Source: Nitrosopumilus sp. (lineage in GTDB: Archaea; Thermoproteota; Nitrososphaeria; Nitrososphaerales; Nitrosopumilaceae). From it: 64,000 bases of DNA. This document shows positions 1 to 64,000 of this stretch, piece after piece. The notes beneath the pieces are model-generated. The model had not been told where the DNA came from. It was given only the letters and a program-made list of their open reading frames with translations, and did no database searches. The stretch spans positions 1,335,849 through 1,399,848 of the forward strand of contig CBDBLX010000002.1 of NCBI GenBank assembly GCA_965207445.1. Reading direction: 5' to 3'. Made by a program: the position numbers and the translations under genes. Position 1 is the stretch's first letter. Each line of letters opens with the position of its first letter.

Positions 1-292
1 TCATACCATGAATTCACACCAGCGCTAAATGTGCTCATGACACATGAGATCTACTGCATTATTTTCAATTCATGATTTCCTGTAAGACATAAGGGCCGGG
101 GGGGGGGGGGGGGTGTTGTTCAAACCATATCAATTCATCAACGAAACAAGTTGCTTATTATCACAACCGCGGATTCGATAAACATCCCAAGTCCAGCAAG
201 CGCCAGCATGAAGACTACGACAAAGCCAAACTTGCTCCAGAAAAAGTCAGTGACCGTTTTTTTAAAAGAAGAAAAAGTCATTTTCATCCTTC

Positions 293-1030
293 TCAGATCA
301 CTAGGAATGTAAACGCGTTGGGAATCTGGAACGCTTCGTCATCATAGAATGCATTGGCCGCTATGAAAAGCAGTGAACCCATTCCGAATTTATCGCATTT
401 CTTACCCATGGTACCTGTCGACGATGAAGTTACCTCATGTATGCATGCCTTTTTTGGATCGATGACGAGGTTGTACACGACAACAGTCTTGTCAAATGAT
501 GTGTTTTCACACTGCCCCACCATGCCGTCAGATATGTATGAAGGATAGACGCTTGTAGTCACGAGATACGACGAGTCGGTGTAGGCAGTTACGCTTCCAG
601 TAGCTTTTCCAAAGTCTGTGCTTTGTGTATGGCAGTTGGACCTGGTCTGTGAAGTCGTGGTGTATGTAGTGTACGTGTATTTCTTTTTGGACTGCGTGGG
701 GGCATCTGCATCGATCGTGTTTTCAGCTTCCGTAGGTACTCCTTCCAGCATTTGAGCGAGGAGCGCCTGCGCCTCGTCGGTATGGGCTTGGCCGTTGTTT
801 TCGAGAACAATCAGCTGTTCTGCAATACCCAGTCTCTCTATGATGGCTTCGTATTCGCCTTGCGCTTCGGCAGTTGTTGCGAAGTTGACTCGTTTCGTAT
901 ACTCTTCTTTTAGTTCTGCTATCTTGGTCAGTCGTATGTCTGGCTTTGCTAACGCGTTCCATGACATCATGGGTGTAGCAGCTAAGACTACCATTACAAG
1001 CAATGCAACCTTGATGACTCTTTCAGTCAT
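293..1030 (-). CDS. Secreted hypothetical protein (signal peptide, Cys-containing C-terminal beta domain)
   Basis: 245-aa ORF; N-terminal basic+hydrophobic signal ending ALA; TATA-like TTTAAA about 20 nt upstream; no family recognised. Confidence 0.6.
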   Translation of the reverse strand: MTERVIKVALLVMVVLAATPMMSWNALAKPDIRLTKIAELKEEYTKRVNFATTAEAQGEYEAIIERLGIAEQLIVLENNGQAHTDEAQALLAQMLEGVPTEAENTIDADAPTQSKKKYTYTTYTTTSQTRSNCHTQSTDFGKATGSVTAYTDSSYLVTTSVYPSYISDGMVGQCENTSFDKTVVVYNLVIDPKKACIHEVTSSSTGTMGKKCDKFGMGSLLFIAANAFYDDEAFQIPNAFTFLVI

Positions 1031-1079
1031 GGGTGAGCATGAATTTTTAAATTATATTAGTATGTCGGAACTAGGGTGA

Positions 1080-1142
1080 GTAACCGTTCAACCCCCATAC
1101 CTGCGCCAAACGTTAGGCGGTGAATTTATGCCTACGGGTTAC
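1080..1142. mobile_element. MITE-A copy (internally deleted), TIR GTAACCGTTCAA
   Basis: First ~55 nt nearly identical to copies at 25080 and 55508; ends GGTTAC. Confidence 0.75.
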
Positions 1143-1235
1143 CTGAAAATGAATTTAATTAATTATATTGCTGTGCTACCATGTATATAATTTCCTGATG
1201 ATCATATAGTATTACAATTCAAGACATTCATTTGA

Positions 1236-2702
1236 TTAAAGATAATCTGATATTGTGCGTTGTTGTACAAGGCGCATTGTATTGCTATGGGGAGTCCATA
1301 TGTCATGTGCAATATTTGTCACAGATGATGCACGTGATATTCCATCATGTATATTATTACATATAAGTGGCTTGCATTTCATGGCTGCTCGTACACCTTC
1401 TCTGACTTGCCATACACCAACTGGTATGGTGTATGCAGGTGTAATCTCTCGTAGCACCAACACACCTGCTTGTATCTTTTGTCTGTGTAAATATTCCAAT
1501 GTGGCGAGTTTGGCAGAATAGTATGCACCTGCCGTATTTACGGGTGGTTTGCAGACTCGAAGAGTCTCAGAGTCTGCTCCAAATGCAATTTGTCTTTGTG
1601 ATGAATGTTGAGTGTTGTTGTCGTCATTATCACTATTGTTGCTACTACCACTACTGTTGTTGTTGTTACTATTCTTACTGTTGCTGTATGTTTGGTGATT
1701 TAATTTGTCAGTGTACTTGGTACTATTTTTGCAGTCGCGTATCTTGATATTATCTGTATCGTGTGTGGCATCGCGCCCCACATCGCGCCCCACATCACGC
1801 ACACCCCCTTTATTCATGACACACTTTTCACCACCACTACCCTCGCCACCACCATCACCATCACCTGTAGACTGTGAATACCATGCTTCTACAAGCTCAA
1901 ACATCCACATATGTGGAAATAACACGATTGCAAACGTATTTCCAAAATGTGAATGCCAAAATACTTTACATGCATCAATAATGTCATATTGCCTCACCTC
2001 ATTTAACAACTGTGAGGATATTATAGAATCCGTTGCAGTGATACTCCACTTTGTTGGAACTAACTTTCGGTTATCTCCAATACCGAGCATTCCCATACTC
2101 AAAGAACGATATATTGAGGATACTGCAACACCAGATTCGTACAGTGTCATTATGGCATCTGATGCATGCATGTCAGTATCATAGTATGTATTTTGAATTT
2201 GTTTAGATGGTGTTGATGTGCCAGAAAATTTTACAGATTCTATCGTACCAACAGGACCACAACATATTGTATCATCATCAAATGCAAGACGATTTGCATG
2301 TGTTGTGTTTGAATGTACACCTCCATCAAATACAATATCAGAGTCAAGTGACTTTGATGATAGTGCAACATGTTGCAAGTCTTGAATATATCTACCCTCA
2401 ACATCATTTACCTTTATCTTTTTTGTACCACATATCATGCCAAAGCGCAGTCGAAGCACATCATTAAATGAAAGTGTGCCCCATTTTTCAGGACTGTCAA
2501 ATATTCTAGTGTCACCATGTATTGGAGGTAGCATGGGGCCGACTAAAACAGATGGATAATTATACGCGCCAACAAATACAGAAGGTGGCGTAGAGCCATC
2601 AATTGATTTTAGATCATCAAAATGCATGGATTGGTATTTTTTTGCAAGTACGTCGTGCCAATTTTCACCACTATGTGCATCTTTGATATCACATACGTTC
2701 AT
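1236..2702 (-). CDS. nreA: Nre family archaeal DNA repair protein with low-complexity insertion
   Basis: Motifs GSTPPSVFVG..YP.V.VGP, RKLVPTKWSITATD, GAYY..KL, PVGVWQVRE; C-terminal PIP-box-like QQRTISDYL. Confidence 0.9.
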   Translation of the reverse strand: MNVCDIKDAHSGENWHDVLAKKYQSMHFDDLKSIDGSTPPSVFVGAYNYPSVLVGPMLPPIHGDTRIFDSPEKWGTLSFNDVLRLRFGMICGTKKIKVNDVEGRYIQDLQHVALSSKSLDSDIVFDGGVHSNTTHANRLAFDDDTICCGPVGTIESVKFSGTSTPSKQIQNTYYDTDMHASDAIMTLYESGVAVSSIYRSLSMGMLGIGDNRKLVPTKWSITATDSIISSQLLNEVRQYDIIDACKVFWHSHFGNTFAIVLFPHMWMFELVEAWYSQSTGDGDGGGEGSGGEKCVMNKGGVRDVGRDVGRDATHDTDNIKIRDCKNSTKYTDKLNHQTYSNSKNSNNNNSSGSSNNSDNDDNNTQHSSQRQIAFGADSETLRVCKPPVNTAGAYYSAKLATLEYLHRQKIQAGVLVLREITPAYTIPVGVWQVREGVRAAMKCKPLICNNIHDGISRASSVTNIAHDIWTPHSNTMRLVQQRTISDYL

Positions 2703-2738
2703 AATTAATCAAACAATACACAGTATAAAATATGTAAA

Positions 2739-3803
2739 TCATGAGCGATCTGCAAGCCATGATCCGAGTTCAGGCAAGACACGCCTCTGAGACAGCGAAC
2801 TTGCAATCATTCCAACATGTCCTATTGGGTACATTCTCATTATCTTATCCTCACTACCAACTGCCGGATACAACGGCATACTGCACTCTGGCGAAACGAG
2901 ATGATCACCTACTGCAATTTGGACAAAGACGGGCATTTTTATATTTCTGAGATCGACTCTGGTATCACCCACACGCATCTTGTTTTGTACTAGTAAATTA
3001 TCTTGGTAGATATGCTTTATCCATTGTCTGAACAACTCACCAGGTATTGGAGGAGTATCACCAAGCCACTTTTCTACCCTCAGAAAGTTATCAACAAAAC
3101 GCTTGTTATCAATATTTTTGAAAAAATTGACATATTTTTCTACACCTTGCTCAAATGGTTTTAGTACAGAAAAACAGTAATACATGAACTCTGGTGGCAT
3201 ATTTCCAATAGTCTCAACTAGTCTATCTACATCAACATGTTTTGCTAGATTGCTGATTACCGTCGTATCTCGCCATCCGTCAATTACAGGTGCAGTAGCC
3301 ACATAGTTTTTGACATTTTCAGGGTGTAGTGCAGCGTATATGGTAGATATGGTGCCGCCTGTGCAGTATCCTTGAATTGAGACTGAATCAACTGAGTGAA
3401 TATCTTTGAGGTATTCGACGTGATAGTCCATATACCCGTTCACATAGTCATCAAAGTCTAGATACTTGTCCATATTAGTTGGTGTGCCCCAATCTAGCAT
3501 ATAAACATCAAAGCCTTGGTCTAGTAGATTACGCACCCAACTCTTTTCAGGATGAATATCAAATATGTGAAATCTATTAATCACTGCATATGTGATTAAT
3601 AGTGGTGTGGCATACCTTTTTTTGACCCGCGGTTTATAGTGTAATAGTTTGGTTTTGTCCATTTGAGATACGACTTTGTACGGAGTCACGTTGAGTGTGA
3701 TTTTATCGGGTGTTGATATCATGTTTGGTGCAGAGATTACGTTGCGACCAAATCGTAGCATATCCTCTAAAAGTTTTGGATCAACGTTCAGTTCAGATTG
3801 CAT
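2739..3803 (-). CDS. phaC: Class III polyhydroxyalkanoate synthase subunit PhaC
   Basis: Lipase-box GYCTGG, DVYMLDWG, catalytic D (GDHLV) and H (GHVG); adjacent to phaE. Confidence 0.93.
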   Translation of the reverse strand: MQSELNVDPKLLEDMLRFGRNVISAPNMISTPDKITLNVTPYKVVSQMDKTKLLHYKPRVKKRYATPLLITYAVINRFHIFDIHPEKSWVRNLLDQGFDVYMLDWGTPTNMDKYLDFDDYVNGYMDYHVEYLKDIHSVDSVSIQGYCTGGTISTIYAALHPENVKNYVATAPVIDGWRDTTVISNLAKHVDVDRLVETIGNMPPEFMYYCFSVLKPFEQGVEKYVNFFKNIDNKRFVDNFLRVEKWLGDTPPIPGELFRQWIKHIYQDNLLVQNKMRVGDTRVDLRNIKMPVFVQIAVGDHLVSPECSMPLYPAVGSEDKIMRMYPIGHVGMIASSLSQRRVLPELGSWLADRS

Positions 3804-3810
3804 ATATTTT

Positions 3811-5331
3811 TCAGTCTCTCTTGTGTGATTGGTATTTTTTGGTGATGTTGTTGTTTTTGTTTATGTTTTTGTTTATGTTGCTGTTATTGTTGATGGATTG
3901 CGTTGCGTTTTTTGTGTCTTTGTGATCGTTATTACTATGTCGATGATCATCATTACCATTGTTTCTATATTTCATATGTTTACTACTATCCTGTCTATGA
4001 AGATAATTTTTAACATTGTTGTAATTAGAGTCGTTTTGATTATTGTTTTTATTTTGCATGTTAGTGTTTTTTGATTTACGGCGTCTGCGTCTTTTTTGTT
4101 TTTTTGCAAGTGTGTTATGTCCGTCAGGTTGTGTGTTTGTATTTTGTGTGTGCAATTTGTCAGATGGTTTGTCAGATGGTTTGCCAGATGGTTTGCCAGA
4201 TGGTTTATCAGATGGTTTGCCAGATGGTTTGCCAGATGGTTTATCAGATGGTTTATCAGATGATCTGTCAGATGGTTTATCAGATGATCTGTCAGATGGT
4301 TTATCAGATGGTTTGTCAGGCAATTTATCACGCATTTGCTTCATCTTGCTATCTTTTGGTCTACGTCGTCTATTACGTCGATTTTTTTTTCGAGGATCAG
4401 AAGAGAGGCCATGTGCCGTGGGTGATGTGTTTATTGTATCATTTTTTTTAAATTTGTCATCAGATAAAGTGGTGGATTTTTGTTTATCAAGATTATGTTG
4501 TACTTTATGTAAACTAGCATGATCTATACTATTTGGTTGTATGTTATCTTTTTTGTTACTTTGTACATCTGATTCGTTATTTTGTGTGTGGTTTTTGTTT
4601 GTTTCACCACCACCACCATCATCACTCTTTATATCGCTAGCCGAATCAGATTTCTTTACACTGGAACTTTTACCTGCAAGTTCAGATGGTGTTTGCTTTT
4701 CTGATACACTTTTCTCCGATACGCGATTATCAATATAATTACTGTTCTTCGTGACACCGGACTTGTGACGTTGTCGCAATAGTTCAATTTCTGATGTGTG
4801 TATTCGTTTTTTTAGTAAATGGATCTCTTTATACACCTCATCAAGTGCTTCTTTGCTTGGAAGATTTGAAGCCTGAAGTATTGTATTTGTTATATTATCC
4901 CAATGTTTGACCAATTCCAACTCTTTTGAGACTAAATTACCATAATTTTCAGCAAATTTTATGGAATCGAAGAGTTGTGTAAAGTCATTATCAAATATGT
5001 CAATCCAAATACGCTTTAGTGAATCTGCATGTTCGGCATCATAACGTATATCAGATGTTTTTGCATTGACTTTATTTTGTGCCTCGCGCCACGTGTCGGC
5101 CAATTGTGAATAATAATTGGTTAAATATTTGTTAAACTCTACTAAATCATCATTCATCTCAATTAGTTCAGTTGCAACTTTTTTTGAGTTTGCAACAAAT
5201 GCCCTCATTGGGCCTATTGATGCTAGAGCTTGAGGTTTGCTTGACATGAGATGAAATATGTCAGTCCAAAACAACACAAGATTCTTGTAATATTCTGCAT
5301 TTTTTGCATCATCACTCTCTGAAGATTCCAT
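3811..5331 (-). CDS. phaE: PHA synthase subunit PhaE with ~310-aa basic disordered C-terminal extension
   Basis: N-terminal ~190 aa with WIDIFDNDF..LF.S..F and NLPSKE.LDEVYKEIH.LKKRI PhaE-type motifs; 7 nt upstream of phaC. Confidence 0.82.
   Translation of the reverse strand: MESSESDDAKNAEYYKNLVLFWTDIFHLMSSKPQALASIGPMRAFVANSKKVATELIEMNDDLVEFNKYLTNYYSQLADTWREAQNKVNAKTSDIRYDAEHADSLKRIWIDIFDNDFTQLFDSIKFAENYGNLVSKELELVKHWDNITNTILQASNLPSKEALDEVYKEIHLLKKRIHTSEIELLRQRHKSGVTKNSNYIDNRVSEKSVSEKQTPSELAGKSSSVKKSDSASDIKSDDGGGGETNKNHTQNNESDVQSNKKDNIQPNSIDHASLHKVQHNLDKQKSTTLSDDKFKKNDTINTSPTAHGLSSDPRKKNRRNRRRRPKDSKMKQMRDKLPDKPSDKPSDRSSDKPSDRSSDKPSDKPSGKPSGKPSDKPSGKPSGKPSDKPSDKLHTQNTNTQPDGHNTLAKKQKRRRRRKSKNTNMQNKNNNQNDSNYNNVKNYLHRQDSSKHMKYRNNGNDDHRHSNNDHKDTKNATQSINNNSNINKNINKNNNITKKYQSHKRD
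4156..4320. repeat. 12-bp coding tandem repeat (about 13-14 units, TCAGATGGTTTG-like) encoding (S-D/G-K-P)n
   Basis: Directly visible tandem array inside phaE. Confidence 0.9.
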
Positions 5332-5573
5332 GCGATGTCATATTTTAGATTCAATAAATACCTATACAGATTCATTTACAAATTTGAGTGATTAAGAATT
5401 GTATGATTATAATATGTAACTACTATCTAGATTTAGATTTGATAATATTTTGTGTGACAAGTCAGTATAATTAAAATTATCTATTTATATATGGTATTTT
5501 TAATCAGCATTTACTCATAGATTATGTTGCGCATAATAGTTATTTGGTTATCACATGTGGAGAAATAAGGTAA

Positions 5574-6284
5574 ATGCTGATGAGTTTAATAATGCATGTA
5601 ACGCTTATTGCCACATGTATTTTTGCCATATACTCTATGGCAAATTCAGTTGAGCTCCAAGATGCATATTCAACTCATATTTCTGTTCCTGTTGTTGTGA
5701 CAGTCGGTGAGAGTTTAGAGTACTTTTTTGATGATGATTTGATTATTTCCGGCTGGGTCGAATATAACAATAATCCCACTCCTGATGTACTGCTGAACAT
5801 AAAGGTCTTTGATCAGAATCGGATTCAGGTTTCTGATACTTTTGTGAATAGTGATTCTAATGGAGAGTTTCAGTATGTGTTTAGTCTGCCTGATGATAGC
5901 ATACCTGGCAACTATACAGTTATCATTACTAGCATGTGTTGGGAGCAGCACAGACAGATATGTGCGCACAATACTGCACAAGTTGTGGTAAATGTATCAA
6001 AAGATAATACACACATACCAAAGTGGGTAAAGATAGTTGCCAAATTTTGGGTTGATGGTCAGATCGACGATGATATGTTTACTCGAGCAGTTGAGTTTCT
6101 GATACAAAATAATATAATTCATTTAGGGAATTTAGATAAAAACACACATGATAAGAGTGATGATGTGCCAGATTGGATAAAGGAGAGTACCGGACATTGG
6201 GTCTCTGGTGTTGTATCTGATGACGAGTTTGCAGCAAGTATGAAATGGCTCATAAACAATGGTATTATATCTACTAACGCTTAA
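5574..6284 (+). CDS. Secreted thaumarchaeal protein: Ig-like domain plus two IPxWxK...W..G.I.D.EF repeats
   Basis: Signal peptide; IPKWVKIVAKFWVDGQIDDDMF and VPDWIKESTGHWVSGVVSDDEF repeats typical of Nitrosopumilaceae surface proteins. Confidence 0.75.
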   Translation: MLMSLIMHVTLIATCIFAIYSMANSVELQDAYSTHISVPVVVTVGESLEYFFDDDLIISGWVEYNNNPTPDVLLNIKVFDQNRIQVSDTFVNSDSNGEFQYVFSLPDDSIPGNYTVIITSMCWEQHRQICAHNTAQVVVNVSKDNTHIPKWVKIVAKFWVDGQIDDDMFTRAVEFLIQNNIIHLGNLDKNTHDKSDDVPDWIKESTGHWVSGVVSDDEFAASMKWLINNGIISTNA

Positions 6285-6383
6285 TTATGATCAAATATTT
6301 TATCCTTTTTAATTCTTATAGATTTTATGATTATGTTAATTTGTACATCTACTATCTTGTTTGCCAGTCACATTTTTACCCAA

Positions 6384-6424
6384 CACCCATACTTGCACAC
6401 CCATACTTGCACACCCATACTGCA
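6384..6424. repeat. 14-bp tandem repeat CACCCATACTTGCA x3
   Basis: Directly visible. Confidence 0.8.
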
Positions 6425-6522
6425 AAGAAATCTATACGTGTCTTTTTGTGGCGTTCAACGCTTATTTGAGATTCTGTGCGTGAATTATATGTTGATGAAA
6501 AATACTGGTGTTTGAACACATA

Positions 6523-8208
6523 TAGCGACGAGCATAAGTTTCTGTACAGTGGATTTTTGTGATTTCGTGCCTGAAATAATCACATGTGGTAAAGTCCAAT
6601 TGTGAAAACGTTACAGGAACCCACAATATGACTATTTTCATGTTCAAAATTATGGCAATATGTTGCAATATGCACAATCATACACCAAAGAATGGAATAC
6701 AATTCAAGATTGAGATGGATGACTACGATGTGTGCTTACGTGTAGCGAACCATGTTGAGAGAAGATGTACCTGAGTGATAATGCAATTTCATATTGCTAG
6801 TTTGTCTTTTTCTTTTTTGTTTTTGTTGTTGTTGCTATCGGGACAGTTATGTTACATTTCTTTGCTTCAGAACTCAGTCCACCTTCCAATCTGACTATTG
6901 GACGCATTACCCCTTTGGGCGGTTTTCGTTTCCAGAATTTGGTAAAATTATAATCAAACATGTATTCGTTGATAAATTTGAATACTGCTTCTTTGTGTGC
7001 ATCAACAGTTGCATATCTTATAGAATTGTTGATTGATAATTTGAGTACGCCCCACAGTTCCTCAACAGGATTTAGGTACGGATGCCCTACTGGATACCAC
7101 ACTAACATAATGTCTGGGTGGTTTTTGAAATATTTCATTGCATCATTTGAGGTGTGATATGTTGCTCTGTCAAGAACAAGCACCATCTTTCCAATTTTTT
7201 GGTACATACGATCAACATGCTCCAAAAATGAGACAGTGTTTGCAGTGTTACAGGAATTATAGAATAATTTTCCAGTTGATGTCATTGAACACATCATGCT
7301 GAATCTATGATGATTCCCACTCCAAAACGAGTATATGCGTACTCCCACTTTTGACCAAAACTTACGTGACCTCTCAGAATCTCGAATGTGTGATTCATCC
7401 ATTGTCACTATTGTGTATCCTTTTTTGCTAAACTTTTCTAGTGTTTTAAAGAGTCGATATCTCCAAACTCGAACAGTTGTCATCTTGGCACGATTGATCT
7501 CAATTGGTTCTGTCTTTTTCTTTGAGCACTTCCACTGTCTCATGTATCTTCGAACTTGTGTTATACTTAGCCTCGTACCGGACAACTCAAATATCTTATC
7601 AGATATTTCAATAGATTCAAAACCTTTGCCATCACACCATTGTCTTACTTTATCAAGTATGGCTCTGTCAACTTTTGTCGGACATCCTGATCTGGGTTTG
7701 TCTGATAATGCATCTCGAATACCTTTTGGTGTCTTTCTTGCAGCCTTTAATCTGTGCCACCACATTGAAACTGTTCTTCTATCGCAGCTGTGTTTTCGTC
7801 CAGTATCACTAAATGTACCCAAACTAAAAAACAAAATCAACATGCACAATCTGCGTACGACACGACCGTCTTTTTCGGTTTTTCTTATGTTCGACAACTG
7901 TTCAAGCCGGTCCATACCCTAGTAAATAATTTGATCATTTAAAACTTTCCTAAAATTAGGCACGCCTAAGCGTGCCGCAAAATTTTTGCGGTAACGCAGC
8001 ATATTTGTCAATTACAAACTAGCAAAGTATAAAGTACTAATTTCTTTGGCATGGTATACACATTGCGCTTATTACAATGCACACCTGAAATGTATCTATT
8101 CATATTAAAAACAGATGTAACGCTTTCAAAATACAATATTTTTACATATGATCTTTTCAGGCATAAAATCGTGTAAAATTGGTGTACATGGACTTATGCT
8201 CGTCGCTA
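6523..8208 (-). mobile_element. IS630-family insertion sequence, apparently complete
   Basis: TIR TAGCGACGAGCATAAGT at 6523 / ACTTATGCTCGTCGCTA ending 8208, extending imperfectly ~65 bp; TA duplication on both sides. Confidence 0.88.
6797..7915 (-). CDS. IS630-family DDE transposase
   Basis: DKPRSGCP HTH linker; MDES, VLDRATYH, LNPVEELW catalytic motifs; single uninterrupted ORF. Confidence 0.92.
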   Translation of the reverse strand: MDRLEQLSNIRKTEKDGRVVRRLCMLILFFSLGTFSDTGRKHSCDRRTVSMWWHRLKAARKTPKGIRDALSDKPRSGCPTKVDRAILDKVRQWCDGKGFESIEISDKIFELSGTRLSITQVRRYMRQWKCSKKKTEPIEINRAKMTTVRVWRYRLFKTLEKFSKKGYTIVTMDESHIRDSERSRKFWSKVGVRIYSFWSGNHHRFSMMCSMTSTGKLFYNSCNTANTVSFLEHVDRMYQKIGKMVLVLDRATYHTSNDAMKYFKNHPDIMLVWYPVGHPYLNPVEELWGVLKLSINNSIRYATVDAHKEAVFKFINEYMFDYNFTKFWKRKPPKGVMRPIVRLEGGLSSEAKKCNITVPIATTTKTKKKKTN

Positions 8209-8350
8209 TATATTCACTTAATACACAGATAAAAAAACGTCAATTGCGTTATAAAATTAAACAGTAACGTGGTAGAGTTGAACATGCAAATTAATAAAAA
8301 ATAGACTAGCAATGCAAAATATTTTTTAATGGCTCAAATATACACAATTT

Positions 8351-8932
8351 ATGAACAATGACAATTATGATGATGCTGATCCATTAAAAACCCCTGCACA
8401 ATCAAAGGATATCATAGTACTTGGTGCAATTAGACATGGAGTTACAAAGTTTAATCGCATCCAAAAGATGACAAACCTCTCACCAGAGGAACTCAACTCT
8501 ATTCTTGAGGATCTAGAGGATCGTGGGTACATACAAGTCAAGGTAAAGAAAGGCTGGCTTGGAACCAAAATAGAATTATACCCAACAAAATCAGGTATCG
8601 ACAAAGTTGATGATAGTGTACGAGAGATGCAGGCAAAATGGGGTCAAATGCAAGCAGTATACAAGTCTGGGGACAAGGGCAAGATGAGACAATACATGGA
8701 TGACAACAAGTCCATACTTCCAATGCTGTTGTTTTTTGGTGTTGTGGACATGATGATGTTCAGTATGATGTTCAGTATGATTGGTATGCCAATGTCATCA
8801 TACGTTCCTGCTGAAAGTATGCCTGAGGGAGCAGAAGCAGCAGGTGATGGTGGTGCAGAAGATGCAGGTGGTGATTATGGTGGTGACATGGGTGATGGTG
8901 GTGGTGGATTTGATTTTGATATTGGATTCTAA
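8351..8932 (+). CDS. Winged-helix (MarR-like) protein with hydrophobic segment and acidic Gly-rich tail
   Basis: wHTH pattern LSPEELNSILEDLEDRGYI; Met-rich hydrophobic stretch; GGD-rich C-terminus. Confidence 0.7.
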   Translation: MNNDNYDDADPLKTPAQSKDIIVLGAIRHGVTKFNRIQKMTNLSPEELNSILEDLEDRGYIQVKVKKGWLGTKIELYPTKSGIDKVDDSVREMQAKWGQMQAVYKSGDKGKMRQYMDDNKSILPMLLFFGVVDMMMFSMMFSMIGMPMSSYVPAESMPEGAEAAGDGGAEDAGGDYGGDMGDGGGGFDFDIGF

Positions 8933-9037
8933 TAATAACCACAATAACCATCGCAACCACAATAACCACAGCAACCATAACAATGCCAAAATATTGATAG
9001 TCAAAAACACCCATACCAACTATACATAATTGTACAC

Positions 9038-10159
9038 ATGATATCATACATGAGCGTAGCACACATGAAAAACATACAGGATAGCAATTCATACAAGAAC
9101 AACATGCATTACCACTCTACTGCAAAAAGTAATAATCTGCCCTCGATCAAAACATTGGAGTTTTTAAAATCACACAGCTCTGAATACTTGTCAGGGCGAG
9201 ACCTAGGTGATGTGCTTGGAATTAGTAGAGTTTCAGTGTGGAAACATATCAAATATTTAAAAGATATTGGATATACGATAGAATCAAAACAAAAAGTAGG
9301 GTACAAGCTTACCCAAACATGTGATGAGCCGTATCCGTGGGAAGTCATACAAAACATCAATACCCATACAATTGGAAAGAGCATACATTACTATGATACA
9401 GTAACATCAACTCAGAATATTGCACTAGCAATGGCTGATTCACAAACCACTCATGGTACTGTAATAATAGCTGCAAGACAGACATGTGCAAGAGGTAGAT
9501 CAAAAAAGAGATGGGCATCACCATACGGTGGCATATACATCTCTGTAATATTACACCCAGAATGCGATACATCAATCGCAACACTATTTCCGTTATGTAT
9601 AGGCGTGGCAATAGTAAAAGCCATAAAAGAGACGTGTAATATAACACCGCAACTAAAATGGCCAAATGATATCACCATACGTGACAAAAAAGTTGCAGGG
9701 ATAATTACAGAGGCCGAACTAGAACTCCATACGATACAAAAAATGTATGTTGGAATTGGTGTGAATTTTGATCTTGATACTGCTATTATCAAAAAAGAGT
9801 TTGGCCATACAATGGGATTTTATGATGCAACCACAATACTCAAAGAGAAAAACTTGCAAAAAGTTACAAAAAGTAAAAAGGTTAGCAAGATCGAACTAGT
9901 CAAAAACATCCTATCACATATAGAACAGATGTATGATATGCTACGAGCCGGGCAAAAAGATGTGATAATATCAGAATGGGTAAAATATACATCTACAATA
10001 GGCAGGCGAGTCAATGTTACAACAAACGGCAAACAAATAACAGGAGTTGCCACTAAAATCGATGACAATGGAATGTTGATTATAAGGCAAGATAATGCAC
10101 ACGGTCTTGGAGAACACACTGTGTTAATGACAGGTACATTGAGATATGTTGACAAGTAA
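9038..10159 (+). CDS. birA: Bifunctional biotin--[acetyl-CoA carboxylase] ligase / repressor
   Basis: HTH SG..LG..LGISRVSVWKHI; STQ, QT.ARGR..RWASP.GG, KWPND, KKVAGI motifs. Confidence 0.93.
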   Translation: MISYMSVAHMKNIQDSNSYKNNMHYHSTAKSNNLPSIKTLEFLKSHSSEYLSGRDLGDVLGISRVSVWKHIKYLKDIGYTIESKQKVGYKLTQTCDEPYPWEVIQNINTHTIGKSIHYYDTVTSTQNIALAMADSQTTHGTVIIAARQTCARGRSKKRWASPYGGIYISVILHPECDTSIATLFPLCIGVAIVKAIKETCNITPQLKWPNDITIRDKKVAGIITEAELELHTIQKMYVGIGVNFDLDTAIIKKEFGHTMGFYDATTILKEKNLQKVTKSKKVSKIELVKNILSHIEQMYDMLRAGQKDVIISEWVKYTSTIGRRVNVTTNGKQITGVATKIDDNGMLIIRQDNAHGLGEHTVLMTGTLRYVDK

Positions 10160-10315
10160 ATTATTTTGAATAAAGACTTTTTACAAATTCAATTATGGGT
10201 TATATCATGTTTATTGGCTATGAATCCTACTCTGTGGTAGTGGTCATGACATACTCTGTCCACCACAATCCATTTTACATCTGTCAATCGTTTTACCAAT
10301 AAAGATGTTAAATTT

Positions 10316-10540
10316 GCGTGAACCAAGCTCTTTGGACACAATAATGAAATTAATGCAGCCAATAAAAAACCCCCCCAAAAGAAAAAAGGACAATCAAAAG
10401 AAGAGTTAGCAAAAGATGAGAAAAAATACAACGAATCCATCAGGAAAATTCGAATCAAAGTATAGCGTGCAATAGGAAATCTAAAACATTTTTCATTGCT
10501 GCAAAACACATACATCAAATCTGATGATTTTCTTGACCGT
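10316..10540 (+). pseudogene. MITE-B end (35 bp) joined to C-terminal remnant of an IS5/ISL2-type (DDE_Tnp_4-like) transposase
   Basis: 10316-10350 matches 34395-34429 at 34/35 nt; then KKPP..KKKG..EEL..EKKYN..IRKIRIKV*RAIGNLKHF with a stop at the catalytic E position. Confidence 0.65.
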
Positions 10541-10810
10541 AACTTGTAGATTGTATCGGGGGTTAGTTAACCACCGTATGCTTTGAAATTCTAAAGAGAA
10601 AAAATTAAAGTTTGACCTCTGACCACTAATTAAGGATTCATTATATTGGCATGTTTTCATTTATTTTACATCTATAATAGATTATATGGCAATATGATTT
10701 TATATTGAAATTTACTTTGATTTTTATTTATTCTTATAATATATTGATTGTGCACAAGGTCTATTGTCTTTAGGTAATATTTTGAACTATCTATACATGC
10801 TACTATTTAT

Positions 10811-13800
10811 TCACGGGTCCGATATGGTACCAATAGCCAACCACATGTCTGCACTGATCTCAGCGTTGTCTGCTGCAACAATCTCAAGACGCATTTTCTC
10901 GTCACCTTCTTGAATACTGTCAGTTGTGGTCTTTACACTGACAGTGTGTGTTGTCTGGCCAGGCTCAAATCTTACAAGATCATTGTCAAATGTATAGTCG
11001 CTTCCGGCAACTGCCTCCACATCTATGGTAATATAGTAGACATCAACTGCGCGTGCATACGGGTGGTTGAGGCTTATGATAAAGTCCAAATCATTCCCCT
11101 CAGTTGCTGTCATGTCTCCGACAACAAATGCAGTCGGTATAACGTTTGGCAGTGTGAGTTGAACTGTTCTTGTTACGGCAGTGGCGACGTTTCCTGCCAT
11201 ATCTGTACACATGTATGTAATCTTATATGTATCACGGACAGATACATTAACAGCGCCATTTACGGTGGGTTTTATTGCACCATCCACACTATCAGTACAT
11301 GTGGCACCTGCATCAGTGTATGTCTCTCCCATAGGTATGAAAAGAGATGCTTTGCCATTTAGCGTCAACGTCGGAGGCGTGGTGTCTGAAACAAATATTG
11401 ATTGACTTTTTGTGCCGGTGTTGTCTGATGTGTCAGTGGCACTCCACTGTACTGTATGATTACCAACTGTAAATGACGCTATGACACTATCAGTTGTATT
11501 AATAGTGGCGGTCACAATAGTTTGTAGTGAACCTGTAGCATTGTGTGTTATTGTAAATGGCCCCTCAGATGTATCATGTATGACTGGAAAGCCTAACGCT
11601 ACACTAGTTGCGGGTCCTGTGGCTTCAACTTTAACATTTGGTATTAAAAGTGACGGCGGGGTGGTATCTTCAACTAGTACCACTTGGTTCACCGTACCGG
11701 TGTTGCCTGATATATCAGTGGCATTCCACTGTACAATGTAGCTACCTACTGCAAATGACACTATAACATTATCAGTTGTAGTAGTCACAGTTTGAAGTGA
11801 ACCTGTAGCATTGTGTATTATGAAAAATGGACCACCAGAGGCGTCTTGTACAACTGGCAAGCCTAACACTACACTAGTTGTGGGTCCTGTGGATTCAACT
11901 TTAACATTTGATATTAAAAGTGACGGTGGTGTAATGTCACCTATAGATATTATCCTGCTGACCGGTTCTGCTGCATTTCCTCTAGTGTCAGAGCATGTGT
12001 ACTTTATAGAGTATTGTCCGGCACTCGTTGTGTTAAGATTACTCTGAACTATGGGTTCTAAAACTCCATCCACACTATCTATACATGTAGCTCCCGCATC
12101 AGTATATGTATTCTCCACAAATGTGTGGACTAGTGCCTTGCCATTTAGCGTCAACGTCGGAGGTGTGGTGTCTGAAACCAATATTGATTGACTTTTTGTG
12201 CCGGTGTTGCCTGATGTGTCAGTGGCACTCCACTGTACTGTATGATTACCAACTGTAAATGACGCTATGACATTATCAGTTGTATTGGTGGTGGTGGTCA
12301 CAATAGTTTGGATTGAACCTGTAGCATTGTGTGTTATTGTAAATGGCCCCTCAGATGTATCATGTATGGCTGGAAAGCCTAATGTTACACTAGTTGTGGG
12401 TCCTGTGGCTTCAACTTTAACATTTGATATTAAAAGTGATGGTGGTATTACATCTTGTACTATAATCGTTCTGTCTGCAGATATATTTCTGCCAGCATCG
12501 TCTGTGCAAGAGTATGATATGGCGTATGTGCCTGGAACAAGTGTGTTGACTGTGCTACTCACAACAACAGGAGTTATGGACTTGCCATTATAGTCAATGC
12601 ACGTGACACCAGCATCAGTGTATGGTTGTTCACCTTCAGATATGTAAGTTGGGTTGTCCCCATGTACATTTATTGTAGGATCTGTAGGTTTTTCATCATC
12701 ATTTATGATATTGATTTGAAATGAGGCATCATCATAACTAAATTCGAATCCCCCCTCAGCAAGACTGCGAAGATTGCACGTGGAACTACATACAAATGAC
12801 GTATCATATCCCAATATCACTCCTCTCTGTGTAATCCCACTTGATGAGATGAGAAGAGGTGATACAGTAAGTGTTCTATCTTTTGTATCGTTGTTTGGTC
12901 TAGCAGTAAGCAGAAACGTCGCAGATTGCTGACCTTCAGTAAACAATATCTTTGCTGTGGCGCCGTGCACACCATCCATTACGATCAAAGCATATAGTGA
13001 TCCGTCCTCGTTATACCACACCTCTGACTTGCCTGCATCTGCTATCTGTTTTGTTCCCTTGCCATCTCTGAGTCCTATATACCAATGGTCATATGCCGTG
13101 CCACCCTTTACGTCAAATCCTACACCTACAGTCTCACCAGTTTCTAACTGGCGATTTAGTGTGACTTTGATTTTGGTCTTTCCTCCGTTCTCTGAAATGG
13201 ACGTCTTTTGTGCATCAAGTGATGCTGACAAGTACTTTTCATCATCTATTACATCAATTGCAATAGCGTTATGATTACTTAATATCGTACCGCCTGAAAC
13301 CCCGACTGATGTAGGTGCGTCAAGCAACGACACAGTAATGGTACGATCCACAGTATCACTGTTTGGTTTGGCAGTTATCACAAATGTCGCCTTTTTGGAG
13401 CCCTGGGTGAATACTGCTGTTGCTGCCGCCTCTGATTTTGAGCTGCTACTTTTGTACTCTACTCCATCATTACTTTCACCAAGCTTGATAGAAAAGTGCT
13501 CACGTAGTGTGGCACCTTGTACATCAAATGGTACTGTAATGGTCTCACCAGGCCCTAGTGTGCGGCTCAATTCTATGGTGAATTTTGCCTTGCCTCTATT
13601 CTCCCCAATGGCAGTCTTTTGTGTCTCAAGTGACACTGATACTGGCTTGTCATCATCGATAATGTCAATTGAAATAGTGTTGTTGTTATATAATGCCACA
13701 CCCTCTGAAACCCCAACTGATGTAGGCGCGTCAAGCAACGACACAGTAATGGTACGATCCACAGTATCACTGTTTGGTTTGGCAGTTATCACAAATGTCG

Positions 13801-16800
13801 CCTTTTTGGAGCCCTGGGTGAATACTGCTGTTGCTGGTTCTGATTTTGAGTTGCTACTTTTGTACTCTACTCCATCATTACTTCCACCAAGCTTGATAGA
13901 AAAGTGCTCACGTATTGTGCCACCTTGTACATCAAATGGTACTGTAATGGTCTCACCAGGCCCTAGTGTGCGGCTCAGCTTGATCATGAATCTTGTCTTG
14001 TCTTTGTTCTCCTCAATGGCAGTCTTTTTTGCATCAAGTGTCACTAACACAGATTTATCATTATACACTTGTACAATATCTGCCTGGGTTGTCGATGGTG
14101 TATCATCATTATCATCATCATCATCAACAATAACAGATACGGTTCGGCTGATCTGTGTTGCTGCGTTGTTTTGTGTATCAGAGCACACGTAATGTATAAT
14201 ATAACTTCCAACATTTGATGTATTCACACTACCTTGCATAATTGGCACAAGAGTGCCATCCACATTATCAGTGCACGTGGCCCCTGCATCGACGTATTGA
14301 CTATTCACAGTTACGACTACAGGCGTACTACCCTTTAGTGCCAATACAGGCGGCATAGTATCCTCAACTAGTACCACTTGATTTACAATACCTGTGTTGT
14401 CTGATGTATCAGTGGCACTCCACTGTACTATATGATTACCAACTGCAAATGATGCCATAACATTATCTGTTGTATTGGTGGTGGTAGTGGTCACAGTTTG
14501 AAGCGAACCTGTGGCATTGTGTGTTATGGTAAATGGACCGCCAGATGTATCATATATGACTGGAAAGCCTAATGCTACACTAGTTGCTGGTCCTGTGGCT
14601 TCAACTTTAACATTTTGTATTAAAAGTGATGGTGGCATAGTATCCTCAACTAGTACCACTTGATTTACAATACCTGTGTTGTCTGATGTATCAGTGGCAC
14701 TCCACTGTACTATATGATTACCAACTGCAAATGACGCCATAACATTATCAGTTGTATTGGTGGTGATCACAGTAGTTTGGAGTGAACCTGTGGCATTGTG
14801 GGTTATTGTAAATGGCCCCCCAGATGTATCATATATGACTGGAAAGCCTAATGCTACACTAGTTGCTGGTCCTGTGGCTTCAACTTTAATATTTGGTATT
14901 AAAAGTGATGGCGGCATTACATCTTGTACTATAATCGTTCTGTCTGCTGATGACTTTTTGCCAATATCATCTGTGCAAGAGTATGATACTGCATATGTGC
15001 CTGGAACAAGTGTGTTGACTGAACTACTCACAACAACAGGAGTTAGGGACTTGCCACTGTGGTCAACACATGTAGCACCTGCATCAGTGTATGGTTGTTC
15101 ACCTTCAGATATGTAAGTTGGGTTGTCCCCCAATATGCTTATTGTTGGTGCTGGTTTACCACCATCTTTGATGTTTACTGTAAATGAAGTGTCCTTGTCT
15201 AACATCACTCCACCCTCAACTCCAGTTGATGTCGGAGGTCCAAGTGATACTGTAATGTTGCGGCCTATTGCATCGTTGCTTTGGCCCGCTGCAAGTACAA
15301 GTGTTGCAGTGCGGGCGTCTTTAGAAAATGTCACATTGAAATTACCACCAACCCCTCCATTTAATGAGGTCAACTCTATTGTACCGCCCAACTTTTCATC
15401 TCTATTGTCTCCGCTGAGTCTGATTGACCAATGTTCAGGTGTTGTGCCCCCATTTACGACAAATGGTGTCGTGACAGTCTCACCTGGTTCTAGTGGACGG
15501 TCAAGATTAATTGTAAAGTTTGTCCCAGCCCCGTTTGTCAGAATTGATGTTTTTTGTGCGTTGATAGACACTGACATGGGCTTGCCGTCATCATCATTTA
15601 CTATATCGACTAGCAAAGTTTTTTGTGATGATAGTGGTGTGTATCCTGAGCCCTCATTTAGCGTTATTGTAACTGTACCGTCTTGTTCATCTGCAATATT
15701 GTTGTCTATAACAGGCAACGTCACTGATGCTGTTCCGCTTGTGGGAACTGACACTGTATGTGATCCCACATAACTAGAGTTTACAAAGCTTCCCACCTGT
15801 GATACTGTATATTTTACATCTAACGGTGACGATGGCGGTGGTTTGACATCTATGAAGAATGTGACATCATCATTCTCAGTCAGACTGATCATACCTGAAA
15901 TACTTGCTACCTTTGGTGGATCCGGTGAGGGGAGTATTGATGTCTTCCACAACACAAAGCCGTGAATATTTCCAACAGATGGGGTGGTGGACGAGTCAAC
16001 CCATCTTAATTCTAAAAGGTCATATAGCGAGTAAAATGGATGTCCTCCATCTTGTCTCTCGACGCGCGGTATCACTGATATGATCAATGATTCTGGATCT
16101 AGGTCACCATCATGTACAGTACTAAAAGATATGGTACCAGTGGTCGTGCCATTTTTTATGGTTAATATACCATCATAGTAGTTTATTTGAGGATCACCAT
16201 GATATATTGGTGTTGATGTGCGCACCGGTACAATGTCATCATATGTGATGGTATCGCCATCAGGGCATAGATTATTTAGATTATGATAGTTACCATGTAT
16301 ATCATTACATGGATGAAGTTGTACAATGAATTGATTGTCTGCTGGCGCGGCAGTATCTAGTGATATGGTGACTGTGATATCTTCACCTGCAGTCGGTGTA
16401 TTGGACGTGATGCTTGCCTGGATGGGGTCTGGGAATTCAATACGTAGTAGTTTGTCATCACCCTCATTTGGAGTACCTCTTCCGTCATTGTTGCTGGTCA
16501 GCAGATACAGTGTTCCGTTTGGATGCTGTATTGGTGTACGTATGCGCCCTAGATCACCATCAAACAACATGGTGTGTCCAGTTCCATCTATCTGCACCGC
16601 CCCGAGGTGTTCTCCGCGCAATGCCCCATACAAGAGCATTCCACCTACCTGTGGTGTTCCGTCTTTGGCAAAGACCAAACCTGATGGCGCCCATGTGTCA
16701 TTGCCGGAGTGTATCAGTGGTGGGATGGTGCCTTCCAAGACGCTGTCTCCGCGCGCGAATGGCCAACCATAGTTCCCACCGGGTATTATACGATTTATCT

Positions 16801-17758
16801 CATCTTGTCCAGTTGCTCCATGATCAGTAGCATACAGCGTGCCGGTGTTATCCCATGCTAATCCTTGTGGGTTACGCAATCCATATGCGTACACTGGGCT
16901 GTTTGGAAATGGGTTTCCTTGTGGGATAGAACCGTTTGGAGCGATACGTAATATTTTACCTGCCAGCGAATCTTTGATCCAAGAGTTTACGTTACGTCCT
17001 GCATCTCCAGTCGTCACATATAACATCGAATCTGGCCCGAATTTTATCCGTCCTCCATCATGATATGCCCCTGCAGGAATGTTGTCGATTATTGTAGTGT
17101 TGAATGTGAGTCCAGACTCTCCGTGTATGTATCTGCTGACCTTGTTGCCTCCTTCGGGATCTGTATGGTACACATATACCATATTCTCAAGTGCTGCAAC
17201 TCCCAACATGCCGCCCTCACCACCAGACACCCGAAGCCGCAACAGTTCAGTCATGTTTCCCTCATGCACACCATACAGCACTCCGGGTCTAGTTGACACA
17301 TACATCCAGCCGTCATTACCAAATGCCACGTCCCATGGTGCAGTTAGGTTAGTCAGTACGGGTATTGCTAGTGCACTTTTAGTTGCAGATGAGTTCTCAG
17401 ACATTGTTGTGAATGTGATTTTGGGTGTGATCTGGCCAAAAGCCGAGTGATATGTTGCTGTTGTTGTTGCTGTTGTTGTTGTTGTTGTTGTTGCTGTTGT
17501 TGTTGTTGTTGCAATTGACAGTGGTGTTGGCAGTAGTTGGATTGTTGTTTGATCTGGACCATACCTGACACCTCCCATGTCATTTATGTAAGTGTAAGAG
17601 TCAACATTATAGTTATCATCATACTCTTCCCACCACTCATAGTACGTGTTGGTATACGCAACGGCGGCAAAAGTGTGGGACTCGCCTCCAAGTACCAAAA
17701 CAGAGATCACTGCAACAAATATTATGGTCACAAGAGTAAGTGGTTTTTTTATGTTCAA
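10811..17758 (-). CDS. Giant surface protein: PQQ-dependent sugar dehydrogenase (GSDH) beta-propeller + Calx-beta + DUF5011/HYR-like Ig repeats
   Basis: Signal peptide; HDGGRIKFGPD.MLYVTTGD, GKILRI, YGLRNPQGLAW, DHG...DEIN.I.PGGNYGWP; repeated YTDAGATC.D..DG and DTTPP motifs; terminal Calx-beta (AVAGSDY...F.PGQT..TVSV). Confidence 0.85.
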   Translation of the reverse strand: MNIKKPLTLVTIIFVAVISVLVLGGESHTFAAVAYTNTYYEWWEEYDDNYNVDSYTYINDMGGVRYGPDQTTIQLLPTPLSIATTTTTATTTTTTTATTTATYHSAFGQITPKITFTTMSENSSATKSALAIPVLTNLTAPWDVAFGNDGWMYVSTRPGVLYGVHEGNMTELLRLRVSGGEGGMLGVAALENMVYVYHTDPEGGNKVSRYIHGESGLTFNTTIIDNIPAGAYHDGGRIKFGPDSMLYVTTGDAGRNVNSWIKDSLAGKILRIAPNGSIPQGNPFPNSPVYAYGLRNPQGLAWDNTGTLYATDHGATGQDEINRIIPGGNYGWPFARGDSVLEGTIPPLIHSGNDTWAPSGLVFAKDGTPQVGGMLLYGALRGEHLGAVQIDGTGHTMLFDGDLGRIRTPIQHPNGTLYLLTSNNDGRGTPNEGDDKLLRIEFPDPIQASITSNTPTAGEDITVTISLDTAAPADNQFIVQLHPCNDIHGNYHNLNNLCPDGDTITYDDIVPVRTSTPIYHGDPQINYYDGILTIKNGTTTGTISFSTVHDGDLDPESLIISVIPRVERQDGGHPFYSLYDLLELRWVDSSTTPSVGNIHGFVLWKTSILPSPDPPKVASISGMISLTENDDVTFFIDVKPPPSSPLDVKYTVSQVGSFVNSSYVGSHTVSVPTSGTASVTLPVIDNNIADEQDGTVTITLNEGSGYTPLSSQKTLLVDIVNDDDGKPMSVSINAQKTSILTNGAGTNFTINLDRPLEPGETVTTPFVVNGGTTPEHWSIRLSGDNRDEKLGGTIELTSLNGGVGGNFNVTFSKDARTATLVLAAGQSNDAIGRNITVSLGPPTSTGVEGGVMLDKDTSFTVNIKDGGKPAPTISILGDNPTYISEGEQPYTDAGATCVDHSGKSLTPVVVSSSVNTLVPGTYAVSYSCTDDIGKKSSADRTIIVQDVMPPSLLIPNIKVEATGPATSVALGFPVIYDTSGGPFTITHNATGSLQTTVITTNTTDNVMASFAVGNHIVQWSATDTSDNTGIVNQVVLVEDTMPPSLLIQNVKVEATGPATSVALGFPVIYDTSGGPFTITHNATGSLQTVTTTTTNTTDNVMASFAVGNHIVQWSATDTSDNTGIVNQVVLVEDTMPPVLALKGSTPVVVTVNSQYVDAGATCTDNVDGTLVPIMQGSVNTSNVGSYIIHYVCSDTQNNAATQISRTVSVIVDDDDDNDDTPSTTQADIVQVYNDKSVLVTLDAKKTAIEENKDKTRFMIKLSRTLGPGETITVPFDVQGGTIREHFSIKLGGSNDGVEYKSSNSKSEPATAVFTQGSKKATFVITAKPNSDTVDRTITVSLLDAPTSVGVSEGVALYNNNTISIDIIDDDKPVSVSLETQKTAIGENRGKAKFTIELSRTLGPGETITVPFDVQGATLREHFSIKLGESNDGVEYKSSSSKSEAAATAVFTQGSKKATFVITAKPNSDTVDRTITVSLLDAPTSVGVSGGTILSNHNAIAIDVIDDEKYLSASLDAQKTSISENGGKTKIKVTLNRQLETGETVGVGFDVKGGTAYDHWYIGLRDGKGTKQIADAGKSEVWYNEDGSLYALIVMDGVHGATAKILFTEGQQSATFLLTARPNNDTKDRTLTVSPLLISSSGITQRGVILGYDTSFVCSSTCNLRSLAEGGFEFSYDDASFQINIINDDEKPTDPTINVHGDNPTYISEGEQPYTDAGVTCIDYNGKSITPVVVSSTVNTLVPGTYAISYSCTDDAGRNISADRTIIVQDVIPPSLLISNVKVEATGPTTSVTLGFPAIHDTSEGPFTITHNATGSIQTIVTTTTNTTDNVIASFTVGNHTVQWSATDTSGNTGTKSQSILVSDTTPPTLTLNGKALVHTFVENTYTDAGATCIDSVDGVLEPIVQSNLNTTSAGQYSIKYTCSDTRGNAAEPVSRIISIGDITPPSLLISNVKVESTGPTTSVVLGLPVVQDASGGPFFIIHNATGSLQTVTTTTDNVIVSFAVGSYIVQWNATDISGNTGTVNQVVLVEDTTPPSLLIPNVKVEATGPATSVALGFPVIHDTSEGPFTITHNATGSLQTIVTATINTTDSVIASFTVGNHTVQWSATDTSDNTGTKSQSIFVSDTTPPTLTLNGKASLFIPMGETYTDAGATCTDSVDGAIKPTVNGAVNVSVRDTYKITYMCTDMAGNVATAVTRTVQLTLPNVIPTAFVVGDMTATEGNDLDFIISLNHPYARAVDVYYITIDVEAVAGSDYTFDNDLVRFEPGQTTHTVSVKTTTDSIQEGDEKMRLEIVAADNAEISADMWLAIGTISDP

Positions 17759-17873
17759 GTTGTTAAACGCCCTCTAATTATGTACTATATATTGATTATA
17801 TTTTGTTGATCTCGTTGTATTGTTTGTTGATATAGTACATAATAATTTACTATACTGATTCATTAAATTAATT

Positions 17874-19041
17874 GTGTGAACCAACCTTCCTGACTGATAT
17901 ATTCATTTAAAATTTAAATAAATAAAACAATTTAGATTTTGAGGTTTTACGATAATATTTTTTCATATTTAAATTAATTTATCTAAATTCATGGAAATAA
18001 TAAATACACTTATATGATTAAATCTTTTTATCAACACTATGAGTCAAAAAAGACCAGACAAAGCAGATGATGCATATATTCAATTAAAAATAAAATATAA
18101 AATCAACAACTTGAACAATAGTAGCTAGTAAGTATGAAGAGTTAAATAAAAAAGTTCATATCATAAATACATTAAAGCGCAGTGTCAATACATTAGAAGA
18201 AGATAACTTAAACCTAAAAAAATAACTTAAACCTAAAAAAAATAACTTAAACCTAAAAAAAATAACACTGCTATAAAAAAACAAAGTCAGAAAAAAGATA
18301 CAACCATACAAAATTATGAGACAAAGCTCAACTATTATGAGAATGCCCATACACCAGCATCAAAGCAGGAAGCCATACATCCAAATAAATCAAAAAGTAA
18401 TAAATCAAAAAGTAATAAATCAAAAACATCTGCACAAAACAAAAACAACACAAATGGTGCAAAGACTAACAAGACTAAACCCAACAAACAAAGTGGTGTT
18501 TTAGGGCATAATGGTGGTACTCGTATATTCAAAGCAACAGAAAAAAAGAGACATGTTGCTACATGTTGCCCAGAATGTGAAGGGTAAAAACAACATGCAA
18601 GACCCCCACAAGGATAAAAAACGGACAATAGTTTTGATACCTGAATTTGTCCCTCACACTGTAACACTACACAAAACTGCCCAGTACAATTGTCTTGACT
18701 GTGGTGTAAAATTTCAAGCTAAAAATAACCTTCCACCAAATGGTCAGTTCGATTACTCTGTAATTCGCCATGTAACATATCAATCCACGCACAGAAAGAC
18801 TCCTAAAATGATTTCAGAAGATTTAAAGAATCTGTACAAACTAGACGTTTCTGATACGACAATTCGTAATATATGCGACCATCAAACTATACTGCTAAAA
18901 CCCATAAGAGATGGTTTCATGGCAGAATTAGAAAAATCACAGTCAGTAATCATGAATGAGACCGAATACAAAGGTGAGCCCAAAAGATGGATAATGACAG
19001 TTAGAAACGATGACACCATATCGTACATGCAATTGATTTAA
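17874..19041 (+). pseudogene. Frameshifted, truncated IS66-family (ISBst12-like) transposase preceded by a MITE-B-type end
   Basis: YENAHTPAS, GHNGGTR, CCPECEG, YNCLDCG, VSDTTIRN and NETEYKG..RWI motifs in different frames; GTGTGAACCAA at 17874; internal 19-nt and 15-nt tandem expansions. Confidence 0.75.
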
Positions 19042-19088
19042 CTCTATGTGTAGCTAATTAAAAATACTAAGCGTCGTACACTAACCGC

Positions 19089-20444
19089 ATGGAAGAAGGA
19101 GTGGTTAGGATTCATGCCGAAAACTTCAAGAGCCTGAAGGACTTTACAATCGACTTTAAAAAATTCAATGTACTGATTGGAACCAACGGTTCCGGAAAGT
19201 CCAACGTGCTTGAACTGTTCAAGTTTGCCAATCTATGTATAGTTCCAGACAGAATTCCCACATATCCATTTCGATCCTGGTCAGGATTCAAAAACATCGT
19301 ATGGTCCGGTGACGAGAATCAGGTGATTCGTCTCCAAGTTAGTCATTCCATAGCAAAGTATGACTTTGATTACAAGATAACTATAGGTGATTCAGGCGGC
19401 ACTCCTGAATTTTTGGATGAGGAATTAAATATTTCAAATTATCTACGTGTTTCGCGCAACGTTCAATCTCTCAAGTACGAGCTTGATTCCAAGTTCATGG
19501 ACACAGTAAAACATATACTATCCACATATACACTTGTTCGTGAGCTGTTGGATGATACACCAAAGCCACCCTGGACCGAAGAAATAGATAGTTCTGTCAC
19601 AATTCCAATGATAATTAGAGAATTCAACACCCGCCCCCTCAAGGGATATATGAGATCAAGAAGACCAACATCACGCTCATCATCCCATGACTCTAATTCG
19701 TCAGGTTATGATATTAACGATGTTGGATTCGTAATGCATTATGTTGAAAATTTGAATACAATACTTCGGATTCCTACTGTTAGAATTGGTGATGATAACA
19801 ACAAAAACTTTATCCACGAACATGCTACTAGTTTCCTAGCTGGACGACATTCCATGATTCTACTTCGACAGTTAAATTATACTGCCATCCGAGAGTCTCG
19901 GTCAGTCGAAGACTCCGATGAATTGAGGGAAGACGGCGTTGGATTAATTGGCAAACTGTTCCGCTGGTACACTAACAACCATCATCTACCTGATCGTTTT
20001 ATGCTTGCGCTTGAACACCTATTTCCTAGCTGGCAGATCAATTTTGATGTAACTACAGATGGACGGATACTGCTAAAAGTATATGATGGTGGCATGGCTT
20101 TATCCCCATCATCAATTCCAGACGGCTTTTACAAACTGCTTGCAATACTCGCAGCCGTAGAAATGGGACCAAAATTCCTACTAATAGACGAGGTAGATAC
20201 GTCACTGCATGCTGAAATTATCGACTATGTTCTCAGTGAGCTTCGTACTTGTGAATCACATGTAATTATTACCACACATTCTCCACTGGTAATAGATGCA
20301 GTTAAACTTGAAGATGTTATAATTCTTAAAAGAACTAAATCTGGTACCATATATGAGAGAATTAAAAATCCTGACAGTATGCAAAAAGAATTGCGCGACC
20401 AAGGACTTACGCTAAGCGAAAGCTGGATATATGGTGGATCATGA
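19089..20444 (+). CDS. ABC-type/AAA_21 ATPase (RecF/OLD/AbiEii-like)
   Basis: NFKSL; Walker A GTNGSGKS; signature-like PDG; Walker B LLIDEVDTSLH; H-loop TTHSP. Confidence 0.88.
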   Translation: MEEGVVRIHAENFKSLKDFTIDFKKFNVLIGTNGSGKSNVLELFKFANLCIVPDRIPTYPFRSWSGFKNIVWSGDENQVIRLQVSHSIAKYDFDYKITIGDSGGTPEFLDEELNISNYLRVSRNVQSLKYELDSKFMDTVKHILSTYTLVRELLDDTPKPPWTEEIDSSVTIPMIIREFNTRPLKGYMRSRRPTSRSSSHDSNSSGYDINDVGFVMHYVENLNTILRIPTVRIGDDNNKNFIHEHATSFLAGRHSMILLRQLNYTAIRESRSVEDSDELREDGVGLIGKLFRWYTNNHHLPDRFMLALEHLFPSWQINFDVTTDGRILLKVYDGGMALSPSSIPDGFYKLLAILAAVEMGPKFLLIDEVDTSLHAEIIDYVLSELRTCESHVIITTHSPLVIDAVKLEDVIILKRTKSGTIYERIKNPDSMQKELRDQGLTLSESWIYGGS

Positions 20445-20554
20445 AGTATTATTTTATCGTGGAAGATCATTTTGGTCCACAATTTATCAAAGAGTTATTT
20501 AGAAAAAAATCCGATGAGGGGATATTTTTTGGTAGACTGATTAATGCATACTGA
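20441..20554 (+). pseudogene. Truncated TOPRIM/DUF4276-like partner of the ATPase
   Basis: ATGA overlap with ATPase stop; MKYYFIVEDHFG resembles the first TOPRIM strand with its Glu; stops after 37 aa next to an inverted-repeat element. Confidence 0.5.
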
Positions 20555-20558
20555 TATG

Positions 20559-20648
20559 ATTAAAGATCCGATATTTTGATTGATATTCATCTCGAAGTTG
20601 AGCACATATTATGAATATAAAATATTAGAAAACTATCGGATCTTTAAT
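20559..20648. mobile_element. 90-bp element with 15-bp perfect terminal inverted repeats (MITE-C candidate)
   Basis: ATTAAAGATCCGATA ... TATCGGATCTTTAAT; single copy in window; no clear TSD. Confidence 0.5.
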
Positions 20649-20880
20649 GAAACTATTATGCATCATGATATCTTGTTGCAATCGCATTCATCGTTCGGTG
20701 TCCATACACTAGTGAAATGATTGATCCCTCACTTAACATATGTACTTTAATGAACATAAAAAATTCACAATTTTATGCGATAATGTAAAACAGCATTCAT
20801 ACTTTTCATCGATCTTTGTTGTTTATGATAAACTACCCACTGCATTTTTTTATTAGATATGATTCAAAAAAAAAATACTA

Positions 20881-23568
20881 CTAGGGTAGTACAGTGATCA
20901 CGACATCTTCGTGGACGGTAACGCTGCCATCATGTACAGTAAAGATGACAACATGTGTGCCGACATCCTCTGGCGTTGGTGTCCATGTGAATGTATCCTC
21001 ATGTATGGTACCAAATGCAGAGTTGACTAGATATTTGAGATCATCAACTGGTACATCCAAGTCAGTGGCAGACAGGACAATGGCAAGTGTTGAACCCACA
21101 ACTATTGATTGTGATCCGATCGTATCAAGTACCGGAGGCTGATTAGTCTCACTTACCACTATATCAAAGGATATACTATCGGATTGCGGAGGTGAACCGT
21201 CATCTGTTGCCGTTATCGTGACGCCGTATGTGCCATGTCCATGTGACTCATCAGGCGTCCATCTAAATATGCCACTGTCTGGTGTGATAGTAGCCCCTGG
21301 TGGCGCGTTTTGAATAGAATATGTCAAAGACTGCTCTTTATTCTCATCAGTGGCAGATGCATTAACAGTCAATAGTTTACCTTCTGTGGCGTTCTGCTGC
21401 TGTACTATGAAATCAAACACAGGCGGCACATTGGGTGTTAGCATGACTGTAATCTTGACGTCTTCGTGGTCTGCGAGTCCCTGATCAAAGACGGTGAACC
21501 GTACTGTGTGGACACCTATGTCCTCTGGTGTTGGCGTCCATACAAATGCATTATTGTGCATGTAACCGAATGTGGAGTTGACTAGATACTCTAGTTCATC
21601 GGCGGCAGGTACATCTGGGTCAGTAGCTGATAGTACAATGGCAAGTGGTACGTCTACTATTGCCGATACATTACCAATTGTAGCAAGCATTGGAGGCTGG
21701 TTAGTCTCACTTACCACTATATCAAAGGATATGCTATCGGACTGCATCCAGTCATCTGTCACCGTTATCGTGACGCCGTATGTGCCTTGTCCATGTGACT
21801 CATCAGGTGTCCATCTAAATATGCCACTGTCTGGTGTGATAGTAGCCCCTGGTGGCGCATTATCAATATAATATGTCAAGTTTTGTGCCATGTAACCTGC
21901 GTCTGTTGGATGTGCAGTAAGAATTAGCTCTGTTCCCTCACTGACGTTTTGTGTGCTTATGTGTGCGAGGCGCAGTGGATTTGTGATTAGAGGACGTACC
22001 GTAATCTCAACGTCTTCGTAGTCTGAGAGCCCCAAATCAGACACTGTAAATCGTACTGTATGAACGCCGGCATCCTCAGGCGTTGGCGTCCAGATAAACG
22101 TTTGATCATATATAGTACCACCAGTAGAGTTGGTAGAGTACACAAGTGCATTGATAGGAATGTCGCTGTCAATTGCGTGCATGTCAACTATGAGTGTAGC
22201 GCCAACATCAACTGACAGTGGTCCGATTGCAGCAAGTGTTGGGGATTGATTCTCCTCACTTACCACTACAGTGACAGCCTCGCTGTCGGACATCGGATAC
22301 TGTCCATCATCTGTGGCCACCACTGTGATGTGATATGTGCCTGGTCCCTGAGACTCATCAGGCGTCCATCTAAATATGCCACTGTCTGGTGTGATAGTAG
22401 CCCCTGGTGGCGCACCATAAAGCAGATATGTCATGTTCTGTCCTGCATCTGTATCTACTGCTGATGCAGTAAATGTCAGTGTTGAACCCTCAAATACTGT
22501 CAGCGCACCTATGGTGTCCAGGTGAGGTGGTGCGTTTGGTGCAAAGATTGTATCAAACAAAGAGAATATCTGTATGTTATAGCGCGTATTATCCAATACA
22601 AACAGATGGGTAGAGTTGGATGCAATAGAAGTAATAAATTCAAACTCTCCGTCTTTGAGTCCACCGCTACTACCATTGAACCCACTAATGTAGTTGCCAT
22701 CTGAGTCAAATATTGAAATATCGTCCCTCATAATGTCAGATACGAGCACATACTGTGAAACGTACACAATATCACTTGGCATCTGGAACTCTCCGTCTTT
22801 GAATCCACTACCTCCAAATATACTAACATAGTTGCCCTCAGAGTCAAATATCTGAATGTCATCAGTCCACGCATCGGCTGCAAATATGTGCGTAGAGTTT
22901 GATCCGATTGCGCTCAGATTAGTAAACGACTCACTACCCCACCTCGAATCTCCAAAAGACTTTATGTAGTTTCCAGAAGAGTCATACATACGAATAGTGT
23001 GATGGTCTGCGATGAATATGTTAGATCCTGCAACTGTAATGTCATGTTTTGTCAGAACATCCATATCAGGATCATACTCGTAACTCATATCAAAGTGACT
23101 CACGTATGTGCCCGAAGAGTCAAACACTTGGACGCGTAAATTCTTTGTGTCACATACAAGTAAATGTGTGCCGTTGTAGACCATGCCTGTAGGTGAGTTG
23201 AATCCACTGATATCATCAGTGTGGCCGTATCCACCCAACATGCCTGCAAACGTACCATTATTGTGAAATATCTGGATATAGTGACGATCATACTGAGTTA
23301 CAAACAAATGAGTTGAATTAGTTTCAATAAATGCCAGATTCGTAAACTCATCATTATTAATTCCAAATGATCCAAAACCAGATACAAAGTCCGGCGTGGT
23401 GTCTATCTGTGGATAGACAGGTGCCTGCCAATTAGCAGATGCATATTTTATGCCCTCTGGACCAAAGTCCCATTCTGACACGCCACCCACATACAGAAGA
23501 AACACCGTGGAGATTACCACTGTAAAAAATCTAAGATTCATCAGAGTCGAGATCATAATACCTATCAT
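20881..23568 (-). CDS. Surface protein: NHL-repeat beta-propeller + six cadherin-like/He_PIG Ig domains
   Basis: NHL repeats (G..DGEF..P.DI, SNSTHLFV.D); repeated N.PP.L..IG, A.D.D, F.WTP motifs; N-terminal TM/signal. Confidence 0.85.
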   Translation of the reverse strand: MIGIMISTLMNLRFFTVVISTVFLLYVGGVSEWDFGPEGIKYASANWQAPVYPQIDTTPDFVSGFGSFGINNDEFTNLAFIETNSTHLFVTQYDRHYIQIFHNNGTFAGMLGGYGHTDDISGFNSPTGMVYNGTHLLVCDTKNLRVQVFDSSGTYVSHFDMSYEYDPDMDVLTKHDITVAGSNIFIADHHTIRMYDSSGNYIKSFGDSRWGSESFTNLSAIGSNSTHIFAADAWTDDIQIFDSEGNYVSIFGGSGFKDGEFQMPSDIVYVSQYVLVSDIMRDDISIFDSDGNYISGFNGSSGGLKDGEFEFITSIASNSTHLFVLDNTRYNIQIFSLFDTIFAPNAPPHLDTIGALTVFEGSTLTFTASAVDTDAGQNMTYLLYGAPPGATITPDSGIFRWTPDESQGPGTYHITVVATDDGQYPMSDSEAVTVVVSEENQSPTLAAIGPLSVDVGATLIVDMHAIDSDIPINALVYSTNSTGGTIYDQTFIWTPTPEDAGVHTVRFTVSDLGLSDYEDVEITVRPLITNPLRLAHISTQNVSEGTELILTAHPTDAGYMAQNLTYYIDNAPPGATITPDSGIFRWTPDESHGQGTYGVTITVTDDWMQSDSISFDIVVSETNQPPMLATIGNVSAIVDVPLAIVLSATDPDVPAADELEYLVNSTFGYMHNNAFVWTPTPEDIGVHTVRFTVFDQGLADHEDVKITVMLTPNVPPVFDFIVQQQNATEGKLLTVNASATDENKEQSLTYSIQNAPPGATITPDSGIFRWTPDESHGHGTYGVTITATDDGSPPQSDSISFDIVVSETNQPPVLDTIGSQSIVVGSTLAIVLSATDLDVPVDDLKYLVNSAFGTIHEDTFTWTPTPEDVGTHVVIFTVHDGSVTVHEDVVITVLP

Positions 23569-23849
23569 ACGGTTATCATAATCTTTGTATTTAACAAAAC
23601 TGCAATTGATGGCGTGTTACATAATTCGATGCGCATCCTATAGGACGACACCGTTGCAATATGACTCGGCAGGCTTGCAGTGACATGTATAAGAATACAA
23701 GATATAATGAGCAGATTTGAAGCCTTACATTTTCAAAAATCAAACATGTTGATCCGGCCCTGTACTTTTTTTTAAATTTGGTGCGTAATTATATGCACAA
23801 ATAGTTGTTTATGTTTATGTTGTTGTTATTAGAATTATAATGTCGCCTC

Positions 23850-24930
23850 CTTTTGGCCAATTTGCAACATTGTGTTATAGGTGCATATATTTAATTTGAT
23901 CTCTTGGTAGATATTCTCCATCTTTCTTGCCATGACCGCACCACCGTATGTTCTCTTGAATGCAGATATCACAATCTCAACAAGCTAACCATAGTCCATA
24001 ATCTACTTGTTTTTTCCACTCTTTGCAGTTTGCCTCACGTTCGGATTCTGTAAGTGATGCAAGTTTCATTGGTGTGGCATCTGGGCCCCCAGTGAACTGC
24101 TCGAGTAGTACATTGGATCTAGCGCAGTCAACGCCACGAGCTTTGGTATTTGAGTTTGTTTGAACTCTCTGATGTTTGGTGTAATGTCTAATTCTCTACA
24201 CATTGAGAATATCTTTCTTGTATCAAAAACACCATCAGCAGTCATAGTAATTTTAGGATATGTCTTGCTCTTGTGATTTTTTTTGCTCTTTGACCTGTCT
24301 GCGTCGCGCGTCAGGTTCAATATCCATATTTCTGAGGACATATTCTAAAAGTTTTTTTGAATACGGGCTGCTCACCTGTTGAGCTGTTTGTGAGGCTAAA
24401 TGACAGAATCTCTGTGGTGTCTCTCTATCAATCATTGACTAGTCAGATAAATCCGCGTCGTACTTTGTGTACAAACGAATGTACTCGTTGCGTGTAAAAG
24501 GTGTCAGCCCAGTACCATTAGGTATCATATTGATTGAAAAATTTTCACAAGTAATCTTTGAGAGACTGTCTTTACAGATACATTTTGTGTATTAATTCAT
24601 CTAAATAGTGTGGTGAAATCAGGATTCCCTCCTTTATAGCCGCCTCACACATACCCTCACATGATCTGTATGGTAGTTGTAATACATCACGTACACGCGA
24701 TACAATTGCTATTGGGCTGTGTGTGTGTACATGAATGGTCGCCCTCATTTGTGCGATTCATGGCAGCTAGCTCCTCTGGATCATTATAGTTTTCAATTAG
24801 GTTTGCTATCATATCAAACAGATGGTGTGAACGTTTGACATACTTGTCATTGTATTCGTATGAGGATTGCTTGTCTGGTTTTCACTGCTTGGTGGTTTTG
24901 TCTACCTGCTCTGCACTTTTGTTCATGATA
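23850..24930 (-). pseudogene. Degraded IS5-family (IS903/ISH1-like) transposase
   Basis: Fragments EGRPFMY, LQLPYRSCEG, TADGVFDTRKIF, VEIVISAFKRTYG across several frames with stops; boundaries approximate. Confidence 0.7.
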
Positions 24931-25079
24931 TAACCTCACCTTTGGTCTGCGTGTGCGGGGCACAAGTAGTGTTAAATTTATCCTTTACAATACTATATTG
25001 CTGATGTTTTGATCTCATCATTTTAGTGATCGATGAGATCTCACATTATGCGTATTTAACCTATTTGTACATCTACATT

Positions 25080-25160
25080 GTAACCGTTCAATCCCCGTAC
25101 CTGCGCCAGACGTTAGGCGGTGAATTTGTGCCTAAATTTGGGAAAGGGTTGAACGGTTAC
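25080..25160. mobile_element. MITE-A, full-length 81 bp
   Basis: TIR GTAACCGTTCAA/TTGAACGGTTAC; flanks ATCTACATT / ATCTACACT (9-bp TSD, 1 mismatch). Confidence 0.88.
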
Positions 25161-25186
25161 ATCTACACTGCTACATAATGGCACAT

Positions 25187-26578
25187 CAGTAGTTCGCAAT
25201 GTGCTCAATTTTTAATGATCTTATTTCTAATTATGCAATGCGACAGATTTACAATGGTAAGGAACCACCGTGCTCCAATTCCCACCGAAGCAGTCTTCTG
25301 ATTGAACCGGCAATTGAATCTACAAACGCATCCATTGTGAATAATTTTTCATCTACAAGTCCGCCGTAATTTTCGTACCTTGCCATTACCCATAAACCAT
25401 ATAATAACATTCCAAAAAATATCAACAGTAATCGAAGCTGCAAGGCGTTGCTAGTTGTCTTTGGAGTCGTGTTTTTTATCACTCTGTATCCCGTCTCTAT
25501 TATCCAGCGCTTGCGATAAGTCTCTGGGATGGTTTTGATGAGTTTGCTTTTGCTAGTGATTTTCATATTTGTGGCAAATGCCACATACTGATCGACTGTT
25601 TTATCAGTTTCTTTGGCATTATTTTTTTTGACGATAAGTAATGTGAACTTTACTGCTTTTTTGTTTTTATCACGCATCTCAATGACTGATGCAGTTTTTC
25701 TCTTTTTGTTGTGAACTTCTAAAATATATTTTTGTATGCGCTTATTTTTAATTGCCGGCATTATGAAAGACAGGCGCAAGCGCAAAAGTTCATCTATGCA
25801 TGCAACATTGTAAAAACCCCGATCAAAGAGGCCAAGTTCCGGACGTGCATCCTCTCGAATTAATTTTTCAATGATTTTACGCATGACTGTGACCATTTTA
25901 TCCTTACTGGTCACACGATGTGCAAACAAAGGTATGTTATCTGGCTTGATTTACCATTTGTGCCGTCATAAATGAATGAAATCTCGCAGTACCATTTTTG
26001 GGCTTTGTTTTTAGCATCTCGGGTTTGAGTGCCTTGCCATAATATTCCCATCCGGTCATATCAATTGCAATAGTACCGCCTTTTTTGAGCATGTTGTGTT
26101 TTTTGGCATTCTTGAGCATTGCTTTGACATTCTCGTCACCCCATTGTTTTACTTTCTCTAGATCTGCACTTTTTAAGCATTTGAGCACAGTATTTTCAGA
26201 TGGTATGTTTATGCGCTCGTTTTTTCTAAAATAGTTAGCCTCATTGCGTTTTCTTTTGTGTGTTGCTGCATTTACGCACATGTTGTTGAGTGACATGGTG
26301 ACAAGTGTACCAAGATAATCATCCACCTCATACGTGTGGTTATATCTGGTTGATATGTCTAGTCCGAGATCGTCGAATCGTTTTCGTAAAACTTTATAAT
26401 TTACTTGTCCTAATTCATATTGATGTTCTAGTACCTCATTTTTCATATATTATCAGAGGTACTAAAATGTCCCCACATATTATACTTTCTATTTGATCTG
26501 ATCAAATATGATCGTCAACGTTCAACGACATTGCAGATTATTTAAATAAAATCATATAAAACACATTGCGAACTACTG
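25187..26578 (-). mobile_element. ISH3-family IS with frameshifted transposase (ORFs 25937-26446 and 25249-25929)
   Basis: 17-bp TIR CAGTAGTTCGCAATGTG; 4-bp TSD ACAT; motifs IAIDMT..EYYG, LFDRGFY, YRKRWIIETGYR; the two ORFs are in different frames. Confidence 0.88.
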
Positions 26579-26597
26579 ACATTGTATAGATCAAATA

Positions 26598-26746
26598 GTG
26601 TGAACCAATCTCCATGACTAATATGATCGTTTAAAAATAACTCCTAACCAAATGCATCATATACACGATACTTGATATACAGACAGGAATATAACCAAAT
26701 ACAAGTATGTGATTTCACTATTGTGTACAATGAGCTTGGTTCACAC
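26598..26746. mobile_element. MITE-B, 149 bp
   Basis: TIR GTGTGAACCAA/TTGGTTCACAC; flanks ATCAAATA / GTCAAATA (8-bp TSD, 1 mismatch); homologous to 28345 and 34395 copies. Confidence 0.88.
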
Positions 26747-26779
26747 GTCAAATACAAATATGGAGATATGTATATGTAC

Positions 26780-26940
26780 ACACAAAATGCCAAGGCGTAT
26801 CCCACGCCATGTTTTGCGCGTATACTTTGTAGGCTTGGAAGCACGGCCCGCTTATGGCTTGTTGTAGGCGTGACTTGACACACCTGCTGGCATCATATCT
26901 TGAGACAGACAGTCTTCCTGTCCAGTTTACAGAGCATTTG
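26780..26940 (+). pseudogene. Possible IS66 TnpC core fragment
   Basis: Translates in part to HTCWHHILR, like the IS66 Q.CWAHLLR motif; heavily degraded. Confidence 0.35.
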
Positions 26941-27056
26941 AGTGGCTTTGAATCGTGTAACGTAGGTTGCGCGGCTCACCATATGGCCACGACCCCAGAG
27001 GCGTATAAATTTACGAATTATGCAACACACTACTAAATAAATCAAAACATTTATCC

Positions 27057-27575
27057 ATGACACAACCCAGATTAATACATATGTCAACTATACTATCTAC
27101 ATTAGAACAAGATGAGATGAAAAAATGGTATACAGAAAGTGATGCATCAGTGTTTGACAGTGCAAAACCTATAACAGAAGCCCTTCCTCTATTAATGAAT
27201 ACACGTCCTTTTGCATTCAAACATGTTTGGGATATTAATTTTGGACCATACTTTCAAACAGATTTAGACAAGGTGCCAGCAGATGTCGAAGAGTGTGCGC
27301 TCTCAAACATTGCTGTTATGTCTGCTGCCAAATTTCCAGGTACTATGGGCAACGATATAAAAGCATATGGATTAATAGGGTGTGAAATTGGTAAGGGATA
27401 TAACATGTTGTATGATATTACAATGCGTAAACACCAGATTATTTTTCATTACCTTCGTAAATATGGCACGGCTTTTCAAGGTAATTTGCGTGTTGTATTA
27501 CCAGATGCAACCTCAAGATCATATGAAGATGGTATTGGTGATATAATTACAAAATCTTACCAAATGAAGGTTTGA
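27057..27575 (+). CDS. Putative antitoxin containing a degenerate RelE-like domain
   Basis: 8 nt upstream of the relE-like gene; residues ~57-137 align by eye with the downstream toxin. Confidence 0.55.
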   Translation: MTQPRLIHMSTILSTLEQDEMKKWYTESDASVFDSAKPITEALPLLMNTRPFAFKHVWDINFGPYFQTDLDKVPADVEECALSNIAVMSAAKFPGTMGNDIKAYGLIGCEIGKGYNMLYDITMRKHQIIFHYLRKYGTAFQGNLRVVLPDATSRSYEDGIGDIITKSYQMKV

Positions 27576-27583
27576 TCACATAA

Positions 27584-27838
27584 ATGACTTGGGGAGTTGA
27601 ACGTACGCCCACTTTTGATCGTCACTATTCTAATTTATCTTCAGAGGCACAAAGACGCTGCGATAATGTCATAACTGAGTTAATCAATGCAGATGACCCA
27701 AGTACGTTAGGTGAACGTCTTACAACTAAGAATTTCAAATATAGATTTGGTGATTATAGACTAATTTACAATGTTAAGCATGTACTTACTCTAGTTGAAT
27801 TGATTGATGTTGGCAAGCGGGGTAGAATTTACCAATAA
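27584..27838 (+). CDS. RelE/ParE-family toxin
   Basis: 84 aa; W.V..TPTF, P..LG..L, YRFGDYRLIYNV, LIDVGKRGRIY pattern. Confidence 0.85.
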   Translation: MTWGVERTPTFDRHYSNLSSEAQRRCDNVITELINADDPSTLGERLTTKNFKYRFGDYRLIYNVKHVLTLVELIDVGKRGRIYQ

Positions 27839-27858
27839 TGTGATAAAAATGAACTCTG

Positions 27859-28253
27859 CTGTCTTTTCTTGATTTAACTTTGCATTATGTTGCGCAAAAG
27901 AACCATGTTTTGATTTAATGCAACGATGTTCTCTTTCATATAGCCAATCGTATCGCACAACTGTAACCTTGTCATTTAATTCACCAATCTTGCGGTACGC
28001 CGTGTCTCTTTTGGCGTGCATGCGATCAATTTCCAAAGGCATCACACATACACCCCCCATCCGATCACATGTGTTGTGGTTAAATCCCCATTGTACAATA
28101 TTGCATTGTTGATGTTTCTATTTGTCATTTTTGTTAGACAATGACAAATAGCGACATCTTAAAAGCATGTTATCTGTATATTTAACGTCGTGCTTTGTGG
28201 TCAGAACATGCGTGCCTATTTATGTTCATTAGTAATTAGACCTGAACCCTTAC
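27859..28253 (-). mobile_element. Truncated IS66-like left end with coiled-coil N-terminal ORF (copy 1)
   Basis: ~400-bp direct repeat with 31895-32295; minus-strand terminus GTAAGGGTTCAGG; internal hairpin CTATTTGTCATT...AATGACAAATAG. Confidence 0.65.
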
Positions 28254-28344
28254 GTTTAGGGCACCCAGGCAGTTAACCGTGTATTGCGCCTTTTGCGCAT
28301 CATGGTAAGTGATGGACTGGTGGATTTTTGCAAGCCCGCCAGAA

Positions 28345-28493
28345 GTGTAAACCAATCTCCATGGCTAATATGATCGTTTAAAAACATCTCCTAGCCAAAT
28401 GTACCACATACACGATACGTGATATACAGACAGGAACATAACCAAATACAAGTATATGATTTTATTATTGTGTTAAATGAGCTTGGATCACAC
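28345..28493. mobile_element. MITE-B, 149 bp (degenerate TIRs)
   Basis: Colinear and highly similar to 26598-26746; no TSD. Confidence 0.82.
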
Positions 28494-28724
28494 CACAGTT
28501 TTGACACACTATGGTGTAGAAATCTACCCATGTAATTGACACTGACGTTAACATCTTTTCTTTTGTCTGTCTGCTAGGCCGGGAGTGACTCGGAGATATC
28601 TTTTCTATTACTGACGGCGCTATTTGTCAATTGCTAACGATGTACCGCACAACTACATGATTGTACTCTTTGTCAGAAAGAATCTGGCGTACAAGCCCCC
28701 CGCGTACATGGCAATATCTATCTG

Positions 28725-29300
28725 TTAACATTCGACGATCTGATCTAGCTTATCCTTGGAATCGATAGGATACACCCTATCGTCGTGCAACGTAATATCT
28801 CTAATCTCGTCAAAAGTGGCTCTGTCACGAGATGCTATAATTATTGCCCAGTCTGTCCATTTTTTACTATCACGAATACCATCAAGCAGGACAAGGAATT
28901 TTTCATCGCTTCGATCCGATAGTCTACGTCTGGGTGTGGGGCCTATTTGATTTTTGTACATTCTGAGAGACAAAAAAATCTTGTCATCACGAAAGACTGG
29001 TTGTTTGTTGCCGATCTTTTTTTCAAAAATATGGCGAATCTGTTTTCCAACCTGTTTATGTCCCGCGTGAGAAAGACCTGTACAATAGTCATCAAGTATT
29101 TGTTTATTTGCAAAAAGAGTTATGGTCCTATCATACGGATGTGGATTTGTTTTTGAGACAATTTTTTTAATCCATTCCACAAGTTGTTGGACAAACGTGA
29201 TGGAAGGATCGGATGATTCTATAATGTCACGGAGAATGTTGGTGTCTACAACTAATCCGATACTCTTTTTCTTGATCAATTTAGCTCGAAAATTCGTCAA
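28725..29300 (-). CDS. PIN-domain ribonuclease-like protein
   Basis: VVDTNIL, ILDDY, SDEKFL, ASRD acidic motifs in PIN order; overlaps the ATPase stop; start codon uncertain. Confidence 0.7.
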   Translation of the reverse strand: MTNFRAKLIKKKSIGLVVDTNILRDIIESSDPSITFVQQLVEWIKKIVSKTNPHPYDRTITLFANKQILDDYCTGLSHAGHKQVGKQIRHIFEKKIGNKQPVFRDDKIFLSLRMYKNQIGPTPRRRLSDRSDEKFLVLLDGIRDSKKWTDWAIIIASRDRATFDEIRDITLHDDRVYPIDSKDKLDQIVEC

Positions 29301-30510
29301 TCAGTGCATCAATCGCTTCATCAAAAATAGGCTGTTCGGCCTCTCCGTTTCGGTCTACTTCAATGTGCTCGATTGTAGTGGTGGTATGAGGGGTGCGATT
29401 AAAGTAGTATAAGTTTAGATCGGAATGTTTTATCTTTCCCCTACTAACCAATCCCAACAGTTTTTTAACAATATAGTCGCTGTGTGTGGTAAAGATTAAG
29501 TTGGTTTTTTTAGAATAGGATATGTCTTGTAGTATTTCAAGAAGTTTTAGTTGTTTGGCCGGTTCCAAATGTGCTTCTGGTTCCTCTATGATCAATGTTC
29601 CATTTGGTTCTACATAATGCATTCCGGCAATAATTGGAAATGCGGCGATTGTTCCAGAACCTGCGGACTCTAGTTTCGTGGTAAACCCGGTGGGATCTTT
29701 GTAGAATAGACGTGGCAGGCCCAATGGACTTTTTGAGATCACGTTTCCTAGGAATAGATCTGAAAACAATCTTCTAATGTTTGTGTCAAGATCGTCTGCT
29801 TGCGATGACAGTATCAGATTGTAGAATTGTTCTAGGTAATCTGGCATACTGTTAGCTGAGCGTGTAAATTTTTTGAGATCTTTGGTAGTGATCCTGTCAG
29901 GTAGATGCGATCTGCCAGTTCCAAAAACCCGCAACAAGTCATTCAGTAGTTGGCTTCGAATATGTGCAATATTTGTAAAGAATTGAATTGTTCCAGTCCG
30001 TCCTGCAGGGATATACACACTGTCGTATGTATTGGCAAATTCTTGTAGGGCAAAATAGAGAATATGGCTATTTACAGCATGGTTCCTGTCCAGAGTTTTT
30101 TTATCTATCGTAAAGTCTAGTGGTTTGTTTAGACGTCTTACGTGTATTGAACATTTGCTCTTTCCGTGCGTAACGATATCAAAAATAGGGATGTCTGATT
30201 TATCCAGTATTGCGTGCAAGTACAGATCGTTGTAATCTTTCTTTTCTAATTGCAAATATTTCTTTATCGTTGATGAGTTTAATAGTTTTGAGAGTGGGGG
30301 TGTTGAGTTAATGCCGTGTATTAATCTCGATGTAAGTGATTTTCCAGAGTTGTTTGGTCCAAAGAAGACGTTGATCTTGTTTTGCCTGATCGTGCCTTTT
30401 TTGATGGGGCCAAAATTCTCAAAAGAAATCTCTTTAAATCTCATATGCCCGTTGCTGCCTCGGACTATATGTGCTTTTGTCGTATGGTGAGGTTGGTGCG
30501 TAATTGACAT
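29281..30510 (-). CDS. ABC-type/AAA_21 ATPase
   Basis: NFGPI; Walker A GPNNSGKS; YIPAGR; SAGSG signature; Walker B IIEEPEAHL; TTHSDY. Confidence 0.88.
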   Translation of the reverse strand: MSITHQPHHTTKAHIVRGSNGHMRFKEISFENFGPIKKGTIRQNKINVFFGPNNSGKSLTSRLIHGINSTPPLSKLLNSSTIKKYLQLEKKDYNDLYLHAILDKSDIPIFDIVTHGKSKCSIHVRRLNKPLDFTIDKKTLDRNHAVNSHILYFALQEFANTYDSVYIPAGRTGTIQFFTNIAHIRSQLLNDLLRVFGTGRSHLPDRITTKDLKKFTRSANSMPDYLEQFYNLILSSQADDLDTNIRRLFSDLFLGNVISKSPLGLPRLFYKDPTGFTTKLESAGSGTIAAFPIIAGMHYVEPNGTLIIEEPEAHLEPAKQLKLLEILQDISYSKKTNLIFTTHSDYIVKKLLGLVSRGKIKHSDLNLYYFNRTPHTTTTIEHIEVDRNGEAEQPIFDEAIDALIDEFSS

Positions 30511-30684
30511 TAGCCTGCCTGTGACCCTTCTATGAGATTATTGAATAATTTAATTTATACATATAAAACTCTGGTGATATTTCCAGATAACTTTGCAAGT
30601 ACGATGCAGGTGGCGATTTGATGAATTACACATCAACCTCATTGAGCACAAAAAACTTTTAACTGATATATGTATACTATTATT

Positions 30685-30867
30685 ATGTCATATAATGAAG
30701 AGCAAGATGCGGCTGAAGCTGAAGCTTTAAAAATGGATGCAGAAAAGACCGCACAATCTATCATAGACAGTGTACCATCAGATACATCAGATTCAGAAGC
30801 TGTAAGTAAATGGCAATCAGAGGCTTTAAATGCCTTGAATGACTTGTATAATAGAGCTAGTGGATAA
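30685..30867 (+). CDS. Small acidic helical protein (module 1, gene a)
   Basis: 60 aa from ATG 30685, BRE/TATA-like AAAAACTTTTAA ~25 nt upstream. Confidence 0.5.
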   Translation: MSYNEEQDAAEAEALKMDAEKTAQSIIDSVPSDTSDSEAVSKWQSEALNALNDLYNRASG

Positions 30868-30868
30868 A

Positions 30869-31007
30869 ATGTCAAAACGGGAGGAAATATCTTACACGAA
30901 TTCGACAATTTGTTACAGAACTTATTGCTTTATTACAACGTGTAAATTTGAGTCCTGAAATGGTATCTGAAATAATCATATATTTGGGTAAATTGTTTGG
31001 ATTGTGA
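30869..31007 (+). pseudogene. Frameshifted small amphipathic protein (module 1, gene b)
   Basis: MSKREE + shifted YLTRIRQFVTELIALLQRVNLSPEMVSEI resembles the 32484-32645 product. Confidence 0.45.
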
Positions 31008-31020
31008 GGATGAAAAAATA

Positions 31021-31440
31021 ATGAAAAATCAGCAAGTCCTTTATTTGATTGATACATCAATGTTGGGTGCGTGCGTAATACTCATAACAATATTCATGTC
31101 TTTAAACATGGTAGTTGACACAGATATACCACATTCAGGAACAATCTCAGTCTTTGCAGCCTTTATGTGGGGTGTTTCATGTTTATGGTATTGGCTGTTA
31201 AGAGGTGCTACACCACTTACGCATTCATATGTGTGGCTTGCATTATCTTCTGTAGGCGTGTTTGTTTGGGGTATTATAACAGTTTCATTTATGGTATCAT
31301 TTTTTGTCTGGCATGAAGTTACAGTCAATCCTTTGACGATACTTGTCTTTTTGATGTCTTTGCGGATGCTTGCACATGTAGTATTGCTTACTTTAAGGGA
31401 TGTTTCAGTGGCGAGAATGTATTTTCACCAACCACAATAA
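31021..31440 (+). CDS. Four-TM membrane protein (module 1, gene c)
   Basis: Four hydrophobic segments; LYLID..., W..L.GA.P pattern shared with 32645-33037. Confidence 0.6.
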   Translation: MKNQQVLYLIDTSMLGACVILITIFMSLNMVVDTDIPHSGTISVFAAFMWGVSCLWYWLLRGATPLTHSYVWLALSSVGVFVWGIITVSFMVSFFVWHEVTVNPLTILVFLMSLRMLAHVVLLTLRDVSVARMYFHQPQ

Positions 31441-31894
31441 TTTGTTGCATAATTCGCCAATCTCCATGGCAGAGCGAAATTTGCAGTAGAATTCTGGCAA
31501 GGCCTAACACGATTACAGAAAGACGTGCGTCACTATGCCGCTAAAACTTGTGGATTCATGTTAAAAAAATGCCAAGTGATGCCAAAGCAATGTATTTCAA
31601 ATCACACATAATGTGATTCATCTGCACCGTTCGTGTCTCTGTTCATAGACTCGTTGTACTTTTTAGCCATATAAGATCAAGTTCTTTTTGAAACTTTGCA
31701 CGTTTGCCACCATATGGCTTGGATTTGGATGGGCTGCCATTATATCCATATTCTATTGTAAATTTTTATTAGTCCTGATAATTCTACCTTTAATCTCTCT
31801 ATCAACTCGTCTTTGTTTTGATTTTTCGCTACAAGACCTGAAATGCCCATCTCCCTCACCACCTCCATTACACTCTTGAACAAATTCCCAACGT

Positions 31895-32295
31895 CTGTCT
31901 TTTCTTGATTTAACTTTGAATTATCGTTGCGCAAAAGAACCATGTTTTGATTTAATGCAACTGTGTTCTCTTTCATATAGCCAATCGTATTGCACAATAC
32001 TGCAACCGTCTCGTTTAATTTGCCAATCTTGTGGTATGTCGTGTCTCTTTTGGCGCGTATGCGATCAATCTCTAAAGGCATCACACTTGCACCACCCATC
32101 TGATCACATATGTTGTGGTTAAATCCCCATTGTGCAATATTGTATTGTTGATGTTTCTATTTGTCATTTTTGACAGATAATGACAAATAGCGATATCTCT
32201 CTATAACTATGTTATCTGTATATTTAATATCATGTTATGTGGTCGGAACAGGTGTGCCTATTTATGATCATCAATAATTAGACCTGAACGCTTAC
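31895..32295 (-). mobile_element. Truncated IS66-like left end with coiled-coil N-terminal ORF (copy 2)
   Basis: Direct repeat of 27859-28253; terminus GTAAGCGTTCAGG; followed by MITE-A end fragment GAACGGTTAC (32297-32306). Confidence 0.65.
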
Positions 32296-32355
32296 CGAAC
32301 GGTTACCGCTAGATGAGTGTAAAAGTTTATAACAGTATCATGATATAATATTATT

Positions 32356-32475
32356 ATGAGTGCTGCTGATGATATATTATCTACATTGGAGGAATTGCGA
32401 GATTTGGTAAATACAACAGAACCACTAACAGACGAACAAGTTGCATATATTAAAAAATTAGGCGATAAGTTGTAG
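32356..32475 (+). CDS. Small acidic helical peptide (module 2, gene a)
   Basis: 39 aa MSAADDILSTLEELRDLV...; AAAAGTTTATAA ~25 nt upstream. Confidence 0.45.
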   Translation: MSAADDILSTLEELRDLVNTTEPLTDEQVAYIKKLGDKL

Positions 32476-32483
32476 GTGTTAGT

Positions 32484-32645
32484 TTGGATGTACATGAAGC
32501 CAAAGCAAATTTTGATTATTATATAAACGAACTTAAAATTTTAATCACCCAACTGATAGGTCAAGTGCAACCTAATCCAAATATAGTTACATACATTAAC
32601 AAAGCTATTGAAATTTTAAAAGAATATGGAGAGGGCATAATCTAA
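32484..32645 (+). CDS. Small amphipathic protein (module 2, gene b)
   Basis: TTG start after AGGTG SD-like site; 53 aa; TAATG overlap with next gene. Confidence 0.45.
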   Translation: MDVHEAKANFDYYINELKILITQLIGQVQPNPNIVTYINKAIEILKEYGEGII

Positions 32646-33037
32646 TGTTTTTAAAATATCTAGACATTGCAGCTTTATGTATTGCAAGTGGTATTATGAT
32701 TTATAGTTTTTCTATTACATCGGAACTTTATGAAATATATGCATTTGTTGCAGTGTCAGCAGGGCTTGCATGGACCGGTTGCTTGCTTGTTAATGGCGCT
32801 CCGGCAAGATGGTATACTATAACTACATTTAAAATTTGGTTTTATATAACTACGGGTTATTGTATGCTACTGGTATTTATCTCACTTGTAGGATTGATAC
32901 CTGTCGTAGTAAATAGCATGTACGAACTTGTCCCCGTTGTAGTTGCATCGAATATTATATTATTCCGTGTATTTGTACCTACTTGTATAATACTTGTACA
33001 TAAATTACGAAACCGCCCTGAAATATTAAATATTTAA
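32645..33037 (+). CDS. Four-TM membrane protein (module 2, gene c)
   Basis: 130 aa, four hydrophobic segments, LKYLDI..., W..L.NGAP. Confidence 0.6.
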   Translation: MFLKYLDIAALCIASGIMIYSFSITSELYEIYAFVAVSAGLAWTGCLLVNGAPARWYTITTFKIWFYITTGYCMLLVFISLVGLIPVVVNSMYELVPVVVASNIILFRVFVPTCIILVHKLRNRPEILNI

Positions 33038-33073
33038 AAATGTATATTATATAAAGTTACAATTGTATGTCCC

Positions 33074-33154
33074 GTAACCGTTCAACCCTCGTACCTGCGC
33101 CAAACAATAGTCGATAAATCTATGCCTAAATTTTGGAAGGGGTCAAACGGTTAC
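33074..33154. mobile_element. MITE-A, 81 bp (diverged)
   Basis: GTAACCGTTCAA ... TCAAACGGTTAC; colinear with 25080 copy. Confidence 0.8.
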
Positions 33155-33299
33155 TCTGGCAACTGCGCTGGGCACAACTCACCGGATTGGAACAAGACAC
33201 GAAGGGCGCGCTGAGACTAAGACTCCCAAGTCAAACCAAGCGCTTACGTTTCCAGAACTTGGCATATGGTTTGTTTTTATACTCCATATTCTCCAAATC

Positions 33300-33668
33300 T
33301 CAAATTACTTTGATTCCTACATCAGGATCAATTCTTTTGAATTGAAAATTGTCTATGGATGAGTACCACTCGTCTAGATCATTCTGTATCTTGTCACTAA
33401 AAAATCGTATGTTTCTGGTTTGTAAGAGTCCTGAGTATATTCGGCTGTCGGGGATTCGGTCATTTTTGCCAGACACAATCCGTTCTCTGTCTCTATTTGG
33501 CACAATGCTCAATGCGCGGTTTATTTCATTGCGCAGTATGTGAGCCATGTCGCGCTTGTTTTCCTTTTCCTTGGATTTTTTTCTCCACGTATGCAGAATG
33601 ATTCCTCCAACTATGATAAAAATACCCCTCAATACGTCGGAGAAGATCATCTCTAAGAGTTGAGTCAT
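33300..33668 (-). CDS. Hypothetical protein with N-terminal TM helix
   Basis: 122 aa; ATGA overlap with upstream ORF. Confidence 0.55.
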   Translation of the reverse strand: MTQLLEMIFSDVLRGIFIIVGGIILHTWRKKSKEKENKRDMAHILRNEINRALSIVPNRDRERIVSGKNDRIPDSRIYSGLLQTRNIRFFSDKIQNDLDEWYSSIDNFQFKRIDPDVGIKVI

Positions 33669-33934
33669 TTCATTGGTTGTTTTCCATACATAAGTTGTAG
33701 AACCGTCGAATCATTTACATCAAATTCTGCCGTCTTGGTTTTTGGGTTCCATATTTTCATCTCAATTAACCTCAAAGGTTCATCATTTTCACGTTCAGAG
33801 TCTTCAAGCATTTGGAGCATCACCTTGTCGTGTATGCTGTTAATGGTTGATTTGAACTCATCATTAAACAGTATCTCGATCTGTTTGACCTCATCTGACT
33901 CTATACTAATTGTTGCTTTTTCATCTCCCACCAT
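33665..33934 (-). CDS. Small acidic hypothetical protein
   Basis: 89 aa; overlaps both neighbours. Confidence 0.5.
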   Translation of the reverse strand: MVGDEKATISIESDEVKQIEILFNDEFKSTINSIHDKVMLQMLEDSERENDEPLRLIEMKIWNPKTKTAEFDVNDSTVLQLMYGKQPMK

Positions 33935-34359
33935 ATCTTATCTACCTGTTGTTTTGTAAAGTTGTCTCGCTTTGCAATTACTTTTTTTAAGATATCTTCG
34001 TCTGTACATTTGCCGCGCACCTTATTTAGATAGTGCAATGAGGCAGCAATCTCCAGTTCGTCTATATCTTTATCTTTGATAAACTCTAGAAATTTTTCAA
34101 AGTTGTCCCTGTCTTTTTTGTCCTTTAGTTTGATATCATCTGGTATGACTTTGTACACGTCTTGCAGATTGAATCCGTTATGTGCAAGCAGCGAACAGTA
34201 CGGCCCACGCAAATACCATGAAAAGTCATATCCCAAATACACTCCACATGCTTGCAAAAGATACACCAGTTTCTGCAGCTTGAGGCGATCATCAAACTCG
34301 TCCATTGAGAACTCATATTTCTTGAGAACAAATCCCAATTCTACGGATTCTCGATTCAT
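33901..34359 (-). CDS. YwgA/Panacea(DUF4065)-like wHTH protein
   Basis: RLKLQKLVYLLQ..G...GYDFSWYLRGPYCS.L and LEIAASLHYL motifs. Confidence 0.75.
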   Translation of the reverse strand: MNRESVELGFVLKKYEFSMDEFDDRLKLQKLVYLLQACGVYLGYDFSWYLRGPYCSLLAHNGFNLQDVYKVIPDDIKLKDKKDRDNFEKFLEFIKDKDIDELEIAASLHYLNKVRGKCTDEDILKKVIAKRDNFTKQQVDKIWWEMKKQQLV

Positions 34360-34394
34360 TAATTAGCTTGTAATATTCTGTCATTAATTAATTG

Positions 34395-34543
34395 GTGTGA
34401 ACCAAGCTCTTTGGACACAATAATGAAATCACATACTTGTATTTGGTCACATCCCTGCCTGCATATTGAGTGCCGTACATGCAATACATTTGGCTAGAAG
34501 TTATTTTTGAATGATCATATTTGTCATGGAGGTTGGTTCACAC
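34395..34543. mobile_element. MITE-B, 149 bp (inverted orientation)
   Basis: Perfect TIR GTGTGAACCAA; perfect 8-bp TSD ATTAATTG. Confidence 0.9.
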
Positions 34544-34820
34544 ATTAATTGAGGTTGCCACCACCATCACCACCATCACCACCTCCATCCCTCCGTGGGT
34601 GTATGCCTGTGGATTTAACTGATTAAGTAGTCGTGAATTAAATATATAATTCCCCTTTAATCTGTGCTAAGACTTATGAGCGTCGCCACAGCACTAACAA
34701 CCTAACACATCATTTAATGACAGTAAATCTAACTTTTACTCGCATACAACAAAAGTGCTGTTTCTTAATATCACTAGATGACATTAATCAGATATTTTTA
34801 CATGTTAATTCATATCGGGA

Positions 34821-37800
34821 TTATCTGCAGATCTTTGGCGGAATCTGAGTGGATGGAGTCAAAGCAATTAGTTTCGTGGTAGGAGAGTCTGTTGTAGATG
34901 ATGTACCAATTACGGTGACTGTAATGTATCTAGAAGATGTATGTCCACCCATATCAGATACAACAAATACAATGTCATGGTTTCCCACATCAGAGGGCTG
35001 CGGGGTCCATACATACACACCACTTTGCGGATCTATTGTGCCCGGACTATGCCTAGAGTATACCAATGTATCTCCGTCGTTATCTGTTGCATTGACATTG
35101 ATTGTAAGTGTGCTGCCCACCGTCACGTTTGTAAACGACGTGTTGGGTGGAGGATACGTGATCACAGGAGCATAATTGTTTATCTCATTTACAGTTATAA
35201 TGACAGGTATAGTAATCACTCCTCCTCCGTTTACGTCACGTACCATGACATCAAACAAATGGGTGCCGGCATCATCCTCACCTGGTGTCCACTCAAATAC
35301 ACCTGTTGTGTAGTTGATTATGGCGCCCCGTGGCACGGATCCACTACTATTATCAAGTGTAAAAGTCAACATGTCACCGTCCGGATCACTTACTGGCACC
35401 GTAAATATTACAGTTTCATGTTCATTTACAGTGTAGTTTATCAGAGTCACATTTGCAATAGGTGGCGCGTTGACCACGGTCAGCGTGGTGGATGAAAAAT
35501 TACTATTATTACCCAATACTGAAATCGTGATCTGCTTTGAATCCTGTCCTCCGTTGTCATCAGATACCATAATAGTCATTGAGGTGGTTGTGTTGGTGTA
35601 GCTGACGTCTGGTGTCCATGTAAACGTATTATTTGACAGGGTGCCAAAGGTTGCATTGACTTTGTAAGTAAGTGTGTTTGCAGGTATATCAGGGTCAGTT
35701 GCAGACATGTTGATGATAAGAGGCGTGCCGACTATACCAGACCTATGTCCGATTTCTGCAAGTACAGGTGGACGGTTTATCTCTGCTACTGTGACTGAAA
35801 ACGTTCGGTTAGCAAATAATGGTGATGGTGAGCCGTTATCTGTGGCAGTTATTGTAATGTGATAAGTGCCGGGACCTTGGCTCTCAGTCGGAGTCCAACT
35901 AAATACACCACTAGATGAGATAGATGCTCCAAGTGATGTGGCATTTGTAGAGTATGTTAGAGTTTGTCCTGCGTCTGTGTCATTTGCTATTGCAGTGATG
36001 ATTAGTGGAATTTCTTCATTTGTCCGTTGATCTGCGATATGTAAAAGTGTAGGTGGTGTGTTGGTTGGTGAATTAAATGTTGATTGTAAAGGTGAATCTT
36101 GTGGTGGTGTTGTCGGTGAATCTTGTGGTGGTGTTGTCGGTGAATCTTGTGGTGTCTGTGTGGTCAATGTCTGCTTTACAACAAGAGGGGCCGGCACCGT
36201 TATGGTGACATCCTCATGATCTGTGCCCCCTGCACCGTCATTGACTGTAAATCGCACTACAATGGTGCCCGCATCTGTAGCAGATGGTGTCCATGTATAC
36301 GTACTACCTGTAATCAAACCTGCTGTATGGTTTGAAGAATATGTAAATGTGTTGGCAGGTATATCAGCATCAGTAGCAGACAACTGGATTGTGATCTGTG
36401 CATCAACAGATGCAGTCTTTGATCCGATTGGTGCGAGATATGGTGCTTCATTTGTCTCAGATACTGTAATTATTAGGCTCTGTGTTCCCACATTGTTTGA
36501 TGCATCTGTGGCAGATATACTCATACTGTACGTGTTGCCACCGTGTTGCTCAGATGGAGTCCAGGATAATATATTACCACCTGATATTGTCGGGAAAGGT
36601 GCCCCTCCTGTTATGTTGTGTGATGCAATAGCAAATGTGACGCCATTCTCATCTGCTACAAGTGTGTGGGTGCCTGCTGTACGTTCAGTAAACGTTGCAA
36701 TGGCAGGAGATGTGATGGTGGGATTTGTACTATCAGATACAGTTATGGTGACATCCTCATGATCTGTGCCCCCTGCACCGTCATTGACTGTAAATCGCAC
36801 TACAATGGTGCCCGCATCTGTAGCAGATGGTGTCCATGTATACGTACTACCTGTAATCAAACCTGCTGTATGGTTTGAAGAATATGTAAATGTGTTGGAG
36901 GGTATATCAGCATCAGTAGCAGACAACTGGATTGTGATCTGTGCATCAACAGATGCAGTCTTTGATCCGATTGGTGCGAGATATGGTGCTTCATTTGTCT
37001 CAGATACTGTAATTATTAGGCTCTGTGTTCCCACATTGTTTGATGCATCTGTGGCAGATATACTCATACTGTACGTGTTGCCACCGTGTTGCTCTGATGG
37101 AGTCCAGGACAATATATTACCACCTGATATTGTCGGGAAAGATGTTCCTGTTACGTTGTGTGATGCAATAGCAAATGTGACGCCATTCTCATCTGCAACA
37201 AGTGTGTGAATGCCTGCTGTACGTTCAGTAAACGTTGCAGTTGCAGAAGATGTGATGGCGGGTGCCGTGTTATCTGATGCTATAGGCGTGGCCAATACAA
37301 CACTAGAGACAGGGCTCGTGCCGGCCGTATTTATGGCACTTGCACGAAATTGATATTGCTGTCCGTTTGCAAGTCCAGTGATGGTAGCAGAGGTGCTAGA
37401 GACGGGATTTCCTGCAAACAGAGTCCACGTAGTAGCGCTACTCATCTTGTACTCTATATTATAGCCAGTAATAGGCGAGCCGCCATTGTTCCCATGTGCA
37501 CTCCACGAGAGTGCTACCTGTCCATCGCCTACCGTAGTGGTCAATCCTGTGGGCGCATCAGGTGTTGTAATCACCGTAATTATGACATTCTTATAGTCAC
37601 TATCTGAGCCATCAGAGACAGTGAACTTGATTGTGATGGTACCCACATCAGCGTGTGTGGGCGTCCATGTATACGTGTTATTTGTAATCGAACCTGCTGT
37701 ATGATTTGTAGAGTATGTTAACGTGTTTATTGGTGCATCAGTATCAGTAGCAGATAGTGTAATGTTAAGAGGGGTGCCGACTGTAGCTGACCTTGCGCTA

Positions 37801-40626
37801 ATTGGCGTGAGATATGGTGCTTCGTTTGTCTCAGATACTGTAATTATTAGACTCTGTGTTCCTACATTGTTTGATGCATCTGTGGCAGATATACTCACAT
37901 TGTACGTGTTGCCACCGTGTTGCTCTGATGGAGTCCAGGATAATATATTACCACCTGATATTGTCGGGAAAGATGTCCCTCCTGTTACGTTGTGTGATAC
38001 AATAGCAAATATGACGCCATTCTCATCTGCTACAAGGGTATGGGTGCCTGCTGTACGTTCAGTAAACGTTGCAGTGGCAGAAGATGTGATGGTGGGATTT
38101 GTACCATCAGATACAGTTATGGTGACATCCTCATGATCTGTGCCCCCTTCGCCGTCATTGACTGTAAATCGCACTACAATGGTGCCCGCATCTGTAGCAG
38201 ATGGTGTCCACGTATACGTACTACCTGCAATCAAACCTGCTGTATGATTGGAGGTATAATTCAGTGTGTTTGCTGGAACATCGGCATCATTAGCGGACAA
38301 TTGGATTGTTGATTTGCCTCTCGTCACTGAGTTGACTATCAGTGGTAGCCGATTTGGCCCCGATTGCATCAAGTACAGGTGGATGATTTGCCTCTGTCAC
38401 TGTGACTGAAAACGTCTGATTAGTAGACATTGGTGGCTGGCCATTATCTGTGGCAGTTATTGTAATGTGATAAGTACCGGGACCTTGACTCTCAGTTGGA
38501 GTCCAACTAAACACACCACTAGGTGAGATAGAGGCTCCAAGTGACGTCGTGGCATTTGTAGAGTATGATAGGGTTTGCCCAGAGTCTGGATCAGATGCTG
38601 CCACAGTAAATCTTACTTCAACTTCTTCGCTTGTTGTTATATCCTGAATTGAATCTAGTACAGGTGCAGTATTGTCTGGGAGCACATCCACTACTGAGAA
38701 TATCTGAACATCATCTCGCTCTGCATCTATTACAAAAAAGTGTGTAGAGTTAGTTGTCATGGATATTGGTTCTTTGAATTGTCCGTCTCCAGTACCACTA
38801 CTGCCAAACTTGCCAACATAATTGCCTGATGTATCAAATATCTGAACATCATCACGCTTACTATCTGTCACATACAGATACCCAAAGGCATAGAGGATGG
38901 AGAGAGGATTTTGAAACTGTCCGTCTCCAGTACCCCTGCTACCAAACTTACCAACATACTTGCCTGATGTATCAAATATCTGAACATCATCACGTAAGGA
39001 ATCCACCACAAACAAGTGCGTATAACTTGCCGCAATATCTCTCAGGCTAGTGAACTGCCCGTCATCCTGGCCATTTCTACCCACATTTTTTATATAATCA
39101 CCAGTGGCATTAAACACCTGGATCATGTCTTTGTTATGCGAAGCTGCAAATATGTGTGTAGGTGTGACTGCAATATCATGTGGTCTAAAATTATTTCCAG
39201 TCGTATTGAATACTGACACAAAACCCGTAGAGTTAAATATTGAAATACGGTTGTTGTTCGTCTCAGCTATGAACATGTGTGTACCATTATACGCGACTCC
39301 TACAGGACCGCTGAATTCTCCATGGACACTACTAGTACTATATCCGCCGATCTTGTGTGAGAACGTACCGTTGTCATGAAACACCTGGACATAGTTATTG
39401 CTATTTTGTGTTACAAATAGGTGGGTAGAGTTGGATGCAATGCGTAAGGGATCGGTAAACTCTTCGTCTTCTGAGACACCGCTACCAAATTTTCCCACAT
39501 AGTCCGGGGAGAGGTCAATATCGGCTCCGACTCGTAAGAATGCCTGAATGTCAGATCTACTATCATCAAGCACAAAAAAGTGTGTAGAGTTAGATGCAAT
39601 TGAGATTGGACTCTGAAACTGTCCGTCTCCAGTACCACTGCTACCAAACTTGCCAACATACTTGCCTGATATATCAAATATCTGAACATCATCACGATCA
39701 GTATCTGTCACATACAGATATCCCGAGGCATAAATGATGGAGCGAGGACTCTGAAACTGTCCGTCTCCGGTACCACTACTACCAAACTTGCCAACATACT
39801 TGCCTGATGTATCAAATATCTGAACATCATCACGATAAGAATCCACCACAAACAAGTGCGTATAACTTGCCGCAATATCTCGTATATTACTAAATTTGCC
39901 ATTGTTATTGCCCGTCCCCCCTATTGTCTTGATGTAATTACCAGAAAGGTCATATATCTGAATCTTTTCTGAATTTATATTATACACAAATATGTGCGCA
40001 AGTGAAACTGTAATACCATATGGCCTAAAATTTTGAGCTGTGTTAAATGTGACTGCATGCTCTCCTAAAGAGTCAAATATTTGGATGCGGTAGTTAAATG
40101 TGTCTGCCACAAACAAGTGTGTATCGTTGTATGCAATACCTTCAGGAGTGCTAAACTGGCCGGGGCCGGTACCAGTCCACATATTACCGATCTTGCCTGC
40201 AAGCGTACCGTTGGTATGAAACACAGATATAGAGTTGTCATTATCTTGTATTACAAATATGTGAGTAGAGTTAGATGTGATATCTGTTGGATTGACATGT
40301 ATTGAATTTGTTAACTGGCCTTCACCATTACCATTATTGCCGAACTTGTACTCAAACTCAGGCATGCTCTGCATGGGCAAAAAGTGAAATGCGGGAACGG
40401 CAAAGGCGTGTTGGATGTAATAATTAAAATCCTCACTATCGGCTCCATTCACTCCCACATGCACGTCTCCGATGCTTACTAAAACAATACCAAGTGTCAC
40501 AATTACAAAAAATGATATGATGCGCCCTGATAATCTACTATACCTTGTGTGTTCGCTCACACATACACACCTTTGCACATTCTGGCGATACTGGGCGCAA
40601 CACACGCCATCTAATTTAAACACCAT
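34821..40626 (-). pseudogene. Giant surface protein (two NHL propellers + cadherin-like Ig repeats + FN3), split into ORFs 38290-40626 and 34821-38372 by a 19-nt insertion
   Basis: NHL repeats GKFGSSGTGDGQFQ.P; FN3 (PDAPTGL...GDGQV.LSW..GGSPITGYNIEY..LANG..YQFR); removing 38310-38328 restores one ~1928-aa frame. Confidence 0.82.
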
Positions 40627-41061
40627 ATGACATTCATCTCCTCGTAACTATATAACAACAACTTCACAATGTGAATACTCTTGCACAATTATGAACAGTC
40701 AAACAAGATGATTCAGAGCATTTTCACAGAATCTCAAGAAGAAAATATGTACAGTTCCACTCAAATGGTCTGTTTTTGACACAAAAATCTACAATATCTA
40801 TGGATTAAAACATACATGCAGTGTAAGTGGTCCGAACTTTAAAAAACCACCGACAAGTTGCATGCATTCTGAGCCTTTTTTCCATCTACATCTGTGACAC
40901 CAATAAGATGACTTGTTGACAACTTTACTTGGCTATCATGGCTTTTTATTGACTTTTTGGATAACTGGTCTGTGGCGTGTCTGTGAGTTGTATTGTGTAT
41001 TGTGCGGACATGATATGCACATGCAAGTATAACTTGCCCACAATTAGCACAAGGATCATTT

Positions 41062-41168
41062 GTAACCGCTCAACCACCCCCCCCCCCCCCACTCCTTCCC
41101 AAAACTTAGGCATAGATTTGCCGCCTAACATCATCTGGCGCAAGCACTGGAGGAGTTTGAACGATTAC
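41062..41168. mobile_element. MITE-A, inverted, with poly-C expansion
   Basis: GTAACCGCTCAA ... TTGAACGATTAC; flanks GGATCATTT / GGAACATTT (9-bp TSD, 1 mismatch). Confidence 0.82.
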
Positions 41169-41216
41169 GGAACATTTGCCAAAAAACTATTAATCATGTT
41201 ATAAACAATTGATTAT

Positions 41217-41621
41217 ATGCTAGAAAATAATGTGATTGCACTATATGATGATCACTGTAGTTTATGCACAATATTTGCGCAATGGGTAAAACGTATGACA
41301 AAGAACAAAGTACAACTTGTTGGACACTATTCACCACAAGGATCAATGTTGCGCAAAGATATACTAGAGTCAGATGCATTAGAAATGTTCTGGGTGATTG
41401 ACAAAGATACTGCATATGGTGGAAGAGCAGCAATTTGGCCACTACTAAAAATTGCAATATCTACAAAAAAAGACAAAACAGAACATAGTAAACAAAAATA
41501 TATCAAAGATACAATAAACACCAAAAAAAGATGTACAGTCTCAGATTGCAGTGGTGCAAAACACGTGTTTATTCGCTCTGCTAGTCTGATTCGAAACAGT
41601 AGGATTATACAGATACACTAA
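41217..41621 (+). CDS. DCC1-like thiol-disulfide oxidoreductase (DUF393)
   Basis: N-terminal LYDDHCSLC (DxxCxxC) and YGGRAAI motifs. Confidence 0.8.
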   Translation: MLENNVIALYDDHCSLCTIFAQWVKRMTKNKVQLVGHYSPQGSMLRKDILESDALEMFWVIDKDTAYGGRAAIWPLLKIAISTKKDKTEHSKQKYIKDTINTKKRCTVSDCSGAKHVFIRSASLIRNSRIIQIH

Positions 41622-42617
41622 ACAAAATATGTATAATCACACCGTATAGTTTTGAATATATGTGCAGAGAAAATAAAATGAATCCGGTGAGTCACACAAA
41701 ATGTATACTATTTTATTAATTCTATAAAAATATCGATATTAATACAATGGACGCTACAAATTACGGTATTTGTGAGATTATCCCGGTGAGATTATCCCTG
41801 CAGTTGGTTTCAAATTATGTTGTATTATGTATGTATGATCAAAAACATAACACATTGTACTAATCTTTTATATGATAATTTAAATCATACAAAAAGATAA
41901 CAATCTGCAAAGTTTAGATCAGTATTCTATGAGTTGTAGTTGGTCAATATAGTTCTCAGAAAAATCACCTTTTAAAGATCTATATAATTAGTTGTAATGT
42001 TTAGATGTGATGATAAAATCAAAGACCCACATTACACAGAACCGTATGATGATGATGATATGGCCGAATACGTTGAACCGATTGAAATCGACGATGATAG
42101 TTAATCCATCTTTTTTTATCTCTCTATTTTTTATTGTCTCTGTATTCTTTGAATTTTTAACATTAGGACTTTTTCAAAGTAAAAGAAAACAAAACACAAA
42201 CACAAAAAAGATCAGTAATTGTTTTACAAACACTCATAACCATTTTTATAATACTGATCATTTCTAGTATCTATTTATTGATCTTTTTACTCCACTTGTG
42301 ACGGATATTACATCACTCATCAAAATATCTATTGTATAATCCATTACTCGTTATCAGTCAGAACAATCTATGGCTGTTGTAGTTGTTGTAGTAGTTGTTG
42401 TTGTAGTTGCATGTAACTCTACCCCATCAGGATTTATAGACTTGTCCATTATGATGTATGATGTGTGATTGATCTATGATATATGATTGACTTGTGATAT
42501 ATGATTGATCTGTAATCTCTCTTTAACAGTCATGAGGTAAAACCGGTAGATTATCCTTTAAATGGATCAGAAGAAAAATATAATATAAAAGGGAAAAAAG
42601 ACAGATAGTGAAATCAT

Positions 42618-42986
42618 ATGACAAAGGATGAATATACTGAAAAAGAAAAAGCCAAGCCTGTTGAAGATGTTGAAAAAGAAGATGTAACAGATGATACAGT
42701 TGTGAAACCCCCTACTACAACATTGAAACCATTATCATCATCACGATCACCATTATTACCACCACCTACTGGTGATATTACTATTGCAAGGCGTAAAAGA
42801 AGCTCATGGTGGTATCTTTTACCAATATTTTTAGAGGTCATTGGAGGTGTAATAGCATACTTTGTATTACGTACTGACGATCATAGACTGGCTAGAAATT
42901 GCTTATGGCTTGGTATAATATTGAGTGCAATACATTGGAGTTTTGCAATTTTGGCTCTAGTACTATTTGACTTTAGTATTATTTGA
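42618..42986 (+). CDS. Small membrane protein (two C-terminal TM helices)
   Basis: SSWWYLLPIFL.VIGGVIAYF.LR.DD..LA.NCLWLG pattern typical of thaumarchaeal membrane proteins. Confidence 0.65.
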   Translation: MTKDEYTEKEKAKPVEDVEKEDVTDDTVVKPPTTTLKPLSSSRSPLLPPPTGDITIARRKRSSWWYLLPIFLEVIGGVIAYFVLRTDDHRLARNCLWLGIILSAIHWSFAILALVLFDFSII

Positions 42987-43504
42987 TTTTAGTATTATAG
43001 TGATGCTCATAAATTCTGACGCCGTGAAAAAGTCACGCAATACGACTTTTAGCAGACATCTTTACGTGAGAATACTCTGATTCAGATTTGCCGTATTTTT
43101 TAAGGATAAAATATCAAAAAATTGTGGTGTTCGTACTCTCTATGATGCATGTGTGCGCTTAACAGTGGTCGTTCAGTGCGGCGCCTGCAGTGTCACCACC
43201 ACCACCAAAATCATGTGACGACTTTATTCTATGTAAAGTAATTCAGATCCGACTTGACCTCATTATACACTATTCAAGACTGCTTAGGAAAAAATTCACT
43301 TGGTTTGAAGATGCTCAAGTTATTTAATCATAGTAGAAAAAATAAAAACACACCATAGCAACCATAACTGGACTTTATCATCACACACCACAAATCCTGC
43401 ACTTTTTATGTTTTTTAGATGATGCACGAGGGCAATGATGGTATTGCTATCGATACACGCTTTAATGCAAAAAGACCGTCCAATCATACACACACACATT
43501 ATTG

Positions 43505-45136
43505 TTATCGTTTGCCAACAGTAATAGTACTATTACCCACTACCACACTGCCATACGATTTGGTAATCACACTTGTAGATGATGCACTAGGACTATAATC
43601 TATCACAATACTATTGGAAACCCTCAACAATTCTTGGTTGATTATTTTTGTAGCATCAACATCAAAGATACGATTAATCGTATCATCATATTTCCAATGA
43701 CTATGTATTTCCCCTTGCATAAAATACAGACAAGTTCTTGCTTGTGGTAGTGCTGCATTTGTATTGTATTTACTTGCTAGAGTCCATGTCATGAGTGGTC
43801 CGTGATTTGGATTATTGGTGGCCTTGAGTGCCCAATAAAATTTTACACCATCAACATTAACTGTATGATCAAGCTTGTTGTGTTGTATAGTCTCAGAATC
43901 ATGTATGGTAAATGGTTGATTCTTATTAACAGCAGTATCTACAGATATGGTTGTAGTTATGGTAGGCTTTGATAATGTTTTAACAATTTCAGCTATCTTT
44001 TGCCTCCCTGCATCAGGTGTAAAACAGTGGCATCCTCTATTACTAGCATATGCACATTGCCCTGACATATCCACCCTATATACAGCTCCTGCATCATAGT
44101 GTTCTACTGGCACACTAACACTCAGACCAACCCTGTCATTTGGCATATTAATTGGTGTGCTGTGTAATTTTAAATCAACTGCAATATTATAATTGGCAGG
44201 ATTCGTGATCCTCCATCCCAATAACCATGTATTGCCTTTGTATACTTTGAGATTTAATGGATTTACATCCACATCTATACCAGTACCTAAACTATTTGCT
44301 AAAACATTACAGTCGCCCAAAGTAGAGCGTTGTCCAGGTATTAAGCCATGTTCACTTTCCCATATTACATATTTTCTACTCTCTCCACTATCATGATGAG
44401 ACCATCCTCCATCATAATTATAATCAGATGTAGGCTCATCACCATTTGGAAATGTGATTTTGCGCGGATTCTCTGTAATCAAAACCACATATTTGATATG
44501 ATTATGGCCGCTTTCACATGATCCCCGTGTAGCATGGTATAACTCAAGTGTTCGATCCGATGTTATTTCCTGCCTGCCACCATCTATGGTCATAAGGGTT
44601 AGTTGTCCATATACATTGCTTTGTCCAATTCCACTGCCCACATCTTGTGCTAGATGGCGTAACAAATGAATATCAGTATCAATATCAAATATGATGCCCT
44701 GTGATGTTATACCTTTGTAATTGTATTTTGTATCACTGTTTGTAATATTGATAGTTGAGAGTAAATATGCATGTATGCCATGTGGTATTTCACCTATGAT
44801 ACTAGTAGACAAATTTAGAGTCTGTAAAGGTGGCACAACTACATTTGCAATATCCCAACTATCTATGAGTGTATTATTTTCATATACGCGCAGCTGTATT
44901 AGTTTGGCAGGACCATTGGGATTATTGTTTGAAATTAAAATATGTGCTATTGTATTATTATCATTATTACCATACAGTTCGGCTTTGATCAGATTGGGCG
45001 TATTGGCATGTGCTGTGCGTTGTAGTGCTTGCTGTTGTAATGTGGCTAGTTCTGATTGTGATTCAATAACAGCATACATACCACCTAGACTCAGAGATAT
45101 TAAAGCCACAAAACCTATTACTATAATTGGATTCAT
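43505..45136 (-). CDS. Membrane-anchored exported protein, pilin/adhesin-like N-terminus
   Basis: N-terminal hydrophobic helix + coiled segment + beta-rich ISN.N..G....V.P motif; Cys pairs in C-terminal part. Confidence 0.5.
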   Translation of the reverse strand: MNPIIVIGFVALISLSLGGMYAVIESQSELATLQQQALQRTAHANTPNLIKAELYGNNDNNTIAHILISNNNPNGPAKLIQLRVYENNTLIDSWDIANVVVPPLQTLNLSTSIIGEIPHGIHAYLLSTINITNSDTKYNYKGITSQGIIFDIDTDIHLLRHLAQDVGSGIGQSNVYGQLTLMTIDGGRQEITSDRTLELYHATRGSCESGHNHIKYVVLITENPRKITFPNGDEPTSDYNYDGGWSHHDSGESRKYVIWESEHGLIPGQRSTLGDCNVLANSLGTGIDVDVNPLNLKVYKGNTWLLGWRITNPANYNIAVDLKLHSTPINMPNDRVGLSVSVPVEHYDAGAVYRVDMSGQCAYASNRGCHCFTPDAGRQKIAEIVKTLSKPTITTTISVDTAVNKNQPFTIHDSETIQHNKLDHTVNVDGVKFYWALKATNNPNHGPLMTWTLASKYNTNAALPQARTCLYFMQGEIHSHWKYDDTINRIFDVDATKIINQELLRVSNSIVIDYSPSASSTSVITKSYGSVVVGNSTITVGKR

Positions 45137-45251
45137 TTCTACATATATGATAGTAACATGTTTATCTTAAGTCTATCTATTTTATAGAATATTCTATTAT
45201 TGTTATAATATTACCATATTCTTATGTATACTATAATAGTATATGTTGTTT

Positions 45252-45980
45252 TTAATTATAATACAAATTATACCTTTTGATCAGTTTGTACTCGTAGAGG
45301 ATTTCAGGCTCATAATGAAAACTAAATGGATCATACATTAAACTATACGTTGGAAATGCCAAGTTAGATGTAATACTCGTATAAGATCGTTTGATGGCAT
45401 TGTACTCTAATGTGGCATTTACTATTGGTTGTTGTTGTTGTTGCTGCTGCTGAGACATATCATACACCCTAGTCAGCGAACTAATCACTAGTGGAGTCTT
45501 GTAATAATAGGTCTGAATGTCATCCCAATGAGCACCCACACGCAACCTTTTCTCACCGTATTTTGATAAATCCAAAATGGTATTTTGTATACTCGAGGCT
45601 CTATTAATATCCCAACTGTTTGCAGCATGTATGATAGTTTCATCATAAAACATTACAGTATTAACACCATCAAATGACACTTCTACGACCCAGACTGATG
45701 AGCCGTATGCATGGTGTATGCCTATAGTCTTGTATATGAAATGCATCTGCAATGTATAGCATTTTTGTGGATGAATATACCGTATGGCATCTATACTATT
45801 GCATATATGATACTCGTATACGTCACCGGGCCGTATATTTTGACCTGTTTGCCATGTGATATATCGTTTGGATTCTGGCTCTAATTTGGCTACACCACTA
45901 TCTACAGTACTTGTTATAATCACAATAATAGCTAAAAATATACATACCATAACATATGATTGCAACAAAGATCTCAACAC
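45252..45980 (-). CDS. Secreted hypothetical protein
   Basis: N-terminal TM/signal; W..G....GD.YEY.IC motif; poly-Q insertion. Confidence 0.55.
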   Translation of the reverse strand: MLRSLLQSYVMVCIFLAIIVIITSTVDSGVAKLEPESKRYITWQTGQNIRPGDVYEYHICNSIDAIRYIHPQKCYTLQMHFIYKTIGIHHAYGSSVWVVEVSFDGVNTVMFYDETIIHAANSWDINRASSIQNTILDLSKYGEKRLRVGAHWDDIQTYYYKTPLVISSLTRVYDMSQQQQQQQQPIVNATLEYNAIKRSYTSITSNLAFPTYSLMYDPFSFHYEPEILYEYKLIKRYNLYYN

Positions 45981-46326
45981 TTGTAATGCACCTTTTAAAT
46001 AAAAGACACCTTTGTGAGTATGTTAGATAGTGAAAAAAAGTATCGTAATGCCAAAGAGTGTGATGTATGTAGGGCCTGCTGTAATATGCAAAGCATTGTG
46101 CCACATTTTCATTGTACCATATGCGGCAACAAGTGGTAGAAATCCTTTGTAATTAAGAATACATGTACGGTGACAGGTATACCATCAAAGCAAAAAAAAT
46201 AGAGTTATGTATGAGTGGACACTTGTAATACAAACGGATTAAAACACACGATATGGCATTACAACGAATCAATCATTATTATTATTATATCAAAAAAAAA
46301 AATAAAAAAAATAACGCCGTGTACTG

Positions 46327-46692
46327 TTATTTTTTTGTGTTGGTGGTGTTGGTAGTGCGACGTATTGTCTGTTCAACATCATTCTGATCGACGTATTTTG
46401 TGTATAGTAATTTGCGATCCTTATCTGTGACAATCTGTGTATTATGGCATGTTGCACACATTATGGTACCGCGCTCTACTATCTTGCGTTGAGGTCTCCA
46501 TACTTTACCACAGTCACACGACATACCATAGATCTTTGCTGGTATTACCACATCTTTTGCAGCACTACCACAACTCTTGCAGATGGGATCAGGATTCCTA
46601 CCATACTTGGATTTCTTGGTATCCCATAGACTGCCGCAATTTTTGCAAACATATCCATTGATCAAAACATGTTTGATTGGTGTTCTCACCAT
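46327..46692 (-). CDS. Multi-zinc-ribbon protein
   Basis: CKNC, CKSC, CDC, CATC motifs. Confidence 0.65.
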   Translation of the reverse strand: MVRTPIKHVLINGYVCKNCGSLWDTKKSKYGRNPDPICKSCGSAAKDVVIPAKIYGMSCDCGKVWRPQRKIVERGTIMCATCHNTQIVTDKDRKLLYTKYVDQNDVEQTIRRTTNTTNTKK

Positions 46693-46857
46693 GAATATAA
46701 TAAAACTTATTATTATATAAGTATTATTATTTCTAATATTATTTGTGTTTTTTAAAAATATTAAAAATATAAAAAATAATTTAGTTGTTTATTTAAAATT
46801 TTATTTTTATTAGTAATCAGTAAAAGAAAAAGAAGAAGAAAAAAGAAAGAGATAATG

Positions 46858-47073
46858 CTATGCGTTTGAATTTACATTATCCTCAAATACTTTATTGCAG
46901 TCGTTGCAAAACATATGTGTGTCATCATGAACTGTGATGTTGCGGCTTTTGCATCCACTATTGGGACACTCTGCTAGACCAATTACCACAGGGTTGACAC
47001 CTCTTTGTATGATATCATTACAAACAGATGTGGCATTGCTTAAAAGACTAAAACTTTTTTGTGATTTTGGCAT
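46858..47073 (-). CDS. Small zinc-ribbon protein
   Basis: CPNSGC...CNDC. Confidence 0.55.
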   Translation of the reverse strand: MPKSQKSFSLLSNATSVCNDIIQRGVNPVVIGLAECPNSGCKSRNITVHDDTHMFCNDCNKVFEDNVNSNA

Positions 47074-47157
47074 ATTTTAAATTAAAAATAAACAACTAGT
47101 GACAAGTGTGATTATACCTGAGATCATTCTCTAATAATAGACACGCAAAGTGCAGAG

Positions 47158-47559
47158 TCATAGTATGGCAGATGGTTCTATCATACCTCGATCTTTTAGT
47201 ATTTTACGTACTGTATTAATTGACCATGCATACTGTATATGGACACAAAAATTCTCATCACAATATTCGCACCATGCCTTGTTATCCTTAAAATATACAG
47301 ACACAATACGACCCACGCGATCCAGTTTATTGTCTAAAATTTTGACATGATCATCGTGCATATTCACATGCTCAAATCGTTTACGTGACTCTTTTTCTAA
47401 TTTTTCTTTTATAGCCGCATCAACAAATTGTGCCGAATTATTAATCCCTGCCGTATTCATTTTAGTTGTTTTGATGATGGCATCTACTTCATTCATTAAA
47501 CCCTCTTTGATATTTACAGTCTTCCAACCTGTGGGCATATCATATGTTAAATATAGCAT
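47158..47559 (-). CDS. RHH/CopG-like regulator with C-terminal SWIM-type zinc finger
   Basis: WKTVNIKEGL..EVD, QFVDAAIKEKL; CEYCDENFCVH. Confidence 0.7.
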   Translation of the reverse strand: MLYLTYDMPTGWKTVNIKEGLMNEVDAIIKTTKMNTAGINNSAQFVDAAIKEKLEKESRKRFEHVNMHDDHVKILDNKLDRVGRIVSVYFKDNKAWCEYCDENFCVHIQYAWSINTVRKILKDRGMIEPSAIL

Positions 47560-47580
47560 ATTGATTAATCTTTTCTTATA

Positions 47581-49152
47581 CTAACATCCAGACCTCTGTG
47601 CCCACTCATCATCACCAAAATTAGATGCACGACACTCTTTTGTGTTGAGTTGTACTAGTCCTTTGGATAGTAATAACTCATTTAGTGGTATAGGAGGTCC
47701 TGCTTGCACAGGGGTGCCATAGCCGATACACCATGCCAAAACAGCCTTGTCTGTGTCAGTGTTTTGGATGCGTCTACCATTATCAATATCATATATGATG
47801 GATGTGCCCTGGGGGCATGATTTTCTAGTGTATGATGTGGCTTGCTCATACAAACGGTCACCTGGTTGCGGTCCATTTACAAGTGTCAGATGTAATATGA
47901 CGTTGTTTTCTATCTGTATGGTATCAGAGTGTATTACTCGGATAATTGTGCTGGTGGTAGCAGTATCATAATTGATGGGTCGTGGGATGGGTTTGAGTGT
48001 TGTTGTTGTTGTTGTGGTTGGTGGTGGTGATGATGATGGTGGTGATGAGGTGATGTTGGTGGTGATACTAGTAGGTGCAGGTGGTAAAGTGGGTGGCAAA
48101 GGTGGTTGTTGTTGTGACGGTGACGGTGACGGTGTATCATCTGACAATGTAATTTGAGGATCTGCTTTTGGTGACACATCTGATAGTGCTACCGGTTCTA
48201 TCATTATAGTAGTTGGGATTTCATCTAATACACCACCTTTTTTACTATTATTAGGCAACAATGGATCAGGTACACTTCCAGGAAACATTTTCTCTATCTG
48301 TAATATCTCTTGTTGTCTGTTCTCTATAGTACTATCTAATCCGGGAGGTCCATACACACACTCTAAACTAGTAGCTCTTATCCACCATCCATCTAGCCAT
48401 CCATAGGGTTTCATACACTCTAATCCACGTTTTGTATAATTTGCAAAACCATCGGCATACCCATCCCCATCATGGTCCTCCCACCCATCACCCAAATCAT
48501 TACCATTCTCATCATACTTGCACGGCTTTAATGAAAATCCCATTGCTACTGCCTCATTCTCATCAAAGATACGTAGCCAATCCGGTGAATTACCATACAA
48601 CTGATTAGAGCGCGGTATGCCTGTTGCGAATCCAAACATCATTCTAGCCTCCTCACCTTTTGAATTGACATTAATAGAACAGGGAGGGGCTTTTGCATAA
48701 TAATGATAGATGGATTTTTTGGTGCCATTTGATACGTGCAAAAAGTACTCTACTTTTCCATTTACCACATATTCTTCTGGTAAAGGTTCTGGTGGTTTTA
48801 TTATGGTGCCATCGATCGTTACAATGGCATCATTATAATTGTCAATATTACTATCACCCACATCAATCTCACTAGATGTTATTGGTTTGATTTCAAACTC
48901 AACATATGTATTCTCAGGTATGGGTGGTGGTAGTAAATTTTCCTGTATGTTATTATCACCTATCAACCCTATCATAATCATATTATGCACACCATCAACA
49001 CCATCCAACATAATATCAAAGCCAGTTTGCATCATTCCCAACACACCATATGACATATCCCCATGTATCATACCCACAAATAGTGCAAACACAACCATAC
49101 CTACAATCGCACTCATTGCAGATATCACAATTCTCTTACTTGTAGTACTCAA
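47581..49152 (-). CDS. Membrane-anchored protein with Pro/Thr linker and degenerate C-terminal thermonuclease (SNase) domain
   Basis: IIRVIHSDTIQI, L.LVNGPQ, LNELLLSKGL, C..S.F.D.WA..GC pattern. Confidence 0.65.
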   Translation of the reverse strand: MSTTSKRIVISAMSAIVGMVVFALFVGMIHGDMSYGVLGMMQTGFDIMLDGVDGVHNMIMIGLIGDNNIQENLLPPPIPENTYVEFEIKPITSSEIDVGDSNIDNYNDAIVTIDGTIIKPPEPLPEEYVVNGKVEYFLHVSNGTKKSIYHYYAKAPPCSINVNSKGEEARMMFGFATGIPRSNQLYGNSPDWLRIFDENEAVAMGFSLKPCKYDENGNDLGDGWEDHDGDGYADGFANYTKRGLECMKPYGWLDGWWIRATSLECVYGPPGLDSTIENRQQEILQIEKMFPGSVPDPLLPNNSKKGGVLDEIPTTIMIEPVALSDVSPKADPQITLSDDTPSPSPSQQQPPLPPTLPPAPTSITTNITSSPPSSSPPPTTTTTTTLKPIPRPINYDTATTSTIIRVIHSDTIQIENNVILHLTLVNGPQPGDRLYEQATSYTRKSCPQGTSIIYDIDNGRRIQNTDTDKAVLAWCIGYGTPVQAGPPIPLNELLLSKGLVQLNTKECRASNFGDDEWAQRSGC

Positions 49153-49225
49153 CTAAAAATAATAATAATAAAATACATTTAAACCTTTTATTTTTATATT
49201 TAGCTTAAAAAATGCACTATTATTT

Positions 49226-50173
49226 TTAGCGTCGGCGTAATATGAATTGCAAGCGTCGGCGTAATAATATGATCTGTTTTTTATCGTCTTTTTGATTTAT
49301 AGTTGTAATAATCAAAGTTCTACTGCCCTCTCGTTCTGGTCTGATGTGTAGTACAATAACACCTTCTGTAGATGTACGTAGCGTATCAAACAGTTCGTCA
49401 TCTAAATAGCACTGTACTAGTATATTGGGCATTATAGTACCATCTCCTTTATGTAGTGTCATGCGAATTGATTTTAATTCATCCAAGTCGGCACATACTA
49501 TTTCTTGTGTATGTTCTATGATTGACTGTACGTTATCACTACTACTGCTGCTGCTACTGATGCCATTTTTATCATCATTTATAGAAGAAGAAGAAAACAA
49601 CACATGCAGTAAATGTCGTGGAAATCCCAAAATTTGAGATTTTTCTTTTTCTTCTTTTTTGTAATGTTTCTTGTGCAATTTCATTGGTTTTTTATCTATT
49701 TTTTTGCTTAGCATTTGTCGTATCATTAATCGCATTATAGATATCATAACACTATCTGCTGTACCATACGCAGGCTTTACAATTGCTAGACAAAATCCAA
49801 TCAAAAGCGGAATAAATGATATGCAAACTACAAGCCAATCCAAAGTTATGTCCATATTCTTTGGCACCATTGTACTATACATCATACCAGTGATAATAGC
49901 GCCTACAACTATAACTGCAATATTGCGCATAGACATGAATCCAAAGGGTGTTGTAAGGGCAGGCTCATCAATGCTAGTATAGTCTCTGAATATCAAAACT
50001 TCTGTAGGTTGCACATATAACAAAAATGGATTTACATAAAAAGCAATATAAAGTGAAAATGGTCTCAGAGATTCAGAGCCTATTAAATACATCATAGGAG
50101 GAGATAATGTAGAGTGTCCACCTCCACACCCCTCAGATTTTTTACCGATCATCATCTTTTCTACTATTTTCAC
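49226..50173 (-). CDS. PrgI/VirB3-like two-TM conjugation protein with C-terminal beta domain
   Basis: IDEP...PFG.MS.R + two TM helices + KP.YG; directly downstream of VirB6-like gene; start uncertain. Confidence 0.5.
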   Translation of the reverse strand: MKIVEKMMIGKKSEGCGGGHSTLSPPMMYLIGSESLRPFSLYIAFYVNPFLLYVQPTEVLIFRDYTSIDEPALTTPFGFMSMRNIAVIVVGAIITGMMYSTMVPKNMDITLDWLVVCISFIPLLIGFCLAIVKPAYGTADSVMISIMRLMIRQMLSKKIDKKPMKLHKKHYKKEEKEKSQILGFPRHLLHVLFSSSSINDDKNGISSSSSSSDNVQSIIEHTQEIVCADLDELKSIRMTLHKGDGTIMPNILVQCYLDDELFDTLRTSTEGVIVLHIRPEREGSRTLIITTINQKDDKKQIILLRRRLQFILRRR

Positions 50174-50305
50174 AGTATTATATCATAAAAAGATTTATAT
50201 AATATTTGTAATAAAATATTATTAATTATTAATGATAAAAGTGTGAAAAATGTGAGGGGTGATGGGGTGGTAGTGAGTGAGTGGTGAGTGAGTGTAAAAA
50301 GTGGG

Positions 50306-51985
50306 TCAATGTCTTTCATGATTTATGTTATTATCGGCCTTGTTATTTCCATGGTCATCATCAGCACCTGTTTTACTCTTTTTATTTAGCAAACCACTCT
50401 GTTGTATATCACTGAGTTGTTGCTGCCCACTATGTATTCCACCTGTCACTTCAGCAGGCATTGCCCCTATCATACTATTCCCCATACCTAAACCCATCCC
50501 CTTTAGCATAGCCAAAGGACCGTGGCCTTGCGTATTAGTAGCTCCGGCTAGTGCACCTGCCCCCATGCCCATTCCCATCTGCATTGACATCATACTAGTA
50601 CTAGTAATGGCACTACGTAATGCACCTGATACTTCACTAGATGCTCTACCCACTATTGGTACTAGTGTAGCAGGCCAAGCAACAGCTAACGATATTATGG
50701 CTATAACTGTCATCCATTCCTCTATGGATGGTATGGGGGTATTTGATACATATGTCCATCCTATGAACAGTGTTAATGCAGTAAGAAATGGCGCCAATGA
50801 TGCGCCTAATAACCCATCTACATACTGTTTAGCATGTGATTTGACATATGGTATTAGCATTAACAAAATCCATACTGGTAAAGATATTAGCATAAAGTCA
50901 ATAAAGAATATTCTTATGACATTAATAGCAAATATGCCTATACTAATTGTAAGGGCAGGCGTCATCATGAAAAATGGCAATAGTATTTCACCTAGCAGAG
51001 TTTGACCAAAGTCAGCAGGATTAGCCAACGCTGTTGCCCATGATACTGGATTCAATAGACCTGCAAAGTCAAATATACATCCACTTGCAGCACCTAGCTT
51101 ACACCATAACCCATCTATGGTTGCCTGAGGTTGTTCTGTTATTGGGTCTAAGACCAATACTGCAAAATCAGTCATCAAAATTGCAAAGATATCCCATATT
51201 TCGGGCATTATCCATATTATTGCAATACCAAATACCGAATGCTTGAACATTGAGATGGCAGTACCTGGACGTACCAATTGTAATCCTTTTTCCCAAAAGT
51301 GTAGTGCAATTGTGAATATTATAACTAGTACAAGTATACTAGTGACTGGATATGCAAAATATCTATACATTGTATATTTACTGCTCTCTTGCTCATACCA
51401 TCCTATATCCTGTAATTGTTGATTTATCTCATTTTGCCTAATTTTGATCACTTTTACTCTATCATTATTACTACTACTACTACTGCTACTGCTAATATGA
51501 TCTTGCTCAGATGGCGCAAATACACTGCCGCGCTTTGTAGGCTCTCCTGCAATTTTGATCAATTCTGCATCTAGTATTTTACGCTCATCGATTAGTGGTG
51601 CAGCTTGTCTATTAACCTCATCGGATATTATTGATATACGTTTTCCATCTTTATCATAGACGTGTATTGTTGGTATGGTTGTAATGGCATCTAGTAATGA
51701 ATGTTGTATCATGCCTGTAAATAGAGCCATTATACTCACAAATACTACAAAGCCCATTAATGTCAGACCTAACATGATCGGACCTGTTAAGATAAATCCA
51801 GGTCTGCCTTTTTGTGTGATTTTGCGCTTTTTATGGTACTGGCATTTTTTTGTTATTGTAATTGTAGGGGTGGTTGTAGTGCGTGGAGATATAGTGATGT
51901 GTGGAACTATGGTATGTGGAGTTGTTTTAATTACTCTAGACATTTTTTCTATAATTGTTGTTGCTATATGAGGCATTGAACACAC
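50306..51985 (-). CDS. VirB6/TrbL-like polytopic conjugation membrane protein
   Basis: 6-7 TM helices, IRIF.I...LISLP....L..IP pattern, Gly/Ala/Met-rich tail. Confidence 0.65.
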   Translation of the reverse strand: MCSMPHIATTIIEKMSRVIKTTPHTIVPHITISPRTTTTPTITITKKCQYHKKRKITQKGRPGFILTGPIMLGLTLMGFVVFVSIMALFTGMIQHSLLDAITTIPTIHVYDKDGKRISIISDEVNRQAAPLIDERKILDAELIKIAGEPTKRGSVFAPSEQDHISSSSSSSSNNDRVKVIKIRQNEINQQLQDIGWYEQESSKYTMYRYFAYPVTSILVLVIIFTIALHFWEKGLQLVRPGTAISMFKHSVFGIAIIWIMPEIWDIFAILMTDFAVLVLDPITEQPQATIDGLWCKLGAASGCIFDFAGLLNPVSWATALANPADFGQTLLGEILLPFFMMTPALTISIGIFAINVIRIFFIDFMLISLPVWILLMLIPYVKSHAKQYVDGLLGASLAPFLTALTLFIGWTYVSNTPIPSIEEWMTVIAIISLAVAWPATLVPIVGRASSEVSGALRSAITSTSMMSMQMGMGMGAGALAGATNTQGHGPLAMLKGMGLGMGNSMIGAMPAEVTGGIHSGQQQLSDIQQSGLLNKKSKTGADDDHGNNKADNNINHERH

Positions 51986-52052
51986 ATATCACTATATTGA
52001 TAGTTTTAAGGCGCAAAATCTGTGGTTAAAAATAACATTTTTCTGTAATGTT

Positions 52053-52217
52053 ATGGGCGGCGACTTTTTCTGTAGAGCCAATACACAATGCAGTAAATGC
52101 AATAGCTGGACATGTAAGATCCTAGACTCGACAGATATTGCAAAATACTGGAAAGGTGGAAATACAGTTCCTGCAATATGTGCAGACTGTGGTGAAGCCA
52201 CAAATGTTAGTCGGTAG
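52053..52217 (+). CDS. 54-aa zinc-ribbon protein (below the ORF-track cutoff)
   Basis: MGGDFFCRANTQCSKCNSW...AICADCGEATNVSR; two CxxC; TTAAAAA ~25 nt upstream. Confidence 0.5.
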   Translation: MGGDFFCRANTQCSKCNSWTCKILDSTDIAKYWKGGNTVPAICADCGEATNVSR

Positions 52218-52533
52218 TAGTAGTAGTAATAATAATAAAAAAATTATTTTACATTTTAAAATTATTATAATATTTGTTATATGGTATATTTTATCATATT
52301 TTATATATCATATTAATATTAATATCATAAAATGTTTGTAAAATTATGCTCTGTTTATATTACATTTATCATAAACTATATTTTGCATATTATATTACTC
52401 TACTATTATTAAATATAATATAATATTTTAAAATAATTTCTATTTTTACCAATTAAAATATCAAAAATATCTAAAAAAATAAAAGAAATATAAAAAGAAA
52501 AGCTTTAATAGAAAGTAAAGAGTATATTATTTA

Positions 52534-54000
52534 ATGACATTAGTATTAAAAGAAGGTGAAAATTTAGAGAACAAGTACAAGGTCAAAGGGTATGGATTTG
52601 GCAGTGGCACATTATACGTTACTAGTAGGGCTCTAGTTATAGAGGGTAAGGGACAAGGCATATACTTGCATCGATGGCACAATGAAATATCTGCAGTGGA
52701 AGCTAAAGGCCGGGGGGCAATTATTGTAAGATGGCCTGAGGGGCGTACTGTGCAATCATATAAGTTTCGTGTGTGGCATGCTAGGGATATTGTAAAAGAG
52801 ATATTAAAAAAGCATAATTATTCACAGAACTTTGGTTTAGAGGGCGTTACACATGTTATGTATACTGATGCTCAAAGAGAGTCTATAATAAAGAAGAGGG
52901 TGTTATGGGGGCAAAAACAGATAGAGCGATCTGAATATATGTTAGATGAAATCATAAATGGCAAAAGAAAAAAGGGGTGGTTTGGTAAAAAGACACCTGA
53001 CACACAGCAAGGTGTTGTACTGGCAGAAAATAAATTCTATGATGATATTGAAGAGATGTTAAAAGTTGTAGATGGTGATATAAATGGCAGTGTAGATGGT
53101 GAAAATGATGATGATGATAATGATAATGATAATGATGACAGTACCACTAATGATATCACTATTAATACAAAACAACAACAAATTGCTCAAGCCAAACGCA
53201 ACATACTGATGTGGAAACAATATATCAAAGATGCACCTGATACTCCCATTTGCCGTTCCTTGTCCGTTCCAAAAAATAACTATGTAAATATGCCAATAGA
53301 AGATCACCTATGTTGGAATAATGCATGGTATGATGAATCAACAGATATGTGGTGTACATTAAATCATAGTCTGATTACAGGTAAATTAGATGGCTCTCAC
53401 CCATTTGGAGTTTTACCACAAAGCGCTAGACATTATGAAGATACACGAATTACAACAATACCATACGAGGATATACGTATGTTTCAGGGCATGCCATATG
53501 TAATTACAAGATATGATATCAAAAAAGGCATAGATGATCCAGATGATGATGATAATAAAAATGATGAAAATACCACTCTGCCCACCATTGCATTCAAAAG
53601 ATTTGCCTATGCAGAAACAAAAACAAAAAACCATCAAAAAACACTCCCAATATACATACACACACTAACAGGTGAGATGGAAAATGACGCAGTACTGCAT
53701 AAAACATGGAGAATGTTGCAATATCATATGACTACAAATTTATTTGCAACTCATGATGTACGTAAAAAAAGTATATGTTATAGGAAATTAAATTATGCCA
53801 AACATACTGGTGAACCGATGATTAAAACCCCTAGTGGCAGTTGGGTTAGTAAAAACTATTGTTTGTATATGTTTAAGCGAGGTAGTGCTAGTGAATTCGT
53901 AGAAGATGTGATGAAAAAAAGATTCCCACATATTCCTAGACCAACAGTTGATGAAATATTAGGTACATTAAGTGATGATGTGATGAAATGGGGCGAGTGA
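52534..54000 (+). CDS. Hypothetical protein with N-terminal PH/GRAM-like domain
   Basis: GTLYVTSRALVIE ... EI..VE pattern; TATA-like TTTAATA ~25 nt upstream; acidic N/D insertions. Confidence 0.5.
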   Translation: MTLVLKEGENLENKYKVKGYGFGSGTLYVTSRALVIEGKGQGIYLHRWHNEISAVEAKGRGAIIVRWPEGRTVQSYKFRVWHARDIVKEILKKHNYSQNFGLEGVTHVMYTDAQRESIIKKRVLWGQKQIERSEYMLDEIINGKRKKGWFGKKTPDTQQGVVLAENKFYDDIEEMLKVVDGDINGSVDGENDDDDNDNDNDDSTTNDITINTKQQQIAQAKRNILMWKQYIKDAPDTPICRSLSVPKNNYVNMPIEDHLCWNNAWYDESTDMWCTLNHSLITGKLDGSHPFGVLPQSARHYEDTRITTIPYEDIRMFQGMPYVITRYDIKKGIDDPDDDDNKNDENTTLPTIAFKRFAYAETKTKNHQKTLPIYIHTLTGEMENDAVLHKTWRMLQYHMTTNLFATHDVRKKSICYRKLNYAKHTGEPMIKTPSGSWVSKNYCLYMFKRGSASEFVEDVMKKRFPHIPRPTVDEILGTLSDDVMKWGE

Positions 54001-54081
54001 GAACAACAAATAATGATATAATTTTTCAAAGTTATACAGATTGTAGATAAAGAGAATAACATACCAACATGCCCCACACAC

Positions 54082-54321
54082 CAGTAGTTCGCAATGTGTT
54101 TTATATGATTTTATTTAAATAATCTACAATGTCGTTAAACGTTGATGATCATACTTGATCAGATCAAATAAAAAGTATAATATATTGGGAATATTCTAGT
54201 ACTTCTGATATTATATGAAAAATGATGTACTAGAACATCAATACGAATTAGGACAAGTAAATTATAAAGTTTTACGAAAACGATTCAACGATCTTGGATT
54301 AAACATATCAACCAGATATAA
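54082..54321 (+). mobile_element. 5' fragment of the ISH3 element
   Basis: Starts CAGTAGTTCGCAATGTG; encodes MKNDVLEHQYELGQVNYK as in the 26446 ORF; truncated at a MITE-B. Confidence 0.85.
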
Positions 54322-54391
54322 GTGTGAACCAAGCTCCGTGCCTAGAAAATCCACCAAACGCCATTTTCCACGCACAGAGCTTGGTTCACAC
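54322..54391. mobile_element. 70-bp mini MITE-B
   Basis: 20-bp TIR GTGTGAACCAAGCTCCGTGC / GCACAGAGCTTGGTTCACAC (1 mismatch). Confidence 0.8.
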
Positions 54392-54549
54392 CTCTGGGTT
54401 TGAGGAGGTTGAACGGTTATGGGGGCATGGTTTGTTCTAATATACATAAGGTTACATATAGATTATTTATCAAATGCATAATCAGTCATACGTTTCCAAA
54501 AATACACAGTAGATGATCCCATGACCCCACCTATCAATGACACCAATAC

Positions 54550-54792
54550 TCACGGATCAAGGGAAAATTGCCAATCATATTTGTCAGAACTAAACCCACT
54601 TAGAAATATGATAAGGTATAGAATATAATGGTGAGTGATAACTGTATTGAACAACCACCTGCGTGTTTGTCGTTTTTCCCTTCCATCATCTGCGCGGCTA
54701 GAAGACAGATCCTTGTCTTCTTTTTTAGATCGTGAATCGGGTTTTGGCTCAATTTTAGTTGGTATACCAAGATCACTAGGAGAGCCAGTCAT
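54550..54792 (-). CDS. Small partner of Panacea protein (charged N-terminus, one hydrophobic helix; possibly truncated)
   Basis: ATGA overlap with Panacea stop. Confidence 0.45.
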   Translation of the reverse strand: MTGSPSDLGIPTKIEPKPDSRSKKEDKDLSSSRADDGREKRQTRRWLFNTVITHHYILYLIIFLSGFSSDKYDWQFSLDP

Positions 54793-55271
54793 ACCTGTAA
54801 TTGGGATTTATAATAATCACGTGTCATACTATTTGGGATTTCAATACCTAATCTACCATCCTTGTAACATTGGTGCCACGGTGTACCAGGTTCGTGTGTC
54901 ATAGTGGAGAGTCCCCGACCTGAAAAGTGGCCATATTTATTCATTACCACATCAATAATCTTCTTATGTTGATCTGAAATTCTACTAGTCAAAAATTTTA
55001 TACGATCCTTTATTTCGGAAGAGTTTAATGATGTTTTACAGTATGGTAGTTCCATTACATCATTCCCTCCATATTCTCTTAGTGCATAATATATGGTAGG
55101 TATTACAGGGCCATATTTCCATGCTTCAACCCTGTCTAGAAAAAGTGCTTCATTTTCCAACGCCAGTGTAAAACCATGTGATATGTACGATAGCTTGTTG
55201 GATTGCATCGGAGTCAGGGGCACTGATGATGTTGCAAGTATATAATCCGCTACAAGCAAAGCAGAAGCCAT
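54789..55271 (-). CDS. Panacea-domain (DUF4065/SocA/GepA) antitoxin
   Basis: VADYIL, LTPMQ.NKL.Y..HG, EAWKYGPV, L..MTH..GTPW, I.N.....YY motifs. Confidence 0.9.
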   Translation of the reverse strand: MASALLVADYILATSSVPLTPMQSNKLSYISHGFTLALENEALFLDRVEAWKYGPVIPTIYYALREYGGNDVMELPYCKTSLNSSEIKDRIKFLTSRISDQHKKIIDVVMNKYGHFSGRGLSTMTHEPGTPWHQCYKDGRLGIEIPNSMTRDYYKSQLQV

Positions 55272-55507
55272 TCTAGTAACATTTGTAATAATACACTATT
55301 ATAATATTATCAATAATTGATATTCTTGGATACCCCTCTTGCATTAATTGCGGGTAAAAGCTACTGACTTTATATTCGTCCCTTCCGCACAGCACACGGC
55401 ACCCAGTCCAGTCCACTCCTCATCTGACGTGTGCTAGACACCGCCGGTGTGTGGTAGAGATGGGTACGCTCATGACGACTGCTGTGGGCAGTCGGCAGGT
55501 CGTCTTA

Positions 55508-55589
55508 GTAACCGTTCAACCCCCGGTACCTACGCCAGACGTTAGGCGGTGAATTTGTGCCCAAATTTGGGAAGAAGTTGAACGGTTAC
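55508..55589. mobile_element. MITE-A, 82 bp; extra right end at 55634-55646
   Basis: Perfect 13-bp TIR GTAACCGTTCAAC; colinear with 25080 copy. Confidence 0.85.
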
Positions 55590-55657
55590 GATCAGAGGAA
55601 AAGGAGGGGGAGGAAAGAGTGGTGGTGGTGAAAGTTGAACGGTTACCACCCAATAGA

Positions 55658-58600
55658 TCATTTCTCAGGACTTAGATGAAATATTCTAACTCTTTTCTTT
55701 TCCTTTGATGTTAGTTGCTCATACACATCTTTGATTTTAGGACTAGTAGACCATACATCACACCTTGCAAATCCTAACTCTGACCATTTTAGCATATTTA
55801 ATTTAACGTGCTCTGGATGCCTTGCAACTTCTGCTGTTGATTCTATCTCTACTGAGATAGGAGTTTCAGTGTCATAATTGTATGCTATCAAATCAGTTCT
55901 CAGTTGATCTTTTTTTATGGTCTGCGCTGCTGTACACAAAAAGTATCGCTTGGCAAGATAGTATTGTATTGCATATGAGGCTACTAGTGGTATGTCTTGT
56001 GCGGTTCCAATACTACTAATATCAAATTCAAAGTACATCTGCTTGATATTGTGCGGTAGACAATAAAATGTCTGTTTACCATTAACATAACTGTCCTTAC
56101 TAGTTGCCTCTAATAGATCATCTTTTACCATCTGCTTTAAAATCCCCCCGAGATCATCGTCTTTCATAGTTCCTCTACCCATCTTTCCATTATCCAATAC
56201 ACGATTAATTTCACGCCTGCCCATCGTCATATCTTTTGCACTGTATAAAATACACATTATGTGCCATTGTGTTTTGGTAGGTGGCTCATATGATATGTAA
56301 TTGAGCCACATGTTGGCGCGTCTGTCATATTCTGCTACCTTTGACTCGCCTGCCTTACCATAACCATACTTGGTCTTTTGTTTTACAACAAATTCATGCA
56401 TAAACTGTTTTGATTGTATGTTGGGATTGGTATAAACTGGCCAAAATTGAATTGGTATTGGTTGTTGTATATCTTGTTCATTTGCTATTAGTCTTGCAGT
56501 CCAATGGTGAAACTCTTGTGTTGCTAGTTGTGCTTTGACATCCTTTGATCTTTTAGGCTCCCATATCTCTGCAAATTTACTGGCATCTGTGCCTGATACT
56601 CTTCCTACAAATTGTGTGCCTGCATTTCCTGTTATGATCTCAAATAATTCAGTGCTGATTTGCGTAGGTGTTTGATGCGCTAGCAATAAACCCAAACCAT
56701 AAGAGCGTGCCTGCGTTAGTATTGCAGGTATAACTGGTAGTTTTGCTACATCCTGAAACTCATCTAGTGCTAGCAATACCTGAGTACGGCCTGCTTCATT
56801 TTGTATGTGGTTGGCCCGTTCTTGTATGGCAAACCACAACTTTATAACTATGGTTTGTTTTAAAAATGAAACAATATTTTGTGGTATGTTTAATGGTGAC
56901 AAGCGTATAACAGTATATGCACCTTTTAATATCATATCATCAAACTTTATGGTAGATTCAGGAACACACAACATGTCTCTGAGACCTTTATTGGTTGCAA
57001 ACTTTCCCAATCTATTCAAGACTGGCTCATAGGCAATCTTGCCCATTGATGCCACACTCTCAATTTCTTGTTTTAGAGCAGAATCATTTGGTTTGCCTAA
57101 TTCTTTGTACATTTTAATTAACATCGATTTGCCATCTTTTTGCATCTTGATTATAATATCACGTATATCCAACAATGTTGGTTTATCATTATTTAAGTAA
57201 ACATATTGTAGTAATGTCTCTAAGATGCGGTGCAACCTCACAAATGCCTCTTGGTCAGTGTACCAATATTTTATCATCTGCATAATATAGCCCACATATT
57301 GAGTGACTAGGTTTTGCCTACGCTCTGCTAGTATTTCCGGTGTTATGTATTTTTTTGTTTGAGAGGGAGGAGTTACAGTATTGTTATTGGTAATAATAGT
57401 AGTAGTAGAGTTGTTATCATGCACTGCACCTGCATCATCAATAACATCTCCAACCTTACCATATGGTGGTAACTCCAATACATTAATGGAGAATTTAGTT
57501 TCAATAGGATCTAAAAATGTGACTCTATTTTTTTCAAATGATTCTGTCTCACACTGTCTTATGAGATCATACGAGTCATTGCCTTTGGGATCTATGAAGA
57601 TAAATGCATTCTCAAATGTTTGATGAATGTTTGCCATCTCCAAATGTTTGGCTATACATCGGATTAGTGTAGTCTTTCCTGATTTGGTACCGCCTACCAC
57701 ATACATGTGTGTAGGTATATCAAATTGTGATAGTACGACTGCTTGTTCTTCAGAAGCTTGTACTATATTACCATACCAATCTTTAATATGCGATTCAATA
57801 TTTGGCCATTGTTTTTCTATTGATGTATGAGGCGATATTATATTGCCAAATGATCTTGTTTTTAGTTGATCTATATACCCTAGACAAAATCCGTGCTTTT
57901 TGATCTGTTGAATAGGTATCTCTGGCTTGCGCGATATGTTTAGATTGGGAGTTGATTTGGCATCAGGTAATCTAAGAAACAAACCTAGCTCATTTTGTGT
58001 CAATAGTAAAAATGGAGGTGATCTTCTTTTATGATATGTGGTACCTAGTAGCCCCCAGTATTTTTTATTGACATAACGACTGACAACATAAGATAGTAAA
58101 GTTGGGTCAGGCATCAACCTGTACTCAAACATCGATAACAAACGATACTTTTTCTTTAGATTGGGATTATTCTTTTTTATTGTTGTTGTTGTTTTGCTTT
58201 GTCGATTTTCTTGTTTTGAGTTTTCATTTTGTGTTGTTGTATCTTTGTTTTTATCATATTTTGCAACATATCTTGCAACATACCTTGCTGCAATATCATC
58301 ATGTGTGATATTATCTTTATCATTGTAAGGCTCTACGTTAATGCCACTGTAATAGTGATGTGAAATTTTTTTATCAATAGATTGTTTTTTTGTTTTCTTT
58401 AGATTTGTGTTATGATTCCCATCTGTTGGCACTTTATTTCGAGTATGTATATTATCATATAGTGTAATATTACGTTTTAGGAATTTTTTTTTGCTGTTAT
58501 TGTAATAGTTGGTTGTAAGATGCTCATAACCTTGACTACCGCCTCCGGGCATATTGATTGATTGTAATAGAGATGGATCTATTTGCAAAGACTCTTTGTT

Positions 58601-59494
58601 TTTGTCTTGAAGTATCATGCCGCGTATTGATAACATGGTGTTCTCTGATTGTGTTTTTTGTTTAATATCATACAGTAGCATATTATAATATGTGGTAAAA
58701 TCTTTATTCTTTTCTGGATGAGGTCTGCCCTTTGAGATGTCACCGTACAGGTAATCTCGAAGAGTGAGATAATTCTCAGAATTGGTAAATTCTCCATATT
58801 TGTATCGCATAATTTCAATCAGGTTATTCAAGATATTAGAAAAATTGTACTTTTGAAATACTAGTTGAATCCATGCATATGATGATAGTTGTATAGTGTT
58901 GGCAATTGTTGTGATGTTATCGTATGTATTGCGAGTATCAAATATGGATGCAAAATGACCGTGCCTATATCCAATATCAAAAATATCAAAACGATTGTTT
59001 TGATCAAATAGTACTTTTGGGAACCATTTTGGTGTTGGTGCTATTGCTGTGATGTGATTTTTAATATGGTGATTTTTTGCCGTATCATTACCATCACCAT
59101 TACCACCACCACCTCTACTCCTACTGTCATCCCCACCCTCATCATTTTGAGTCTCATCACCAAAAGGCAATAAGATTGCCCCCGGATACATTATCGCAAA
59201 GTCCTTTTTATACTTGGCAATATCACTTTTGTCTGTTATGAGCATTACATCTAGATGATTTGATTGTACACCATCCCACCACAACTCAATTGAGCGCGAA
59301 TGTGTTGCAGATGATACGCCACTAGTATTATCAAAGACTCTGCTCATATCTGCATCTAATGGCACTGATACTTGTAAGGCACGTAAATTTTGATGATGAT
59401 CTTTTGATATGTCAGTAGAACCGAACATTTTGTGTGTATTATCTAGCATTCCTGGCTGTTTCTTCTCATTTGATAATTTCCAATAACCGCACAT
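55658..59494 (-). CDS. VirD4/TraG/TrwB-like (HerA/FtsK superfamily) coupling ATPase with C-terminal wHTH and PD-(D/E)XK-like domain
   Basis: THMYVVGGTKSGKTT, FIFIDPKG, LALDEFQ, ARSYGLGLLLAHQ..Q; C-terminal RTDLIAY...ISVEIES. Confidence 0.82.
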   Translation of the reverse strand: MCGYWKLSNEKKQPGMLDNTHKMFGSTDISKDHHQNLRALQVSVPLDADMSRVFDNTSGVSSATHSRSIELWWDGVQSNHLDVMLITDKSDIAKYKKDFAIMYPGAILLPFGDETQNDEGGDDSRSRGGGGNGDGNDTAKNHHIKNHITAIAPTPKWFPKVLFDQNNRFDIFDIGYRHGHFASIFDTRNTYDNITTIANTIQLSSYAWIQLVFQKYNFSNILNNLIEIMRYKYGEFTNSENYLTLRDYLYGDISKGRPHPEKNKDFTTYYNMLLYDIKQKTQSENTMLSIRGMILQDKNKESLQIDPSLLQSINMPGGGSQGYEHLTTNYYNNSKKKFLKRNITLYDNIHTRNKVPTDGNHNTNLKKTKKQSIDKKISHHYYSGINVEPYNDKDNITHDDIAARYVARYVAKYDKNKDTTTQNENSKQENRQSKTTTTIKKNNPNLKKKYRLLSMFEYRLMPDPTLLSYVVSRYVNKKYWGLLGTTYHKRRSPPFLLLTQNELGLFLRLPDAKSTPNLNISRKPEIPIQQIKKHGFCLGYIDQLKTRSFGNIISPHTSIEKQWPNIESHIKDWYGNIVQASEEQAVVLSQFDIPTHMYVVGGTKSGKTTLIRCIAKHLEMANIHQTFENAFIFIDPKGNDSYDLIRQCETESFEKNRVTFLDPIETKFSINVLELPPYGKVGDVIDDAGAVHDNNSTTTIITNNNTVTPPSQTKKYITPEILAERRQNLVTQYVGYIMQMIKYWYTDQEAFVRLHRILETLLQYVYLNNDKPTLLDIRDIIIKMQKDGKSMLIKMYKELGKPNDSALKQEIESVASMGKIAYEPVLNRLGKFATNKGLRDMLCVPESTIKFDDMILKGAYTVIRLSPLNIPQNIVSFLKQTIVIKLWFAIQERANHIQNEAGRTQVLLALDEFQDVAKLPVIPAILTQARSYGLGLLLAHQTPTQISTELFEIITGNAGTQFVGRVSGTDASKFAEIWEPKRSKDVKAQLATQEFHHWTARLIANEQDIQQPIPIQFWPVYTNPNIQSKQFMHEFVVKQKTKYGYGKAGESKVAEYDRRANMWLNYISYEPPTKTQWHIMCILYSAKDMTMGRREINRVLDNGKMGRGTMKDDDLGGILKQMVKDDLLEATSKDSYVNGKQTFYCLPHNIKQMYFEFDISSIGTAQDIPLVASYAIQYYLAKRYFLCTAAQTIKKDQLRTDLIAYNYDTETPISVEIESTAEVARHPEHVKLNMLKWSELGFARCDVWSTSPKIKDVYEQLTSKEKKRVRIFHLSPEK

Positions 59495-59676
59495 TTGATA
59501 ACTAATATTACAAATGAATTAAAGTAGCAAAACTAAGACTAGAGTTCTGCTACAATACCATTATTGCTACTATCATCACCACCACTGCTACTACCACCAC
59601 TGTAAATCCCCTCACTCTAAACCATACGAGTAGTTTAATACAATCAATTACGCTGTGTAAGGGTATAAAATACAAT

Positions 59677-59708
59677 GAGATAATTCCTTTTTAAAAAAGA
59701 ATTATCTC
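59677..59708. promoter_or_regulatory. 32-bp near-perfect palindrome (operator or oriT candidate)
   Basis: GAGATAATTCCTTTTTAAAAAAGAATTATCTC, one mismatched pair, in the divergent spacer. Confidence 0.45.
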
Positions 59709-60578
59709 TGAGATTGTTTTATGCAATTTTAGTAATCATTGACACTTGCTTAAATTTTATTGTGTGAGTTTGTTTTCAAATGAGCAGTCTCAATTTGATG
59801 GTGTAATACGCACCAAAGGCGCGTCGCTGCATCGTACAATGCAAAAACACCCACTGTAATTGATAATGCGCAAACAAACTAATTTTACTAATTGTACGAC
59901 TAATCCACTGCAAAAAGAACTATTTATAAAATTTATTTTATATGTGTAATTTTAATTAAACACATAACATACAGTAGAATTTTTTAAAAAATGCAACTAG
60001 TCTTTTAAATAAATCACACACTGTAGTATATGCGGGCAAACTATTACAAAGATCAAAACAAAGAACACTCAAAATACGTGCATGTGTGTATAAGACGTTC
60101 TCATAATGCTGTTAATAAAAAAGGCGTATTGTGGCAAACTTGCAGCAAAGTCTTATCGTTCATTATTACAAAGTACACTTGTCAATGTAGTCATCACATA
60201 ACACAAGATACCCACATAAGATAAGGAGTGTGTACAACAAGTGATATTACGATATAAAAGCATCACATATGACGTTTATTGTTGTTATGTGATTGTAGTA
60301 CATGCAAAAACATCAAAGTTAGTAGGTAAAACACAACATAAACAAAACAGTTTCATCATGTGTACAATCACAAATTTATTACATGTTACCGCATCATGTA
60401 ATATTTTTATGTGGTTGTATAATTGTGTCGAGCCTACTAACATTATAAATTGCATTTTAAAATTGATGTCTGAAAATATAATTCACTATAAACACGCGAT
60501 ACACAAAATACAATCCCACTGTCATGTTTGTATGATGAATTATCATGCATGTAAAAAATGACAATAAAGGTGTGAGTA

Positions 60579-62855
60579 ATGTCGATAGATTTAGATCTTA
60601 AATCCGAGTACAGTCACGTCGGTTTTTTTAACATTCGATCAACTAACTTTGAAAAGATTGCAATAAATGAGTATGGTAAAAAATTAACAGGTCGCGTGAC
60701 AAAAGAACACGAGCCTACAATAAAACAACATGTGTTGGAATCTGAGCGATGGTGTATTGAACCCACAGCACAATCACGACAAAACATGTTGTTACTTGAT
60801 TGGGATGGTAAAACCACATCCCACATACCAAACAAATTACTATTGTTAATGTCTTGGTTCAGATCAGATGGCACCAGATACAGCTATCATGGAATTGTTA
60901 AAGTTGTAGATGCCAACTATGACTGGCTGAAAAAATTTGTAAATCAGTACTCGTGTAATGGTCTTGAGATGTGGATTGAGAACAAACGAATGTGCCTGCG
61001 AGGTATGTATACGGGTGCCACAAAACAAACAACAAAATGGAAACTCAAAGATGACAACTCAAAGCCAATCACATATATGACTAAAAAGGAGTTGGGCAAT
61101 CTAGGCATATTTATTAAAAATCCTACAAATCAAGAAACAGAAACAAAACGATTACTTGCACTACGTACAGTTGTACAAGGGGACAGGTATGCATACAATA
61201 GAGCGTATATAGGAAATACAATACGACAAGCTAATGGTAAAATTCCAAAAGAGGAATTATACGATAAATTAATTTTACAACTGCAAACAGTCATGCCGAC
61301 TTGGAGTATATTTGCACAAGGAGGGATACGACACGCAGAAGTAATGCGTCTTATCGATGATTTGTTAAACACATATGATGCAAATAAAAACCACAACAAC
61401 CACAACAACAACCACAACCACAACAACACAAAAAATGATCGATTAAATCTGTATGAGTGTGCAAGTATAATACAACACGAAAAGCCACTAGTCACAACTG
61501 CACTAAATAATATCATACATGGTTATGAAGGAAATAGGTGGTTAGAGTATACAAACAAACTAAAATCAAGAATTCGCTCTCGATTCACAACAAATGAGAT
61601 CACAACATACGAACAATACGAGATAATACGAATCATTGAGGATAACACACGCAAACACATGGAAGGTGAACCAGACACAGACGATATATTTAATAAATAT
61701 GTACATATTTTTACATTTACAAACGGGCAATATGATGCATTAACAGATGAATTTACAACGGAATGTGACTCTGAGATATTAAACACAATACGCTTTGATT
61801 TTCCATACCGGCGTGATGCTCAAGCATCCAAGTTTCTTTTAGCCATTGATGAGTGGATGAAAAGTGAAAAGGGCGATACACAGCAAGAGCGAGATGCACG
61901 AAAAATACGCAAGATACAGTGGCTCAAAGAATCATACGCACTAGCTGCAATCCCTAAACGAATACGGCAAAAAGGGCACATTTGGTACGGGGCAGGCTCA
62001 AATGCAAAAGGGTCTGCTGCACGTATACTGCAAAAATTTCTAGGTCATATGTATTGTACAGCATTAACACTCAAAGATATGAATGGTAAGGATTCGCATT
62101 GGGCAGAAGATTTGATTGACAAACTTCTTGTAGTAGGAGGGGATGGTACGGGATGGAAGGTAAGTGATACTACACATTACAAGCAACTAGTTGGCAATGA
62201 TCGCATATCTGTAAACCCAAAGAACAAGAAACGATTCACATATGACCCCATATGTCATGTTATACTATTACATAATGAGTTGCCTGATCCACATGATAGA
62301 TCAATTGGTTTTGTTCGCAAGGTGCAACTCGTAGAGTTTGAGCAACGATTCAAAGAGGATGCTAGTGTTGAGGATGCAATACTAAATGATGCAGTAGAGA
62401 TGGCAGGCATATTCAATTGGATAGCACCTCAAATAAAGCACTTTTTGAGAGGTGGGCCACTCGTAGATCCCAGTACTCCAGATGAAACTCGACGAGAGTG
62501 GCAGATGAGTGGCTCTGATATTGATGACTTTGTAAAAAATAGACTTTTAATTATTAAGGGTGCAAAAGAGACTACAGATAACATCTATGAGACATATATT
62601 GCCGAATACGAATATGCACTAAATGATAATGCTAGAACACAAAAGAATGTTGTAATCAGGCAGATAAAGGCAGCCCTAAATGAGAATACAAATAACATTA
62701 AAGTAGAGATCAAAGACCATACATCAAACAAGATCAAGGTACGGTATTTGATGAATGTGCAGATCAATGATGATAATGATGATAACGGTAATGATGATGG
62801 TAATGATGATAACAAGACAAACACACAACCTGACGGCTTAAAAGATCATATCTAA
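60579..62855 (+). CDS. Plasmid/phage-type primase (AEP-like) fused to D5/SF3 helicase
   Basis: LLDWDG and SYHG primase motifs; F.NG..D D5_N motif; YGAGSNAKGS, K.L.G.D.I....K.K, HNELP..D.S.GF.R. Confidence 0.8.
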   Translation: MSIDLDLKSEYSHVGFFNIRSTNFEKIAINEYGKKLTGRVTKEHEPTIKQHVLESERWCIEPTAQSRQNMLLLDWDGKTTSHIPNKLLLLMSWFRSDGTRYSYHGIVKVVDANYDWLKKFVNQYSCNGLEMWIENKRMCLRGMYTGATKQTTKWKLKDDNSKPITYMTKKELGNLGIFIKNPTNQETETKRLLALRTVVQGDRYAYNRAYIGNTIRQANGKIPKEELYDKLILQLQTVMPTWSIFAQGGIRHAEVMRLIDDLLNTYDANKNHNNHNNNHNHNNTKNDRLNLYECASIIQHEKPLVTTALNNIIHGYEGNRWLEYTNKLKSRIRSRFTTNEITTYEQYEIIRIIEDNTRKHMEGEPDTDDIFNKYVHIFTFTNGQYDALTDEFTTECDSEILNTIRFDFPYRRDAQASKFLLAIDEWMKSEKGDTQQERDARKIRKIQWLKESYALAAIPKRIRQKGHIWYGAGSNAKGSAARILQKFLGHMYCTALTLKDMNGKDSHWAEDLIDKLLVVGGDGTGWKVSDTTHYKQLVGNDRISVNPKNKKRFTYDPICHVILLHNELPDPHDRSIGFVRKVQLVEFEQRFKEDASVEDAILNDAVEMAGIFNWIAPQIKHFLRGGPLVDPSTPDETRREWQMSGSDIDDFVKNRLLIIKGAKETTDNIYETYIAEYEYALNDNARTQKNVVIRQIKAALNENTNNIKVEIKDHTSNKIKVRYLMNVQINDDNDDNGNDDGNDDNKTNTQPDGLKDHI

Positions 62856-62876
62856 TGTAAATAATATGAATTGTAT

Positions 62877-63053
62877 TAGGCACAAATCACAGCAAATCAT
62901 AGCAAATCACAGATATGATTTTTGCCGTGATTTTATCTAGGCACAAATTTACACACAAAAATAAAAAAATCACAGATATACAGATAAATTACAAAACTGA
63001 ATGAAACTAGAACTGTGATTTGTATGTGTGGTCTAGGCACGATATTACACAGA
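62877..63053. repeat. Iteron-like cluster (TAGGCAC x3, AAATCACAG-like x4 plus inverted copies): candidate replication origin
   Basis: Direct and inverted short repeats starting 22 nt after the primase-helicase stop. Confidence 0.55.
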
Positions 63054-63393
63054 TAGTATAGTAAAAGATTCCTCCTGTTGGTGCGTTGTGATGTTTTGCC
63101 GTGCATCTGTGGGTTCTCCTGCAAACGCAGTTGATCGGTGTTTATATGAACTTTTTATCTGGATTTGATATTTGAGGTTGAAAAAGTGTAAGTTTTTAGT
63201 ACTTTATTGTGTGACTATGACGGTAGTTTGGAATAGGAATAGTTAGAGTCAGTATCGAAAAGACAAACGAGGGTGGTTCATCTTGAAGAAATTAGATTGT
63301 ACACCAAAAATGATAGTTTGATTTGGCATCAAAACACAAACAGATGTAGAGTGTTTTTATATATGATGTGTAATGTGCAGAATCTGGCAATGA

Positions 63394-64000
63394 TTAGGTA
63401 GAGGCATGTATGGATGCGTTTTGAATGAGTGTTATCCAAGCATCACAACTATCTGCAAGATCAGAGCCTTTTACTGGTATAATGTCAATTCCAATTGCCT
63501 TGGCAGGCGTCATGTTGTTTTTGAGGCTTGTGTGTTTTCTAAAAAAGTTACGATATACTATGATCAGACGTAAGAGTCCCTGGGTCATCTGATTTTAGTC
63601 CACGTACACACTTGAGTCTATCCTCAAATTCTCCGTTGAGTCGTTAGTAGACGTTATTTTGATTAAAAAGGTTCTGTATGTGTATCTCGCGTATGTGTAC
63701 AAACGCCGATCCTGCTCGTCTAAAGAATACTTTTCTGGCAGGCTTTATGAACTCCTGCCGTCCATCACTTACAAGTATGCGTGGTAGCCTACGCGTACGG
63801 ACAACAGCCATTTGAAACAGGTTAGTGGGATCAGATCCCTTTTTGTTCTTGAGAATCGAGGGATAAAACAAATCGGCTTGCACCATCAATCACACCAAAC
63901 AGATATCGAGTCTGTTTGCATATTTTGAATTCTAACTCGTCGACATGCCACTGAAACCATGTATCAAGACACAACAAACTTGAGAACCGTAGCATGATTT
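63394..64000 (-). pseudogene. Fragmented IS6-like (DDE_Tnp_IS240-type) transposase, runs off window end
   Basis: ILVSDG, NQNNVY*RLNGEFEDR, YRNFFRKH.SL...TPA..IGI with stop and frameshift. Confidence 0.72.

Follow-up and report, generated by a model that had tools for sequence, protein, structure and literature searches.

A winged helix and a PD-(D/E)XK-fold domain fused to an archaeal VirD4-type coupling ATPase as a candidate relaxase-equivalent

Which enzyme could start DNA transfer from an archaeal element that has a conjugation-type ATPase and no visible relaxase? The archaeal relaxase is stated to be unknown or absent in the available text of papers published from 2019 to 2025 (PMC6563490, 2019; PMC9905601, 2023; PMC12282955, 2025; PMC12857230, 2025; PMC11868833, 2025). 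The window (the whole stretch of 64,000 nucleotides analysed here, from a Nitrosopumilus sp. contig) contains an intact VirD4-type gene at 55658..59494 on the minus strand, whose 1278-aa product joins an N-terminal domain, an ATPase, a winged helix-turn-helix domain (wHTH) and a predicted PD-(D/E)XK-fold nuclease domain. An initial annotation had noticed a wHTH-like segment and a restriction-fold pattern behind the motor and proposed that one polypeptide might recognise, cut and pump DNA; the motifs it quoted lie within the last 222 aa, and the wHTH and nuclease tail corresponds to the last ~215 codons of the reading frame.

Domains and fold of the VirD4-type protein

The N-terminal domain (57740..59494, minus strand), which had no Pfam match, spans ~400 aa in homologs, is longer in the 1278-aa protein through low-complexity inserts, and forms a separate upstream gene in some relatives (391-415 aa in five loci, L042, L043, L045, G288 and G173). 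It is followed by a VirD4/TraG-type coupling ATPase (56345..57739, minus strand, residues ~590-970) with intact Walker A (GGTKSGKT, 601-608) and Walker B (ALDEFQ, 909-914) motifs, which scored above the cut-offs of three Pfam families (TraG-D_C, PF12696; TrwB_AAD_bind, PF10412; T4SS-DNA_transf, PF02534), while FtsK_SpoIIIE (PF01580) remained below its own (17.4 bits against 24). Judged by these profile scores, the motor of the 1278-aa protein is of the VirD4 type and not of the FtsK type. In a quick tree, whose deep nodes are weakly supported and from which we claim no origin or direction, the ATPase grouped with the VirD4s of pNOB8, pTC and pT33-3 (SH-aLRT 80, weak) and apart from VirB4. No N-terminal membrane anchor was detected by hydropathy, as the 1278-aa protein has no window of transmembrane-level hydrophobicity (maximum KD19 1.28) and the maximum 19-residue value was 1.3-1.6 in all five proteins checked; soluble coupling proteins exist.

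Behind the motor lie the wHTH (56024..56287, minus strand, residues ~1070-1157), a candidate DNA-recognition domain by profile and fold matches, and the PD-(D/E)XK-fold domain (55661..56005, minus strand), a candidate oriT nuclease. Members of the tail alignment (n = 17) matched MarR_2 (7/17), HTH_27 (5/17) and Penicillinase_R (4/17), and an AlphaFold model of the tail built from 17 homologs contained two domains (pLDDT 91), the first of which aligned with MarR-type wHTH regulators (Z 11.4, rmsd 1.5 A, 74 aa), in agreement with the wHTH-like segment noticed initially. Searches with the tail sequence returned wHTH matches only in the PDB and no nuclease family in Pfam and NCBIfam, and since whole-tail fold searches were swamped by the wHTH, we folded the nuclease alone. 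The resulting 126-aa model (pLDDT 92.8) has an alpha-beta-beta-beta-alpha-beta topology in which D1201 begins strand 2 and E1216 and E1218 end strand 3. Its best Foldseek matches were NucS (E 9.8e-4), EndoMS, EcoT38I, BstEII, SfsA, MspJI and PaqCI, and VIA-align gave PaqCI (Z 9.2, rmsd 3.4 A, 112 aa), AF1548 (Z 8.6) and NucS (Z 7.7). Individual scores are moderate, and the assignment follows from the agreement of the two lists, both dominated by the PD-(D/E)XK fold, on this one fold; the modelled structures thus confirm a tail composed of a winged helix and a PD-(D/E)XK-fold domain, as the restriction-fold pattern had suggested. No solved MOB_C structure was among the listed fold matches.

A homolog search with residues 580-1278 retrieved 102 proteins at E ≤ 1e-10. 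The tail was present in 93 of 104 sequences examined and complete in 89, and the 11 without it all terminate at or before the expected tail start. One protein without a tail, P0029, shares 97% identity with the 1278-aa protein as far as residue 907, beyond which the two diverge. Across the 89 full tails (mean identity 49%), no variation occurs at Q1191, D1201, E1216, S1219, E1222, H1226, N1233, K1236 or W1248, and 88 tails have E1218. The aspartate and ExE glutamates, whose conservation the initial annotation had named as a check, were each retained in 98 of 100 representatives below 60% identity (D1201, E1216, E1218), more than any other tail position in this set, followed by Q1191 (96), K1236 and W1248 (93 each), N1233 (92), H1226 (90), S1219 (89) and E1222 (88). 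Because just 11 of the 222 tail columns reach 88% in these homologs, and catalytic-type residues are among them (Q1191, D1201, E1216, E1218, S1219, E1222, H1226, N1233 and K1236 are included), the conservation goes beyond chance. No conserved tyrosine follows the ExE in the 100 representatives. The nuclease is an ExE variant in which the canonical lysine of (D/E)xK is absent, and BamHI also has ExE in place of (D/E)xK.

The surrounding element and candidate cis sites

The VirD4-tail gene sits in a ~60-kb region that also encodes a primase-helicase, a prepilin peptidase, TadC (T2SSF), a PilT/FlaI-type ATPase (T2SSE) and VirB4. The VirB4-like gene (C2:1435214-1437394; 24% to pNOB8 ORF630) lies about 40 kb from the VirD4 gene, a VirB2-like pilin of the element gave a weak match (E 0.003), and further genes were read by us as TFIIB next to ParB, without Pfam support. 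Within the window, a multi-pass membrane protein (50306..51985, minus strand) had no significant Pfam or NCBIfam match and is read as probably VirB6-like (39% over 426 aa to the neighbour of a homolog in locus L033), and a two-helix membrane protein (49226..50173, minus strand), likewise with no significant match to either collection, is one that we take to resemble PrgI/VirB3. A plasmid-type primase/SF3 helicase (60579..62855, plus strand; DUF5906, E 7e-11; TIGR01613, E 2.5e-27, below its cut-off) is divergent from the VirD4 gene, and a SocA/Panacea antitoxin (54789..55271, minus strand; PF13274, E 2e-19) represents cargo. Given the VirB4, pilin-like and pilus-assembly genes, this is not a one-protein system; the idea that one polypeptide replaces the relaxase draws support from the same tail on the VirD4s of pT33-3 and pNOB8.

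That no canonical relaxase is visible held for the genome as a whole (96% complete), in which seven relaxase profiles (PF13814, PF03432, PF08751, PF07514, PF03389, PF01076 and PF02486) had no match; six of the seven exceeded the cut-off in at least one control genome, and PF13814 did so in none. Because PF19044 missed the VirB4 of this genome, which was recovered by tblastn, profile negatives, the relaxase ones included, are not proof of absence. In pNOB8, 16 larger ORFs that are unannotated or encode ATPases contained no known relaxase. Near the element of the window, no integrase turned up, the sole PF00589 match in the genome lying ~0.9 Mb away, and no att sites were found near it by tRNA-repeat and flank comparison; with no integrase nearby, the element may be immobile.

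No oriT was identified and no shared cis-sequence was found. The stretch 55380-55507, initially suggested as a cleavage substrate, was ruled out as an element-specific oriT, as it falls in a dispersed repeat (55337-55507; three copies in the genome, the two others 86-88% identical) adjoining an 82-bp MITE (55508-55590; 135 near-full-length copies in the genome); the combined region 55337..55590 is not element-specific, and showed a folding z of -1.3 and no Rfam match. Upstream of the VirD4 gene, a 32-bp near-perfect palindrome with one mismatch (59677..59708) recurs unchanged at C2:1434191 within the element, with no other copy in the genome when up to 7 substitutions are allowed, and is a candidate operator or oriT component. 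A scan for perfect palindromes returned nothing and, having missed this one too, is uninformative.

Distribution of the fusion and its compact relatives

A strong tail match (E < 1e-20) was found in 33 of 301 genomes of the window's family, in which the named relatives are Nitrosopumilaceae; a further 42 of the 75 matching genomes were excluded as weak, almost all wHTH-region matches (best E 2e-6 or weaker). At E ≤ 1e-5, matches came from 19 of the 401 genomes in a phylum sample, and an initial locus scan using a single tail sequence gave no match. Such scattered occurrence, with as many as four copies in one genome, is that of a mobile gene. Run against 1.84 billion representative proteins, the tail profile produced 158 matches at E ≤ 0.001; among the 150 matches listed, 75 carried the ATPase, 71 had fewer than 100 residues upstream (fragments or stand-alone proteins) and 4 had other upstream sequence, while in 3 of the 150 the tail stood without ATPase behind membrane helices or coiled coils. 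One of the 4 matches with other upstream sequence clusters with a 982-aa protein.

Ten distant matches were looked up, and these included the Thermococcus nautili plasmid protein WP_285519946, the S. tengchongensis VirD-like protein AAT46519, and proteins from Metallosphaera, Stygiolobus and Marsarchaeota. WP_285519946 of pT33-3 was reached by the tail profile at E 1.6e-7, and a cluster that contains the pTC VirD-like protein at E 2.2e-7. The record encoding the former is 103,230 bp long and is the plasmid of strain 33-3 (NZ_OX281346), which has been identified as pT33-3 (PMC13492992). A tblastn search with the pT33-3 protein matched 52 plasmid records; among the 40 listed, all 16 Sulfolobales records (pNOB8 included) aligned through residues 906-911, i.e. 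through the nuclease, and in the other 23 the alignment ended at or before residue 673. The nuclease motif was read directly in pNOB8 ORF1025 (RPDL...IAVEIESPNEIEVHPEQVKRN), pTC and pT33-3. In the pT33-3 protein it reads KPDL...IAIEIES at residues ~840-870, and the accession of pNOB8 ORF1025 is WP_011229432. Both pT33-3 and pNOB8 are experimentally conjugative, and we know of no relaxase for pT33-3, pNOB8 or pTC.

The tblastn coverage and profile misses had first suggested that haloarchaeal VirD4s have no tail, a view overturned by a diverged form, H...Q...(P/A)D...ExE-x-S/T. All 9 haloarchaeal plasmid VirD4s examined (8 from 29 matching plasmid records and 1 from tblastn with the pT33-3 protein) have the D and the ExE. 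Profile-profile comparison of the haloarchaeal and Nitrosopumilus tails (68.7%, E 4.6e-5, 162 columns) placed Q, D, ExE and S in register, and on this sequence comparison a relationship is probable, not certain. Every archaeal VirD4 examined closely carries a tail, so that the similar fusions initially anticipated in other archaeal elements do occur: the fusion is kept in Nitrososphaerota, Sulfolobales, Thermococcales, Marsarchaeota and, in diverged form, Halobacteria, alongside unrelated replication genes. The tail is real and conserved across archaeal lineages.

Of 60 loci, 52 encode ATPase and tail in a single ORF, and one carries a frameshift. The fetched DNA of the other seven contained no ATPase: two of these loci lie at contig ends, four are broken or partial, and one is a real exception. 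At this exception (L080/L123), a wHTH-nuclease with a membrane anchor neighbours genes for an integrase-like protein, an OLD-like ATPase and a KAP NTPase, and no VirD4 lies within 20 kb. Because ATPase-less membrane-helix and coiled-coil forms exist, the tail is not strictly motor-bound; in full-length copies, the wHTH always precedes the nuclease. Several compact relatives consist of an integrase-like gene, an actin/MreB-like gene (found in 11 of 23 loci) and then the VirD4-tail fusion, with no VirB4 within the 20-40 kb examined, although one could lie farther off, and many small fusion-bearing elements carry defence-type cargo. The compact relatives resemble streptococcal IMEs, which are described as carrying only an integrase, VirD4 and MobC (PMC5357655). 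Elements made up of integrase, actin-like gene and fusion would be mobilisable, with a one-gene mobilisation module.

Proposed role, alternatives and comparison with known systems

Domain order, fold, residues and context are observed, and from these we infer, with a probability of about 0.6, that the tail cuts DNA as a relaxase-equivalent fused to the coupling motor. A wider proposal, on which we are evenly balanced, holds that the coupling protein contains the relaxase as one of its domains: the VirD4-fused wHTH and PD-(D/E)XK domains shared by conjugative and mobilisable elements of Nitrososphaerota, Sulfolobales, Thermococcales and Halobacteria would form a new class of relaxase, with recognition, cutting and pumping of DNA carried out by one ring-forming polypeptide and no covalent pilot protein. 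For a relaxase-equivalent tail, the wHTH would bind a site on the element (the transfer origin), and the D...ExE centre with a divalent metal would cut the DNA hydrolytically, most likely as a one-strand nick, with no tyrosine joined to the DNA, in the way reported for the MOB_C protein TraX. The cut end, already at the mouth of the VirD4 ring, would pass into the VirB4/VirB6/pilin channel, and unwinding and closure in the recipient would be left to helicase, primase and ligase of the host or the element. Single-strand transfer is proposed because the lumens of archaeal Ced/Ted pili admit ssDNA and not dsDNA (PMC9905601). What weighs most against this scheme is that a nuclease bound to the motor would have trouble piloting and resealing the transferred DNA. 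The resealing question also arises for MOB_C and MOB_H relaxases; the available text of PMC12857230 reports no covalent intermediate for them.

Were the wHTH to read a site and the nucleases of the ring to cut both strands, linear dsDNA could instead be pumped, much as a terminase or TraB does. The motor-wHTH-nuclease order in a single chain, the several active sites that a ring provides, the many fold neighbours that cleave both strands, and a proposal of dsDNA transfer for archaeal elements (PMC6563490) are in keeping with such a mechanism; however, the motor is of the VirD4 type, with FtsK below cut-off, the element retains VirB4 and the weakly matched VirB2-like pilin (E 0.003), and related pili are too narrow for dsDNA, a measurement made on Ced/Ted and not on plasmid pili (PMC9905601), which makes it unlikely. 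We find it quite unlikely that the tail is a non-specific accessory nuclease, degrading the non-transferred strand or trimming and fragmenting DNA at the channel while something else starts transfer: membrane-anchored ATPase-less forms occur, the NucS, SfsA and Can2-type fold matches are not sequence-specific enzymes, and no oriT was found, but the wHTH stands before the nuclease in every full-length copy, and the retention of the fusion by small integrase-bearing elements that have no VirB4 within 20-40 kb fits a specificity function. A role outside transfer, on replication or recombination intermediates or in defence, with the fusion incidental, would agree with Hjc and NucS among the fold matches and with the defence-type cargo on many small elements, and is very unlikely against the persistence of a fusion to a conjugation ATPase across archaeal lineages with unrelated replication genes. 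A catalytically dead fold that only binds DNA or protein, as the missing (D/E)xK lysine and inactive members among the fold matches (RNA-polymerase Rpb5-like) might suggest, is extremely unlikely, as the three acidic residues are the best-conserved tail positions and TraX also has ExE for (D/E)xK.

A tail acting as relaxase-equivalent would have been overlooked on VirD4 and may be the long-missing enzyme that initiates archaeal DNA transfer. With a named candidate and specific residues, on plasmids that conjugate in the laboratory, an open question becomes reachable by point mutation. If true, the tail would offer a marker for sorting archaeal mobile elements into conjugative and mobilisable ones, a route to archaeal oriT mapping for gene-delivery tools, and a second solution for starting DNA transfer, namely a motor-tethered nuclease. 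Our literature search found no account of a nuclease domain on an archaeal VirD4, with an earlier remark in the original plasmid papers or supplements being possible, and the available text of PMC12102498 and bioRxiv 10.64898/2026.09.28.752058 held nothing further on an archaeal relaxase.

Among known systems, the element resembles the thaumarchaeal ICEs (PMC6563490) in its VirD4, VirB4, PilT/FlaI-type ATPase, TadC, prepilin peptidase, pilins, primase-helicase, the genes that we read as TFIIB next to ParB, and size of ~60 kb, and differs in that no integrase was found near this copy; the available text of Krupovic et al. 2019 (PMC6563490) gives no relaxase candidate for those ICEs and does not mention a nuclease tail on VirD4. 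The pNOB8 ORF1025, pTC and pT33-3 proteins share the homologous ATPase-wHTH-nuclease arrangement and motif of the 1278-aa protein, and differ in their divergent N-terminal domains and in low-complexity tails of 140-450 aa after the nuclease; their database records annotate the ATPase only. Mutation of the pT33-3 VirD4 gene abolished transfer (PMC12857230), and the Pfam content of WP_285519946 suggests that it is the product of the mutated gene.

Streptomyces TraB, initially cited as the precedent, resembles the fusion in having an ATPase ring followed by a wHTH and no separate relaxase, and both TraB and FtsK carry a wHTH that reads a DNA site. TraB is an FtsK-like protein that translocates dsDNA and needs no other T4SS subunits, and no nuclease is described for it in the available text of PMC12857230, whereas the archaeal motor is of the VirD4 type and is accompanied by VirB4. 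The nearest precedent is instead the pair formed by a bacterial MOB_C relaxase and its coupling protein. In TraX, a wHTH at the N-terminus accompanies a PD-(D/E)XK site, and the available text reports no covalent intermediate (PMC12857230); in MobC (PF13814) elements VirD4 adjoins MobC (PMC5357655). MOB_C proteins (pAD1/pTEF1 TraX-TraW, CloDF13 MobC-MobB; PF13814, Replic_Relax) are like the tail in their wHTH followed by a PD-(D/E)XK domain with D...E-x-E, in their VirD4 partner, and in their occurrence on conjugative and small mobilisable elements; D152...E170-I-E172 of pTEF1 TraX, for which the pTEF1 replication-relaxation protein was taken, is spaced like D1201...E1216-I-E1218. An Embleya plasmid has the gene set VirB4-VirD4-Replic_Relax, an adjacent Replic_Relax gene was present at only one of six bacterial VirD4 loci opened, and an Atlas link from the tail to a Replic_Relax cluster (0.87) serves as a lead only.

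After the ExE, the two diverge, the tail having S-x-x-E-x3-H-x-E-[QH]-V-x2-N-x2-K without tyrosine and TraX having LTMKTRRRY, such that the K-x3-R-Y signature of MOB_C is absent from the tail and E-x3-H-P stands at equal spacing. PF13814 was absent from the best 5 matches per protein in all 47 tail-bearing proteins, and hhalign of the tail against a TraX alignment gave 94% for the wHTH (a generic wHTH match) and 4% for the nuclease, the latter a weak test given a shallow TraX alignment and a score of just 5.5% when TraX was compared with another PF13814 protein (a single sequence). On these grounds (no PF13814 match, the 4% nuclease score and the missing K-x3-R-Y), we did not retain the tail as a MOB_C member, the comparison being weak. 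By analogy, the bacterial MOB_C relaxase (TraX), encoded near VirD4, appears to be its closest counterpart, with the difference that MOB_C is a separate gene and the archaeal tail is fused to the ATPase C-terminus. This suggests that the pairing of a coupling protein with a restriction-fold relaxase is of a known kind, and that what is new is the fusion of the two.

Repeats and accessory genes of the element

A 32-bp palindrome at 59677-59708 recurs identically at G000:C2:1434191-1434222 (contig C2 of the window's genome), both copies lying within the element and no further copy being present elsewhere in the genome, and it is possibly an element-specific operator. An 82-bp MITE with ends TAACCGTTCAAC (55508-55590) is represented by 135 near-full-length copies in the genome; lone MITE ends are found at 54404-54419 and 55634-55646. 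Immediately beside it, the GC-rich repeat (55337-55507), for which an Rfam search returned no match, has two other copies, C2:804841 and C2:1314600, which run on past this stretch and are similar to each other.

The SocA/Panacea antitoxin gene (54789-55271) is overlapped by an 80-aa small ORF (54550-54792), possibly the cognate toxin gene, possibly a remnant. A membrane-anchored protein of 523 aa (47581-49152) gave no match in a Pfam search; by eye, its C-terminal part looks like a degenerate thermonuclease (SNase) domain. The element also carries several transposases and two fused restriction-modification genes with Eco57I/MmeI-type methylase domains (G000:C2:1409159-1411972 and 1424307-1427186).

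Host genes and surface proteins

Judged from the sequence alone, the stretch 1236-5331 contains a gene of polyhydroxyalkanoate-synthase type (2739-3803) and, after it, one resembling PhaE; these are host genes outside the element. The same kind of reading points to large repetitive surface proteins (10811-17758, 20881-23568 and 34821-40626) with cadherin/Ig-like and NHL-like repeats, whose genes are surrounded by many IS remnants; these features suggest a host-associated lifestyle.

The fusion gene and its tail in other elements

In 11 of 23 loci the fusion gene is directly preceded by an actin/MreB-like gene (~280 aa), and an integrase-like gene is often present as well. Such loci, among them L034:3674-10615, L057:12230-19282, L035, L037, L039-L041 and L043-L045, represent a compact archaeal element family in which the actin/MreB-like product is a possible ParM-type partition protein.

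The wHTH-nuclease also occurs without the ATPase, in a 496-aa membrane-anchored coiled-coil protein of locus L123, and P0233, P0238 and P0250 are similar membrane or coiled-coil forms. The L123 locus (L123:7468-15377, G030:C1) is a small element that also has an integrase-like gene, an OLD-like ATPase, a KAP NTPase and a gene that we take to be Toprim-like, the last having no match in a Pfam search. Two readings fit this locus: a mobilisable element that carries a relaxase only, or a defence nuclease put to new use.

Among relatives of the fusion protein, P0029 (936 aa) shares 97% identity as far as residue 907 and is unrelated beyond, and we regard it as a close relative whose copy is broken or mis-assembled. 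The homolog-bearing plasmid pNOB8 (L048) is typed by MOB-suite in PLSDB as 'conjugative; relaxase MOB_Unknown'.
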